Shown here piece after piece: positions 1 through 60,052 of a stretch of DNA of 60,052 bases. Within the stretch, counting starts at the first letter, position 1, and each line of letters begins with the position of its first letter. The notes below the pieces were generated by a model. It was not told where the DNA came from, ran no database searches, and worked only from the letters and a program-made list of their open reading frames with translations. The stretch comes from a virus. Its lineage: Duplodnaviria; Caudoviricetes. The translations under genes and the position numbers were made by a program. The stretch is taken from positions 1-60,052 of the IMG/VR virus record IMGVR_UViG_3300032136_000006, one strand, 5' to 3'.

Positions 1-2
1 CA

Positions 3-1256
3 ACGACATGTACCGTGACGGCAGATGCGAAGCCTGTTATTAGCACTTTGGCGTTTGTGAACGGGTATCCTGGGTCGCAGACTGAGCTTAAGGCGGGCGA
101 TGAGTTTGACATTCAAGTTACGGCGGATTTGGCGTTTGTTGAGGTGGAAGTTGAGGATTCTGGTGCGTGCGATTCTCAGAACGAGGTAGTTGCCTCTACG
201 ACAGACACGACTATCACAGCTGTTATTGCGGATAGAGGTACAACAAATGTTGCGCGTCCTGCGCGTGTGCGCGTAAAGAAGAGCACGGGGACTTGGTCAG
301 ACTGGGTCTATACAAATGCAGGCGGATCGGTTGATGGGACAAACCTAGTCAACTGCAATAATTTGTATCCGACCGTAGCATCGATGACGCAAGGGTCGAT
401 TACGTATCCTGCGACACAGGAAGCTATTAAGGACTCTGAGACGGTATCGATCAACTGTGTGTGTAGTGATTTTGATACGATTTCTTATACGTCACCTAAT
501 AGTGATTTGAGCATTCCAAGTTCGACGGTGTACGCAGCGGACAAGTCGGGAGTGGCTCGGATTGCAGGTTCGTACAATATTGACACGACTAATTATCGAG
601 TGTCGTGCAATCGTGCTGCAAATGACGCGGATACGACGCAAGACTTGGTAGTTTATGTCGCGAATGTGGCAGCTACGGTAACGATGACCGAAGCTTCCAG
701 GTTGCGATCAGGTGGGAACAATGGAACCACGATCCAAGACCATACTATAACGGCCACAGCGAACCAGAGGCTGAGGATTGCTCCGACGATTGCTGCACCG
801 AGTGCTAATGGTGGAACATGGAGTGGAGTGTTTGCTGGGGGGCCAACTGTCTGGACAAGAACGCTTCAGGTACATGATTCGAACGATGTTCCAGGGACGT
901 ATTCGTACCAGGCATTAAGTGCATACAATCTGGCTAACATAGAGACGACAGCCTATACGGGTGATTCGAACTATGTGATCGGTGGGTTTGTAAGTCGTCA
1001 GATTGCATTGGCAGCGTTTGCGAATGAAGCTTCTTTCACAGCGGCAGTTGCAGATTATACGAAGTGTACGTTGACATGGACTGTGAAGTCACTGCCCAAT
1101 AGGCGTGCGTACAATACGACGACGACACCAGATGCAAACAGTTGGTGTTTTGCGGGAACTCTTGGGGCTTCACCTACTACTGCGAGGATTTTGGATACAG
1201 CAGCGACCAGTAGTTCGTCAGATGAGACAACGATAACGGTAGAGGAAACGATCTGA
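3..1256 (+). CDS. Virion structural protein, beta-rich/Ig-like (probably 5'-truncated by the window edge)
   Basis: Frame is open from base 3 (track starts it at GTG 15); Thr/Ala/Ser/Val-rich composition typical of tail or capsid decoration proteins; sits upstream of a tail fibre gene. Confidence 0.6.
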   Translation, partial: TTCTVTADAKPVISTLAFVNGYPGSQTELKAGDEFDIQVTADLAFVEVEVEDSGACDSQNEVVASTTDTTITAVIADRGTTNVARPARVRVKKSTGTWSDWVYTNAGGSVDGTNLVNCNNLYPTVASMTQGSITYPATQEAIKDSETVSINCVCSDFDTISYTSPNSDLSIPSSTVYAADKSGVARIAGSYNIDTTNYRVSCNRAANDADTTQDLVVYVANVAATVTMTEASRLRSGGNNGTTIQDHTITATANQRLRIAPTIAAPSANGGTWSGVFAGGPTVWTRTLQVHDSNDVPGTYSYQALSAYNLANIETTAYTGDSNYVIGGFVSRQIALAAFANEASFTAAVADYTKCTLTWTVKSLPNRRAYNTTTTPDANSWCFAGTLGASPTTARILDTAATSSSSDETTITVEETI

Positions 1257-1257
1257 T

Positions 1258-1728
1258 ATGGTTAGGGTTTGTAAGTTCTGCGGAGAAGAGTTTTCGGAGC
1301 CAGGTAGGCGAAATAAGATTTATTGTTCTCGCAGATGCAATGCTAGGTCTCAGGCAAAAAAACGCAATGCTGTATATGTTGCGCGTGAGTGTGCGTGGTG
1401 CGGCGCAGAGTTTATGCCGGATAAGCACAATCATACGACACAGCGGTTTTGTTCGGATGGCTGTAAGCGACGGTCACAGACCGTGGCAGTATACGGGTTG
1501 GTTCCCGCAGAGTACAATGCGCTGTTTGAAGACCAGAGTGGTTGCTGTGCTATCTGTGGAGACCATCAGGAGTCCCTGAGTAAGTCGTTGGGGGTTAAGA
1601 TCCATCCAGAGACACAAGAGGTGCTAGGGTTGCTGTGTACGTTTTGCAGTACTGGACTAGGAGCGTTTGACCATGATCCTGAGTTGTTAGCGCAATCGAT
1701 TGCATATTTGGAGATGTACAATGCGTAA
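1258..1728 (+). CDS. Endonuclease VII-like HNH protein with N-terminal Zn fingers, catalytic motif degenerate
   Basis: Two CxxC...(Y/F)CSxxC units, then CAICG...LGVKIHPETQEVLGLLCTFCSTGLG, where the canonical DHxH and CN residues are replaced. Confidence 0.75.
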   Translation: MVRVCKFCGEEFSEPGRRNKIYCSRRCNARSQAKKRNAVYVARECAWCGAEFMPDKHNHTTQRFCSDGCKRRSQTVAVYGLVPAEYNALFEDQSGCCAICGDHQESLSKSLGVKIHPETQEVLGLLCTFCSTGLGAFDHDPELLAQSIAYLEMYNA

Positions 1729-2218
1729 CCTTCAGATTTGTAAGTTTTGTGGCGAAGAGTACGAGGCAAACCCTATTGGTAGGAAGAGCATGTATTGCTC
1801 TAAGCAGTGCAATTACGATGTACAAAACAAAAAGAAATCAGAAGCGGTTAAGCGGAAGATAAAAAAGAGATTATGTGAGGCTTGTGGACAGGAATACATG
1901 CCCAAACGTTTTGAGTCTGGACTGAAATACTGTTCTAGAGAGTGTATGGGGCGAGCAAATAATTTCCGCCAGAAATATGGGACTACCGTTAGAGAGTACA
2001 ATGTCATGTTTGAAGAGCATGCCGGTCGTTGTGCGATCTGTGGTGTTCATCAGTCACAGTTAGAAAAGGCGTTGCACATTGATCACTGTCATGAGACAGG
2101 GGCAGTGAGAGGGCTTTTGTGTTCTCGGTGTAATCGAGGTATCGGTCAGTTCAAAGATGATCCTGAGATTGTAGAAAGAGCAATTGAATTTCTAGAAGGA
2201 GAAGATAACCATGGCTGA
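1721..2218 (+). CDS. Endonuclease VII-like HNH (homing) endonuclease with N-terminal Zn fingers
   Basis: CAICG...LHIDHCHETGAVRGLLCSRCNRGIGQFKDDP is an intact EndoVII signature; ATG 1721 follows GGAG. Confidence 0.85.
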   Translation: MRNLQICKFCGEEYEANPIGRKSMYCSKQCNYDVQNKKKSEAVKRKIKKRLCEACGQEYMPKRFESGLKYCSRECMGRANNFRQKYGTTVREYNVMFEEHAGRCAICGVHQSQLEKALHIDHCHETGAVRGLLCSRCNRGIGQFKDDPEIVERAIEFLEGEDNHG

Positions 2219-5200
2219 TGCCGTAAGTAATCAACGAGAAATAGAGAGACGCCAGATTTCCTGGAATTCTTTGACTACCCTTAACGATGGCGTTACGTCG
2301 CTTGGTTGGGACGATGACCCTAATGATGTGGTTGATGGAAACACCCCTGGGGAAAGTTGGCTTTACTCTCTTCCCGTTGGCCAGTTCTACAAGCAGTCAA
2401 ATGCAACGTTGTGGTGGAAGACTGGTTCTCCAAATACGTGGCAGCAGGTTGGTGTCGGCGTTGCAGGGGGAGATGTTACTAAGGTAGGTACTCCAGCGGA
2501 TAATCAAGTAGGGGTTTGGACTGGAGATGGCACAATCGAGGGCACGTCGGGTTTGACCTATGACGGTGCTGCTCTTGCTGTAACAGGTAACATAACCGTT
2601 ACAGGAACCGTTGACGGTATCGATATTGCTACTGACGTTGCAGCCAATACGTTGAAAGTCACGAACGCTACTCACTCCGGTGATGTGACAGGTTCTGGAG
2701 CTTTGACGATTGCAAACGATGCTGTGACATATGCCAAAATGCAGAACGTTGTTGCTGATGATGTTTTGCTTGGTAATACTGCTGGGGCTGGTGGACCTGT
2801 AGCGGAGCTTTCGGCTACGGCTGTTCGTTCGTTGCTCAATGTTGAAGACGGAGCGGATGTTACAGACGCAACCAACGTGGATGCGGCTGGCGCAACGATG
2901 AATGCTGATACGTCTTTGGTTGGAAATAGCTACTTCTTAGATGAAGATAACATGGTGTCGAATGATGCGACCAAAGTTGCGTCTCAGCAATCTATTGTAG
3001 CGTATGTGACCTCGAAGATTTCGAGCGCTAAAGCCTACAAGGGTGGGTATGACGCAGACGCAAATAGTCCAGACTTGGATGTGTCTCCAAGCTCTTCAAT
3101 CAATTCTGGAGATGTTTACGATGTAACAGTCGCAGGGACATTCTTCACTACGGCAGTTGAAGTTGGAGACATGCTTACGGCTAAGCAAGATGCTCCCACG
3201 ACAGCGGCACACTGGGTCATAACGCAAACTAACTTAACAGCGGCCAGTATAAAGTCCCAGTACGAGTCTAATGCAGACACTAACGCGTATACGAATGCGG
3301 AGAAGACCAAGGTTGGGCATATTTCTATTACGCAAGCTGTTGACCTTGATACTTTGGAGAGCAATGTTTCGACAAATAACTCTAAGGTTACAAATGCAAC
3401 GCACTCAGGAGATGTGACGGGATCTACGGAGTTGACTATTGCATCCGGGGCCGTTGATATTGCGATGTTGAGTGCTACAGGGACTCCAGGGTCTACAACG
3501 TTTTTACGTGGAGACAATACGTGGTCTGTTCCTGCTGGGTCTGGTGACGTTTCCAAAGTTGGAACTCCTGTCGATAATCAGGTCGGTGTTTGGACTGGAG
3601 ATGGGACTCTTGAGGGCACTTCGGGGCTCACATACAGTGGAACAGCACTGGATATTACAGGGAACATAACGCTTTCTGGTACTGTAGACGGGATTGATAT
3701 AGCTACCGATGTGGCTGCCAATACACTGAAGGTTACAAATGCAACTCACTCTGGAGACGTGACTGGATCCGGGGCGCTTACAATAGCAAATGACGCCGTG
3801 ACATATGCGAAGATGCAGAACGTTGTTGCTGACAATCGAATCCTCGGTAACGTGTCTGGGGCTGGCGGTATCGTAGCAGAATTAACAGCGTCTGATGTCC
3901 GTACGATGATTAACGTAGCAGACGGAGCCACAGCGGTAACTGTTAGCGACGTTGCTTACGACGATACGAGTTGGAATGCGAACACGGATGCAGCAACTAA
4001 AAACGCGATCCGTGACAAGATTAATTTGATGGATACTGCTATTGGGCTTAACACGGGTAAAGTCACCAATGCCACGCACTCTGGGGATGCTACTGGTGCA
4101 ACGGCTTTGACGTTGGCCAACGCGGCGATTACAGGCAAGGATACCGTTACAGCTGTTGGAACCGACTATGTTTTGCTGAGTGATACCAGTGATAGTGGAA
4201 ACCTGAAAAAAGCTCTAGTAAGTGATATGCTAGGTAGTTCTACAAATCCTGGTGGGTCAGACGGTCAAATTCAGTACAACAATAGCAGTGCTTTTGGTGG
4301 AACTGCTGGCGCTTACTGGGATGATGTAAATGACATCTTTGTTGTTGGGCCTTCTGATTATGGTGATGCGTATAGCGGTGGTCAGGAGCTTCAGATACAA
4401 AGCACTGCAAATGCCCGCATGCTTATTTCTTCGTATGGGAATCAGGCGAGTGGTTCGTCCATTTCTTTTGTGAAGAGTAGAGGAACGTTTGCGTCTCCTG
4501 CGACTGTAGTAGTAGATGATGTTGTGATGGCGTTGGGTACGGCGGTAAGTACGTCGTCGAATTTTCATGCAACTGGTTCAATTTCGTGTGTTGTTACAGG
4601 GACTGTGACTGCGACTGTGGCTCCGACAAGTCTCCTATTTAAAACGAATGATACGGCTACGGCTGCTGAGAGATTCAGAATTACGGATGTTGGCAGCCTT
4701 ACGACAGGAGGCGAGACTGCTCCAGACGTTGCTCCTGGTGGAATTTGTTTGAATACCGGAAATACTGCGCCGTTTATTTCGTTTAAAAACAGTACGGTTG
4801 CGCATCCTTTTACAAGCATCCGAGAGACAGACACTGTGATGATGCAGGGTCTCGCGACAGCGACTGAGGGCGGGGCGCTCTTCCGAGGATTTTCGGAATC
4901 GACTACGATACCGTTGAAGTTTGAAGGGTATCAGCAAACCGGTACTACAGGTGATGCTTCTGGTGGTGCAATAACTCTCATCGGCAAGAAGTCTGATGGT
5001 GGAACAGGTGCTACGTCTTACGCAGACACCGAGAACTGTATCAGTGTCTTTAATGACGCTACTGGGATTGCATTTATTAAGGGGTCTGGAGACCTTCACC
5101 TTGCTGGCGGTGTTAAGGTTGGAGCGTATGACCAGGCAGATGCGGCTGGAGCTATCGAGTGGAATGGCTCCAGTTTTAGAGGCTACACTGGTTCTGCATG

Positions 5201-7121
5201 GATAGATTTTGGAACACCTACTCCCGCTGGGGCTAACACGCAGATTCAATATAACAATGGTGGGGCCTTAGGGGCTGATGCCAATTTCGTCTGGAACGCT
5301 ACGAGTGAGTTCCTTGGAATCGGAACGACGACTCCAGCTTGGAAGGTTGACGCACGGACGAGTGCTGCCGAGAATGCGATTATTGGAGCACGTTGTTGGA
5401 ATAGTTCTGGGTATTCTGCGATGTTTGTTCTGCATTCTGGGCGCGGGTCTGAGGGTGCGGCGAATGCATTGGTTGATACGAGCCCTATTGGGCAGATTTA
5501 TTTCCAAGGGCAGTATAACTCGTCTAGCGCACGCAAAGGTGCGTTGCTTGTTGTACGAGCGGAAGAGAACTGGGGAGTATCGAATGGTGGTGCCGGGTTC
5601 GAATTTGAAACGACGGCGATAGGGTCTACGACAGCGACTAAGAAATTCACTATGACGGGTGGTGGTGATTTTCAGCTTGCGTCGGGAGGCTTACTCGTTA
5701 ATGCGTATCAGGCGGCAGATGCGGCTGGAGCCATCGAGTGGAACGGGTCCAATTTCAGAGGGTATACCGGGTCTGCTTGGGTTAACTTGGATACACAAGG
5801 TGGCACAACGGCTCCTGGGGGCTCAGATGGGCAGATTCAGTATAACAATGGCAGTGCTTTCGGTGGTACGGCGGGTGCATATTGGGATGATGGAAATGAC
5901 ATCTTTGTAGTTGGGCCTTCTACGTATGCAACAGCGTATGATTCTGGAGAAAACGTTCAGATTCACAGTACTTCTAACAGTAGGTTGCTTCTTTCTACGT
6001 ATGGAAATCAAGCAAGTGGTTCTGCGATTATTTTTAATAAGTTCAGAGGAACATTTGCATCTCCTGCTGGGGTTATTGCCGGTGATACTCCGTTTAGTCT
6101 TGCTAGCATCGTAAAGACGTCTGCTAGTTTGCATGCCGCGTCTTCGATTGTGTGCAAGGTTACTGGTACTGTAACATCTACGGCAGCGCCTACTGACCTT
6201 ATTTTTAATACGAATGCAGGGGATACAGCTACGGAAAAATTTAGGATTACTGGGCCAGGAGTTTTGACCACTGGAGCTGAGCTTTATCCTGATACTGCGT
6301 CAGGCGGTATGTGCTTAAACACAGGAAGCGATACGTCTCCGTTTATCACTCTGAAAAACAGTACTGTTGCACATGGTTTTACGTCGATTAATGAGACTGA
6401 TACGGTTTGTTTGTTTGGTTTGGCGTCTGGTACAGCGGGTGGAACGATTATAAGAAGTTTTTCAGAGGCTTCTACTACTCCAGCGTTGTGGTTCGATGCC
6501 TACCAGACCAGTGCGGAGAATAGGGATGGCAGTCCTGGAGCCATAAATTTTGTTGTTAATAAGTCAGACGGTGGCACGTCGAGTGCCGCATTAGCAGTTG
6601 ACGAAAACATTGCAACCTTCCAGAATGGATCCGTTGTAAAGCTTGTTGTTAAGGGGTCTGGAGATCTTATCTGCGATGCTGGGATGGAGCTTGGAGCTTT
6701 TGGGCAGACTGCGACATCTGGGGCTGTAGAATGGAATGGAACAAACTTCAGAGGCTACAACGGTTCAGCTTGGGTGCACTTGGATAAGGGGAATAGTCCG
6801 ATTTATACCCTTACGTATGGTGCAAGTTTAGCGCCCGATTTTAATAATGGACCGATACAAAAAGTGACGTTAACGGGAAGCCCTGATTTTGATGCTCCAT
6901 CAAATTTACAAGATGGAGCGGTTTATCGAATAATTCTAATTCAGGATGGATCGGGCAGTAGAACTATTGCAGACTGGTCTACCGATTATCATTGGGAAAA
7001 TGGTACTTGGCCAACATTATCGACAGCTGCTGGCGCAGTTGACATCGTTACTATGATTTCGACAGGTAGTGTAGTGTACTGCTCCCTCCAGCATGACTTT
7101 AAGTCTTATACTCCGGCATAG
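2211..7121 (+). CDS. Long tail fibre / receptor-binding protein with internal duplications
   Basis: 1636 aa, Gly/Thr/Ala-rich; contains KVTNATHSGD x4, QIQYNN x3, EWNG.(S/N)FRGY x3 and a LGIGTTTP motif; C-terminal LIQDGSGSRT...W...PTLSTAAGAVDIV domain common in phage fibres. Confidence 0.85.
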   Translation: MADAVSNQREIERRQISWNSLTTLNDGVTSLGWDDDPNDVVDGNTPGESWLYSLPVGQFYKQSNATLWWKTGSPNTWQQVGVGVAGGDVTKVGTPADNQVGVWTGDGTIEGTSGLTYDGAALAVTGNITVTGTVDGIDIATDVAANTLKVTNATHSGDVTGSGALTIANDAVTYAKMQNVVADDVLLGNTAGAGGPVAELSATAVRSLLNVEDGADVTDATNVDAAGATMNADTSLVGNSYFLDEDNMVSNDATKVASQQSIVAYVTSKISSAKAYKGGYDADANSPDLDVSPSSSINSGDVYDVTVAGTFFTTAVEVGDMLTAKQDAPTTAAHWVITQTNLTAASIKSQYESNADTNAYTNAEKTKVGHISITQAVDLDTLESNVSTNNSKVTNATHSGDVTGSTELTIASGAVDIAMLSATGTPGSTTFLRGDNTWSVPAGSGDVSKVGTPVDNQVGVWTGDGTLEGTSGLTYSGTALDITGNITLSGTVDGIDIATDVAANTLKVTNATHSGDVTGSGALTIANDAVTYAKMQNVVADNRILGNVSGAGGIVAELTASDVRTMINVADGATAVTVSDVAYDDTSWNANTDAATKNAIRDKINLMDTAIGLNTGKVTNATHSGDATGATALTLANAAITGKDTVTAVGTDYVLLSDTSDSGNLKKALVSDMLGSSTNPGGSDGQIQYNNSSAFGGTAGAYWDDVNDIFVVGPSDYGDAYSGGQELQIQSTANARMLISSYGNQASGSSISFVKSRGTFASPATVVVDDVVMALGTAVSTSSNFHATGSISCVVTGTVTATVAPTSLLFKTNDTATAAERFRITDVGSLTTGGETAPDVAPGGICLNTGNTAPFISFKNSTVAHPFTSIRETDTVMMQGLATATEGGALFRGFSESTTIPLKFEGYQQTGTTGDASGGAITLIGKKSDGGTGATSYADTENCISVFNDATGIAFIKGSGDLHLAGGVKVGAYDQADAAGAIEWNGSSFRGYTGSAWIDFGTPTPAGANTQIQYNNGGALGADANFVWNATSEFLGIGTTTPAWKVDARTSAAENAIIGARCWNSSGYSAMFVLHSGRGSEGAANALVDTSPIGQIYFQGQYNSSSARKGALLVVRAEENWGVSNGGAGFEFETTAIGSTTATKKFTMTGGGDFQLASGGLLVNAYQAADAAGAIEWNGSNFRGYTGSAWVNLDTQGGTTAPGGSDGQIQYNNGSAFGGTAGAYWDDGNDIFVVGPSTYATAYDSGENVQIHSTSNSRLLLSTYGNQASGSAIIFNKFRGTFASPAGVIAGDTPFSLASIVKTSASLHAASSIVCKVTGTVTSTAAPTDLIFNTNAGDTATEKFRITGPGVLTTGAELYPDTASGGMCLNTGSDTSPFITLKNSTVAHGFTSINETDTVCLFGLASGTAGGTIIRSFSEASTTPALWFDAYQTSAENRDGSPGAINFVVNKSDGGTSSAALAVDENIATFQNGSVVKLVVKGSGDLICDAGMELGAFGQTATSGAVEWNGTNFRGYNGSAWVHLDKGNSPIYTLTYGASLAPDFNNGPIQKVTLTGSPDFDAPSNLQDGAVYRIILIQDGSGSRTIADWSTDYHWENGTWPTLSTAAGAVDIVTMISTGSVVYCSLQHDFKSYTPA
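2469..3929 (+). repeat. Intragenic duplication A: two 387-nt copies (2469-2855 and 3543-3929)
   Basis: Both copies encode GDV(T/S)KVGTP.DNQVGVWTGDGT...YAKMQNVVAD...NV(E/A)DGA; in the stretch compared, differences are mostly synonymous. Confidence 0.9.
4248..6785 (+). repeat. Intragenic duplication B: two ~960-nt copies (about 4248-5210 and 5814-6785)
   Basis: Both copies run from PGGSDGQIQYNN.SAFGGTAGAYWDD through KNSTVAH.FTSI.ETDTV to EWNG..FRGY.GSAW. Confidence 0.9.
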
Positions 7122-7232
7122 GCGTTGGTCCCTTTTCTTGTTTAGCCTTTAGTTGCAATTATTATAGACCTTTGCAGCAGATCATGATTAACTGTCGTTA
7201 ACTAATAACCCTCAATCCAGGAGTCCGTAAAA

Positions 7233-7799
7233 ATGGAAATTACCAATGTCCACCTTGAGCAACTTGCTCCTATTTTAAACACTCTGGGAGAAATTAGACA
7301 TCCGATGTTGGCGTATAAGGTTGCTTTGTTACAACAACAAGTGACCCCTGTAATCGAAGCAATTGCAAAAGCCCGTACGCCGGTAGAGGAGTATCAAGTG
7401 TACTTACAAAAGCGTGATGCATTGTGTCAGGTTCACGCTGAAAAAGATGCGGTAGGAAATGCTAAAAAAGAGAGAGTACCTGTACAGAATCAACAAGGGT
7501 GGGCGACGCGCTACGTAATTCCGAATATGGAAAAATTCGTAGAAGAAGCAGCGGTCCTAGAAAAAGAATACGAGGATGCGCTGGAAAAAGAAACGGTGCG
7601 TCAGACATCGTTATTGGACCTACTTACCTCACCCGCTGGACTGGAGTTTAAACATAAGATCAAGTATTCTTGGTGTAAGGATGCCTTAACGGGTAACAGT
7701 ATGTCACTCCTCATGGCTTGTGGTATTCTTGACGTGGACGAAGACTTGGAAGACGAGCCAGTAAAACCTGCGTTGACTGCGGTAGACGACGAGGAGTAA
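7233..7799 (+). CDS. Hypothetical protein, possible tail-fibre assembly chaperone
   Basis: Helical, acidic 188 aa ORF directly after the fibre gene; AGGAG RBS. Function inferred from position only. Confidence 0.45.
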   Translation: MEITNVHLEQLAPILNTLGEIRHPMLAYKVALLQQQVTPVIEAIAKARTPVEEYQVYLQKRDALCQVHAEKDAVGNAKKERVPVQNQQGWATRYVIPNMEKFVEEAAVLEKEYEDALEKETVRQTSLLDLLTSPAGLEFKHKIKYSWCKDALTGNSMSLLMACGILDVDEDLEDEPVKPALTAVDDEE

Positions 7800-7822
7800 G
7801 CGGATGAGAGGAGTGTGGGTCT

Positions 7823-8275
7823 ATGTCAATAAAGCTAATCGGTGGTTACGGCCACCTCGCACACGGGCATCATAAGTACGGCGCCCAGGACAGCAACGAT
7901 TTTCAATATCCCACTCCTCAACCGATAGGTCCCAGGTTCAACGGTTCACGCCCTCAGGCAGGAGCTTATGGCGTGTCTGTTTCCCAATGGATTACGTACG
8001 AGCTTTACTACTACACCAGCAGTTTTAACATTGATCCAGCGCTGCTGCCTTCCGATTTACCCGTAGAAATAAGCGAAGATGGGGGAGATACGTGGTCTCC
8101 TGCAACTTCAGCCCCGTATACACTGACTGCACGCCCAAAAGACGGCCAGATTCTTTGGATAAAAATCGTCAAAAATGGGGATTGGACCGATAACTCGCAG
8201 ATTATGATTCGAACTACGATGCCGGATGAGTATGGGCAACCCATAACGGGAACTGTACCGGTCAGGTGGGAGTAA
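7823..8275 (+). CDS. Hypothetical virion protein
   Basis: RBS GAGGAG; contains an SEDGGDTW Asp-box-like motif; lies in the structural block. Confidence 0.55.
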   Translation: MSIKLIGGYGHLAHGHHKYGAQDSNDFQYPTPQPIGPRFNGSRPQAGAYGVSVSQWITYELYYYTSSFNIDPALLPSDLPVEISEDGGDTWSPATSAPYTLTARPKDGQILWIKIVKNGDWTDNSQIMIRTTMPDEYGQPITGTVPVRWE

Positions 8276-8279
8276 GCTT

Positions 8280-8807
8280 ATGTCGTATACATGGCATTTT
8301 TATACCGGAAGTCCGGGATTTACGCCGGAGCCGAGACACTGTTATCGTGGTCCAATGATTGACGTAGAGACTGTTATGGCAGCTCCGTATACGTATCTAA
8401 ATCAGTTTAACCCTATCCGTAAGCGGTTGCTAGATAACATTGTTAACGATACGTACCAGCAAGCACCAATTCAATCGGCGTTAGCCGTGCAAACACGGGA
8501 GGTAGTACTCCGTGTACTAAAAACATCTCTAGGTCCTATTTTCGCACGCTTAACTCCGCGTAAAAAACAGTTGGAAGCGGATATCTGTGAAAAACGGAAT
8601 AGCATTACAATTGAAAATGCGTTGGGAAATGTAACACCGACTTACTTGAACGTGCTTCAGGCGTTAGGGCCTTACGGGGTTCCAAGACCACAAATTGAGC
8701 TGTTGCGTGCCGCGTTGGAGTCTCAGAGTCCTGTGCTGCGCGTATCAGGTAAATGTGCGACAGTTCTGTTGTTGTCCTACATTGAGATGGATTATCATAA
8801 TGGGTAG
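8280..8807 (+). CDS. Hypothetical protein
   Basis: 175 aa ORF tightly packed in the operon. Confidence 0.55.
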   Translation: MSYTWHFYTGSPGFTPEPRHCYRGPMIDVETVMAAPYTYLNQFNPIRKRLLDNIVNDTYQQAPIQSALAVQTREVVLRVLKTSLGPIFARLTPRKKQLEADICEKRNSITIENALGNVTPTYLNVLQALGPYGVPRPQIELLRAALESQSPVLRVSGKCATVLLLSYIEMDYHNG

Positions 8808-11211
8808 TTACACTGTAAATACGCCAAAGCAAGCGGGATGGTTGGTTTACATCAATGGGCTAGAAATTCCAGTTATGGGGTTATCTGCGCATTTTGGGGT
8901 ATGGCAAGCGCCGACCATGACCTTAGAAATGGTTCCGCATCCGATATTAACTCGGATTGGTTCCGAAGATCGTTTGCAAGTAGCGGTTTTCTACTTAGAC
9001 CACCACTGGGACCCTCAGAATCCAACGTTTCGATTGCTGGGAGAGTACGAAGTAGTTGGCTGGAGTTACCGAAATACACCTAGAGCTCGGTCTATAACGC
9101 TGTCTTGTGTTTCACAGCTACAGATTTTTGAGCAGCTCAAGTTTTTCTATATTTCATCTCTAAATGATGCCATGCGCGGCTTGGGACCAGCTAACTCCTC
9201 TGCCGGAGACGTTGCACAGTCTGTTAAGGTTTTGTATCCGGCTTCGTTATTTCGGGAGGGATTAACTACTCCGGCGGTTCAGGAGTCTTCTGGGACGGGA
9301 GGAACGGAAACAGTAAATGTCGATGCGTACATTAAACGCCCCATCGATTTTGTTATTAACATTTTTCGGGCGTTGTTATCTGTTCCGTCTCCTGACGTAG
9401 CCGACCAAGTACGTGTAGATGTGGGGAGTGGGTATGTTCCGCAAACCGCAACGTCAGTACCGGGTAAAAACTTCTTTGCGCGGTGGTTAAAAATGACAGG
9501 ATTTCACCGTCGATGGGCTGCACTTCCCCTTTTAGAGGATACAGGAGCTGACGGTTGTTTTCCTTTAGTGAAGGCGACGCAAGATACACATACAATGTAC
9601 GCGCTGCAACAGCAAATAGGCGATAGTGTAGGAGATTCTGGGACAGCTTGGCAGTTATTACAGCAGGTGTTGGGGTACATGTACATGGAAATCTGTGCGA
9701 TTCCAGCTCCTGCTGCGGCAATCACTACGAAAACTACGGGAAGAATAGCTCCACCGTGGGGAAATATTGCGACAGTATCTGAGGGAGAAGTAGCGTCGAT
9801 TCCTACGTTTTTTGTCAAGCCTATGTGCACCTTTGCTCTTCCTCCAGCATGTAATGTCATTTTCCCATCGATGATTAATCAGTACACGTATCAAGAGAAC
9901 TATATTACACAGCCTACTCGAATTTATCTTGGTGAGCAGTTTATCTCTCAAGTGATAGCGCCAGACCAAAAAAACCCCTCTATGTCTAACTTTGTGCAAG
10001 GTTTGATGGTGACGGGTTATCCTGTTGCGGTACGCAAACGAATGAAGGACTTGCTAAGTAAAACGCCTGAAACGTCTAATAAAAACTTCCTATTGTTCGC
10101 TGAGGAGTTTTACAAAGGTCCTAATAGTCGACAGCTAAACGCCCCTCCCTGGATGTATATGCTACAGCAAAACATGCAGGCAGATAAAAGTGGCAAGGAC
10201 ATTACAGCGGAACAGAAAGCTTACTTCAACAGTTCCATCGATGCTGAGATTCAAGAGGATCTGTCTTCTGGCTTGGGGGCTCTGTTTGATACGTATGCGA
10301 AGTACGAATATTATCGAGCACGCTATGCGGAGCGTAATGGAGGGGTGAACCTTCTTTGGAATCCTTATATCGTTCCAGGCTTTCCTGTTGCGGTATTTGA
10401 CCAACATGGCTCGGGATTTGACACAATGGGTTACGCAAACACTGTGAGTCATAGTCTGTCTGCTTCAGGAAGTATGACGACTTCTGTGGGACTTACATTC
10501 GTACGGTCTATGCCTGAGTTTGTAGGGCTGACTTCGGAAGAAGATGCGAACCTCGATATCGATATTGCTCCCGCAGAAGTTATTCCGGAAGTGCGCGATG
10601 CGTTTCAAAAGGCGACCCAAGCCCACGTACTGTACCGAAGACTATTCTACAAGGATGCACCGATGAAAAAGTCGGCTGTTTTTGATTGGAAGGCCATGTT
10701 GAACCTTGTGGACAGTCGGTTTGGTAATCCATTAGACCCTGATTTGGATGCGTATCGGATTGATGAATCTGTACAGCTCTCTCCCAAGGAAGAGTTTAAG
10801 AGCTTATTTGAGGGGTATGACGCTGCTATGCGTTACGCTTCACGTCCGGCATGTTCATTGAAGGAATACATCGAAGCTTGGCACGGTAAATCCCTAACGG
10901 AACTGATTAATACTAAAGAAGTTCGGGGAGAATATGCGTCTTTTTATAGTCCGACGAACGACGCAAATGAAACAAAAGGTGCGGTATTTTGGGGTCGCAT
11001 CTATAAGTTGACGCAGGGTCCTGGCAATAATCCTGGGGTGAAAGTGTCGAACATGGGTCCTGGACCGGAGTACTCAACGGTGGGGGCTGATACGTGGGAG
11101 ACAGTGGATACGAGTCAAATGCCACAGACACGTGCGAATTGGGATAAGAAACTCGAGGAATACCGTAAAATTGTAAGAAGCGAAGACGGCAGAATATCAC
11201 CCCAGGTGTAG
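8800..11211 (+). CDS. Putative baseplate hub / tail protein (gp27-like)
   Basis: Likely start ATG 8800, overlapping the upstream stop; LVYINGLEIPV N-terminus and a late NPYIVPGFPV...GY..TVSHSLS..G...TSV segment resemble hub proteins; baseplate context. Confidence 0.55.
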   Translation: MGSYTVNTPKQAGWLVYINGLEIPVMGLSAHFGVWQAPTMTLEMVPHPILTRIGSEDRLQVAVFYLDHHWDPQNPTFRLLGEYEVVGWSYRNTPRARSITLSCVSQLQIFEQLKFFYISSLNDAMRGLGPANSSAGDVAQSVKVLYPASLFREGLTTPAVQESSGTGGTETVNVDAYIKRPIDFVINIFRALLSVPSPDVADQVRVDVGSGYVPQTATSVPGKNFFARWLKMTGFHRRWAALPLLEDTGADGCFPLVKATQDTHTMYALQQQIGDSVGDSGTAWQLLQQVLGYMYMEICAIPAPAAAITTKTTGRIAPPWGNIATVSEGEVASIPTFFVKPMCTFALPPACNVIFPSMINQYTYQENYITQPTRIYLGEQFISQVIAPDQKNPSMSNFVQGLMVTGYPVAVRKRMKDLLSKTPETSNKNFLLFAEEFYKGPNSRQLNAPPWMYMLQQNMQADKSGKDITAEQKAYFNSSIDAEIQEDLSSGLGALFDTYAKYEYYRARYAERNGGVNLLWNPYIVPGFPVAVFDQHGSGFDTMGYANTVSHSLSASGSMTTSVGLTFVRSMPEFVGLTSEEDANLDIDIAPAEVIPEVRDAFQKATQAHVLYRRLFYKDAPMKKSAVFDWKAMLNLVDSRFGNPLDPDLDAYRIDESVQLSPKEEFKSLFEGYDAAMRYASRPACSLKEYIEAWHGKSLTELINTKEVRGEYASFYSPTNDANETKGAVFWGRIYKLTQGPGNNPGVKVSNMGPGPEYSTVGADTWETVDTSQMPQTRANWDKKLEEYRKIVRSEDGRISPQV

Positions 11212-11216
11212 GTGCA

Positions 11217-11915
11217 ATGGAAAATAGGCAGCAACAGGACTTAGAACTATGGCGGGAATGGCGGAGTACCAATAGTCCGCAGACGCTAGAGAAATTACTG
11301 AATAGGTTACAGCCTCTCATTAGGCGGGAAGTTTCGAAGTGGGGTGGCACTGTTCCGCCTGCAGCGCTAGAGTCGAAAGGTCGCTTATTGACGGTAGAGG
11401 CTTTAAAATCGTATGACCCAAGGATGGGTGCAGCAATAGGTACGCATGTGACGGCTAGGCTGCGTAAACTTTCTCGACACGTATACCCGTATCAGAACGT
11501 GGCACGCTTGCCTGAAAATCAACAACTCATGTTTAATACTGTGAATGTCGCACAGAACCAATTGTACGATGCCTTAGGAAGAGACCCTACTGTGACAGAG
11601 TTAGCAGATGAACTCAAGTGGACACCTAAAAAAGTGTCAGATTTTCAGAGTTCATTTGGTCAGCGTGAGTTGGTTGAGTCTGAAGGAGCGTTTTTAGAAA
11701 CAGATACGGATGATTCCACTCTGACCGATTTTTATTATCACGGATTGGCTCCGGACGATAAACGGCTGTTTGAAGATATCACTGGATATGGTGGCGTAAA
11801 ACCTAAGACCAATACTCAGCTGATGAAGAAGTACCGGGTCACACAAGGACAGCTCAGTTACAAAAAGCGTAAGTTTGTAACGGATATTAAGAACATACAG
11901 CAGGGGAGACGTTAA
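11217..11915 (+). CDS. Phage sigma70-family sigma factor (regions 2-4)
   Basis: Region 2-like LQPLIRREV...EALKSYDPRMGAAIGTHV, region 3-like LGRDPTVTELADEL and a C-terminal HTH-like segment. Confidence 0.75.
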   Translation: MENRQQQDLELWREWRSTNSPQTLEKLLNRLQPLIRREVSKWGGTVPPAALESKGRLLTVEALKSYDPRMGAAIGTHVTARLRKLSRHVYPYQNVARLPENQQLMFNTVNVAQNQLYDALGRDPTVTELADELKWTPKKVSDFQSSFGQRELVESEGAFLETDTDDSTLTDFYYHGLAPDDKRLFEDITGYGGVKPKTNTQLMKKYRVTQGQLSYKKRKFVTDIKNIQQGRR

Positions 11916-13300
11916 TGGGTCGTGGGTTATCTCCAACGCAACTTGCTAAATACGAGCAGTTAAAGGAGCAAATGCCTGTGGACCTTGTTCCAGGGTTTAC
12001 GGTGCAAACTACAGGATCCGTTACGCCTGAGTCGCCGTGGGTAAAGCGCATGAGTCGTTATTCCAAAGATTTAGGGACTAACGCTTATGCGTATTTTAAC
12101 TATGACACTAGCGGAAAAGGCGGAACAAAGAAAAAAAGAAGAAAGCCGCGTAGGATTGTGAGCGCGGAAGGGTTTCCCCCTGGTATTTCTGTGTCATATG
12201 CGTTTCCGCCTCCCTTTGCGTACAAAACCCCGTATAACTTGCGGGATGTAAAGCACTTTGTAATGCACTCGTTTGGGCATATGTGGCATGCGATGAAAGG
12301 CCCAGGAACTCAACATCGGTGGTTTAATAATTATAAAAGCGGACGTGGAGTTGTTGCGCATAAACAGCCGGATGGGAGTACGATTTACATCGCGAAAGGG
12401 TCTGACCCTGAAACGATGGCGCATTATACACGCTTTTCCGCCGGTTTGCGAGCTTGTTTACACTCCGCCGCACAAGCTACGGCGCATTTTTTTATCGACC
12501 GTGCAGGAAACCTGGTAGTAGTTGGTGATTGTAACGACATCATGTGGACTTCCCAGGGTGTAAGTATGACGAGTGTCGGTGTTGAAATGGAAGAAGCGTT
12601 CTACGTTTTGGCAGACACTAAGGGTAAAGGGAACGAAGCAGTTTGGCGCCCTGGTGGGAATCCTCCAGGGACAGCAGGCAACATAGAGTACTTTGCTTAC
12701 TCTCCACAACAGATGCTGACGTTGAGCATCTTAATTCGTAAGCTTGAAACCCGATACCCGCAGTTGAAAGAACGCAATATATCGTTTAAGCCCCGCTCGT
12801 TTACCAAGAATGACGCGGCTGGTTACACGATGCATGACTGGATTAAAGGGTCTTCCCATATGGATATATCGCCTAATTTTAGGACCCAAGACCTATGGGA
12901 TTCTTTTTTTGAACTAGTAGATGCGCAGAACCACATTACGAAAGATATGTGCTTTCGTGCCGCGACGTATCAAGAGTCTACCCTTGGAGACCTCAAGCAA
13001 AAAGATCCAATATCTACAGAGACGCTTACGGCAATGACCGAGAGGTTGTATAACACTGCAAAAGAGACCGGTGTAGCGCAAGATAGAGCGTCTAATCTAG
13101 CGGCAGTTACTAAAAAATCAGTAAATAGTACAGCAGGTAACAATGCCGTTAGGGCCTCCCAACAAGTAGCTAAAGAGGCTGCAACGACAATAAGTGTTGC
13201 GCAAAAAACACAGAACCCAATAGTGGCACTTCCGCAGAATCCTACAAAATTAGATGACGGGTTTATCGCGGGAAGTGACGATATGTGGAGTTACTCATGA
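11915..13300 (+). CDS. Tail/baseplate-associated N-acetylmuramoyl-L-alanine amidase (Amidase_2-like)
   Basis: HFVMHS, ATAHFFIDRAG, SVGVEMEE and late H...DISP motifs; located just before the gp25-like gene. Confidence 0.7.
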   Translation: MGRGLSPTQLAKYEQLKEQMPVDLVPGFTVQTTGSVTPESPWVKRMSRYSKDLGTNAYAYFNYDTSGKGGTKKKRRKPRRIVSAEGFPPGISVSYAFPPPFAYKTPYNLRDVKHFVMHSFGHMWHAMKGPGTQHRWFNNYKSGRGVVAHKQPDGSTIYIAKGSDPETMAHYTRFSAGLRACLHSAAQATAHFFIDRAGNLVVVGDCNDIMWTSQGVSMTSVGVEMEEAFYVLADTKGKGNEAVWRPGGNPPGTAGNIEYFAYSPQQMLTLSILIRKLETRYPQLKERNISFKPRSFTKNDAAGYTMHDWIKGSSHMDISPNFRTQDLWDSFFELVDAQNHITKDMCFRAATYQESTLGDLKQKDPISTETLTAMTERLYNTAKETGVAQDRASNLAAVTKKSVNSTAGNNAVRASQQVAKEAATTISVAQKTQNPIVALPQNPTKLDDGFIAGSDDMWSYS

Positions 13301-13740
13301 GCGGATACGATATTCATTTTCAGCCGGTACCGGCATCGGAAGTCCAGGGTTTTAAATGCTTTGAATTTGGGTACCAATCCGCCTTAAAAGTGAGAGGGCC
13401 ACAAGCGCTAATTAATCGGTGGGTGAAGACGCTCATGACTCCTCTCGGAAGTGACCCGCTAGACCCATCAGGAGGCACATCTTTTGGAAACTTGATAGGG
13501 GCTAACGTTGGAGGAGTTAACGTAAACCTTCAAGATTTAATCAATATTTCGTTCCAAGAGGCCAGCACCCAAGTCAGAGAGCAGGACCTAGAGGGGTATT
13601 TCTCCGATGATGAACGGTTGCAAAGTGCAGAACTGATGGACTTTGAATCCGTCGCAGATGGTTTTGTGGTTTGGGTTTTAATCAAAAACGTAGCGGGTGA
13701 TGCTTTACCTGTTCCGCTAACGACACTTGCGACAAGGTAG
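13297..13740 (+). CDS. Baseplate wedge protein, gp25-like
   Basis: LMTPLGSDPLDPSGGTSF resembles the gp25 T..G.....P.FG motif; immediately precedes the J-like gene. Confidence 0.7.
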   Translation: MSGYDIHFQPVPASEVQGFKCFEFGYQSALKVRGPQALINRWVKTLMTPLGSDPLDPSGGTSFGNLIGANVGGVNVNLQDLINISFQEASTQVREQDLEGYFSDDERLQSAELMDFESVADGFVVWVLIKNVAGDALPVPLTTLATR

Positions 13741-13744
13741 GACC

Positions 13745-15895
13745 ATGACTGAATACACACTATCCAGTAAAGACCTAGTAGATGCAGAGAATTTTTTAGT
13801 TGAGTTTCAGTCTGAAATGGTTCCGGAGGCTAACTTAGAGCGTGGCGGAGCTGTTCGCGATATCCTTATCAAAGGGTTTGCATGTATGTACGCGTATCTG
13901 CGCGGGGAGGTTAATAACGTTGCCGCGCGCCAATCTCTCTTGAAGATTAAAGAGTCTTTAACGGATGAAGATGACATTTCGGATGCGGTGGATGAGATAC
14001 TATCTAACTGGTTCATTTTTCGTAAAAGTGGTACCGCGGCTACAGTTATTGCACGACTCCACTTTACCGAAAAGCGCGCGCAGTCCATCCCCGTGGAGAC
14101 GGTTTTTTGGAGAACAAATACGGCGCGGTTTGTGATTGATACGACAAATGACACGTACATCGTTACAGAGTCCCAGCTGTTCCCTATCTTTGATACATCT
14201 GGAACGTTATTGGACTATGTAGTTGATATCCCACTAGTTTCTATAAATGCTGGAACAGGCTATAACCTGGACCCCGGTACATTTGTGCAGGTGGATGCGC
14301 CGGGTGGATTGCCCTATTTCAGCTATGCGGAGCACCTAGAAACTTCATCGGGTGGAACAGATACCGAGTCTACGGATGAAATGATTTCGCGAGCAGAGAC
14401 GGCTATTTCTGTTCGGAACTTAATTAATAATCGGTCTTGTGATGTAACACTTCAGGAACAGTTTCCTGCCATAACAGGAACTCTCACGATTGGAATGGGA
14501 GAGCCGGAGCAGATACGGGATCGTCGTGTGGAAGTTGGGAGACATCTGCAGTTGCATACAGGTGGTTGTTACGATACGTATGTGTCCCTACCGACTGTGA
14601 CCACGGAGGAGAATTTAACCGTAGGGGGTTATTTTGTTCGACCGGATAACTTAGCGGTCGTATTCAGGGACCCAGAATTAACGTACGACCAAGGACGAAC
14701 TTTCACCTCCTTGGGTGTTCAAGCGGGACACATTCTTTATCTTCGTGCGGGATTAACGGGTCTTCCTCGTTCTTTTCAGATTGTGAGTGTGAATGACCAT
14801 GAGTTGAGTGTCAGCGATGCCACACCATTTCCCGCTGCATCCGATGAGTCCACCCCTAATGCTGTTCGGTATTCTATTGGTTGGTTGAATCCTGGGTATG
14901 CGGAGATTGAGCTTGAGTCTGGAGTTTACGACCGTATAGCTCTTCCTAGTGTGGCACCCGCTACGGCATCGGTTCCATACGGAACTTCGCGCCGGTTGCA
15001 ATCTCCAGGCACAGTAATGCTTAGCGGTAAGCCGGTGCAGGACATTCAGTGGGTAGAACTTACGGATCCACCTGCATCTTTATCGTCTTTGGTTGACCCT
15101 TCAACTGGAACAATTATTTTTTACGTACGTACGAATACAGCACCGGTACCTACAACCTCTCCTCAGAGTTTACAGTATCAGGTGATCGTAGAGAACCCAT
15201 CGCAGGCACAGTCGATGCGGGCCATAAACAAGATTTATTTAGGTGGGATAACAACGCCTCCCTCGTCAGATTACGATACTTACAATCTCCGCGTAGCGTA
15301 CACGACGTTACAAGGATTTACTGCGGTGGATTCATATGCGGTCGATCGTAATAACCGAATAGCAGCTGCAAACCATTTGGTTCGTGCTCGACATCCAGTA
15401 TTGCTTACACTTAACATCCCCTACCGCCTAAAAACTACAGCATCTGGGACGGTAGACCACGAGGCTGCGGCGGTGTTAGTCGCGAATCATATCAATTCTT
15501 TTGACCCGGATGACGACCTCGATGTATCTGATATTTCTTCTTTTGTTCGACAAACCTACCCGGATATTGGTGCGGTGTACCCCCTTACGGCGTACTATGT
15601 GCTGAACGCACCGGACGGACAGCAAATATCGTTTAATACGACGGATATCGTATCGATCTTTAAAACAAACTCCAATGGAGTATCCATAGTAGACGCTGCA
15701 ACGATAACTCCGCCTCAAGATCTATTGAATAGGGGGATAGGTCCTTCGTTAGCTTCTACCATTAACACGCTAACGGGCGACATTATTACCGAAGAAGGAA
15801 ACGTACTGGACTGGTTGACGTACCTTGGAGTCTCTGACCGTACGGTTCACTACACTACAATAAATACGATGATCACGTTTGAGCTGAGGAGCTAA
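13745..15895 (+). CDS. Baseplate J-like wedge protein
   Basis: NWFIFRKSGTAA, GTGYNL and SSGGTDTESTDEMISRA motifs characteristic of baseplate J/gp47. Confidence 0.8.
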   Translation: MTEYTLSSKDLVDAENFLVEFQSEMVPEANLERGGAVRDILIKGFACMYAYLRGEVNNVAARQSLLKIKESLTDEDDISDAVDEILSNWFIFRKSGTAATVIARLHFTEKRAQSIPVETVFWRTNTARFVIDTTNDTYIVTESQLFPIFDTSGTLLDYVVDIPLVSINAGTGYNLDPGTFVQVDAPGGLPYFSYAEHLETSSGGTDTESTDEMISRAETAISVRNLINNRSCDVTLQEQFPAITGTLTIGMGEPEQIRDRRVEVGRHLQLHTGGCYDTYVSLPTVTTEENLTVGGYFVRPDNLAVVFRDPELTYDQGRTFTSLGVQAGHILYLRAGLTGLPRSFQIVSVNDHELSVSDATPFPAASDESTPNAVRYSIGWLNPGYAEIELESGVYDRIALPSVAPATASVPYGTSRRLQSPGTVMLSGKPVQDIQWVELTDPPASLSSLVDPSTGTIIFYVRTNTAPVPTTSPQSLQYQVIVENPSQAQSMRAINKIYLGGITTPPSSDYDTYNLRVAYTTLQGFTAVDSYAVDRNNRIAAANHLVRARHPVLLTLNIPYRLKTTASGTVDHEAAAVLVANHINSFDPDDDLDVSDISSFVRQTYPDIGAVYPLTAYYVLNAPDGQQISFNTTDIVSIFKTNSNGVSIVDAATITPPQDLLNRGIGPSLASTINTLTGDIITEEGNVLDWLTYLGVSDRTVHYTTINTMITFELRS

Positions 15896-15896
15896 G

Positions 15897-18800
15897 ATGT
15901 CTTTTGATACCGGAGATAAGAATTCCGTATTGTTTACCGGGCTCTCTGGCTTTTGGCAGCGATTCTTTAAAGATGCGCAAGACATCGAAGCGTATTACAG
16001 GGCGTCGGAGTCATACCTCGGTCAAGTTTATCTAGACCTTCTGGGAACGATACTAAACATTGGAGTAGTAGATACTCCCGTGTTTAATAAGGAAGTCTGG
16101 AAGCTCTTTACGTTGTTGGAGACAGACGTACACATACGATCAGATTTAAGTAGCTTATCAGGGCAGTACGCTTACTCCCTCCCAGATGACGTTACATCTG
16201 TGGATGTGCTACAGAATTCGATATTAAGTCCCACCATTTCATTGGAACGTGACGAGGCTTACACCCTAAATGTGGAGGAAGATTGCCTTTGTTTCTTGGA
16301 TGATCCTTTTAATGCGTATCTGGGAACTGATAACATTTATATGCCTACTCCCGGAACAGCGTATCGAACGGTGCGAAAGGCAGTGGGAAACGCAGCGTAT
16401 GACCTTGCGGTTAAACTGTATGACAACAGTACATTTAACACGGGGTACGCCTATCGAGATTTTGGATTAGAGCGGGGTTGGACCTTACGCATATTGGCTC
16501 ATAGCGGGGCAGAACTTACCGCTGGCGTTACGGGTTCTATCGTAAATAACCCGGGAAGTGTATATTTTGACGCGCCAGGAATTGGGACGGGAAACGTAGG
16601 AGACGTCATTCATGTTTATGGACATGATGGGTCGGTGGGTGCAGCTGACGACGTCTGGAAAAACTTTTACATTGTAAAGACTATTATATCTCCAGACCGT
16701 GTGGAGTTAGACCCTAATGCGGTACCGAATACGCTTATAAGCAGTACCACCAACTTGTACTGGAAGTTAAACAGATCAATCTACTTTACCGTGAATGGGA
16801 CGACTCCGTTTAGGGACTATACCGTTGACTATTACGAGGGCTTAAAATTCATTGGGTCGGTTGATAATCCTTTTCCACTAGACTTGAATGGGCCTTTGGT
16901 CGCTGCGTTGATTCGTGAAGAGCCCGATTCGGAAGTTACTGGCGTAAATTTAACGTATCAGACCGCTGTTAGCGGCGTAGTTTCTCCTCCTTTTGTCGTT
17001 GGCGCGCCAGGCACAACGACGCAGGTGACGTTAGGCACGCAACCTCTTGTGCCTGGATCTGTCAAAATCTACGCGTATAAGTACACCGAGGTATCCCCGT
17101 CTAGCTCTATAGCGGTAGTTGAGGGGGAGGATTACACCGTAGATTACATGCGCGGAGTAATACACCAGACGGCCTACTGGGACGTGAGTTCATTAGGGCG
17201 CTGTGATTTTCAAGTACAAGCTCAGGTGCGTCTCTATGGTGGGATTAGCATTGAAGAATATGCCGTGGGAAACGTACGACAGTTAGCGTATTGGGCGCCG
17301 GAGGTTCAAGTAGACCGGTTTAACCTTTGGTACGTTTATGGGTCGTTGGTAAATCGGTTTGATGCTTCATCGGAAGCGTATAAGGCGTTTCTCCAGGGAA
17401 TCATGTATCTGTACATGACCGGGCCAGTTCTTCAGCGCATAGAGTCTGCGCTTAACGTTGCTGCGGAGTATCCAGTAGCTATGAGGGATGGCGAAATTCT
17501 ACTTACATACGATGATGGAGTCCTAGCAAGTGGTACGACGGCTAGCCTAGACGGAACGACTGATGAAGTCTCTATCCCTACGGCAGATTATACGTTAAGT
17601 GCTGTCGATATTGGAGGTTACATTATTCTTTCGGAGGCTCTGAATGACTCTAATGAAGGTAAGTTTCGGATTGTATCTGTGGATACTACCAACAACACCG
17701 CAACTCTCGAAACTTCGTATGGCTTGGTCACCGAAACACCCGTGGCCTGGGTCATCACCCACACGTATACAAAAACGATTACGACCAATCAAAGAGCGTA
17801 CGAGTACCCGTACAGTGTCCCTATTCGAGAAGATATTGTAGACCAGGTTAACTGGAATACACTTTCATTTTTAGCTTTTGAGCCCTTAACGGATGCATTC
17901 AGGGTGACAGACTACGTGGAAGACCCGACATGGTGGAACAATAGCGTAATTCCACCATTGTTGTGGGATGCTACTAGTGCGCGGAGGAGGTCTTCCTCAC
18001 AGTTGTATGAGCACATTATTGCTCCTCGTGATGATGCGCATATCGGAGACCCGGGGCTTTATATTGGAGCTGATGAAGCTGGAGTAGTACGTAGGCCAAC
18101 AGACCCACGAGATTTAACGGTATTTGGGATCACGTGGCAAACGGGAACAACAGTGCGGTACACATTTAGTAAGTACCCCGATCTGAGTGACATCGATATT
18201 ACTGCGGGAGTGACGATAACCGTGTCCAATTCTTTGAATGCCGCCAATGACGGGACATTCACGGTGACAGCGGTGAATCTTTCAGAGTATTGGTTGGAAG
18301 TTACGAATGGGGGGCGCACGGATTCCTCGCTGGATGAAGGGGCTACAACAACAGCTACAGCAGCGCTAACTGGGGCTGAAATTCCTCTAGGCATCCTACG
18401 GCACAACGCAGCGTATATTATCTTCGACCAATATCTCAAGATGCATATGTATTATATCCATTTTGACGTTGGGTTGGACCTCAGCGCCAATTTCCGGGAA
18501 GACCTGGAAGAGATAATTTTAGTAGCTAAGCCGTCTTATCTGTATCCTGCAGTGGATACCAATGCGCAATTTATTGATAATGTTGGCCTGACTTCGGACT
18601 TCACGAATCTCTTTTCCCTCTTGTTTGGCGGTAATACAGACGGGGGTTTGAGCGATTTACACATTGCAAACAATGTCTTAAACGTGAATGACTCGGATTT
18701 TCCCTGGCAGATTGGAGAGTTTTATAAGTACAGTACGCAGGCTTTAACTCCTACTGTAACAGACCCTATTCCCGTAGGAACTACTATACTTCCTTCTTTG

Positions 18801-19223
18801 CCTGCGGAGTGTTCTCTGCTACGCCTGACAATTGGAGCGACGCGTACTGCAGACGGAGAGCCGGTATTAGAAGGCCGAGACTATACTGTAAACTGGTTAG
18901 CAGAATACCCGGTCGGAACACCTAATCCGATACGGTGGCAAGTAGAATTTTTGACAGAGTGTACTGCGGGAGGGCTTACCCTTCCTTTGAGTTGTTTCAT
19001 TGCGGAACGTCTCGTTGGGACGTACAACACAACTGAAGGGTGGACCCCGACGTTTATTGGAGGGCTTAACCCTTGGTATATACGCAATGGAGCCTTAGAC
19101 CCGACGTCTGGAACGTACACGACAGAGTTTGATGCGTTACGAACTGAGGTTATCGACCGCCCCATACAGTTAACAGTGGTTCCTGATACAGCAACTCCCA
19201 CGGTGTCCTATACTTACCCGTAG
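15897..19223 (+). CDS. Large baseplate wedge/tail structural protein
   Basis: 1108 aa after the J-like gene; repeated N.G.F.(I/V)..V and EG.DYTV(D/N) modules; AKPSY motif. Confidence 0.65.
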   Translation: MSFDTGDKNSVLFTGLSGFWQRFFKDAQDIEAYYRASESYLGQVYLDLLGTILNIGVVDTPVFNKEVWKLFTLLETDVHIRSDLSSLSGQYAYSLPDDVTSVDVLQNSILSPTISLERDEAYTLNVEEDCLCFLDDPFNAYLGTDNIYMPTPGTAYRTVRKAVGNAAYDLAVKLYDNSTFNTGYAYRDFGLERGWTLRILAHSGAELTAGVTGSIVNNPGSVYFDAPGIGTGNVGDVIHVYGHDGSVGAADDVWKNFYIVKTIISPDRVELDPNAVPNTLISSTTNLYWKLNRSIYFTVNGTTPFRDYTVDYYEGLKFIGSVDNPFPLDLNGPLVAALIREEPDSEVTGVNLTYQTAVSGVVSPPFVVGAPGTTTQVTLGTQPLVPGSVKIYAYKYTEVSPSSSIAVVEGEDYTVDYMRGVIHQTAYWDVSSLGRCDFQVQAQVRLYGGISIEEYAVGNVRQLAYWAPEVQVDRFNLWYVYGSLVNRFDASSEAYKAFLQGIMYLYMTGPVLQRIESALNVAAEYPVAMRDGEILLTYDDGVLASGTTASLDGTTDEVSIPTADYTLSAVDIGGYIILSEALNDSNEGKFRIVSVDTTNNTATLETSYGLVTETPVAWVITHTYTKTITTNQRAYEYPYSVPIREDIVDQVNWNTLSFLAFEPLTDAFRVTDYVEDPTWWNNSVIPPLLWDATSARRRSSSQLYEHIIAPRDDAHIGDPGLYIGADEAGVVRRPTDPRDLTVFGITWQTGTTVRYTFSKYPDLSDIDITAGVTITVSNSLNAANDGTFTVTAVNLSEYWLEVTNGGRTDSSLDEGATTTATAALTGAEIPLGILRHNAAYIIFDQYLKMHMYYIHFDVGLDLSANFREDLEEIILVAKPSYLYPAVDTNAQFIDNVGLTSDFTNLFSLLFGGNTDGGLSDLHIANNVLNVNDSDFPWQIGEFYKYSTQALTPTVTDPIPVGTTILPSLPAECSLLRLTIGATRTADGEPVLEGRDYTVNWLAEYPVGTPNPIRWQVEFLTECTAGGLTLPLSCFIAERLVGTYNTTEGWTPTFIGGLNPWYIRNGALDPTSGTYTTEFDALRTEVIDRPIQLTVVPDTATPTVSYTYP

Positions 19224-19261
19224 ACCCGTGTTAAACTGGCACAAAGTAACAGGGAGAAACA

Positions 19262-19867
19262 ATGAATTTCCGTACGATTATCGAACGTTTTAAGAAGCCC
19301 ATAGGACAAACTGATGCTGGTCTTTGGGGTGATTTTGGTGTGCAGGTCTTTGATGTTAGTTCGGGTACTCCGAGACGTATTTTAAACATCAGAAAGAAAA
19401 ACCAAATTACCAACGATGGGCGTGCAGCCCTTTTGGCTTTGATGGGTACCGGTGAACCTGGAACTCCACCCATATCTGGAGGAACCTTATCTACCGCCGA
19501 CGAAACGCGACGAGCGAATCAAATCTGGTCGATAGCTGTAGGTACAAATCCGACGACGCCAACGGTTACGGATACTCTAACTACTATGACGCCAGTTTGG
19601 AATCAGCCTTTTACGTTTGCATCTGAGTGTGTCATTGTAGCGACACCTCCTAATAGTTACTATTTGAATATCTCAAAGACGTTGGGAACGACTGACGCGA
19701 ACGGAAGCACGTTGGTTGAGGCTGGGATTCTCACCCGAGGTGATGATGATACGCCTGCGAGTTCTACGACTAAAGCATTGTATGCACGACAGGTGCATTC
19801 ACCGATAGTGAAAACTTCGACGATGACCATCCAGTACGACTGGCAACTCGGTATTACCATCGCGTAA
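19262..19867 (+). CDS. Tail collar / fibre-attachment protein
   Basis: NQITNDGR, IAVGT, ANGSTLVEAGI, LYAR and IVKT...YDW motifs typical of tail-collar-like proteins. Confidence 0.65.
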   Translation: MNFRTIIERFKKPIGQTDAGLWGDFGVQVFDVSSGTPRRILNIRKKNQITNDGRAALLALMGTGEPGTPPISGGTLSTADETRRANQIWSIAVGTNPTTPTVTDTLTTMTPVWNQPFTFASECVIVATPPNSYYLNISKTLGTTDANGSTLVEAGILTRGDDDTPASSTTKALYARQVHSPIVKTSTMTIQYDWQLGITIA

Positions 19868-19881
19868 AAGGAGATATCAGC

Positions 19882-22800
19882 ATGGCTGACCAACGTATAT
19901 TTTTTGAACAAGGTTCACCTTTCACGGGTGATAGCGGTGAACGGGGGACGAGCACCGAAGGCGTAGCGTCTGTTAAACCGGTGAATGACGGGGAACGTGC
20001 GGAAAAAACAACGTTTAATCGACCGACAGAAAATTTAAGGCTTAGAACGGAAGTTCTTCGTACTGCGGGGGAGGATGCCAAATATCTCCTGGATAGTGAC
20101 ATAAAGTGGATTATCACAGCCGGTAACGCGGATGGTCTTTCTCCTGGTCCCTTAGCCATGCCCGGCATCAGTGCTTGGGACCCCGTCGGCGGGACGTTTA
20201 CTACATCTGCGGCTATTGTAGTTCAGCCAATCAATACGCCAGATAGTGATAAGCAGGAGACGAAGACTTATTCGTTTACTGATGGTCTGTCTCAAACGGC
20301 TAGTATTGCCTTTACTCCGTTGTCCGATTCGAATCCACCTGTTTCAGGTGTGGTACAGAAACGGGCGTATAACGGTGCAAACTTAATCCGGATTAAATGG
20401 GTAGAGGTAGAGCCCGCAGCGCTTTCGTCGGCGGTAGTTCCTAATTATTGTGATGTTGCAATCACAGGGGATCCTGAGCATATTCTTACGATTACGATTC
20501 GTAATGATGATACCACGCAGATGGCGAATGTGAAAACGGCGTTAGAGACGCTGGAAACTGCAGCGGGTCAGCTAGGGTCTATTGGTTTGGGATTCGTGAT
20601 TACAGGAACGGTTGCTACAAGCCTTTTGTATGACCCCATTCCGGATAAAGACTATAGAATGACGGGAACGTTTGAACGGGAGGTGCATTATATACCTTCT
20701 GCGACGTTTGTAAACTTTTTTGCTATTCCGAATTCTTTGTCTGATGGAGATACCTTATCTGTTCATTTTTTGAATCTTTTTACAGAGGACAACTCTGCGG
20801 CGCAACCGACAGGCCGACGAGAAAGTGTGCCATCGAATAATACCCCATCGTTTCCGGCTACGACAACGGTGGCATCTAGTCAGTTGTTTATCACGTCTAC
20901 TGCTACAGATGTTTACAAGATTCCGCTGTCTATCCCGCTCTGTAAACGTATTGGAGACGATCTCTATTGGATGGACGGAACAGTTGTTTTGGGTACGCAG
21001 TCTAGCTTTCCGGTTTATTTTGGAGAGAATGGGCGTACGTCTGAACGCTTTGATGACTTGTTGGCATCTGATGCGACAGTAACAGGTGATTGGCTCTTCG
21101 AAGGCGGATTGTCTGCCGGTACGCTTAGAGACGATGGGTCAACAGGGCACCACATTTTATTTTCTGATTCGGTTACAGCTGGGGTTGTTTCCGACGACAT
21201 TCGCCCCGTGTATAACGAGTATACAGTAGGGCATACTGTTACGGGCGATGTTCAGAATACCTATTCGCGTCTCGCAATAGGTGCAAGTGTTACTGGAAAT
21301 GTTAACGGTATTTATAATGAGTTAGTTGTAGCAGATACTATAACTCTTAACTCAATTGGCTTACACACCGTAGTGACTTGTACCGGAGATCCTGGGGATG
21401 TGTTGTTAGGGGGTTTAACAACCGTTACTGTGTCGGATACTGGCGGAGGCGAAGTTATAGATGAGATTTATGCGCAGTCGCATGTAACTACGTTTACGGG
21501 AGAAATTGCTAACGCCAAGGCAACGGATGTTGGAGGGTTAAAAGCTACGTTGGAGCTCCAAGGGGGAGACCTAACACGTGCTAGAGGGTGCTATGTTTTG
21601 GTACCGTCTACTTCGGGAGTGTCAGCTACCGTGGGGTACGTAACAGGATACGATGTACTCCTTGAACCGCCGTCAACCTTAACGATAGCATCAACTATGA
21701 CGGGCATTAATGCGGATGTGCACGCGTATAATGCTGCGGTATCAACCCTTAAAGGGTTAGATATCGATGTTAATAATACTGCAGCGGTAAGCAGTGCAAT
21801 TTATGGGACACGGGTTGCTGTAGATTGTGATGCGGCTTCAGGCGTTTTGTACGGAAGTTATTTGGATGTAGATTGTAGTGCCACGTCTACATCGATTACA
21901 GGTCAACGCATAAATGTCGACGCTAGTGCAGCAGTTGGGACCTCTCTTGTTGGACAACAAATTGCTCTTACGCCTACGGTAGCTGCAACTGTTGGGCTTA
22001 TGTTGGCTGGGATTTCGACAACTACCACTGCTAACTCTGTGGCATCTAGCGTATATGGCATTAGAAATGTTCTTAATAGTGTGGCAGATACGGCGGCTAC
22101 CGCTATTGGGATTTATAATTATCTTAAAGTAGATGCGCAGCATTCTACAGCCGCATACGCGAATAAATCAGAGTTAGAGATAGAAGGTACATCCAGTCTA
22201 TCCTCGGGCCAGTTGTACACCCATCAAGGTGTAGTAACCGTTCAAGGGTCAACAACGGAAACGCAGATAACGGATGCTGGGGGGATGCACCTCCAAGTAA
22301 ACCTCGGCGGCGGTGCTATTTCAAGTAACGCGGATGGTTTATTTATTGACGTGCCAAGTACCGCAGGAACGGCTGCTACTGTAAGTGTTTTGTCTGGATT
22401 GCGCCTAGCTATGACGCAACCTTCAACAGTAACCGCTACGGAAGCTTATGGAGCATTCGTCCTCTTCAATAACACTAACGGCCCCACAGGGGATGGCAAC
22501 GCCGCTGGCCTATATGTAAGTACAGTAGCAGCTCCTAGAGGGGTCGATATCCAAGTAGACGATGCGACGTATGGACAGTATCTGGCTACCACAAATACCG
22601 CAACCTCTCTTATGATTGACACGGCGGATGCTACGATTCCGTTGCGTGTAGGGGCCGGGGGAAGCACGGCTTACAGTAGGATAGATCGTTCATTGGTAGT
22701 AGGGATGGGAGGAACACCCCCAACCGATAAAGTAGCTCTGAATATCGCGGGTGCGTTCCAAACGGATGTCACGACCCTTGCGACGTCTTCGTTGTCGGGT

Positions 22801-23085
22801 ACCGATACGATTGATGCAGAGAATAAATCTGTAATATACGTGACAGGCACTGATGCTCCAGGTAGTTTCCAAGATATTGCAACGTTATCCAACGGGGTGA
22901 CAGGCCAATGGCTCATCATTATTAATGATACGGATAGTGGCGGGCCAGATTCGGTAGATTTAACATTTGTCGAGACGGGGAATATTAAAATAGCAGGTGC
23001 GACATCGACCATCATCTCAACAGGAGAGGCTATTCAATTTGTTTATGCTAATGCCAAGTGGTGGGAAGTATACCGCGGAGCATAG
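19882..23085 (+). CDS. Tail fibre / spike protein
   Basis: N-terminal FNRPTENLRLRT baseplate-anchor-like motif, followed by a long beta-helix-like region with YG/G-x-x repeats. Confidence 0.7.
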   Translation: MADQRIFFEQGSPFTGDSGERGTSTEGVASVKPVNDGERAEKTTFNRPTENLRLRTEVLRTAGEDAKYLLDSDIKWIITAGNADGLSPGPLAMPGISAWDPVGGTFTTSAAIVVQPINTPDSDKQETKTYSFTDGLSQTASIAFTPLSDSNPPVSGVVQKRAYNGANLIRIKWVEVEPAALSSAVVPNYCDVAITGDPEHILTITIRNDDTTQMANVKTALETLETAAGQLGSIGLGFVITGTVATSLLYDPIPDKDYRMTGTFEREVHYIPSATFVNFFAIPNSLSDGDTLSVHFLNLFTEDNSAAQPTGRRESVPSNNTPSFPATTTVASSQLFITSTATDVYKIPLSIPLCKRIGDDLYWMDGTVVLGTQSSFPVYFGENGRTSERFDDLLASDATVTGDWLFEGGLSAGTLRDDGSTGHHILFSDSVTAGVVSDDIRPVYNEYTVGHTVTGDVQNTYSRLAIGASVTGNVNGIYNELVVADTITLNSIGLHTVVTCTGDPGDVLLGGLTTVTVSDTGGGEVIDEIYAQSHVTTFTGEIANAKATDVGGLKATLELQGGDLTRARGCYVLVPSTSGVSATVGYVTGYDVLLEPPSTLTIASTMTGINADVHAYNAAVSTLKGLDIDVNNTAAVSSAIYGTRVAVDCDAASGVLYGSYLDVDCSATSTSITGQRINVDASAAVGTSLVGQQIALTPTVAATVGLMLAGISTTTTANSVASSVYGIRNVLNSVADTAATAIGIYNYLKVDAQHSTAAYANKSELEIEGTSSLSSGQLYTHQGVVTVQGSTTETQITDAGGMHLQVNLGGGAISSNADGLFIDVPSTAGTAATVSVLSGLRLAMTQPSTVTATEAYGAFVLFNNTNGPTGDGNAAGLYVSTVAAPRGVDIQVDDATYGQYLATTNTATSLMIDTADATIPLRVGAGGSTAYSRIDRSLVVGMGGTPPTDKVALNIAGAFQTDVTTLATSSLSGTDTIDAENKSVIYVTGTDAPGSFQDIATLSNGVTGQWLIIINDTDSGGPDSVDLTFVETGNIKIAGATSTIISTGEAIQFVYANAKWWEVYRGA

Positions 23086-23144
23086 CAACTTAATCCTAGT
23101 CAAAGACTTGGATTGACGCGCAAAAGTTAAGAAAGGCAGAACAA

Positions 23145-23477
23145 ATGCTACCGAACGAGAGAGCTGAGATACAACTGGACCTGGAGAAACCCTGGTATCA
23201 AAGTAAAAAGTTCCTAGCGTTTTTTTTACTTTTGTCGTTCATGAGTGCTTTCGTAGGCTGCCTTGTCTATTGGAATCTCGACTTCAGTTGGCAGGCAGCT
23301 GTGGTCCTTTTGGCTCTCATCTTTACGATGGGAATTGTCACGCTATCTTTTTTGTCTAGTCAGACCAGGATCGATAAGCTGACGAGGGGCATTACGCTCA
23401 GCAGCAACCCGACGGAGGATGACGCAACGCGCAAGATTATGATGATTCTAGATGATGAAACACGTAAGAAGCGTTAG
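23145..23477 (+). CDS. Holin-like membrane protein
   Basis: KPWYQSKKF followed by two hydrophobic helices and a charged tail. Confidence 0.6.
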   Translation: MLPNERAEIQLDLEKPWYQSKKFLAFFLLLSFMSAFVGCLVYWNLDFSWQAAVVLLALIFTMGIVTLSFLSSQTRIDKLTRGITLSSNPTEDDATRKIMMILDDETRKKR

Positions 23478-23677
23478 AGCAGTTTATCAATGTGAGCGAT
23501 TTCCGTAGGGATGTACGTACCTTCTTTGTCTTTCATAAACATTACTCTCACACCTACCGCGTCCCCTAAACAAATACTACAGATTCCTCCAGCGGGGTTT
23601 CCGTTGTGTTCGAACATTAGAGCGTCGGGGCCTAGGGGTTTTTCACAGTCTTCCATTACACATTTGTTGGGGTCCAT
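23474..23677 (-). CDS. Small Cys-containing hypothetical protein
   Basis: 67 aa with CxxxxC and CxxC; GGAG RBS; follows the RuvC-like gene. Confidence 0.55.
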   Translation of the reverse strand: MDPNKCVMEDCEKPLGPDALMFEHNGNPAGGICSICLGDAVGVRVMFMKDKEGTYIPTEIAHIDKLL

Positions 23678-23689
23678 TGGGTTTTCTCC

Positions 23690-24292
23690 TTAGATGTTTG
23701 TTATCAAATTCTTGGACAATAGTAACCTAGAAGTCTGGTTTTGCCCCCTAATAACTTTTACGGCTTCGAGTTGTCTCCGGGTTAGCTGCATATCTTTATC
23801 CACTAATGCACGGGCTAACTCGGCTAAGCCTGCAGCATCAGCTTCGTCGTGACTGTTTACAATCCATCCTCGATCCTCCGCTACCCTTTTCATAGCTTCT
23901 TTCGTGGCAGTACCCTCTCCCGCGAAGAACTTTTTGAGAGAGTTAGGTGGGATTTCGTTAGGGTAAACACTGGGCCAGTATTCTTGCATACAGAATAAAT
24001 TGTAAGCTCCTCTAATCTGTCCTAGAGTGTCGGCTCTGTTTGTACTGTTTAAAGATGGACCTTCAATACAGATTCCGACAATTTTATCGTCGCTGCACCG
24101 AGCGTCTCTTACGAAATTTTTAAAAACGTTACATTGTAAATATAGTAATGCGGGACCGCTCTCTTTAAGAGCTATTCGTAGCGTGTGCTGCTGAACTTCG
24201 CCGTCGGTTACACTTATAATAGCTACGCCTGTTCCCCTGACAGACGGGTCAATTCCAATGTAGTGCCTTGTCCTTGCTTTAGGATTGGTCAT
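23690..24292 (-). CDS. ruvC: RuvC-like Holliday junction resolvase
   Basis: YIGIDPS, ICIEG, LKKF..G.G.ATK and HDEADA acidic catalytic motifs. Confidence 0.85.
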   Translation of the reverse strand: MTNPKARTRHYIGIDPSVRGTGVAIISVTDGEVQQHTLRIALKESGPALLYLQCNVFKNFVRDARCSDDKIVGICIEGPSLNSTNRADTLGQIRGAYNLFCMQEYWPSVYPNEIPPNSLKKFFAGEGTATKEAMKRVAEDRGWIVNSHDEADAAGLAELARALVDKDMQLTRRQLEAVKVIRGQNQTSRLLLSKNLITNI

Positions 24293-24331
24293 AGCTTACT
24301 ATTTTGTGTGAAGTCACATGAAAGGTCAATC

Positions 24332-25045
24332 ATGAGTTATGCACAGATAGATATGGAATTTACCAAGTATTCAGACCCCGGAGGTACTGCGTACATGTTA
24401 AATACGGAGATTAATTCAGTTACTTCATCCCCCGATGTCGTTGATACTTGTCTCGTTGTTCAAAAAGGGGACGATACAGCGGCTGAGGAATTGGTTAGTA
24501 TCGCTACTCGAGACCAGTTGGTTGTTACACCTCTTACGGCTTTGCCCACTACTATCGCTAGATTTTCTTCTCCGTCGCTTGCACTATTGCAAATTGGAGA
24601 CCCTCTTGCATCCACAACCGTTCAAGCAGGAGATGTTATCCGTGTCACTACACCCGATTTATGGCAACAATTTTTTCCAGTAGGCGCCTCGGTTGATTAT
24701 ACGGTTGTGACAGTAGTGAGCGCTACAACAGTTACGGTGACTCCGGAATTCCCGGCATTCGCTCGAAACCTCACTTTTGAGGTTATTCGCAGTGGGACAA
24801 CTATTCTACCAACGCCTCCACCGTCAGGGTCCTCTACTGTATACCCGACAGATGGATTGGCAAACAGAGATTACTCAGCGACACCAACAGAAACACAATA
24901 CCTAGCGTCGTCGCATGTCGATTCTTGGTCTGATTTGACCGTAGCGGAGAACAGAGTTACCAGTCTCAAAACACAAGCAGCGTCTCTCATTACCGAGATG
25001 AATACGGCGGAATGGGTTGGGACGGAGAGGGTGGAATACCCATGA
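24332..25045 (+). CDS. Hypothetical virion protein (paralog 1 of 3)
   Basis: Likely start ATG 24332; Thr/Val-rich; shares motifs with the next two ORFs. Confidence 0.55.
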   Translation: MSYAQIDMEFTKYSDPGGTAYMLNTEINSVTSSPDVVDTCLVVQKGDDTAAEELVSIATRDQLVVTPLTALPTTIARFSSPSLALLQIGDPLASTTVQAGDVIRVTTPDLWQQFFPVGASVDYTVVTVVSATTVTVTPEFPAFARNLTFEVIRSGTTILPTPPPSGSSTVYPTDGLANRDYSATPTETQYLASSHVDSWSDLTVAENRVTSLKTQAASLITEMNTAEWVGTERVEYP

Positions 25046-25413
25046 GTGTACGTCTAGATATAGAACAGTCGCGTTCGGTAATAGAGGGTCCCATCTACCG
25101 CGTGGTTACCGCAGTGGACTACAACCTTGGAATAGATAGAAATATTTTTGTATTCAACGCTGAGACGGATGTTTTTGAGCATGTGGCTACGCCTTGGGAT
25201 ATTGATAATACGCCAACGGACAAACAAACGGCGTTAAATACCGGGATTGACTACTACCGTTTGGACACAGTTACCAAAGACAGTGATACAGTGGCGGAGG
25301 CATCTACGTTTGCAGCGTATACGCTCGGACGTATTTCTTCTTTAGCCCAAGCATATGAACTGGTAGAGTCAGATTTTGTAGGCTCCAACACATATTCGTA
25401 CACAGGAAGTTGA
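25042..25413 (+). CDS. Hypothetical virion protein (paralog 2 of 3)
   Basis: ATGA overlap with the upstream stop; FEHVATPWDI motif. Confidence 0.55.
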   Translation: MSVRLDIEQSRSVIEGPIYRVVTAVDYNLGIDRNIFVFNAETDVFEHVATPWDIDNTPTDKQTALNTGIDYYRLDTVTKDSDTVAEASTFAAYTLGRISSLAQAYELVESDFVGSNTYSYTGS

Positions 25414-25414
25414 C

Positions 25415-26284
25415 ATGGAATTCACTAATATGACCTTGGACTGTTACGGGACTACTCCCACTCCGGATACGGAGGCTTTCAGGATCGAAGCTACAGTCAC
25501 TACGGCAGGAGAGCTTCCCACTACTGCGCTATTTGTTTACGCTATCGGAGACCCTGAGCGCACGGATGCGGATAATTTTGCTAGAATTGCGAATCCCCAA
25601 GACCTACAGAATTTGAGCAGAGACAGGGATGCAGCTATCGCTTCCGATAGAGATGAATACTTAACGTCTTATGCTAGTTTTCAGTACGCAAACTTAGACC
25701 AAGCGGTTGAGGCAAAAGCTACCCTAAAAAGTAGGGTAAACGAGCTGGTCAATAACTGGATTTCGTACCAGACTACCTTTATTTATGACACGGGTGTAAG
25801 CACTTCGTTTCCGATGTCTGACCCTACGGTCGAACAAGCTCTGATTATAGATTACACAGATGCAAGAAGCGCCCGTATCGTAGCCGAAGCCGCGTTTACG
25901 GTAGCAGATATGGCGGTTACGATAGCAGAATCAGAGCTAGACCAATCGAGAGACTATCTCCCACAATTGCAGCGTGCTTCTGCGGCGTTATCTCAGATTA
26001 ATCAAGACCTATACGATTACTGGAGCAACGTTGTAAGCGAGGGGTCGGTTGCTACACCTAAGCGTTACACGCTGGTATCTACCATTACAGACGACGCAGC
26101 TTATTTTTCTAGCGCTGTGCAAACCCAAAGAAACCTTATCGTAGGGCAGGAGACTGCGCTAACGACGGCTAAGAGCGAAAAAACAGAAGCAGCCGCTACG
26201 TTGTCTGCCGCACAAGAGGCGGAGGACGCAGCCCTGGCAGCAGTACTTGCTGTAACTCCGGACTTCGACCCCGCCTCTGTGTGA
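25415..26284 (+). CDS. Hypothetical virion protein with C-terminal coiled coil (paralog 3 of 3)
   Basis: FARIANPQDL motif; Ala/Glu-rich helical C-terminus. Confidence 0.55.
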   Translation: MEFTNMTLDCYGTTPTPDTEAFRIEATVTTAGELPTTALFVYAIGDPERTDADNFARIANPQDLQNLSRDRDAAIASDRDEYLTSYASFQYANLDQAVEAKATLKSRVNELVNNWISYQTTFIYDTGVSTSFPMSDPTVEQALIIDYTDARSARIVAEAAFTVADMAVTIAESELDQSRDYLPQLQRASAALSQINQDLYDYWSNVVSEGSVATPKRYTLVSTITDDAAYFSSAVQTQRNLIVGQETALTTAKSEKTEAAATLSAAQEAEDAALAAVLAVTPDFDPASV

Positions 26285-26293
26285 CCTTGTTAT

Positions 26294-27634
26294 TTAATAC
26301 CAGGAATTGTGAATACGACGATAGCTATCCTCGTGTGATGTTTTCTCAAGTGACTCCAGGTTGAGGTATTCCCGAAATACGTCTTCTAGCGTTTTGGCGT
26401 TAATGTCCCATGTCAAACGCATTCCGTAGGGGCGATAGGCGTACGAGCTTCCCGAACTATTGAACTTGAAGTACAACGTCCAAGAGTTATTCCACTGAGA
26501 ATATTCTATACCGAGAGCCTCGTACTGAGTTCGGTGCCATCTCCCGCGCTGCACAGGACTGTAATGTGCTCTGGCTAATTCGATGAGCACCGCTTTTTGT
26601 TGTAATGTTAATGCCTTAAAGTTTTTAACCTCAAACACCACGTTGTTACACTGGCGTATAATCTTTTCAGCCTCTTCAAATGTTTCGATACGTTCAAACT
26701 TTCCGGTAGTCTTACGGCAGAGACCGAAGGTTAATCCGTGGGACGTATAGCGAAAGGTGGCCCAGTATATTCGACGGTTGTACCGGGCATCCAATTCTCC
26801 GGAATTGAGAGCTAGAAACAATAGCTGCTTATTTGTAAACGGGACTTTAGCGTTTTTCACGACGGTGGCATTTGCCTCTTTTTCAGTGTCTACGTACGGC
26901 CCCTTACAGAGTTTAATGTAACGCCCTTCGGCTGTATGATGACAGGCTTCGCGAACTAAACACTTGCTACAAGCGTTTTCTCTGAAACGACGAAGTCTTC
27001 CGCGTTCTTTCAGCCCTTGGCGTGCTATGCTTGAGTTTTCTTCTACACAGCTGAAGCAGTGATTTGTGTGATGCCGGTAAGGTGACACAAAGTGTGTATC
27101 GCGGGTTAGCATAGGGCTCAGATACGTGAATCCTGCGATCATGCTCTTTCTATTTTTTAGGCTCTGTATGGCATCCGCAACGGTTACGTCTACGTCCGCG
27201 TTTTCCATCGGTTCCCAACAGTCTTTAAATACGCAATTTGTTTTTGTTTCAGATTCGAAGCAGTTGTCGCATCCTATAATCGCTCGTCGGGGGAGTTTAC
27301 AGCCGTAGTATACGTCCTGTAATCGGATTCTTTCGGGCTCATTATTAGGCGTAAACAGTATCACGGTATCTTCAGGCTGAGCTTTCTCCAAGCGGGGGAC
27401 AACCAGGTCTCTCACTTCGCGGGAAACTAAGATTTCGCTGTAGTCGTCTTTTTCGTATCGGTCGCAGGTCATCACACCATAATCCCCCATAAGGGAACGA
27501 CAAAGTGGGTCTTTCGCTATAGCGTTTATCTCTTCTTCTGTAACGTCTTCGCCATCTTTATGGAAGAACAACGCACAAGCGCTATCTCCATCCTGATCCT
27601 CGGCAGCGGTAACAGTAAACATTTTAGTCAGCAT
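26294..27634 (-). CDS. Cys-rich hypothetical protein coupled to the RT
   Basis: Its ATG overlaps the RT stop (ATGCTGA); Cys clusters CDNC..C..C, CFSC and CSKC-x5-C-x11-C. Confidence 0.7.
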   Translation of the reverse strand: MLTKMFTVTAAEDQDGDSACALFFHKDGEDVTEEEINAIAKDPLCRSLMGDYGVMTCDRYEKDDYSEILVSREVRDLVVPRLEKAQPEDTVILFTPNNEPERIRLQDVYYGCKLPRRAIIGCDNCFESETKTNCVFKDCWEPMENADVDVTVADAIQSLKNRKSMIAGFTYLSPMLTRDTHFVSPYRHHTNHCFSCVEENSSIARQGLKERGRLRRFRENACSKCLVREACHHTAEGRYIKLCKGPYVDTEKEANATVVKNAKVPFTNKQLLFLALNSGELDARYNRRIYWATFRYTSHGLTFGLCRKTTGKFERIETFEEAEKIIRQCNNVVFEVKNFKALTLQQKAVLIELARAHYSPVQRGRWHRTQYEALGIEYSQWNNSWTLYFKFNSSGSSYAYRPYGMRLTWDINAKTLEDVFREYLNLESLEKTSHEDSYRRIHNSWY

Positions 27635-28773
27635 TGTTGTGTTACTCTTTCTTTCTGTTTATCCACGGCTCTTTGAAATTCTTTTAAAAGTTTCTGCCCT
27701 TTTTCGGGATTTATCTGGTTTACCCAGTTTATTTTTCCACGGAGCCATACGGTCATGTCCGCGACTGAATCCTTTTTAGCTTTTGTAAGTTGCTGATCGA
27801 ATCCGTGCGTTACGCAGTTGTGGATTATTGCACGCAACTTCATATATTCGTCTCGAGCGTAATTAGGTTTTTCACTGAATACGATGCCTAAGAGGTCTTT
27901 CCTGTGATAGCCGTGTGTGATGCGCGTCTTTTTCTGGTTTACGTGGTAACCAGCTTCAACGATGATGTTTTCGATGTCTTTAATGATAGTTTCACGCTCA
28001 CACTTAGACGGATTAATCCCACAGGTAAACGCAAGGTCATCCGAGTATCGCGTGTACTTCCAACTCCAATCATCTGTTAAACCATAACGGTAATTTAGGT
28101 GTTTGACGTAGGCTAGAATCTTACCGTCTAGGCGCTGGTCTGCTACCAGATTGCAAATGGCTCCTGAAGCGGGAGACCCTTGTGGCGTTCTCGTGTACAT
28201 TTTACTGTCTTGTCCTAGAACATCTTGGACTACTAAAAGTCCTGCTAGAAGGCTGGCTACGGTATGGCTGTACCCTAAACGCTTAAAATAGTTTCGAATC
28301 CAGGCTCGCGTAGTAGTATGGAAGAAGTTCTGCAAGTCCAATTTCAAAAAGAGGCCACGTTTAGGGCAGCTGTGGGCTTTAGGAATTACGCCTTTGGTTG
28401 CCGTTTCGCAGATAGAACACGACGGGATGTGTTGTAATACAGCCGCTTTCACAGATAAGCCGGTTCGGTATGCTGTGACATGTGGTCCTAATCGATTGTG
28501 CATTGGTGTCAAAAAGCGTTCATTAATGCGCTGCAGTAGGAGTTTCATTCCAGGGCTAGGTGCGTGAATTATCCTTTTTCCTTTATTTCGTTTTGGAATT
28601 TCTATCACGGTGTACTGTGCTGCAGTGTTATGCAAGAAGTGCCACATCGTTTTGTTTTTGAATCCTAAGTGGTGTGCGAGAGAGCAATCGTCTATTACGT
28701 AGGGCATTCCGTTAGGAATATTTGATGGGAGTTCAATAATATCGATTGATGTTTCACGAAAACCTACAGCCAT
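27628..28773 (-). CDS. Retron-like reverse transcriptase
   Basis: IPKRNKGKRIIHAP, AAVLQH (NAxxH-like region X), LKLDLQNFF, TPQGSPASGAICN, YTRYSDDL (YSDD at 28036-28047), VNQKKT, LLGIV (VTG-like region Y) and LRGKINWV. Confidence 0.92.
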   Translation of the reverse strand: MAVGFRETSIDIIELPSNIPNGMPYVIDDCSLAHHLGFKNKTMWHFLHNTAAQYTVIEIPKRNKGKRIIHAPSPGMKLLLQRINERFLTPMHNRLGPHVTAYRTGLSVKAAVLQHIPSCSICETATKGVIPKAHSCPKRGLFLKLDLQNFFHTTTRAWIRNYFKRLGYSHTVASLLAGLLVVQDVLGQDSKMYTRTPQGSPASGAICNLVADQRLDGKILAYVKHLNYRYGLTDDWSWKYTRYSDDLAFTCGINPSKCERETIIKDIENIIVEAGYHVNQKKTRITHGYHRKDLLGIVFSEKPNYARDEYMKLRAIIHNCVTHGFDQQLTKAKKDSVADMTVWLRGKINWVNQINPEKGQKLLKEFQRAVDKQKERVTQQC

Positions 28774-29402
28774 TAGGATTCTCCTGTTCCGGGGGACTTT
28801 TTATTGTGGTCGTCGTATGCTACGCGTATTTTTGCGTAGCGTGCGCAAGCTGGCTGGCCTAGAACGCATTTTCCAGCATAAAGTTCGAGAACGTTTTTAC
28901 ACATAGCGCACAAAAGAGGGATTTTCCGAGTGGGTGTGGTTAGCGTTATGTTTGGAAGTTGGACTTTGCGGTTGTGGTTACCATCGATTGCGCGTGTTAG
29001 GAAGTACGCTAGCTCTGATTTATACGGTTCTTTTCCTTGGGCTTTCCCGTAAACAGCCCTTACGTGGGTGGGGACAACCATTAACCATTCTTCTGGGTCT
29101 TTAATCCATTCGTTAAAAGTTCCGGGGATACCAGACGCAGGTTTGCTTATTCCAATATGGGAAGCTGTGTCGCGCTTTACGCGTGTTTCTCGTACACGGG
29201 TAACGTGCAAGTTGCACAGGGCGGCTAGTAGTGGTCGGTCTAGTGGAAGGCTTAGGTAGTATCGAAATAGGCTATCAAATTGTGGGGTTAGGTGTTTTTT
29301 ACCCAAGTACACCCTATCAAATGGGAAACGAGAGTATTGCGTTACGTCTTCGGTTGCTAAAACCCGTTGTGCAATACGCACGCATAGTATGTGGTCTGAC
29401 AT
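28773..29402 (-). CDS. Hypothetical protein with C-terminal Cys4 cluster, coupled to the RT
   Basis: TAATG stop/start overlaps at both ends; CAMC-x10-C-x6-C motif. Confidence 0.7.
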   Translation of the reverse strand: MSDHILCVRIAQRVLATEDVTQYSRFPFDRVYLGKKHLTPQFDSLFRYYLSLPLDRPLLAALCNLHVTRVRETRVKRDTASHIGISKPASGIPGTFNEWIKDPEEWLMVVPTHVRAVYGKAQGKEPYKSELAYFLTRAIDGNHNRKVQLPNITLTTPTRKIPLLCAMCKNVLELYAGKCVLGQPACARYAKIRVAYDDHNKKSPGTGES

Positions 29403-30868
29403 TAATCCTCCATGCGCAGCACTAGTTTCATTTCTGCGTGAGCGTCTCCTCTTGCTGTTAATACCCAGAAGAGGGGTATTTGAGGGTCTAGGGCCGGGAG
29501 CGGGACGGGAGCGTACCCATCTGTAAATATCAACATGAGGTCGAAGGGGCTTCGATGGGGATCTTCGTTATAAGCTTCGGCTATCCAATCTTCTGCGGTG
29601 TCTAGTCTGGCGGCATAGCGAAGCGGGCCGTTGAACGATGTTCCTCCGTATCCGTAGCGGGTATTAGACTGGGACATATCCTTCGCATCATCGGAGGTAA
29701 GGTCTTCTACGTGCTGAATCGTGCAGTCGAAATGCAGTAACCGGACTGTCACACCCTCTTCCGTCTGCAGAAGTCCGCGGAGTTCTGTACAACAATCTAT
29801 GAAGTCATCCGTGCTCATACTGGCGGAGGTATCAAACGCGGCCAAGATATTAAACGTAAAGTTGTTTTGGTACCCTGGGTATGGTTCGTATCCCGCTGAG
29901 TGGAGCAGCGCAACGCTAGGGTACGCTGTACTTTCGTCCAATTTTTGAGATATAGCAGAACGTAGTTGTCCCCTTAGTACTTCTTGCCAGGGGATTGAAG
30001 GGTCCTCTAGTAGTTCATCGATAGTAGATTTGATACATCCGGGTATTACCCCGCGGGCTTTTATCGTTTGACGTGTGGCCGCAGCGGCGATGCGTCGCGC
30101 TTCGCGACGTGCACGGTCCATTGCGCGTTGAATTTCACTGTCTGTTAAGTTTTCAAATGTCTTGTTCCAGTCGACCGCCTTATGCTTTTTATTTAATAGG
30201 TCTTTAAACCATGAGGGTAGTTTTCCTCTACCTTCTCCATCTCCCTTGCCGTTCTCTTCTCCATCCCCCTTGCCGTTCTCTTCATCCGGCTGTTCGTTTC
30301 CTGAGTTACCCGTCGCTTTAGTTTGTTGTGGGTCTTCAGAATTGCTATCTTGAGGGGACCATCCATGTTTTTTGAGGTCCTGGATGAGTAGTACATAATA
30401 TTCTTCGGCAGTGAGACCACGCGAGTAACCCCGTGATTCCGGCCAAATCAGTTCTTTGCGATACGTTTTGAAGTTCTTTTGGTTGTCATCGACCATCGGA
30501 CGTAGTGCGAGGTCATTGACGGCCATATCCATCGCGATGTTTAGTACTTCTTTGATTTTAGCGGAGTAGTTGGTGTTTAGTGCTAGGCGTTGGAGGATAA
30601 TTCCACGCTCTATGTGCCTTAAAATGAGGTGTGCGGCTTCGTGCACAATTACTAGGAGACGGAAAGCTTCGTCTTGTGCTGCAAACCACGCTGGGTCCCA
30701 TAGCAAGACATATCGACCCTTTTTATCTAGCGTTACGCCACAAGTACCTAGTCCCGGAGTAGCGTGTAATCCACATCCGTTGAGCACTCTTCCGTAAAAG
30801 TTGTTACCGCCTCTCGGGCTACAAGCCCACTGTAGACATCGTCCTAATTCAGATTCTGTGTTTGTCAT
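29402..30868 (-). CDS. Metallopeptidase-like (HEXXH) plus vWA domain protein (DUF2201-like)
   Basis: IVHEAAHL and NIAMDMAVN in the N-terminal part, a low-complexity linker, then the MIDAS motif DTSASM, GGTSF and IFTDG. Confidence 0.88.
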   Translation of the reverse strand: MTNTESELGRCLQWACSPRGGNNFYGRVLNGCGLHATPGLGTCGVTLDKKGRYVLLWDPAWFAAQDEAFRLLVIVHEAAHLILRHIERGIILQRLALNTNYSAKIKEVLNIAMDMAVNDLALRPMVDDNQKNFKTYRKELIWPESRGYSRGLTAEEYYVLLIQDLKKHGWSPQDSNSEDPQQTKATGNSGNEQPDEENGKGDGEENGKGDGEGRGKLPSWFKDLLNKKHKAVDWNKTFENLTDSEIQRAMDRARREARRIAAAATRQTIKARGVIPGCIKSTIDELLEDPSIPWQEVLRGQLRSAISQKLDESTAYPSVALLHSAGYEPYPGYQNNFTFNILAAFDTSASMSTDDFIDCCTELRGLLQTEEGVTVRLLHFDCTIQHVEDLTSDDAKDMSQSNTRYGYGGTSFNGPLRYAARLDTAEDWIAEAYNEDPHRSPFDLMLIFTDGYAPVPLPALDPQIPLFWVLTARGDAHAEMKLVLRMED

Positions 30869-30894
30869 GGATGCTCCTTATATTCTTTTCTGCT

Positions 30895-30922
30895 TTGATT
30901 GGACCCCGGGTAGAGCTATAAT
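30895..30922 (+). promoter_or_regulatory. Sigma70-like promoter for the 30950 gene
   Basis: TTGATT-N16-TATAAT upstream of a GAGGT RBS. Confidence 0.5.
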
Positions 30923-30949
30923 TCTGCCTAGGAAACGAGGTAAAAATCA

Positions 30950-31957
30950 ATGAATCATGTGATAGACCAATCGTGCGACGCTGGATTTGCAACTCTTCGA
31001 ACTCTCGTGGAAAAATATCCCACGTTGCGTACCTTTGCGAAGAACGCCAATTTAGATTCCAGTGAATTCGAAACCCTATCCTCTGACTCTTTTGCCTGGC
31101 CTGCGGAACGCAAATTTCCCATACATACGCCACAGCATACGGCTTTGTCTGTTGGTTACAGTAAGATCGCTGCGGAAGTTCCCAAAGGGGTAGTTTCCAT
31201 GCTGGAGAAGGCAGCGGAAATTTACGGGATTACGCCATCCGTTTTTGAAGAGGCGAAAGCAGAAAAAGTGGCTGCCAGTGTTGATTACCTGTTGCCATCT
31301 CGCAAAAGATTTAGAGTATCTTCTCCCGCAGATGTCCCCCTAGCCGAGGAAGCGTATCGAATGAAGTATGCGCAACTGAGTGTTGAAGACCGTGCAGAAG
31401 CTGGAAATAACTTGGTAAACTACGCGAAGAAACATGAGGTTCCACTGCATCCTTCTACCAAAAAATTGGCAGGATTGACCTTAACCAGCACTTCAATTTT
31501 CAAGGATTGGATGGGTGCGCGGGCAGAAGCTGCCATGCAGGCTAAATCTCCCTTAGCTTCTGCTTTCCAGAAACTGGCCGAAGAATACACCAATGTGGAA
31601 CCGTTCGTGTACGACCGAACAGACCAGTTGAAACTGGCTGCGGCAGTGTCGCGTTTAGATAAGGAAGCAGGGCTAACACGGCACTATGGGCGTAAGCTTT
31701 TAACTCCGATTGAGACCGTATTCAACACCGATATCCCAAGAGATTCGTTGATGAAAGTTGGGTCAAGTCTTGCTAATAAGGAAATGCTTCGCCAGATACC
31801 GCTCACCTTTTGGGAAGATGCCCTGGGCGCAGATATTGCCAAAGAGGTTGCACCCAACGGAACCGTTAACGTAGAAACCCTAGAACAAATCATTCCGACG
31901 TTGCCCGCAGATTTGAGAGCCGCGCTGGAAACACAACTAGCGGCGTACAACAGGTAA
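30950..31957 (+). CDS. Hypothetical protein rich in K-x-A motifs, probable head/inner-body protein
   Basis: KNA, KIA, KAA, KVA, KYA, KLA x3 and KEA recur; FAWP..RKFPI and LLP.RKRF.V look like internal repeats. Confidence 0.6.
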   Translation: MNHVIDQSCDAGFATLRTLVEKYPTLRTFAKNANLDSSEFETLSSDSFAWPAERKFPIHTPQHTALSVGYSKIAAEVPKGVVSMLEKAAEIYGITPSVFEEAKAEKVAASVDYLLPSRKRFRVSSPADVPLAEEAYRMKYAQLSVEDRAEAGNNLVNYAKKHEVPLHPSTKKLAGLTLTSTSIFKDWMGARAEAAMQAKSPLASAFQKLAEEYTNVEPFVYDRTDQLKLAAAVSRLDKEAGLTRHYGRKLLTPIETVFNTDIPRDSLMKVGSSLANKEMLRQIPLTFWEDALGADIAKEVAPNGTVNVETLEQIIPTLPADLRAALETQLAAYNR

Positions 31958-31960
31958 TTA

Positions 31961-32734
31961 ATGGACAACCAATTAGTTAAGTTTGCGGAAATTTGCTCCG
32001 GTTTGACGCATTACACGGTAAAGACCGCGTCAAGAGAGGCGATTGCTAAGGAGATACTCAGCAATTCAGATGACCGGAATGCCACCGCGCTACTAATGGC
32101 CTTAAGAACCTTGCACGGGATTGACGCGCTGTACTGGGAACCGGAAACTATTTGGTTAACCTTGGAGCGCGAAAATAATATTGACCTGCCGGTCGAGGCT
32201 CGCGATAAAGTACAAGCTGCTATTTCCATCTTACGTAATCCAGCTTTCTTTTGGGACAACTTAGTTTTCCAGCGAACAGTGCAATCCTTCAATGGAGAAC
32301 TGTACGATCCCGAAACGCTACAAGAATGTCATCCGGGACACATGGCTTGGGCGGTTTACGAAGCGACACTTTTACGCGGAATGGACCCGGATAGCGATGC
32401 TCGCCCTGAAATAGACGAAGATGTACAGCAGTATATAGCTGTTTGTTTAAAGCGTGCGGGGTACGTCTATCCTCCAAACCAGCTGCGAGACGTTTCAGAT
32501 AATCTTGCATTGCTCCTTCCGGGCGCAGAGGAGACGTTCATCAGCTTAGTCAAAAAAAGTTGGGAGCAGGTAGATAAAGGGGGCCTCGCGAATCGTAAGT
32601 TCAACGAAGACCCCCTTAATATCCAACTGGCACAGCTAGCTTCCTGTTATCTCTACGTAAAGGAACAAGCGGAGAAGCTTGCGACGGACGTAATGTGGTT
32701 AGAGAAAGAGAATACTAATCCCTCATTGGTCTAA
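31961..32734 (+). CDS. Hypothetical protein, probably virion-associated
   Basis: 257 aa, cotranscribed with 30950; N-terminal VKFA and VKTA. Confidence 0.6.
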   Translation: MDNQLVKFAEICSGLTHYTVKTASREAIAKEILSNSDDRNATALLMALRTLHGIDALYWEPETIWLTLERENNIDLPVEARDKVQAAISILRNPAFFWDNLVFQRTVQSFNGELYDPETLQECHPGHMAWAVYEATLLRGMDPDSDARPEIDEDVQQYIAVCLKRAGYVYPPNQLRDVSDNLALLLPGAEETFISLVKKSWEQVDKGGLANRKFNEDPLNIQLAQLASCYLYVKEQAEKLATDVMWLEKENTNPSLV

Positions 32735-33944
32735 GTGCGGTCTCGGTTTGAATGTGCGCGTTGTCCATGTTCATTAACATCTCCAACCAGTATTCGTACT
32801 CTCCTAATTCATCCATGAGCTCTTCTAAGTATTTGCGTGCATTGGCTTGTTGAGCGGCTCCCTGCAGTTGAAACAAGATGCTAGAGGCTAATTCGTTGGG
32901 AAGGTCTTTACAGAAATCTAGCAAGCACCCTGCGGTTTGTTTTACGGGAGGTTTCTCCGCAAACAACAGTACCAATACGTTTTCGCACAGGCTAGAAAGC
33001 TTTTCCCGTTGACCCTTTTCTTCTAGTTGTTTAACTGCTTTTTGCGCCTTAGTGGAATAACCGTTTAGGATGTCCGTGGCACCCAGCATTACGTTGCTAT
33101 CCTTTAGAAATTCGATTAACTGTGTAGTACCCGTAACCCCGATCGATGCAGAAAACCGCACTTGCGCGAACGAGCTTGTTAGCGCGATCCCTTTTGCTTC
33201 CATGTTATAGGCATCTTCTGAAATCGTTTCTACCGTTGCGGGGCATATGTATTGTTTACCCTGGTCTCTCGCCTTTTCGTCGTAGAGTAGCCTAGGGTTT
33301 GTTTTAAAGTACTCTAGGACGTGGGGGTGACATACTTTGTCTTTCGCTGGACCGGTAGCGTCGGCATGGAAGCAGTTTGTTTTAGCGTGGGTGTACCACC
33401 CCGCGAACTCTGGAATGACGTATAGAAATTTAACGCGTCTACGGATAGCGGCTTCATTTTCGATATTAGTTACGGCATAAGCTGCTGTAGCAGGATTCAT
33501 CGTACCTACTACCAGACAATCTTCCGGGAGGCGGTAATTGAACATACTTCCATCTTCGAGAAGGGTGAAGAACTGTGCGATCGCATGCTTTAACCCTCTG
33601 TTAAGTTCGTCAAACAATAGAATGCTCTTCTGTCCCAGTTTTGGAAATATGCTAGGAACAGCAACATCAAAGAAATCTCCTTCGGCTTTTCGGGGAATTC
33701 CGGAACCCATTAATCCCCAGTGCGCGGTGTGGATCGGGTTTAGGTCGTAGCCGTATTCGCGGCAGATTTGACTAAAGATTTGTGTTTTTCCTAGTCCTGA
33801 CTCTCCTACTAAAACAATACAACCACGGCGCTGTTTACTCTCTAACGAAAGTAAGATTTGTTCGCGGGCTTCGGCGAGAGTCACCTGTGGGATGTCTAAT
33901 CTTTCTGGATAAGATAGTGCGGTTTCGTTTTTCGTTCTTGTCAC
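32715..33944 (-). CDS. MoxR/dynein-related AAA+ ATPase
   Basis: Walker A GESGLGKT, Walker B LLFDELNR, sensor GTMNP and arginine finger AIRRR; typical partner of DUF2201-vWA proteins. Confidence 0.88.
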   Translation of the reverse strand: MTRTKNETALSYPERLDIPQVTLAEAREQILLSLESKQRRGCIVLVGESGLGKTQIFSQICREYGYDLNPIHTAHWGLMGSGIPRKAEGDFFDVAVPSIFPKLGQKSILLFDELNRGLKHAIAQFFTLLEDGSMFNYRLPEDCLVVGTMNPATAAYAVTNIENEAAIRRRVKFLYVIPEFAGWYTHAKTNCFHADATGPAKDKVCHPHVLEYFKTNPRLLYDEKARDQGKQYICPATVETISEDAYNMEAKGIALTSSFAQVRFSASIGVTGTTQLIEFLKDSNVMLGATDILNGYSTKAQKAVKQLEEKGQREKLSSLCENVLVLLFAEKPPVKQTAGCLLDFCKDLPNELASSILFQLQGAAQQANARKYLEELMDELGEYEYWLEMLMNMDNAHIQTETALRPMRD

Positions 33945-33973
33945 GTCGGTCTCCTTCCCTTAATGTGGTAGGA

Positions 33974-35599
33974 ATGTTAAAAGAATCAACTGCCAATGAG
34001 CGGCTTAGTGTGATAGCTGAATCGTGGATTATGTTAGACGGTAGGCCTTTCCTACTAGACGATTGGCCAATGCATCGAGCGTTCTACGATGGACGTTATC
34101 AGCGTACATTATTTAAAACAAGTCGTCAGGTAGCAAAGAGTACAACCTTAGCGAACTTCAGCATTATTGAGTGTAGTATTATACCACATTTCTCTACTAT
34201 GTTTGTGAGTCCAACCAAGGAGCAAACGATGCGCTTTTCTAACACACGTGTTGGAAAAACGATGCGGTATTCTCCTATTATCAATAAATACTTTCTCAGC
34301 ACAGACCTGACGGACCGAGTGTTTCACAAGCAATTCACAAACGGTTCGGAGATGCTTTTTGCTTACGGTACAGATGACGCTGACAGACTTAGGGGTCCTT
34401 CTACCGACCGCAATATGTTTGATGAAGTACAAGACTTATTGTACGACCCTATTATTACGGTAGGTAACGAAACGATGTCCAATTCTCGCTATGCGTTTGA
34501 AACTTATGCGGGAACTCCAAAAACCATGGAGAATACCATCGAGTACTTGTGGGGGTTATCCACGCAAACGGAGTGGGTTATAAAGTGTGACGCATGTGGG
34601 ACACACCAGTTTATTGATAACGAGCGGTCCATAGGAAAGTATGGCCCTATTTGCGTTAAGTGTAAGGACTACCTCAATCCTTTTAATGCTCGCTGGATCG
34701 ATATGTGCCCTGTCGATCGCAGTAAAGACGAGGACGAGTACTCGAAGTTAAAGGGGTTTCATCTCAATCAACTCATAATGCCTCAAAATGTGCCTAAGGC
34801 GATGGAGCGGTACGGACAAGAAGCGGTGGATACTGCGAAAAGGCGCTGGAAGAGGATCCTTACCAAGTACAAAGAGTCTCCACCTGTCGTTTTTCGGAAT
34901 GAGGTCTTGGGCATTTCAGATGCGGTGGGAACTCGGATGCTCACTAAAGAAGAGCTTGAAAGCCTTTGCAACGAATCGCGGTCATTCCAAAAATTTCCGG
35001 AAGAGGGGTCGATGACTGGAATTGTTACGTGCGTTGCCGGAGTAGATTGGTCGGGAGGCGGAACTTCTGGGGTATCAAGAACCGTTCTTTGGATTTGGGG
35101 TTGGCGTCCGGCTGACCAGCGGCTAGTTTGTTTGTACTATCAAGTTTTTCCAGGACAAAATCCTGTGCACATCGTAGATGAGATTGCGGTAATTTGTTCC
35201 AATTACAGAGTCATGTTGGTTGTGGGAGACGCCGGGGAAGGGCATATGGCTAATAACCTTCTCCGGGAACGGCTTCAGTATCACCGTGTCCAGCAGCTTC
35301 AATACGGGGCTCAGCGTAAAGCGATTCAATGGAATGGTGAAGATCGCTTTATGGGAGACCGGACAACGTTGATCGACAACTACTTTATGCTCCTCAAAAA
35401 CCGAGCTGTGGAATTTGGACCATTAGCTGTGATGCGAGTAGCTATCGAGGACTTACTCAACGAGTACGAAGAGGTCACGACCTTAGGTCGAAAAGTGTGG
35501 AGGCATTCACCTCAAAAACCTGACGATTGCTTACATGCTGGATTGTTCGGTTGGGTGGCGTTCAAAATAACTCAAAATGATTTGAAGTTTTACCAGTGA
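33974..35599 (+). CDS. terL: Terminase large subunit (lambda GpA-like)
   Basis: KTSRQVAKST Walker A-like motif, LRGPSTD..MFDEVQD, GTPK, a Zn ribbon, GVDW nuclease motif and PDDCLHA. Start placed at ATG 33974 to avoid overlap with the ATPase gene. Confidence 0.85.
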   Translation: MLKESTANERLSVIAESWIMLDGRPFLLDDWPMHRAFYDGRYQRTLFKTSRQVAKSTTLANFSIIECSIIPHFSTMFVSPTKEQTMRFSNTRVGKTMRYSPIINKYFLSTDLTDRVFHKQFTNGSEMLFAYGTDDADRLRGPSTDRNMFDEVQDLLYDPIITVGNETMSNSRYAFETYAGTPKTMENTIEYLWGLSTQTEWVIKCDACGTHQFIDNERSIGKYGPICVKCKDYLNPFNARWIDMCPVDRSKDEDEYSKLKGFHLNQLIMPQNVPKAMERYGQEAVDTAKRRWKRILTKYKESPPVVFRNEVLGISDAVGTRMLTKEELESLCNESRSFQKFPEEGSMTGIVTCVAGVDWSGGGTSGVSRTVLWIWGWRPADQRLVCLYYQVFPGQNPVHIVDEIAVICSNYRVMLVVGDAGEGHMANNLLRERLQYHRVQQLQYGAQRKAIQWNGEDRFMGDRTTLIDNYFMLLKNRAVEFGPLAVMRVAIEDLLNEYEEVTTLGRKVWRHSPQKPDDCLHAGLFGWVAFKITQNDLKFYQ

Positions 35600-36292
35600 C
35601 CGTCGTCCGTTTGTTTTCACAGCCACTGGCAAAACCTCAAGCCCTCCTGCTAGTAAGTTGTTGCTAAGGTCCTGACGAAATGGAGCTTAGCACATGTTCT
35701 TGGCATCTTTACACTGTAAACGAGATGTAGCATCTCAAACCGTCAACCAGACTTTCTGGTATGGTGCCAGTAGGGCATTTTTTTTGTGTTGCTTCATTCT
35801 GGTGTAAAGTATCTGTATGCATGAAGAATTTTAGGCTGAGTCTGCGAAAGCATAAACTTCTTCAGGCTTACAGACTACTTTATAGCTAGATTGCGACCTA
35901 GCAGTTAACGGCACTGCACTCTGCTATCGTGTTTCTTAAATAGAGGACTCCTATATTTAAGTACCTAGCACTGCTCCCCTTTCTTTCCAGTATAGAGGTG
36001 TAACACCTCCGGGCCGTCCTGCGGTCCGCCAGAGTGCGATTTGGGAAGTATCTTCCCCCTTACTTATTGCCTATAAGTCCAACACAACTTTGTACTGCTG
36101 TCAGTGGTAAGATCTGTGGGGTTCATACGGTACAGTTGTGGTACACCACTGTGACGTAAGAACTTCACTTGATCTTGAGATATTTTGTTATCCCCTTAGT
36201 TCCGATATTAGTGGAGTAGCTCCACCGTCGCTTAATGTAGCGTCGGAAAGTCCAGTACATCCTTTTATACCATTGTTTTGATTTCTTTTGAA
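35600..36292 (+). ncRNA. Candidate large structured non-coding RNA
   Basis: About 690 nt with no ORF of 60 aa or more; at least a dozen hairpins; nested long-range helix GCACTCTG/CAGAGTGC; G-U pairs favour the + strand. Confidence 0.55.
35763..35785 (+). terminator. Putative intrinsic terminator
   Basis: GGTGCC-AGTAG-GGCATT hairpin running into a T8 tract. Confidence 0.5.
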
Positions 36293-39200
36293 CTAGCCCT
36301 TGGCTAAGTCGTTTCGAATTTCATGATCTTCGTAGTCTTCATCATCTTCTTTCCCCTTGGCATCTCTTGGATTGTCTGCGAGGTAGTGGTTGATGTCCTG
36401 AAGTTCTCCATAGGAGGGTCCTACTTCTACGTCCCACGAAAATGGGACAGGAAGCCACGGATAGTTTTGGGCAACGCGTCGAACTCCGTATTCTTCAATA
36501 AGTCCGGGCATCTGGTGTACCTGTGTCTTAGGTACTTCCATTACCAAGGAATCGTGAACGGTGATTAATTGGCGTCCCCCTAAGTCCCGAATAGCCGAGT
36601 CAATAGAACATAGGACGTCCATCACGATATCCGAAGATGTACTTTGGATTTTAAAGTTTACCGCTTGGCGTTCTGCCTTAGCCTTCATAAACCCCGTCAT
36701 ACCTTTTGTATTAAAGCGTCTTCGGCGTCCAATAAAGGTCTCAACAACTCCGATCTGGTGCACTTGCCGTTTGGTGAGTTTAATATACTCCGGAATAGTG
36801 GGAAACATGCGAAATAGAACGTTAATAATTGCCTGGGCCTGCTCGTGAGATATTCCTACGATGGACGCAATTTTATTTTTGCTTGCTCCATAGAGAATTC
36901 CAAAAACAACGCGTTTAATATTGCTCCGTAGGATTCCAAGCTGTTTTCCATACCAGGGATCATCGTCGGTTAACGCGCCTCTGTTTTGAAAATCGTTATA
37001 GCTCCATTCATGTTTTTCGTCGATACCGATAGTGGTCAGAACCTTTTCTTTGTCTGCCTGTGCAACTCCTTCTAGGACCGTTTCGGGTTTAAGAACAACC
37101 GAAGAAAAGAATGAGTGGGGGTCCATTCCTTCTTGCAGGGCTTCAATCAGGTTTTCATCTTTGCTGTACGCCGCGTAGAGCCTAACTTCTGCAGCTTTTG
37201 CGTCGGCATTTACGATAACGTGGGTCTCTCTGTTAGTAGGTACAAACATCTTTTTGATGTTGTGCTGTCTGATGCGTGCAGGGATGTTCTGCATGTTCTC
37301 GTCGTTAGACGATAAGCGCCCCGTTGCAGTGCCCATGATATTAAACGTAGTGTGCATCTTGCCATCTTCTTGACTTAGCACGCGGATGTTTTCGATAAAC
37401 GTATTTCGCGCTTTTGTCAGTGCGCGATACTCCAACAAAACCGTAGCGAACTTACATCTATATTGGTTTTTCAATATTTTTAAAAAAGCCGCATCAGTGG
37501 ATATCTCGCCAGAATCTGTAATCCTCAACTCTTCTTGAGCGATAACGCTTTTATACGATACAACATCGATGGAGTTCTGCTCCGGATAGTATCCCGTAGT
37601 AAAGAATAACTTACGCAAATGTGCCGGACTATTGGGGTTAAAGGGGACCGAGAACGATTTAGGAGGTACCATCTGTGTTAGTTCAGACGCTAGTTCTAGT
37701 ATGGCACCATCCATCTTGAATGCGAGTTCCTCTGCATAGTCAAGGTCAACCGCCATCCCGTATTCTTCCATACGGGCTAGTACCTTAGTGGTATCTAGAA
37801 GCCGTCGATACATTATGTGCTTGAGTGGTTCTTTGTATGTACATCCAGGGACCGCTACGTCTTGATACAACTTCTGTCTTCCGGCTTTTCTTCTGATGTC
37901 TCTTAGGTCTTCATCTTCTTGTATCATCCTTTTGCGTTGTAACTCACAGAGTTGACGTGTAACGTCCGCGTCAACCGCACCGTATTCGTTTAACTGTTTC
38001 AAAGGAATATTGGCGAAACCATCGTCGTTATATAGCTTTTTTGCCGCTCCCGTTAAACTAGACCCCGCACCTTTTTCCTTTTTCTTCTTCTCCTTTTGTT
38101 CTGCTTTACCTCGTATTTCCGTCAATTCGTCTTCATAGCCGGAATGTGTTGGTAAGTAGAGTCTTGTAAGAGACTTCAACCCGTAGAACCCACGTTTATC
38201 TTCAGCTAGAAGGTGCTCGCCTAACATCGTGTCCCAGGCAAGCCGGTTAACAGTCCAACCTTTAGCCCATAGAACACGAAGGTCGTACTTAGCGTTGTGA
38301 AAGATTTTAGGTTTGGGACAAGCCAGTAGTTGTTGGATAACCGGAAAAACCTCTTTAAACGACCAGGGGGTCTTCGGGTGTTCTATCGGAATTGACGCAG
38401 ATTTACCTACGTCCCACGCTACGATTAACGTGAGAATCTTTAGCTTCTCCCTGTGGGGATATAGGGTATTAGTCTCTGTGTCGATTGCGATAGCGTGGTT
38501 ATCAGGTGTGTTTCCGGGTTTGTGGTACATCACGATCTCATCCACAAGTTTTCGAACCGCGGTGAGCGTTTTGGGAAATCGGTAATCTTTAATAATTACG
38601 TCTAAAGAAAGAACGGGATTTACGTTATCGGCACTCTCATTCTGCCTTGCATGCAGCACTGCGCCCATAAAGATTCCAATATGTTCGCGGACAACATCCA
38701 TGTAACCCGTTTTGGTAGGCAATTGACGCTTAGACAACGATGCAAATACAATTACAGCGCGTTTTCCTAGCGTAGTATGGTGGAATTTTCCTTGAGCTTC
38801 CGAATACTTCCCAATCTTAATCCCTAATGACTGCAAGACTGCGGGGCCCAACGCAAAAACCATAATCGGTTTATCCCGTCGAGATTTATCCAGCAGCTCT
38901 TTATGAAAAAGTGGCTGGCAAGCTTCTCTCTCTTTCTTGTTTGGTTTTTCTACAGCACAGCGAATTGCTGCAGTATATCGTCCTGAAAGCGCTGCTTGTT
39001 TCGGATTGTTTTTCTTGTGGGTGGCAAAGGCTCCTTTCACCATACCTTCCACATCAATTCTCCAACTGGAATGCGCTATGTCTCCTGATGGTCCACTGAT
39101 GACAGGGGTCTCTGCAACGCAGAAATAATCCACGTCAGAGTATGCCCCAATCCCCTCGGCGTAGTGTTGCACTCCGCGCAAGGGGCACTCATTACATTTT

Positions 39201-39301
39201 GGGCCGGTCCACGCAGTGGTCCCGCACAGCATGCAGTCGATTTTATTTGATACGCTCGGGGACGTTGCCTTCCCAGGAGTCGACGGAGGCGGTGTTGTCA
39301 T
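36293..39301 (-). CDS. polA: Family A DNA polymerase with N-terminal uracil-DNA-glycosylase-like domain
   Basis: Exonuclease motifs IDTET, FHNAKYDL and YGAVDAD; polymerase motifs ATGRLSS, ADAKAAEVR, IKRVVFGILYG and TVHDS; N-terminal CNECPL...IRC...EREAC...ALG is UDG family 4-like. Confidence 0.93.
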   Translation of the reverse strand: MTTPPPSTPGKATSPSVSNKIDCMLCGTTAWTGPKCNECPLRGVQHYAEGIGAYSDVDYFCVAETPVISGPSGDIAHSSWRIDVEGMVKGAFATHKKNNPKQAALSGRYTAAIRCAVEKPNKKEREACQPLFHKELLDKSRRDKPIMVFALGPAVLQSLGIKIGKYSEAQGKFHHTTLGKRAVIVFASLSKRQLPTKTGYMDVVREHIGIFMGAVLHARQNESADNVNPVLSLDVIIKDYRFPKTLTAVRKLVDEIVMYHKPGNTPDNHAIAIDTETNTLYPHREKLKILTLIVAWDVGKSASIPIEHPKTPWSFKEVFPVIQQLLACPKPKIFHNAKYDLRVLWAKGWTVNRLAWDTMLGEHLLAEDKRGFYGLKSLTRLYLPTHSGYEDELTEIRGKAEQKEKKKKEKGAGSSLTGAAKKLYNDDGFANIPLKQLNEYGAVDADVTRQLCELQRKRMIQEDEDLRDIRRKAGRQKLYQDVAVPGCTYKEPLKHIMYRRLLDTTKVLARMEEYGMAVDLDYAEELAFKMDGAILELASELTQMVPPKSFSVPFNPNSPAHLRKLFFTTGYYPEQNSIDVVSYKSVIAQEELRITDSGEISTDAAFLKILKNQYRCKFATVLLEYRALTKARNTFIENIRVLSQEDGKMHTTFNIMGTATGRLSSNDENMQNIPARIRQHNIKKMFVPTNRETHVIVNADAKAAEVRLYAAYSKDENLIEALQEGMDPHSFFSSVVLKPETVLEGVAQADKEKVLTTIGIDEKHEWSYNDFQNRGALTDDDPWYGKQLGILRSNIKRVVFGILYGASKNKIASIVGISHEQAQAIINVLFRMFPTIPEYIKLTKRQVHQIGVVETFIGRRRRFNTKGMTGFMKAKAERQAVNFKIQSTSSDIVMDVLCSIDSAIRDLGGRQLITVHDSLVMEVPKTQVHQMPGLIEEYGVRRVAQNYPWLPVPFSWDVEVGPSYGELQDINHYLADNPRDAKGKEDDEDYEDHEIRNDLAKG

Positions 39302-42300
39302 CTTGCTGCTCCTCTGGACTTTCTTGTGGAATCTCGGGTAAGGGGGCTATTACATCTTGGTCCAACTCGTGACTGTCATTAGCTTGCAACCAAGGCTTGG
39401 CATCGAGAACAACAACATCGGCGATATTAATTCCAGCTCCCAAGTGCCGACCTACGCGAAACAGTATGCCGGATCTTTCAATCTCCGAAGGGGAAAGGGC
39501 TGACGGATGGCGTTCCAGCGAAACCTTTAGTTTTGCTCCAGTTGTTTGCCCCCGTAAATGGTACGGAATCATACCAGTACACTGGTCTACGAGGAACAAG
39601 AGCGTCTTTGTTCTTTCATCAAAGTAGAGCCCTTTGTTAGACGCATTGATATCGTCTCGAAGTTCAGGCGACACAAGCATTTGCGACGCAGTCATCGCGG
39701 GACCTTCCGCTTGCGAAATACAGGGGTTACGCATAATAGCATTAAGGAGACCGTGAGTTTCGGATGCGACTGCAGTTTGTTGTATTGCATATGTGTTGTC
39801 ATCGATATAGTTCTCTAAGAAATTCACCCAGTCTTTGCCTAAAAACTTCAACAGAGCTAGGATGGCAAATAGAGATGATGCTAATCGCCATTCAATTTTA
39901 AGCTTCGGGTTAGTTTTTTGAAGCTCGATGAACTCAGACCGCACTTCCGCTTCTAACCGGGCTAAGTCTTGCGCATAGGGGTACATGCCTACTGCAATCT
40001 CGTGTGCCATTTCTTTTATGCGAGCTGTCCCAAGCGTGTCCTGGATGACATGCACGGGGTTAACTTTTTGTGGAACCTTCTGCATTTCGATAGAAAGCAT
40101 TCGGTTTAAGTCCTGCGGCCTTTCTGCGCCTTGGATGGCTGAAAAGATAACCGGCAGACGGAAGGTTTGGGTGAAAGCGGTACCGTCAGCACGTCCCCGT
40201 ACTCTGTCCGCTTGGCCTGAAACAAGGCCGCGAAACATCTCCATGATTTTAGAGACGTGACCACCCCGTTCGGTGTCACCGCTTTCAAACTCGTCCAACG
40301 CTAAGAGACGTGAATCACTATCGGCGTACCCCGCTACACCTGCAGCAGAATAGCTTTCGTATCCTTGAGACGCTAAAAGTAACTGGATTCCTTTGTAATT
40401 GAAGCCCGTTAACGTGGAAAGTAGGCTGGATTTACCTGAGTGTGTATCTCCTGTGATGAATACTAGAACCGGACGTTCAAAGGCATCCATTATAGGGTAA
40501 CATAAAACGAGAGCCGCCAATAATTGAGCGGTTACTTTTTGGTTTTTGAAACAGTACCCTACGTCATAAACCTCTACTAAGTCAGAATATAGCTTCTGGA
40601 GATTTACTTTTTTACCGGACTCCAACTTATCAACGTCTAGTCCTCCGGGGTACCACGCGGAAGATTCAGCGACGTCTACGTCGAAGATAGTGTTGTGTGC
40701 TGCGTCGGCAGGACCTTCGAGTTTAATGTAGCTAAGGGATGCTCCATCCCGTTGGATTTTAAAAGCATTGGTACCGCAAACAATGTATTCTACAGTTCCT
40801 CCGTGGTCACGGACGCAATGATAACCTTGTTTTAACCTTCGTGCTGTCATGAAATCTGGTGCTCCCAATGTCATGTCGATGAAAGCGGCATCGAGATAGC
40901 TAGCCAATTGCATTTGAAGCTTGTTCAAGATGCGACCATCAATTTCCGGAGTAGGAAATTCAAGAAAGGGTGGTTGTCCTACTTTTTCAGTAATAAACGC
41001 ATGGAGTGATCCTACCGTTGGTGCCAGCTCTCCGATAACGGACTTAGGGTTTGCGAGCTGGATTTCATGATACCGTTTATCCTTTGTATTATAAACCTTG
41101 AGATTTCGACCACCCTTAGATGCATACGACCCGACAACAAACAGAAACTCTCTTAACGCGTCTACACAATTTTGAACAAAACCCAATTCGGTCCCATCAC
41201 GTGAGGCGATTTCCCGCTTTAGAAGGCTGGCATTTAGGTTGTGCCTAGCAGCTACTACTTCGATGAACTTTGAAGCCTCTAACCTGTGGTTGACGTACTT
41301 ACCGTGATTCGCTGCCGCTTCCATCCGAGCCCTGAAATCTTGCTCGGGAATGGAATCGATTTCAATACTTGCGCGGGTAGAAGCCCAATCCCAGGTGGAT
41401 GCAAACGTAGTATCTTGTTCGTCCCACAAAAGACGAAGGACGTCACTTGGGTTTCCCTTGTGTATTGCGTCGTCGACGTCGGAAGCTCCCGGAAGTTTAT
41501 CCCAACTTTGAAACACCTTCACGTCGAGTTCGTAAATATGCCCTAACCATTTTTGAACAACGTCATCTCCTTTAGCCTCTGGGGCGTCGCCGACTAGATA
41601 CAAGCTGTTAACGCCTGAAGCCCGTAGGCACTTTTCGATATAAGGTGCGCCGCCACCTCCCCCTGCGGAGATTACGGGAAACTTAACGTTACCGCGTGCG
41701 ACGTAGTACGCCATGAGGGAAAGAGCATCAAATTCCCCTTCGACAATGTGCGCATAATTTCTATTGGCGCTCTGACTCCAGAAAATTTGATAGCGGTCCC
41801 ATCCCAAACCGAACATCCCTAGATCCTCGCTGAATTCATCCTTAGTAATGGTGAATTTTTTTGAGGAGTCAGGAGAGCGTAGTTTGAAGTTACTTATCTC
41901 TGTAGGGGTTGAGTAAAGAGGGAGAAGGATACCACCGGTAAAAACTGGGTCGCGGATGTAATCTGCGAAATAGTTATTAGCTTCATTCGCTAGGTTTACA
42001 GGCTCTGGTATTGTCGAGTTTCCATCACGCCTCCATTGCATATACTTTATCTTAAACCGCTTATGAATCCTTTTAGTTAGGTCTCCTAGAACTGGCATGA
42101 TAGATACAGGAAGAGCATGCAGAACGTCTTTCGATAACCCACGAACATTAATGAGCCAATCCAAAGCCTGCGCTGCGTAGGCATACTCTGAGTTGTTAGG
42201 GTCGCCGATCGCGTCACACATCATCTGATGCGTTGCAGCAAAAATCTCACGCTTAAGTTCCTGGTTTAGCCGTTGGGCTTCCAGTTCTTCTAGGGCTTTT

Positions 42301-42692
42301 TTAGGCAAAAACCCGGGTTTGTAAGTTTTTTGCACGTACTCTAAGGAATCCGCGTACGTTGAATTTCGAATATAGGAAATTAATCGCAGCGGGTTGGACT
42401 CGTAATAGTTACAGGAGCCGCCATAACATTTAGCGTAGCCTCTCCCTGTGTGGATGTAAAACGACGGGTCTGTATCCTGATGATCTGGATGTACACATAG
42501 GCCCTTAAGTGTTTTATGTCCTGTGGGTATGAACTGTAGGTTTGGTTTGTATTCTTTGAGAAGCTTATGCCAATTATCGATTCCGATAAAATCCCATAAC
42601 TTCCAGATTACGTCGTGAGATAGACGTTTACTTACTTGCTTGTTTCCCATTGGCACCATCCGCATGTGCTGGACATATGCTGCGGTAGTCAC
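39243..42692 (-). CDS. Primase-helicase (CHC2 Zn finger, TOPRIM and C-terminal P-loop ATPase)
   Basis: LCVHPDHQDTDPSF...KCYGGSC, IVEGEFDALS, GDTHSGKS and LALDEFE; the true start may be ATG 42650. Confidence 0.85.
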   Translation of the reverse strand: MTTAAYVQHMRMVPMGNKQVSKRLSHDVIWKLWDFIGIDNWHKLLKEYKPNLQFIPTGHKTLKGLCVHPDHQDTDPSFYIHTGRGYAKCYGGSCNYYESNPLRLISYIRNSTYADSLEYVQKTYKPGFLPKKALEELEAQRLNQELKREIFAATHQMMCDAIGDPNNSEYAYAAQALDWLINVRGLSKDVLHALPVSIMPVLGDLTKRIHKRFKIKYMQWRRDGNSTIPEPVNLANEANNYFADYIRDPVFTGGILLPLYSTPTEISNFKLRSPDSSKKFTITKDEFSEDLGMFGLGWDRYQIFWSQSANRNYAHIVEGEFDALSLMAYYVARGNVKFPVISAGGGGGAPYIEKCLRASGVNSLYLVGDAPEAKGDDVVQKWLGHIYELDVKVFQSWDKLPGASDVDDAIHKGNPSDVLRLLWDEQDTTFASTWDWASTRASIEIDSIPEQDFRARMEAAANHGKYVNHRLEASKFIEVVAARHNLNASLLKREIASRDGTELGFVQNCVDALREFLFVVGSYASKGGRNLKVYNTKDKRYHEIQLANPKSVIGELAPTVGSLHAFITEKVGQPPFLEFPTPEIDGRILNKLQMQLASYLDAAFIDMTLGAPDFMTARRLKQGYHCVRDHGGTVEYIVCGTNAFKIQRDGASLSYIKLEGPADAAHNTIFDVDVAESSAWYPGGLDVDKLESGKKVNLQKLYSDLVEVYDVGYCFKNQKVTAQLLAALVLCYPIMDAFERPVLVFITGDTHSGKSSLLSTLTGFNYKGIQLLLASQGYESYSAAGVAGYADSDSRLLALDEFESGDTERGGHVSKIMEMFRGLVSGQADRVRGRADGTAFTQTFRLPVIFSAIQGAERPQDLNRMLSIEMQKVPQKVNPVHVIQDTLGTARIKEMAHEIAVGMYPYAQDLARLEAEVRSEFIELQKTNPKLKIEWRLASSLFAILALLKFLGKDWVNFLENYIDDNTYAIQQTAVASETHGLLNAIMRNPCISQAEGPAMTASQMLVSPELRDDINASNKGLYFDERTKTLLFLVDQCTGMIPYHLRGQTTGAKLKVSLERHPSALSPSEIERSGILFRVGRHLGAGINIADVVVLDAKPWLQANDSHELDQDVIAPLPEIPQESPEEQQDDNTASVDSWEGNVPERIK

Positions 42693-43449
42693 ACCATCCG
42701 CAAAGAGGTCCAGGCCGTACCAGTTCGTGTTTGTGTGTATCGATCGTAGCCTTGTTCAAAAAAGTGAGCACTTGCTCAAAGAGGGGTTGGACGTCCCTAA
42801 CATCCAACATTCCTTTTTTAAACGCAACGTGGTCTGTGCGTACAAAGTTAATCCCGAGTTTTACATGTTGTAAATCCGGTTTGGTAGCTTTTAAGAAGAG
42901 TGCGTAAGCATTGAATTGTTTGTCAAAATACTTAAGGTCATGCTCTTTTCCAGTCTTGTGGTCGAGGATCAGAGCCCACGGGTAGTTTTTGAAAAAAGCA
43001 GAGAGGTCAATAACGCCGCGGAGCAAACCCTTTTCATCATTCCAGAAGTTGATAGGGTTACCATCGAAATCAACGGCTAATCGTTGCTCAATAGAAGGAA
43101 AAGAGATGTCGTGTAGCTTTCGATAGCTTTCAAACCTACGCATAAAATTTGCGACAGCTGGTTGGAACTCTCGAGCCTCTTCTGCCTCTGTTGTAGTTAG
43201 CTGATGCTCTTTGATAGCTTGTAAATAGCATTGGTCTACTGCTGTTCTGCCGTATGGCTTAAGTGCGTACTCAAGAACGGAGTGTACAGCTTTACCGATT
43301 AATGCCTCTTTGCCTGGGGGCAAATCCATTTTTTTCTTTTTAACGTATTGTAGGTGAAATCTGTGAGGGCATTGTTGTGCGACATCTGCTTTACTAATGG
43401 ACCAAGGAGCAAATTCTTTCACGATACTTGTGGGTTTTACGTCTGGCAT
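42628..43449 (-). CDS. PD-(D/E)XK Cas4/RecB-like exonuclease
   Basis: WSISK...CP, GKAVH, LRGVID...LDHKTG, QFNAY and a C-terminal CGWCDYRSICP Fe-S motif. Confidence 0.85.
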   Translation of the reverse strand: MPDVKPTSIVKEFAPWSISKADVAQQCPHRFHLQYVKKKKMDLPPGKEALIGKAVHSVLEYALKPYGRTAVDQCYLQAIKEHQLTTTEAEEAREFQPAVANFMRRFESYRKLHDISFPSIEQRLAVDFDGNPINFWNDEKGLLRGVIDLSAFFKNYPWALILDHKTGKEHDLKYFDKQFNAYALFLKATKPDLQHVKLGINFVRTDHVAFKKGMLDVRDVQPLFEQVLTFLNKATIDTHKHELVRPGPLCGWCDYRSICPAHADGANGKQASK

Positions 43450-43459
43450 TTTTTCTCCC

Positions 43460-43508
43460 AAAAAAGGAGAGGCAGGGCATAGCGGACTAGTACTACACCC
43501 TGCTCTCT
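43460..43508 (-). terminator. Intrinsic terminator downstream of the SSB-like gene
   Basis: On the - strand, AGAGAGCAGGG...CCCTGCCTCTCC followed by T6. Confidence 0.65.
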
Positions 43509-43523
43509 GGCACGCAACAGTAT

Positions 43524-44582
43524 TTAGACGTTTACAGTCTCGTCGCCTAGATCATCCATGGTATCTAGCGATGAGGTGTCCGGAGTTAGCGTCCCAGCGG
43601 AACTCGCTTCTCCGCTTTCGGCTTCGTTTGGTGTAGCTGCTTTTTCACCTGACCGATAAATAGCTGCAATACTGGGGAGAATGTATGTTGCCTCTAACAT
43701 TGTGCACATTGCGTCGCAAAACGCGTGTACTGCTTCCGGGACGGCTTCCGTTTTATTCGGAGCAACTTGCATTACGTACCACCGGCGACTACTATCATGC
43801 TGGCTGGTGCGTTGGTCTAACGTTAGGGTATACCACTTGGACCACGGGTAATAGGACCGCTTTACAAACTTAGTCAGTTGTCGTCCTGCAGGTTCTGACG
43901 TTTTCTGGAAGCGTACCAGTACGATTTCCTGCATGTCTTTACTTAACATAAAAGCTACAACGTTATCCGCGCAGCGTTGTTGTTGTCCATCTCGCCAGGG
44001 TCGGTGGGGGCAGTCATCACATGTGCCACACAGGCTACCCATTATTCTGTCCATTGACTGGCAGAGGGGTTTATTTGTGTCTTCTCCCATGTCGGAGTTG
44101 CCCCACATCGTGCGACCGCCCCATAGGGCAATAACGGTTCCTTCGAATTTCTCACCGATAGACTCTTTAGTCGTCAGGTAGTATTCTCCTGGAATTTGTT
44201 TATCGGGGCGATTGGGGTCATTACCAGTACCCTGGTAAGCTTTTAGTTCTGGGAAATCCGCCTGGTCGCTATCTCCGTAAATACCTTTACGAGAACTTGT
44301 AGTTTTACGAATAATATTCATAAGACTATCAACATACTCCTCGGGAAGGTCATCGATAATGTTTTGGAACGCAGTAGCCGTGGGAAGTTCAGTAGAAACT
44401 CGAGCGAGAATGGTGCCGTACTTGGTACGGAACTCTTCGCTACTATCGCCGAGAGCTGTCAATGCGGTCGCTTGCGCTTTTTCAATAGCTCCAGGTTTTT
44501 CGGTTTTAATCTCGTCGTTTTTTTCTGTTGTGTCTTGGGTTTTGGTGGAAGTTGTCTCTGTCTTTTTAGTACTCTTCACCAT
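43524..44582 (-). CDS. Putative ssDNA-binding / recombination protein
   Basis: CQS.D...G..C.TC..CP...C motif, aromatic OB-like core and acidic C-terminal tail; sits next to the exonuclease and primase genes. Confidence 0.5.
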   Translation of the reverse strand: MVKSTKKTETTSTKTQDTTEKNDEIKTEKPGAIEKAQATALTALGDSSEEFRTKYGTILARVSTELPTATAFQNIIDDLPEEYVDSLMNIIRKTTSSRKGIYGDSDQADFPELKAYQGTGNDPNRPDKQIPGEYYLTTKESIGEKFEGTVIALWGGRTMWGNSDMGEDTNKPLCQSMDRIMGSLCGTCDDCPHRPWRDGQQQRCADNVVAFMLSKDMQEIVLVRFQKTSEPAGRQLTKFVKRSYYPWSKWYTLTLDQRTSQHDSSRRWYVMQVAPNKTEAVPEAVHAFCDAMCTMLEATYILPSIAAIYRSGEKAATPNEAESGEASSAGTLTPDTSSLDTMDDLGDETVNV

Positions 44583-44697
44583 GTGAGAGCTCCTTCTAGT
44601 TGGGTTTTCTTGGCACGGAAACAGATACTACGTTAAACTTATTGCGCTGTCCACGGGTTTTGTATGAGAATAAACTACCGCGTTATAGGAGTGCGTA

Positions 44698-45732
44698 ATG
44701 TATACAGAACTGCAGACTAACGACAAAGTTTATGACCTTTATTACAATGAAGTGGGACGCCACACGTTGTTATCGCAAACAGAAGAACGGGAGTTACTCC
44801 GGCGTTATCATTGTTGTTCATTGTGCACTAGGCGTATACCCCTACGGGTTCGTTCTTCTAACTGTCCTGATTGTGGCGCTATTTCTCCGGATAAACCACA
44901 AGGTCGCGACTTTGTTTGTACGTCCTGTTTTAAGGCTTATTCACCTGTTACAAATGCGCGGACGTGCCCAGCCTGTGGAGCTGGACGCGACATGGAAGCT
45001 AGGCAGGACCTGATTCGTGCAAATTTACGGTTTGTGATTCGTCGAGCTAAGAAATTCACACAAGACGCAGAGGTCTTGCATACACTTATCTCGGCTGGAA
45101 ATATCGGATTAATGCAAGCTGTTGACCGGTTTAATATAGATACGAGTCATCGATTTTTAACGTACGCAGAATGGTGGATCCGAAAAGAAATAATGGATGA
45201 ACTCAATCGTTCCAATATGATTCACGTCCCCACACATAAGCAGAAAAAGTTACGCAGGATAAGTAAAGAGGGTCAGTACGTCTGCATTCATTGCGGTCTA
45301 AGGACCAACAGCGAGCACAATGTAAGGCATCTTCCAGCCTGTAATGCCTACGGAGGACACGTATTAGAGGTGCCGTTACAGCGCGATAGCCAAATATTAA
45401 GTGATGCACTCAATATCGACGACATGGTTTGCGTTGCGACAGACGATGTAGAGAAACAGTATCATGCTGCAGAGATGCAGACGGTACTACGCGCTACAGT
45501 GGATACGATGGGGTTAAGCGAACGAGATAAGTTCATAGTTGTAGGGTACTTCGATGCTGTTGCAGCTGATCGGAAAAGTGACCCAAAGAAGCTACCCCAA
45601 CTTGCGGCCGTTACAGGTATTACACCGGAACGTGTTCGACAAGTTAAGGAAAAGCTTTTAATGCGGATTAAGAAAGAACTGCGCAAGGCGGAAATCACGA
45701 CCCTGTCTACTCTTCTACCAGAAGACCAGTAG
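44698..45732 (+). CDS. Sigma70-family sigma factor with zinc-ribbon insertions
   Basis: Region 1.2 YYNEVGRHTLLSQTEERELL, region 2 LIRANLRFVI...LISAGNIGLMQAVDRF...FLTYAEWWIR and region 4 GITPERVRQV. Confidence 0.9.
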   Translation: MYTELQTNDKVYDLYYNEVGRHTLLSQTEERELLRRYHCCSLCTRRIPLRVRSSNCPDCGAISPDKPQGRDFVCTSCFKAYSPVTNARTCPACGAGRDMEARQDLIRANLRFVIRRAKKFTQDAEVLHTLISAGNIGLMQAVDRFNIDTSHRFLTYAEWWIRKEIMDELNRSNMIHVPTHKQKKLRRISKEGQYVCIHCGLRTNSEHNVRHLPACNAYGGHVLEVPLQRDSQILSDALNIDDMVCVATDDVEKQYHAAEMQTVLRATVDTMGLSERDKFIVVGYFDAVAADRKSDPKKLPQLAAVTGITPERVRQVKEKLLMRIKKELRKAEITTLSTLLPEDQ

Positions 45733-46702
45733 CAATTTCCATCCCATCAATAACTCCCAGATTGTATGTTCTTTCTGCTTTTGTTGCAGACTGTATTGCA
45801 CGGTCTCGATACGTATCAAGCCAGTCTACCATGTCTTTTTTCTTCACAGGCTTCATGCGTTTATACACTTCGGGGCTTCGGTAATCCTGTAGGTTTAGCT
45901 CCGGTGTTTTTTTGGTTTTCTTGTGTGCTGCAGCTCCACGTTTGGCTGGAGATTTAGGTGCTTTTTCTCCCGCTTTAGCGGCTTTCTTAGCCTCTTGGGC
46001 TGCTTTACGCGTACGATAAGCCTCAATAGCTTCCCCTACAGATTGCGCTGAATCTCCGGATAATGCTTTGCTTACCATCTTTTCATAGAATGCTTGGTCA
46101 ACCTTACGGTCCAGCTTAGCAAACTGACGGAACATGGCAAATGGTATCTTTTCCGCTTTTAAGGCATCCTGTAACTGAGGGTCAGCCTTGAGGATAGATA
46201 AGTGCTGGCTTACGTAGCCAGCAGAACAACCACATGACCGCGCAATTTTTTCATTTGTAAACTTATCATTTTCTATAAGTTTACCAAAGGTTAGCGCAAC
46301 CTCGTAGGGTGTATTATCCTTCCTAGTTAAATTAGCCACTAGAGCGTGTAACCGTGCGTCTTTGTCTGTCTTTGCATGACTGATCGTTACCGGTGCAGTT
46401 ACGGCTCCCATTTCACGGAGAGCTGCATATCGACGGCGACCATCCACTAAAACATATGCGTTTTTAGTGGGTTCCTCTCGTACTAGGATTGGATTAAGTA
46501 GCCCCGCAGAAGAAATAGACGCAACTAGGTCGCTAATATCCCCTAATGTCTCACGATTCCAGTCTTTAGAAAGTTCAATACTGGACAGATTTATTGTCGT
46601 ATTCTTGAAATCGTCTTTTGTATTAGTCCGCCGTTTACGGGAGGTTACTTTTGCGGACTTTTTTGCGGATGTAACCCCTGTTGTTTCTGTTTTATTCGCC
46701 AT
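45707..46702 (-). CDS. parB: ParB/Spo0J-like protein
   Basis: LVASISSAGLLNPILV...LVDGRRRYAA, ANLTRKD and an HTH-like IARSCGCSAGYVSQHL segment. Confidence 0.85.
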   Translation of the reverse strand: MANKTETTGVTSAKKSAKVTSRKRRTNTKDDFKNTTINLSSIELSKDWNRETLGDISDLVASISSAGLLNPILVREEPTKNAYVLVDGRRRYAALREMGAVTAPVTISHAKTDKDARLHALVANLTRKDNTPYEVALTFGKLIENDKFTNEKIARSCGCSAGYVSQHLSILKADPQLQDALKAEKIPFAMFRQFAKLDRKVDQAFYEKMVSKALSGDSAQSVGEAIEAYRTRKAAQEAKKAAKAGEKAPKSPAKRGAAAHKKTKKTPELNLQDYRSPEVYKRMKPVKKKDMVDWLDTYRDRAIQSATKAERTYNLGVIDGMEIATGLLVEE

Positions 46703-46714
46703 GTTGACCCTCTC

Positions 46715-46972
46715 TTAAAGTGAGTTAATCGTATCGAGTAGAACTCGTTTACTTACTCTGCTCAATGGTAAATCACTAGGTTTCACCCCCTCTAGGATGG
46801 CGCCCAGCGTGTGGAAGAGTTCGGTGGTTAGAGGAATAAGGCTCTCATCACTGTTATATACGATCATATACAGCGCTCTAATAGCTTTCAGCTTTTCCTC
46901 CGATGAGGTTGAATCGCGTAAGCGCGACTTTATTCTCTTCTTTCGAAGGGGCGGCTTCCGCAATTCGGACAT
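46715..46972 (-). CDS. Hypothetical protein
   Basis: 85 aa with AGGAG RBS, in the - strand operon. Confidence 0.55.
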   Translation of the reverse strand: MSELRKPPLRKKRIKSRLRDSTSSEEKLKAIRALYMIVYNSDESLIPLTTELFHTLGAILEGVKPSDLPLSRVSKRVLLDTINSL

Positions 46973-47094
46973 AACAAAACTCCTGTTTTAGCCTCATCTC
47001 GGAGAACAGCGTCACATGTTGGACACCGTGGTTGGTCTCCCTGCTTTGCTTCTTTCTCGAGGGTGCTATCCTCTGACACGCCGTACTTTTCCAT
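46930..47094 (-). CDS. Small zinc-ribbon protein (54 aa, not in ORF track)
   Basis: Manual translation MEKYGVSEDSTLEKEAKQGDQPRCPTCDAVLRDEAKTGVLLCPNCGSRPFERRE; AGGAG RBS; fills the gap in the operon. Confidence 0.7.
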   Translation of the reverse strand: MEKYGVSEDSTLEKEAKQGDQPRCPTCDAVLRDEAKTGVLLCPNCGSRPFERRE

Positions 47095-47097
47095 GGT

Positions 47098-47466
47098 CTA
47101 CTCCTGCTCTGCTATATCCGCAGCAGGAGTGGCATCTTTCTTCTTCTTGGGGGGAGCCTCATTTATCATGAAGATGTCCCCGATGAGCGTATCTATCCGA
47201 GTTTTACAACCCTTATTGCGTTTGGCATCAGGAGTGTGGCAAAGGGAATCTAATGTTTTAATCTCGTATTTGTCTCCCACTTTACGGGCGATAATGAGTT
47301 CGGGGTGTTCCGCTTTCAAGACATCATTTAATTCTGACTCGAGGTCCGATAGCATCCCTTCTTTTACTTCATTCTGGGCTAATAGCTCTTGGGCTTCTTC
47401 AAGTAGCAGCGTCCTGGTTTCTTTTTTACCACAACGACCACAATCTACTGTAACAGTTACTTCCAT
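47098..47466 (-). CDS. Hypothetical protein (CxxC)
   Basis: 122 aa with AAGGAG RBS. Confidence 0.6.
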   Translation of the reverse strand: MEVTVTVDCGRCGKKETRTLLLEEAQELLAQNEVKEGMLSDLESELNDVLKAEHPELIIARKVGDKYEIKTLDSLCHTPDAKRNKGCKTRIDTLIGDIFMINEAPPKKKKDATPAADIAEQE

Positions 47467-47488
47467 GATCTCTCTCCTTTTATGCCGT

Positions 47489-48658
47489 CTATTGGAAGAG
47501 GCGTTTACACGTTTGCGGGCCAGGAAGCCCGTCTACTTTTAGTTGATTTATGGGGTTTCTCTTGTTCCAATCCGCTTGGAACTTCTTAACTATTTTTCGG
47601 GTTTCAGGCCCCATTCTACCATCTTCTACCAAGCTATAACCTTTGCGTACAAGTTGCTCTTGTACGTCCTTTACACTGTAAACCTTATCGTTGTCACTAT
47701 CGATATCATCATCGTGTGTAGGGGTATCTTCTCCGTATGACGGATTTTCTTGGTCATTGTGAGTATCCCACCCACGAACTTCATCCCAGATAGTACCCTC
47801 TGCGTCAAGTAGATCTGTATAAGATTCATCTTGTATAAAGGCTAATTCCAGTATCGGTTCGGGGCCAAAAGCAGCGGCGTTACAGTCCTCGAATGGGAAT
47901 AGGGGGCCCATGTCGCTTTTCCCTGTGCGCCAGTCAGTATGTTGTGACATGCGAGAAGCGTCCATTTTATGCGGCAACGCTGCGATGAGGAGCCGTTTCA
48001 GTTTGATATTATTGATGAGCTGGTCTTTTGTGAAGGGCTGCATGATTTTATTACCCCTATAAGGGCGGTCTAGCAGAACCGGCGGGAGTTCCTGTACAAG
48101 TTCCAAGGGGAGCTCCCGAGCCCAGTAACGCCATTTGCCACCCTTAGTCTTGGTCAGCTGTCCGGCGTTTACTGTTTCTAGTCCTATTGAATCTCTGTTC
48201 CGGCGTGGTTCATGCCATGCACTATGCATTAAAGGAATGATGTAGAACGGATGACCGTGATAGCCCTGAATGAAATGCGTAGAGGCTCCAGCATACCCTG
48301 TTTTGCCGTTTTTCTTTTTTCGTTTTGCAGCGCTAAACCAGTTGAGCGTAGACCATTTAGATATCCCAGCAGTAAAATGATCTACAAAGTAGAGGTCGTC
48401 TTGCGTTTCTAAACGATTTTTAGTGTATTGTCGTGTAGGATATTCTTTCGCCAACTCAGCGCTGTGTTCTTTAATTCTTCGATGAGAGTCTATAAACAAA
48501 GCATTTAAACATTCAATTGCTTCGTTTTGGGTAAGAGCGTCTTCTGCGATTTTTGCCCATAGGCGTTCGAAGATTTCTTTTGCTTCGGCGCCGTTCCCAT
48601 CCACAATATCCCAGAATTCTCTCTTAGCGATAGAGGTGTAGTCGATCAATTTTGTCAT
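47489..48658 (-). CDS. Endolysin: Amidase_2 domain plus C-terminal peptidoglycan-binding domain
   Basis: VDHFTAG, ASTHFI, AWH...N.DSIGLE and QH...K.DMGP.F; C-terminal VQEQL...DG.MGPET...FQ...LKVDGLPGPQT. Confidence 0.85.
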   Translation of the reverse strand: MTKLIDYTSIAKREFWDIVDGNGAEAKEIFERLWAKIAEDALTQNEAIECLNALFIDSHRRIKEHSAELAKEYPTRQYTKNRLETQDDLYFVDHFTAGISKWSTLNWFSAAKRKKKNGKTGYAGASTHFIQGYHGHPFYIIPLMHSAWHEPRRNRDSIGLETVNAGQLTKTKGGKWRYWARELPLELVQELPPVLLDRPYRGNKIMQPFTKDQLINNIKLKRLLIAALPHKMDASRMSQHTDWRTGKSDMGPLFPFEDCNAAAFGPEPILELAFIQDESYTDLLDAEGTIWDEVRGWDTHNDQENPSYGEDTPTHDDDIDSDNDKVYSVKDVQEQLVRKGYSLVEDGRMGPETRKIVKKFQADWNKRNPINQLKVDGLPGPQTCKRLFQ

Positions 48659-48764
48659 TGTTGGGTTTTCCTTTACACATAGTAATCTGTAAATAGACCT
48701 TAACAAATGTTTAGACGCTGTGCCAGCTTGTTCTCATCCTCGGACCTTGTAAATGCGTTTTACC

Positions 48765-49625
48765 CTACCCGCGACAATCCTTGTAATACCCGCAAAAGCG
48801 TTCGGTACAAACCCAACCTGTAGGGTCGCATCTCGGAAAAACGCCCTTTTTAATGAGGGACGCTACTTCTTCTATGTCCTCGATTAGATACTTCTTTTCC
48901 GTTCGTGTTCTCCGTCCGCGTAGGGGACGATATACGGTACCCCGCTTCTGTTCAAGCAGAATATCAACGCGCACTCGATCGGTATTTTCTACGATGGAGT
49001 AGATGGTAAGCTGGTGGTCAAAATCAACGCGCTGCTGGGACCAAGACTTAGCTGTCGTTTTCAGGTCGGACACAATTTCTATCTCCGGAGGCGGAAGGTC
49101 AGGGTCATCGTCTAACGAGTATTCTCCTGGAACTCTATCGATCAAGTCTATGACACCCCGCATAGGAACCGTACCGATCTTTATTGCGAACGGTTTCTCA
49201 GCTGCTACGGGTTTGATAAGAGGTACCGCGTCGCGGTGATATACCCTAAAGCTTTTAATTGCTGCGTCTTTTGCAGCACCCTTTTCCTCTTTTGTCGCGT
49301 CCTCTACCTGCTCTCCTTGCCGATCAAAAGTATCTGCTACCGCTTGGGTAGCCTCTTCAACACCTAACGGAGTTCCATGCTCAATTGTGTGTCGGTGTAC
49401 GACCTCAGCGCCGTGATGAATACATGTCCCTTTTACCATCGAAATCGCAGGGGCCTTCCGTATTCCCAGAACATATGCGTATTCGAACTGTCGGGGACAG
49501 TTTTTGTACCTCCCAAAGCCTGAAGGAGATAGCACTCCTTTGGGGAGGTCTTGGTCGAAAAAGTCTTTTTCAGGGTACGGAAACACGATGCCTTCTCGTT
49601 CTGTGGGTTTATTTTCCTCTGTCAT
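48765..49625 (-). CDS. Second PD-(D/E)XK Cas4/RecB-like nuclease
   Basis: LSPS...CP, GTCIH, MRGVIDLID...DLKT, QLTIY and C-terminal C..RFCGYY.DC. Confidence 0.85.
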   Translation of the reverse strand: MTEENKPTEREGIVFPYPEKDFFDQDLPKGVLSPSGFGRYKNCPRQFEYAYVLGIRKAPAISMVKGTCIHHGAEVVHRHTIEHGTPLGVEEATQAVADTFDRQGEQVEDATKEEKGAAKDAAIKSFRVYHRDAVPLIKPVAAEKPFAIKIGTVPMRGVIDLIDRVPGEYSLDDDPDLPPPEIEIVSDLKTTAKSWSQQRVDFDHQLTIYSIVENTDRVRVDILLEQKRGTVYRPLRGRRTRTEKKYLIEDIEEVASLIKKGVFPRCDPTGWVCTERFCGYYKDCRG

Positions 49626-49999
49626 CTACTATATCCCCTTAAAACTGCAGATATTTCATCTTGTGTGACTGGTGGTGGCTCTTCTGTTTCCATCGGACCT
49701 AGTGGGCGCGTCATCGGAGTAGAATCTTCCCCACCTTTAGGTGTTATTTGGGGCCCTCCGTACGCGGCATTCTTCCGTAATAAATCCTCAATGGTTAGGG
49801 GTTCTTCGTCCTCTTTTTCTTCGTATCGTTCCGTTTCGCTTAAGTCTCCGGAAGTTTTGCGGCTGCCAGTCAAACATACGTTACGTATGCTGACCTCAAA
49901 CGGCTCTGCATTAATCGACACGTCAGTGTCTTCCACATCATACCCTAAGGATTTACTAATGATGTGTATTAATTCGGTTCTTTCTAGGGTGATTTTCAT
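49622..49999 (-). CDS. Hypothetical protein
   Basis: 125 aa with AGGAG RBS, coupled to the downstream gene. Confidence 0.6.
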   Translation of the reverse strand: MKITLERTELIHIISKSLGYDVEDTDVSINAEPFEVSIRNVCLTGSRKTSGDLSETERYEEKEDEEPLTIEDLLRKNAAYGGPQITPKGGEDSTPMTRPLGPMETEEPPPVTQDEISAVLRGYSR

Positions 50000-50008
50000 T
50001 TTTAGCTC

Positions 50009-52024
50009 CTATAACGTGCGAGCACGCGCAATCTTTTTAGTAACTCCAGTAGATAAAACACAGTTTGTGGACCACGGCGCTATGTTATTTTCAGTGCAAT
50101 ACACGTATTTGTTGCACAGCGCGCAGTCTACATGGTCTGTTAGCAACTTAGAAACATTATCTTTACGCTGTAAAGCGCTTAATTGCTGCACTTCCAATGA
50201 CCCGCTAGCGCAAAGGTCGTACACCATCGTTTTTTTAACCTGGCCTATACGAAAGTTACGGAATAAGGATTGTTGACGGTTTTCAAGAGACCAATCACGA
50301 CTGTAGTATATCGTATGTCTAGCCGCGTTAAGCGTAATGGCGATTCCAGTACTTATTTGAGCTAAGTACACGCGACATTGCGGGTCAGTGTTAAACTTTT
50401 TTTCCATTTCTTTGATACGATGTGTCGTTTTCCCGTCTACCCGAACGTGTCCCCAAGAGTCTTTGTTTAGCATTTCTTCTAAACTATCTAACTCCTGCTC
50501 TAGGCATGCCCATATGATTACCTTTGAACTGCTCGCTAAGTCTTTAAGCATTTCTCTGATTGTTTCCAGCTTTGGATTCTGACTATAGCGCAGAGCGCTA
50601 CGAGCTTTAAATCCGGCAGCCGCTGCGTTCGTACAGCGCGGAGTACCCGGTTGTATTGATTCAGAAACACAGGTTATCATACGCGGACAAGTGTCACAGA
50701 CATCTGTTGTTTCAGGAACATACAAAAATCCGCTGCACAATTGCAATAATTTGCCAATCTTAACTGCCCCGTTTGCTAGTTCTAGCATTGTACCGTCGGG
50801 CTTTTTTATCTTATTAGTTTCGACAATATCGTTATAGTCCTTTCGTTGAGCGGGACTCAATGTAAAATACACTGTTTCAAATTTTCGTTCCGGAAGGTCC
50901 ACACACTCAGTTAGTTTTCGAACGCTAGAAACGCGGTCTACCCGTGCGTTTAGTACGTGCAAATTTTGATACCCTGTTACGATCTTGTCGTTGTACTTGG
51001 AGTATACCAGGTATTTTGTACAAAAAGATTTCCAATTCTCCGGTACTAAATACTTCGCCAAAAACGTAAGCTGCGGGAATAAATCTCTAGGGTCACCTTG
51101 GGCTAAAGTCCCGGATAACGCGTAACGTCGAGTTGCTTTTTGTGCTAGCTGCAAACAAATTTTAGTTGTGCTACTTTGGATTCGCTTAATGCGGTGAGAC
51201 TCATCTGCGACAATAGTGTCGTAGGGTAATTCGAATAGCCACTGACGCTTTCCGCGTGTTAACTCTTCCACTTCATCGCGTAACTCCTTTAATTTCCGAC
51301 CTTGAAACCATTCTGTTGCGAGTCGAGCCTGTACATCTGTATCGTTTACAGTGCGTAAAATATTTTTCAGAGTCGTGTTTGGAGGGATACGGTATCTCTG
51401 AAAAACCTTTAGGGTCTTCGGCAGCAGCTGCGGGGTTCCGTACACACGAGCAGTTTCAAACGTAGTAATGATGACATTCTGTTCATCGTATTCCTGCAAT
51501 AGTTTAAGTTTTTTTGTTCTGGTAGCTCCTTTAATAACGGTGGAAGTTAGTGCACCATCGGAATGTTGTTCGATTTCTTTGGCCCAGTTATCCGCAGCAA
51601 TCAGGGGGCAGAGGATTAGCGCAGTAGACTTCAGATAGTTGAGCGCATCGATAACGACTTTACTCTTTCCTGTCCCCATCTCCCAGTTTAGAATCCATCG
51701 ATAGTTGTACAAAAGCTGTGCTAAACCTTCCGATTGATGCTTATAGCTCTTTGTAGGTAAGTTCAGTCCATCTACCATCTTCATCCAAAAGTCCAAATCA
51801 CCCAGTTCTTTGACCCATTGTGTGGCTTCAGTACTTAGAGGAACGTCTGCGTGGACATTCGATAAATCCTGTAGTACGTTATCGATAAACGGAGGGAACG
51901 CTGGAAAAAGCCACCGTGCAAACTGTTTATCATACGTTGCACCGTAAACTCGGCTCCAATGAGGGTCACTCCCCAAAACAGAAAAAACTGGGGTGTTGCG
52001 TATTCTAGTTAATTCGATCTCCAT
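50009..52024 (-). CDS. SNF2-family helicase/ATPase
   Basis: EMGTGKS, DESH, LSGT, GIAITL and QS..RNFRIGQ motifs; likely start ATG 52024. Confidence 0.9.
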   Translation of the reverse strand: MEIELTRIRNTPVFSVLGSDPHWSRVYGATYDKQFARWLFPAFPPFIDNVLQDLSNVHADVPLSTEATQWVKELGDLDFWMKMVDGLNLPTKSYKHQSEGLAQLLYNYRWILNWEMGTGKSKVVIDALNYLKSTALILCPLIAADNWAKEIEQHSDGALTSTVIKGATRTKKLKLLQEYDEQNVIITTFETARVYGTPQLLPKTLKVFQRYRIPPNTTLKNILRTVNDTDVQARLATEWFQGRKLKELRDEVEELTRGKRQWLFELPYDTIVADESHRIKRIQSSTTKICLQLAQKATRRYALSGTLAQGDPRDLFPQLTFLAKYLVPENWKSFCTKYLVYSKYNDKIVTGYQNLHVLNARVDRVSSVRKLTECVDLPERKFETVYFTLSPAQRKDYNDIVETNKIKKPDGTMLELANGAVKIGKLLQLCSGFLYVPETTDVCDTCPRMITCVSESIQPGTPRCTNAAAAGFKARSALRYSQNPKLETIREMLKDLASSSKVIIWACLEQELDSLEEMLNKDSWGHVRVDGKTTHRIKEMEKKFNTDPQCRVYLAQISTGIAITLNAARHTIYYSRDWSLENRQQSLFRNFRIGQVKKTMVYDLCASGSLEVQQLSALQRKDNVSKLLTDHVDCALCNKYVYCTENNIAPWSTNCVLSTGVTKKIARARTL

Positions 52025-52081
52025 ATTAGAGCCTTTCTGGAGTATCATGGTTGCGATGATACATGATTCAAGGAGCAAAGA

Positions 52082-53821
52082 ATGAGCGCTTTTGGAATGT
52101 CAAACCCCACCTCCCTCGCTGGAAATAGAACGGTGGGGATTGGTGCAAACCCTTACGAAAATCTCAGTCAGTCCCTCACTCCGCGGAAACTGAAAGATTT
52201 GTTCAAATGGTGTGAATTTCTCTTTTACAAGAGTCCGCATATTTACGCTGCTCTTCGCAAGTTTGGTGAGTACCCTATCACGGATATCACGTACGATACG
52301 ACTAACGAGTCCCTAAAAACAAGGCATAAGTTCCTACTCGAAAAAGTTTTACATGCTCGTGAGATGCTAATAAACGCAACGCTCGACAAGTATGTTTATG
52401 GAAATGCCTTTATCTCTATGTACCAACCGTTCATCCGTTATTTGAAATGCCCTAAGTGCTCGGCGCAAACTAACATTGAGTACACTAGTTACAAGTTTAA
52501 CGTTCAGAAATTGTCTTTTACATACCGGTGTGATTCCTGCAAATCCTCGGTAACCGCTACGGAAAAGAATATCGTAGATAAAAAAGTGATGTTCGGACGT
52601 AAAGTCAACTTTATCAGGTGGGACCCAAAGTTGATGGACATCGAGCACAACGAAATAACTAATTCTTCTATCTACTATTACACCATTCCGCAATCGATTA
52701 TTTACAGGGTAAACGCAGGACAGAAATCCCTAATAGATACGCTTCCTATCGGGTTTTTACGGGCAGTAAAGTCCAATAAGAAATTTAAATTTGCACCAGG
52801 AGCAATTTACCACCTAAAAGTTGGTGGACCAGCAGGCCTTACGCCTCAGTGGGGATTGCCTCCCCTCCTTTCTGTGATGGACATGTTCCATTACACTGCG
52901 ATTCTCCGTAAAGCTAACGAAGCAATTGCAGCGGATCACCTCGTACCTTTCCGTGTGATTCATCCCGCAGCTGCGTCTGGAAATGCAGACCCGACGATCA
53001 GCATGTCGTTAAGTAAGTGGCAGGATAGCTTGCAGTATCATATGAAGCAGTGGCGAATGGATAACCTCCACATTATGTACTCTCCTGTACCTATGGGAAT
53101 GACACAAGTGGGAGGACAAGGCCGCGCACTTTTAACACTAGGAGAAGTTCAAGAAGCTGAGAAAAATATCGTGGCGGCGCTAGGCATTCCACTTGAATTT
53201 TTATACGGAGGACTCACTGGGTCAGGAATGGAAGCCACCCTCCGGCTGATAGAGAACCAACTTGAATCACACATCAATGACCTCTTGGGATTTCTCCAGT
53301 GGCTAGACGATAAGTGTGCGGACTTCCTCGGGTGGGATAAAATAACCGTAGGGATGGTTAAGTTCCGCATGGTAGACGACCAAAACGCCAAACAAGTTGT
53401 ATTCCAACTCTGGATGCAGGGACAACAAGGAGGCCAACGGGTTATATCTGACCGTACGATAGCGGATATGTACGACATCGATTTAGCGACAGAAGAGCGG
53501 AATATCAAACAAGAAACCCTGGACCGCATTAGAACAGAACAAGAAATGCAGCACCTAGTAGATGCGCTGCAAAACAGTATGGCGGAACAAGCAAGAGCGG
53601 AAGCGCAAGCAGGCAGGTCAGGCCCCCAGGGATACAACCAACAGCAGGTAGTCGCACAGGCTGACCAAGTGGTAGAACAACTTATGGGAGTAGATGAAGG
53701 AACTCGAAAAAGTATGTTACATCAGCTACAGATGGAAGATCTGGTAATGTACGCAGTAGTGATCCAACGGCTTGAGCAGCAACAAACGAACGCTAAACAG
53801 CAGGCAACTGCGGGGATGTAG
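52082..53821 (+). CDS. Putative portal protein
   Basis: 579 aa; DKYVYGNAF, WGLPPL and IVAALGIPLEFL.G portal-like motifs; Zn-ribbon insert; Gln-rich helical tail. Confidence 0.6.
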   Translation: MSAFGMSNPTSLAGNRTVGIGANPYENLSQSLTPRKLKDLFKWCEFLFYKSPHIYAALRKFGEYPITDITYDTTNESLKTRHKFLLEKVLHAREMLINATLDKYVYGNAFISMYQPFIRYLKCPKCSAQTNIEYTSYKFNVQKLSFTYRCDSCKSSVTATEKNIVDKKVMFGRKVNFIRWDPKLMDIEHNEITNSSIYYYTIPQSIIYRVNAGQKSLIDTLPIGFLRAVKSNKKFKFAPGAIYHLKVGGPAGLTPQWGLPPLLSVMDMFHYTAILRKANEAIAADHLVPFRVIHPAAASGNADPTISMSLSKWQDSLQYHMKQWRMDNLHIMYSPVPMGMTQVGGQGRALLTLGEVQEAEKNIVAALGIPLEFLYGGLTGSGMEATLRLIENQLESHINDLLGFLQWLDDKCADFLGWDKITVGMVKFRMVDDQNAKQVVFQLWMQGQQGGQRVISDRTIADMYDIDLATEERNIKQETLDRIRTEQEMQHLVDALQNSMAEQARAEAQAGRSGPQGYNQQQVVAQADQVVEQLMGVDEGTRKSMLHQLQMEDLVMYAVVIQRLEQQQTNAKQQATAGM

Positions 53822-53823
53822 AG

Positions 53824-54351
53824 ATGGTAGCTGAAAACACCTTTGATTTTAAACAGTTAGTAATTAACGCACAAACTCCCCCGGTTGTAAACGCAGCAGG
53901 GCAAGGGACGGCTGTAGAGCTTCCTCCGCTATTTGAAGAGCCTCCAAAAACTCCACCGATCATCTCTTCGGAGCTAAAAGAAGATAAAGTTTCAATTGAA
54001 GTAGCGATGCGGCAGAACACGGAGGTATTCACCCTATGGAAACCTTGGGAAGAGTGCCGACGGTGCCTAGCGGCAATGGACGCCAATACGACGTTGCTTC
54101 CGGACGAGCAAGATTACACGTGTCCCCATGTTCAAACGGAGGAATATAAACGTGTAATTAACCTGTGTCTCCGGGGGGACGGGGTACTGACCACAAAAGA
54201 GATGTTCAACCTCCCTAACGGAAACCGTTGTGTGCACGTCGAGTGGCTCGTTGCGGACGAAGAGTCGATGCGAAGATTAAAAAAACAGATGGAAGCAAAA
54301 AAAGCAAACGCGGTTTACCCTCCAGATGTAGCGGGTGCCTTCAAAAAATAA
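53824..54351 (+). CDS. Hypothetical protein
   Basis: 175 aa between the portal-like and RNAP genes; CxxC...CPH. Confidence 0.6.
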   Translation: MVAENTFDFKQLVINAQTPPVVNAAGQGTAVELPPLFEEPPKTPPIISSELKEDKVSIEVAMRQNTEVFTLWKPWEECRRCLAAMDANTTLLPDEQDYTCPHVQTEEYKRVINLCLRGDGVLTTKEMFNLPNGNRCVHVEWLVADEESMRRLKKQMEAKKANAVYPPDVAGAFKK

Positions 54352-54383
54352 ACCTCTCATCGCTTTTCACGACAAGAGGTTTA
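54343..54383 (-). terminator. Hairpin terminator with T-tract on the - strand (possibly bidirectional)
   Basis: TAAACCTCT...AGAGGTTTA inverted repeat preceded by A6 on the + strand. Confidence 0.55.
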
Positions 54384-54521
54384 ACCCTTAGAACAAGCCT
54401 AGATTTCTAATTACCACGTGAGCCTCCTTTGTGGTTGTCTGTGTCTACTTACTTGTACCAACATCCCTTTACGTTTTAGACACCGATGTCGTATACTTGT
54501 CGTGACTAACCGGAGGATATA

Positions 54522-57500
54522 ATGACGTCAACGCTCACACCTTTGTTGATCGATGCAGAAACTAAACGAGGGCACATTCGCCAAAAAGTTATTGAAGGTT
54601 TGCAGGAATCTTTTCCGATGAAGTCCCGCAGCAAAACGTTAGAGGTCGCAGATCTTCGCGTAGACGAAAAAGACTATTCTTCGAACGACCAAAAGATGGC
54701 GATCTTAAAAGGAGATACGCTATCTGAGAGCATAAAGGGCACCGTCCGCATGCGAGATAAGGATGGGAACGTAATCGATGAGGTTAAGAACTTCACTGTA
54801 GCACGGATTCCATGGTTTACACCAAGGCACACAATGGTGGTTGGAGGTAACGAGTATTCTGTTTCCAATCAAGTGCGCCCAAAACCGGGGGTGTACACCC
54901 GTAAAAGAGCTAACGGAATATTAGAAGCAAACTTCAATACCAAGGGCGGGAGCAATTTCAACATTACGTTAGACCCTGTAAAAGGGGAGCCCCAACTTGA
55001 GTACCAATCCTCCAAGATACCACTTTACCCCATTTTGCGTGAATCGGGAATAAGCCACGACCAGATTGCAAAACGTTGGGGGTCTAAGCTGGCCGATAGT
55101 AATGCCAAAGCATTGATGCCCAAACGCGATAAGACTATCGATGCGCTGTACAAAAAAGTTGTTCCGGAATACCACAGGGTATCTGGAGCAGATGCGAAAA
55201 CTAAAATCAAGGAAATATTCAATAGGTATACTAACGCACAGATGGACCCCGAGGTTAACCTTAAGACGCTTGGTAAACCTTACTCGCGGATTACACCCGA
55301 CACGCTGCTAGACGCTTCCAACAAAGTATTGAACGTATACAAAAATCCCGGAGAAATCGATGATCGGGATAACCTTGACTTTAAGGCCCTGCATTCTATT
55401 GATGATTTTTTTAAGGAAGTAGTCTCGCTAGATGCCCGTGACGTAGCTAGAAAAGCTGCGATTAAGATGGAAGCGACTCCCAGCTTGCGAAAAGCACTTC
55501 CCTCCGGACCCTTTACAAGTGGGATTTTACGCTTCATCAATAATTCTCAACTGGTAACCGTACCCACTCAAACCAACCCGATGGAGTTGATAGACTCGTC
55601 GGTCCGGGTTACCGCTATGGGGGAGGGTGGGATACAATCGGACCGTGCCATTCCCATGGAAGCTAGACAGATACATGCTACACAGATGGGAGCATTAGAT
55701 CCTTTTAGAACTCCTGAGTCTTTTCGCGCAGGGGTAGATGTTCGAGCCGCGATGGAAGTTCGTAAAGACGACAAAGGCAACATCTACGTGCCTCTTCGCG
55801 ATATTAAATCCGGAAAAAATGTGCATGTGCGTGCTGGAGAACTGCAAGACCAAGTTGTTGCGTTTCCCAACCAAAAGATGACGGGAATGGTCGATGGACT
55901 TTCCAACGGTCAAATTCAAAAAGTGCCTGCGTCTCGTGTAAAATATCAAGTCTCGCACCCGTCTTTGATGTACGGACCAACAACAAATCTCGTGCCGTTC
56001 TTAGAGAGTTTACAAGGGAATAGAGCGGTAATGGGTTCGAAGATGCAAACTCAGGCGCTCTCTCTTGTGGAGCGTGAGGCACCTTTAGTTCAGGTTATGA
56101 GTCCTTCAGGTGACTCGTATGAAAAACATATGGCAAGTTTGATTAACCCAACGACGCCTGTTGCTGGAACTGTAGCTAAGGTTGATGACAACTATATTTA
56201 CGTTAAACCGAACAACGTAAAAACAGGTGCCGTCGGCGATGGCTTGGTTAAAGTGCCGTATGAAACAAACTTTCCTCTCGCAGCCAAGACTTACTTGAAT
56301 CATACCCTAAAGGTTAAACCCGGAGATGTCGTTTCGCAGGGACAGCAAGTTGGCGAGTCGAACTTCAGTCAAGATGGAACCTTGGCGTTAGGTAAGAACT
56401 TAAGTGTTGCGTACATGCCTTATAGGGGTGCGAACTCCAATGATGCGGTTGTAATTAGCTCCAGTGCCGCTAAGAAATTGACGTCTGAAAGGATGTACAC
56501 AGTTGTAGTACCTCGCGATAAAGATATGACATTGGGGAAAGACAAACATCAGGCGTACTACGGGCAGGGGTACACCAAGAAACAGTACGAAAAGTTAGAT
56601 AAAGACGGGGTGATTAAACCGGGAACAAAGATTGAACCCGGAGACCCGACCTTTTTGGGTTTACGGAAAACAACGATGACTGCAGATGACGTGCTTCTTG
56701 GGAGACTTCACAAGTCTCTTGCGCGTCCTTTTCGTGAACAAGCTCAAGACTGGGACCACGAACACGAAGGTGAAGTTATTGATGTTGTAAAGACCCCAAA
56801 AAGGATTGCGTATACGATTAAAACCCAAGAGCCGATGGGAATCGGAGACAAGCTCTGTTACACAGCTGACACCGAAGTCCTGACCACTTCTGGTTGGGTT
56901 CCCGTAGCAGACGTCAACCACGGAACAGTGTGCTACACCTTAAACTCTGAAGGAATTATTGAGCTCCACACTCCTATAGCCTTGAACTACTACGAAGAAG
57001 CAGGGGAACTGTACGAGCTTGAGTCTCCCCACGTGAATTTAAGCGTTACGCCGAATCACAATCTGTACGTAAAAGTACGAAACGACCGAAGCTTCAAGCT
57101 AAAAGAAGCTTCAAAAGTAATTGGAAAATGCGTTAGGCACAAAAAAGACGGGCAGTGGAAAGGTGTCACTCCCAAAACAGTTACGTTTAAAGGCTTAGAC
57201 CTACGTCCTTCCAAACAGAAAACAAAAGAAATAGATACGATTCCAACATTAGCTTGGTGTCGTTTTGTAGGCTCATACCTTGCTAGTGGAGGGTATAAAA
57301 CGGGAGATAAACCCGGCAGTAGCGCAACGGAGTACCAAGCACAGCTGCATATCTTTGAAGGACAACCGCACGGAGTAGGGGGAGACCCGCGCTTACGAAT
57401 GAAAGAAATAATTGAAGCTTGTGGGTTTACGTGGAAAGTCGATAAAGACAAGTATAGCATTACATCCAAACCACTTGTGGAGTATCTATCGCAGTTTGGA

Positions 57501-60052
57501 TACGTACAAAATAAGCACGTTCCTTTAGATGTTTTTTCTTGGGGTCCGGATGCTGCAATGTCTGTACTGGAAGGACTATTTGGTTGTAGTGCTAACTACC
57601 CTCTCAAGGATGGTCTTGGATACTGTACGACCTCTCCCCAGCTAGCTAATGACGTCCAACGTTTAGCGCTCCATGCAGGGTGGGCAGCCAATATCACGAA
57701 AACCGTTCCAGATAATCCAAACTGGAGTGTACTGTACAACGTAAGCCTCGTTAATAACGAACTACAACCGGAGATAAACAAAGACCGCAAGAAGTTTCCG
57801 GAAGCACAGCGCGAGACGATTACGAAATCGACTGAGCCCGTTTGGGGAATCACCGTACCAAACCATACGCTATATATCCGCTTGCGCGGAACTTCCGTTT
57901 GGTCGGGAAACTCGGGACGCTACGGAAATAAAGGTGTCGTCTCCCAGATAATTGATGATGACCAAATGATTAAGGATGAGAGTGGAAACACGGTAGACGT
58001 AATCATGACGTCTGCTGGTGTTGTATCCCGTACAAATCCAGCACAAATCATTGAGACTGCGGTGGGTAAGGTTGCTGAAAAAACGGGAAAGACCATCGTC
58101 GTAGATAACTTAACCGGAAGAGATAATGTACAGTGGGCTAAGGAGCTACTCAAGAAACACAAAATCAAAGATAAAGAAACAATGTATGACCCGGTCACCG
58201 GTAAGAAAATTCCAAACGTTTTTGTAGGCCGGCAATACATCTTAAAGCTCATGAAGTCCACGGACACAAATTACAGTGCGCGGGGGTTAGGTAATTATGA
58301 TGTAAACCAACAGCCAACTAAAGGTGGAGTATCTAGCGCAAAAGCGCTTGGTAAAATGGAATTTGATGCCCTTGTAGGCCATAACGCTCGGAATGTTTTA
58401 CGGGAAGCATCTACCATTAAAAGTCAGAAGAACGACGAATACTGGAAAGCGGTACAGTTGGGGTACCCGACTCCACCCCCAAAGACGTCCTTTGCGTATG
58501 ATAAATTCATGGGGATGTTAACAGGTGCAGGCGTAAAGGTTAATCGAGACAGCAACCGATTATCCCTGGCGCCTCTCACGGATAAGTCCGTTTTAGAGAT
58601 GTCTTCCGGAGAAATCAAAGAGCCTAAGCTGATAAAAGCTAAGAACTTTACACCTGAATCGGATGGACTATTTGACCCTGCGAAAACTGGTGGGTTATCC
58701 GGAGCGAAGTGGTCGCACATCGACCTTGCGGAACCAATTGTTAATCCAGTATTTAGGGACCCAGCGCGTAGACTTTTGGGAATGACCAATCCGGAGTTGG
58801 ATAAAGTCTTAGAAGAAAAAGGCGGAGAATACGTTAGGAAACAACTGGCAAAGATAGACCCGGCGGCAAAGGAAAAAGAGATCCTACAAGGGATGAAAAA
58901 GAAGAAGGCTACCAACTTAGATAATGATATTAAGCAAGTAAAATTTCTACGCTCCTTGCAAAAACAGGGGCTGAGGCCTGATGAGGCCACAATCATTACT
59001 AAGGTTCCGGTTGTTCCGCCGGTATTTCGACCAATCCTTCCGGGTAAGAGTGGGCAAGACATCATTTACGGGGACATCAATCCGCTGTATCGCGATCTGC
59101 TCTACACTAACAATCAGATGAAGGAAGTGAAGAAAGCTGCAATTCTTCCTGGAGAAGAAAAGAGATTACGCCCAACACTTAACGCAGCCGTGGGAGCCGT
59201 GTATGGGATGAACGACCCAACAACTGCAAAGTCTAAAGCGAGGAAACATAAAGGGTTTCTTACGCATATATCTGGTGTTAATTCTCCAAAGCAGGGTTAC
59301 TTCCATTCAAAACTAATGAAGAAGACCCAGGATATGGCTGGGCGCGGGACTATTGTGCCAGATAGTACTTTGGGGATGGATGAAGTCGGACTTCCCGAAG
59401 AGATGATGTGGACCATGTACGACAAGTTTTTGGTTAAGGGTTTGGTTCAAAACGGCTATACCGCCTTGGAAGCCGATAAGCTAGTGAAAGAAAAAGCTCC
59501 AGCTGCAAAAAATATTCTGATGCGAGAAGCGCAGGAGCGCCCAGTGATAATCAATAGAGCTCCAACGTTACACAGATACAGCATGGTAGGTGCGTATCCT
59601 AAGATGGTTCCGGGGAAAACAATACGCGTAAATCCCTTTATCGAGGCGGGCACTAATGCAGACTATGACGGGGACAGTACTGATTCTTACCTAGGGTTTA
59701 CAATCAATGGGCGGTATGTTAGGCTCCATATAAGTGAATGCCCACACATAAAGGAGTCTATTGTGAAAAAAGGTAACAAAGAGAAGTACGACGTCGACGG
59801 TGATGTAAAAGTATTCGGATACAGCGAAGAGAAACAACAAGTTGTATTGTGTGATGTCACCCACTTCAGTGTACATCACAACCTAGAAATGGTTAACGTT
59901 CGAACAAAGTCTGGACGAACAGTTAAAGTCTCACGCGACCATAGTATGTTTGGACTCAGTCCAAAAACCGGAAAACTTGAACGCTTCCGCGCAGAAGATG
60001 GTATTGGATGGGGAACTCCACGTCCGCGTAACCTATTTTCTCCTGAGCAGCT
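54522..60052 (+). CDS. rpoBC: Fused DNA-directed RNA polymerase beta-beta' subunit with two inteins (3'-truncated by window)
   Basis: GGAGG RBS and ATG 54522. Same-frame beta motifs: RVTAMGEGGI, DPFRTPE, NRAVMGSKMQTQA, GDKL/SGRYGNKG, YILKL, LGKMEFDAL. Then beta' motifs: PESDGLFD, SHIDLAEP, VPVVPPVFRP, NRAPTLHR, NADYDGD (59655-59675). Absent from the track, consistent with having no stop in the window. Confidence 0.93.
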   Translation, partial: MTSTLTPLLIDAETKRGHIRQKVIEGLQESFPMKSRSKTLEVADLRVDEKDYSSNDQKMAILKGDTLSESIKGTVRMRDKDGNVIDEVKNFTVARIPWFTPRHTMVVGGNEYSVSNQVRPKPGVYTRKRANGILEANFNTKGGSNFNITLDPVKGEPQLEYQSSKIPLYPILRESGISHDQIAKRWGSKLADSNAKALMPKRDKTIDALYKKVVPEYHRVSGADAKTKIKEIFNRYTNAQMDPEVNLKTLGKPYSRITPDTLLDASNKVLNVYKNPGEIDDRDNLDFKALHSIDDFFKEVVSLDARDVARKAAIKMEATPSLRKALPSGPFTSGILRFINNSQLVTVPTQTNPMELIDSSVRVTAMGEGGIQSDRAIPMEARQIHATQMGALDPFRTPESFRAGVDVRAAMEVRKDDKGNIYVPLRDIKSGKNVHVRAGELQDQVVAFPNQKMTGMVDGLSNGQIQKVPASRVKYQVSHPSLMYGPTTNLVPFLESLQGNRAVMGSKMQTQALSLVEREAPLVQVMSPSGDSYEKHMASLINPTTPVAGTVAKVDDNYIYVKPNNVKTGAVGDGLVKVPYETNFPLAAKTYLNHTLKVKPGDVVSQGQQVGESNFSQDGTLALGKNLSVAYMPYRGANSNDAVVISSSAAKKLTSERMYTVVVPRDKDMTLGKDKHQAYYGQGYTKKQYEKLDKDGVIKPGTKIEPGDPTFLGLRKTTMTADDVLLGRLHKSLARPFREQAQDWDHEHEGEVIDVVKTPKRIAYTIKTQEPMGIGDKLCYTADTEVLTTSGWVPVADVNHGTVCYTLNSEGIIELHTPIALNYYEEAGELYELESPHVNLSVTPNHNLYVKVRNDRSFKLKEASKVIGKCVRHKKDGQWKGVTPKTVTFKGLDLRPSKQKTKEIDTIPTLAWCRFVGSYLASGGYKTGDKPGSSATEYQAQLHIFEGQPHGVGGDPRLRMKEIIEACGFTWKVDKDKYSITSKPLVEYLSQFGYVQNKHVPLDVFSWGPDAAMSVLEGLFGCSANYPLKDGLGYCTTSPQLANDVQRLALHAGWAANITKTVPDNPNWSVLYNVSLVNNELQPEINKDRKKFPEAQRETITKSTEPVWGITVPNHTLYIRLRGTSVWSGNSGRYGNKGVVSQIIDDDQMIKDESGNTVDVIMTSAGVVSRTNPAQIIETAVGKVAEKTGKTIVVDNLTGRDNVQWAKELLKKHKIKDKETMYDPVTGKKIPNVFVGRQYILKLMKSTDTNYSARGLGNYDVNQQPTKGGVSSAKALGKMEFDALVGHNARNVLREASTIKSQKNDEYWKAVQLGYPTPPPKTSFAYDKFMGMLTGAGVKVNRDSNRLSLAPLTDKSVLEMSSGEIKEPKLIKAKNFTPESDGLFDPAKTGGLSGAKWSHIDLAEPIVNPVFRDPARRLLGMTNPELDKVLEEKGGEYVRKQLAKIDPAAKEKEILQGMKKKKATNLDNDIKQVKFLRSLQKQGLRPDEATIITKVPVVPPVFRPILPGKSGQDIIYGDINPLYRDLLYTNNQMKEVKKAAILPGEEKRLRPTLNAAVGAVYGMNDPTTAKSKARKHKGFLTHISGVNSPKQGYFHSKLMKKTQDMAGRGTIVPDSTLGMDEVGLPEEMMWTMYDKFLVKGLVQNGYTALEADKLVKEKAPAAKNILMREAQERPVIINRAPTLHRYSMVGAYPKMVPGKTIRVNPFIEAGTNADYDGDSTDSYLGFTINGRYVRLHISECPHIKESIVKKGNKEKYDVDGDVKVFGYSEEKQQVVLCDVTHFSVHHNLEMVNVRTKSGRTVKVSRDHSMFGLSPKTGKLERFRAEDGIGWGTPRPRNLFSPEQ
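56856..57911 (+). mobile_element. Intein (352 aa) in the beta part, with degenerate LAGLIDADG domain
   Basis: Splits GDKL|SGRYGNKG; begins CYTADTEV, block B VTPNH, ends WSGN followed by Ser+1. Confidence 0.92.
59676..60052 (+). mobile_element. Second intein (N-terminal part) directly after the catalytic NADYDGD
   Basis: Starts with Ser after the last Asp; RNAP similarity stops there; block B-like TKSGRTVKVSRDHSMF; C-terminus is outside the window. Confidence 0.8.

Follow-up and report, generated by a model that had tools for sequence, protein, structure and literature searches.

The region between terL and polA

The DNA analysed here, which we refer to as the window, is an IMG/VR virus record of 60,052 nt whose completeness is estimated at 34%. 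The element described in this work lies between two convergent genes, terL and polA, and its surroundings are as follows.

Positions 33782 to 35599, plus strand: terL, the large terminase gene (Pfam GpA_ATPase, 1.2e-13), whose stop codon abuts the element.
Positions 35600 to 36292, plus strand: the whole element, structured and non-coding, bounded by the stop codons of terL and polA.
Positions 36293 to 39301, minus strand: polA (Pfam DNA_pol_A, 2.1e-73, plus a 3'-5' exonuclease), which converges on the element.
Positions 27628 to 28773, minus strand: a reverse transcriptase (RT) gene (RVT_1, 3.7e-20), 7 kb from the element with several genes between.

polA closes a minus-strand replication operon, with a primase/helicase and an exonuclease encoded upstream of it. 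The first-pass annotation of this DNA had described the space between the two convergent genes as free of ORFs, and this was borne out: with both strands checked, the longest ORF overlapping 35600-36292 is 47 aa, and the region is the biggest stretch of the window left uncovered by ORFs of at least 100 aa (the runner-up, at 46702-47063, is ~360 nt). Across the elements of related phages we found no conserved ORF or common long frame, only short matches that mirror conserved nucleotide blocks. ARAGORN detected no tRNA or tmRNA gene in the whole window, and a sigma-70 scan of the element region returned no promoter. Terminator-like sites number 2 in the element, against 1.4 +/- 1.4 expected; both are internal and on the plus strand, and none lies at the element ends. 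No second copy of the region, direct or inverted, was found elsewhere in the window.

Folding energy and predicted helices

The plus strand of 35600-36292 has a minimum free energy (MFE) of -224.9 kcal/mol, compared with -181.2 +/- 4.9 kcal/mol for 20 dinucleotide shuffles (z -8.9), none of which folded as well, so its folding is better than chance. The minus strand of the same interval reaches -205.0 kcal/mol (z -4.2). Elements from relatives behaved alike, all 12 of the 12 tested giving z values from -5.2 to -17.1 (12 shuffles each), and the plus-strand MFE was below that of the minus strand in 15 of 17 elements, with a margin of 9.5-55 kcal/mol in 14 of these. When the helices of the comparative model described below were enforced on the window element, the energy was -216.9 kcal/mol versus -224.9 kcal/mol for free folding, a cost of only 8 kcal/mol.

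Most of the helices that the first-pass annotation had proposed were located and are used in the MFE structure, in the comparative model or in both. This applies to TGCTAAG/CTTAGCA, TTTAC-ACT-GTAAA, ACCAGA-CTT-TCTGGT, TGAAGAA/TTCTTCA and ACTTAT/ATAAGT, as well as to CTTAAATA/TATTTAAG, CCGTCGCT/AGCGTCGG and GCACTCTG/CAGAGTGC, the last of which is a covarying module-closing helix. The complementary words GCTAG/CTAGC are present where they had been placed, but neither the MFE structure nor the comparative model uses them. CACAACT/AGTTGTG does not form in the MFE structure; CAACACA pairs instead with UGUGUUG (35785-35791) in four of four close relatives. As for the GAAA tetraloop, it exists as a loop but is one among many, the recurrent loop being a G-UAA-C triloop.

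Related loci

Searches based on terL recovered 19 IMG/VR loci and 80 metagenome loci, and a search based on polA yielded only 2 loci. All the loci share one gene order (DUF2201, two unknown genes, MoxR-like ATPase, terL, polA, primase), and the five neighbouring genes do not differ between loci with the element and loci without it. In 17 loci terL and polA lie -20 to +10 nt apart; for ~20 distinct elements of the near clade the distance is 128-1073 nt. These phages come from sediment habitats. One of the related records is complete, at 179 kb, and carries the locus mid-contig. In the closest relatives, with terL 82-83% identical, nucleotide identity with the window is limited to short blocks.

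Among cultured phages the nearest terL, that of Salmonella phage Arash, is 29% identical and not syntenic, and blastn in distant mode against 50,697 GenBank phage records gave no match to the region. A scan of genome contigs found only phage-like contigs, binned into unrelated MAGs and offering no host clue. An exact scan of IMG/VR for the K-motif returned 5 loci, of which 2 were known relatives; the other 3 have no terL/polA or further similarity and were set aside as chance. Of the public sequencing runs listed as containing the sequence, one is a DNA run, which may stem from the source sample, and none is an RNA run.

A recurrent module with a simple building rule

Compared across these sequences, the element is one to five tandem or nested copies of one predicted module, and four such copies are predicted in the window (I, II nested in II', and III). 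The order of parts in the predicted module is P1, CU, one or more variable hairpins, the P3 triloop hairpin, P4, UC and P1'. The closing helix P1 has 6-11 bp with an inner G-C pair, and P3 has 6-8 bp with a G-U(A/U)N-C triloop. Modules measure ~110-240 nt, and their closing helices, some of them nested, span 110-640 nt. In the window the parts are distributed as follows, all on the plus strand.

Positions 35623 to 35636: 5' motif CCACUGGCAAAACC, conserved in all four window-type elements.
Positions 35641 to 35776: module I, with closing helix GCCCUCCUG (35641-35649) / CAGUAGGGC (35768-35776), 8 of 9 pairs formed.
Within module I: hairpins at 35662-35692 and 35708-35720, P3 with G-UAG-C at 35722-35736, and P4 at 35746-35760.
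Positions 35785 to 36086: outer module II', with closing helix UGUGUUG (35785-35791) / CAACACA (36080-36086).
Within module II': a long hairpin at 35799-35889, the whole of module II, P3 with G-UAU-C at 36043-36057, and P4 at 36062-36078.
Positions 35916 to 36037: module II, nested in II', with closing helix GCACUCUG (35916-35923) / CAGAGUGC (36030-36037).
Within module II: a hairpin at 35935-35961, P3 with G-UAA-C at 35995-36009, and P4 at 36011-36027.
Positions 36091 to 36259: module III, with closing helix UGUACUG (36091-36097) / CAGUACA (36253-36259).
Within module III: a long hairpin at 36108-36177, P3 with G-UAG-C at 36211-36225, and P4 at 36226-36245.
Positions 36265 to 36272: 3' tail motif UUAUACCA, which in most relatives reads YUUAUACC or CUUUUACC.

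The closing helices differ in sequence between relatives and keep their pairing. For module I the counterparts are CCUUUGUUG/CAACAAAGG in relative L001 and UAUUGUCG/CGACAAUA in L002; for module II they are AUUCUG/CAGAAU (L001) and GACUCUG/CAGAGUC (L002). The closing helix of II' is present in four of four window-type sequences, with a compensatory version, GCGUUG/CAACGC, in L029. The four P3 hairpins of the window have 4, 5, 1 and 3 compensatory pairs out of 6 in the four window-type sequences, the first two figures being those of modules I and II. Modules II' and III carry CU/UC flanks inside the closing helix, and modules I and II carry CU/GC flanks. In the three window modules tested, the distance from P3 to the closing 3' strand is 31, 20 and 27 nt and the order of parts holds; module II' keeps the same order, with the P3 hairpin, the P4 hairpin and then UC followed by CAACACA.

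Two further ideas about the ends of the element did not hold. Pairing of the 5' motif (CCACUGGYAAAACC) with a 3' strand or with the tail is not conserved and was rejected. A general role for TTATACC in the phage, as a promoter or a signal, was rejected as well, with 5 matches in the window against 7.2 expected.

The building rule is best seen across elements. Closing helices account for the conserved words YGCU / GUACUGCU and UCCAGUAC, which form their two strands: CU comes after the terminal G of the 5' strand, and UC comes just before the initial C of the 3' strand. With a minimum length of 6 bp, helices having these junctions number 70 in 20 elements, compared with 8.7 +/- 2.9 (maximum 16) in 50 shuffles. 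Their sequences vary between relatives and between modules, for instance GCCCUCCUG/CAGUAGGGC, CCUUUGUUG/CAACAAAGG, UAUUGUCG/CGACAAUA, ACAUACACUG/CAGUGUAUGU and CAUUAAUUG/CAAUUAAUG. Among 33 distinct closing helices, pairs 2-7 each occur with 2-5 canonical pair types; CU is found in 33/33 and UC in 31/33, words that belonged to the search rule for closing helices.

The triloop is equally characteristic. When all triloop hairpins (at least 5 perfect pairs, 3-nt loop) were collected from 20 elements, 42 of 58 were G-U(A/U)N-C on the plus strand, and G-UAA-C occurred 22 times, its complement G-UUA-C 4 times. Of 75 triloop hairpins in the flanking coding DNA (59.9 kb), only 3 were G-UNN-C and none was G-UAA-C. 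Further, in 27 of 30 modules, chosen on the closing helix alone so that the order of internal hairpins played no part, the G-UNN-C hairpin ends 15-43 nt upstream of the closing 3' strand, and a small hairpin lies in this interval. This small hairpin, P4, resisted a single MAFFT register and was recorded sequence by sequence. A scan of 1.24 Mb with the strict grammar gave 33 matches within terL-polA gaps versus 2 outside, counts that include near-duplicate loci; both outside matches immediately follow terL, on contigs cut off before they reach polA. Module III is the sole strict-grammar match in the 60-kb window.

Covariation and a covariance model

The first-pass annotation had named covariation in relatives as a check on the structure, and covariation is present. 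In the hairpin H1, the P3 of module III, 98.6% of positions are paired over 12 elements and 5 of 6 pairs have changed on both sides, with a covariation score of 0.783 versus 0.286 in shuffled alignments (0/500 as high). We then joined P1 and P3, 13 pairs in all, in an alignment of 16 modules, a subset of the 30 picked for compactness. Here 97.5% of positions are paired, a figure that for P1 is partly so by construction because the modules were selected on P1 complementarity; 11 of 13 pairs have changed on both sides. The score was 0.813 versus 0.263 for shuffled alignments (0/500 as high) and at most 0.21 for slid controls, a contrast to be read with the kinship of the sequences in mind, since the relatives are few (~20 distinct elements, only 4 near the window type) and kinship inflates shuffle tests. 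The P1 selection effect does not touch P3, nor the shuffle and flank controls.

A covariance model, R1, was built on the 16 aligned modules. In the window only three modules score, all of them seeds of the model: module I (35643-35774, E 1.3e-10), module II (35917-36036, E 2e-5) and module III (E 8.5e-10); the next best matches have E 1.3 and 2.7. Applied to 78 loci (534 kb), R1 gave 34 matches at E<=1, namely 13 seeds, 20 non-seed matches and 1 off-target match (E 0.65). The 20 non-seed matches are all on the plus strand and all inside terL-polA gaps. In the complete 179-kb genome R1 found one strong match, in the gap, and one weak match (E 0.027), and in an element-free record it found none.

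Turnover among relatives

The elements form a natural size series, from a single module of ~110-150 nt up to five modules and ~1 kb. L013 and L012 have one-module elements, spanning 114 and 154 nt respectively, L007 and L031 have three tandem modules, and L001 and L029 have five. Between sister phages the size may change abruptly, with 474 vs 269 nt, 520 vs 128 nt and 165 vs 546-607 nt in the pairs compared.

To place the loci, a terL tree with 57 rows was made quickly; partial, duplicate and gap-undefined loci were left out of it. The element is missing from 12 of the 29 near-clade rows, with otherwise identical synteny, and therefore is not essential. Its absence requires at least 3 changes in the near clade. 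Read from this tree, the element was lost at least three times and is dispensable, with a fast turnover that would proceed by gain and loss of modules.

Two members of a distant clade, L083 and L104 (terL ~51% identical), likewise have an ORF-poor stretch of 500-990 nt after terL, and a different minus-strand gene sits between this stretch and polA. The L104 stretch, of 504 nt, folds with z -5.0 and carries a CUUAUACCA tail. Modules that fit the grammar are found in L083, L104 and L085, and with filters off R1 matches them at E 0.006-0.09, the same range as three off-target matches, so that these modules are suggestive only. In L043 and L047 no module was seen.

The RT gene follows another distribution. 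Nine of ten related records encode a homologue (45-55% identity), among them the two element-free records examined (G006 and G007) and the single-module records G004 and G005 (128-165 nt); the sole related record without it is a 44%-complete fragment. The co-occurrence with the RT that the first-pass annotation had suggested checking thus turns out otherwise: the RT occurs independently of the element.

Search for known families

A search of Rfam 15 at gathering score, with GOLLD, ROOL, OLE, HEARO, raiA, group I and II introns, RNase P, tmRNA, 6S and riboswitches among its families, gave no match in the window and none in the loci of 16 relatives (123 kb), and permissive Rfam scans of the region and of the single-module element of L013 returned only chance-level matches to miRNA, lncRNA and K10_TLS models (E 0.58-5.6). 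On this check, which a match to a known family would have decided otherwise, the novelty of the element stands. A group I or group II intron was rejected, as the element lies between two complete convergent genes with conserved C-termini and matches no intron model. We also rejected a retron msr-msd RNA, the RT being on the minus strand at 27628-28773 and the element on the plus strand with several genes between, and the template of a diversity-generating retroelement, the only repeat touching the region being 29 nt long, 76% identical and at chance level. Dispersed palindromic repeats (REP/BIME or MITE-like) were rejected too, significant R1 matches in the window, the 78 loci and the whole records being confined to the terL-polA gap, apart from the one weak match (E 0.027) in the 179-kb genome.

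The full-text literature searched, passages of PMC10690425 included, has nothing on the element. More than 10,000 candidate structured RNAs of viruses and phages are catalogued in the supplementary tables of that paper, and parts of the element may be among them. Within these limits, the family is absent from Rfam and from the literature searched and is apparently undescribed.

Interpretation

We propose that the element is probably a non-coding structured RNA of the plus strand, of a family outside Rfam, carried as a 3' extension of the terL message, and that it would serve as a protein platform and/or provide ribonuclease resistance. The first-pass annotation had already put forward a structured phage ncRNA, and this candidate is supported by its conserved position and structure, by covariation, by the asymmetry between the strands and by the lack of an Rfam match. 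Thermodynamics, asymmetry of the loops and covariation underlie the assignment of strand and structure, and plus-strand single-stranded DNA would fit them equally. That the element would act as RNA, not as single-stranded DNA, and would be made together with terL we regard as well-supported inferences. In most relatives the terL stop codon marks the start of the first closing helix or is overlapped by it, which leaves no space for a separate promoter outside terL.

In the proposed mechanism, the late packaging message of terL would extend 3' through the element. The array of modules would then act as RNA, forming a multivalent, compact platform that is bound by protein and/or resists ribonucleases, and this platform would influence what becomes of the late transcript or give rise to stable RNA species. 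This function is one that we infer only, and we favour it over four rival explanations.

One of these, unlikely in our judgement, is that the element is a passive insulator or 3'-end protector whose hairpins would merely block convergent transcription and 3' exonucleases, with no specific fold or partner. Such a role would suit an element that exactly fills the space between two convergent stops, that folds better than chance on its minus strand also (z -4.2), and that is dispensable and variable in size. However, element-free relatives overlap both stop codons with zero spacer, so an insulator is not required at this junction. Moreover, any stable hairpin would do for an insulator, yet G-UAA-C, the G-CU and UC-C junctions, the order of the module and the tail are conserved, and this conservation spans phages with terL only ~50-83% identical. 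The count of terminator-like sites, 2 versus 1.4 expected, may also speak against it.

Less probable still is a DNA-level element, that is, an origin in single-stranded or duplex form, a priming signal or a packaging site, with the GUACUGCU words as protein-binding iterons. The first-pass annotation had considered a single-stranded DNA origin or packaging element, and this much of it stands, that the element adjoins terminase and replication genes, lying between terL and the polA/primase genes. The 8-mer GTACTGCT, with 4 copies in 300 nt of the gap versus 8 in the rest of a 91-kb record, also speaks for it, as do the invariant GCT, which we take to resemble a primase recognition trinucleotide, and three contigs that end within the element (L003, L032 and L040). 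We judge it less likely than RNA. Nested closing helices that span 110-640 nt would be hard to form in SSB-coated or duplex DNA, and the G-U pairs and the energy advantage of the plus strand favour RNA. As the 5' side of a helix, the supposed iteron co-varies with its 3' partner, as in AUGCCG/CGGCAU (L036) and ACACUG/CAGUGU (L012). The element of L083 and L104 has remained next to terL, apart from polA, and the complete 179-kb record has the locus in the middle of the contig and not at its end. GC skew tracks gene orientation and is uninformative on an origin. Copies of GTACTGCT at the 3' end of polA in L008 are a coding coincidence (Q-Y codons).

To a self-assembling or register-switching RNA we give a similarly small chance. 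Here spare 5' strands would allow alternative registers or intermolecular pairing, with multimers such as those of GOLLD and ROOL, or would serve as fallback closures. In L004, L005, L006, L009, L034 and L062, 3-5 copies of GGUACUG followed by CU face a single CAGUACC preceded by UC, and in L036 four copies of AUGCCG followed by CU face one CGGCAU preceded by UC. The spare copies track the 3' strand, and the hairpins between copies are unrelated. This match of spare 5' strands to a lone 3' strand suggests alternative or intermolecular pairing, or else gene conversion; recent duplication with gene conversion would look alike, and in window-type elements each strand has a single partner, so that not all elements show the feature.

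Finally, that the element is the template or partner RNA of the phage RT at 27628-28773, a role floated in the first-pass annotation, is very improbable and not supported: the gene is encoded only 7 kb off, but it lies on the opposite strand at that distance, it is kept in relatives that have no element (9 of 10 related records, both element-free ones included), the region is unrepeated in the window with no template/variable-repeat pair, and no Rfam retron or group II intron model matches.

For the preferred reading, that of a structured RNA at the end of the terL message, the tie to the terminase message and the quick gain and loss point to an accessory role in late infection. A bolder reading, which we offer with little confidence, would see in the module a new autonomous fold and in the spare-strand arrays a device for register switching or self-assembly, the whole being a multivalent RNA machine of the late transcript with an arms-race function. 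If so, this machine might be, for example, a decoy or scaffold for host or phage proteins or a GOLLD/ROOL-like assembly made of RNA only, and rapid gain and loss by large uncultured phages would be expected of an arms-race function.

Large non-coding RNAs with intricate folds are seldom found and highly valued, and few come from phages. The present family adds one with a simple building rule, backed by covariation, at one genomic position; its size series is a natural one, its spare-strand arrays raise a concrete unexplained question, and the tempting link to the RT has been removed.

Comparison with known systems

The REP/BIME sequences of enterobacteria are hairpin-rich and non-coding, and often lie between convergent genes at mRNA 3' ends. 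They differ from the element in being short, scattered and present in many copies, whereas the multi-helix modules described here occupy one locus per genome.

The 3' UTRs of flaviviruses contain tandem duplicated structured modules, the exoribonuclease-resistant and dumbbell elements. As in the element, a compact multi-helix fold is repeated at the 3' end of a viral message and its copy number varies, a likeness in how the two might work and no more, since the element comes from a bacterial DNA phage and homology is not expected.

The prohead RNA of phi29 is a structured phage RNA tied to the packaging ATPase that engages in intermolecular base pairing. The element resembles it in its physical tie to terL and in its complementary GGUACUG/CAGUACC words, but there is no homology and no Rfam match, the phage is of another type, and element-free relatives keep terL, so a comparable packaging role would be pure speculation.

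GOLLD and ROOL are large, ornate non-coding RNAs of phages and prophages for which a function is still lacking. Like them, the element is hundreds of nucleotides long, has many helices, is phage-encoded and holds no ORF. Both are reported to form homo-oligomers made of RNA only (PMC12286853). The element differs from them in matching neither Rfam model, in being made of variable copies of a ~110-240-nt module, and in its invariable place directly after terL, from which it is often missing in close relatives.

The site downstream of terL in relatives

The site that follows terL is variable. In most of the distant-clade loci (L073-L084 and L096-L100), a minus-strand frame of 167-203 aa occupies nearly all of the terL-polA 'gap' of 500-740 nt; in L084 the longest frame lies on the plus strand. 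This frame represents an additional gene or an extension of polA, and not the RNA element. TTATAC is the tail word conserved near the 3' end of the RNA element. In three relatives, L008 (6111-6119), L014 and L029, it falls exactly on the last valine codon and the stop codon of polA, while in the others it is non-coding and lies 1-171 nt from the polA stop.

A weak module-model match and repeated words outside the terL-polA gap

R1, the covariance model built from 16 module sequences of the element, gave an extra, weak match (E 0.027, 79 nt) in the complete 179-kb relative, at G001:C1:114449-114527 (-), which is either a degenerate module or a chance hit. In the 91-kb relative, two more copies of GTACTGCT, 48 nt apart, were found at G002:C1:29677-29732 (+), about 700 nt upstream of terL.

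Other genes in the window

Four further features were noted:

27628-28773, minus strand, reverse transcriptase (RVT_1)
32715-33944, minus strand, MoxR-type AAA ATPase gene
2211-7121, 1636-aa ORF with several families of internal direct repeats
44698-45732, sigma-factor-like protein (phrog_351, 1.8e-32), adjoining the replication genes

Within 26294-33944, the reverse transcriptase (RT) belongs to a minus-strand cluster that also encodes a DUF2201 VWA/metallopeptidase-like protein and a pair of unknown proteins; about 1.8 kb with two plus-strand genes of unknown function separates this cluster from the MoxR-type gene. Within the window, no template/variable-repeat pair for the RT was found. Since RT homologues of 45-55% identity are kept in nine of ten related phage records, the RT looks like a core gene of the phage clade.

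As mechanically listed, with a GTG at 33782, the terL ORF shares positions 33782-33944 with the divergent MoxR-like gene, at the 5' end of the latter. Relatives align to this product only from residue 16-75 onwards, and the real terL start is therefore probably further downstream. The repeats inside the 1636-aa ORF have units of 300, 278, 94 and 71 nt that are 63-78% identical, and the ORF probably encodes a structural or fibre protein of repetitive make-up.

Placement of relatives in metagenome bins

L118, the contig of loci L013 and L044, is a 78,677-nt phage contig with a single-module element that has been assigned to a public MAG under the label Archaeoglobales, and MAGs from five different bacterial groups contain other relatives. 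These placements, that of L118 included, probably stem from binning artefacts and are not evidence on the host.
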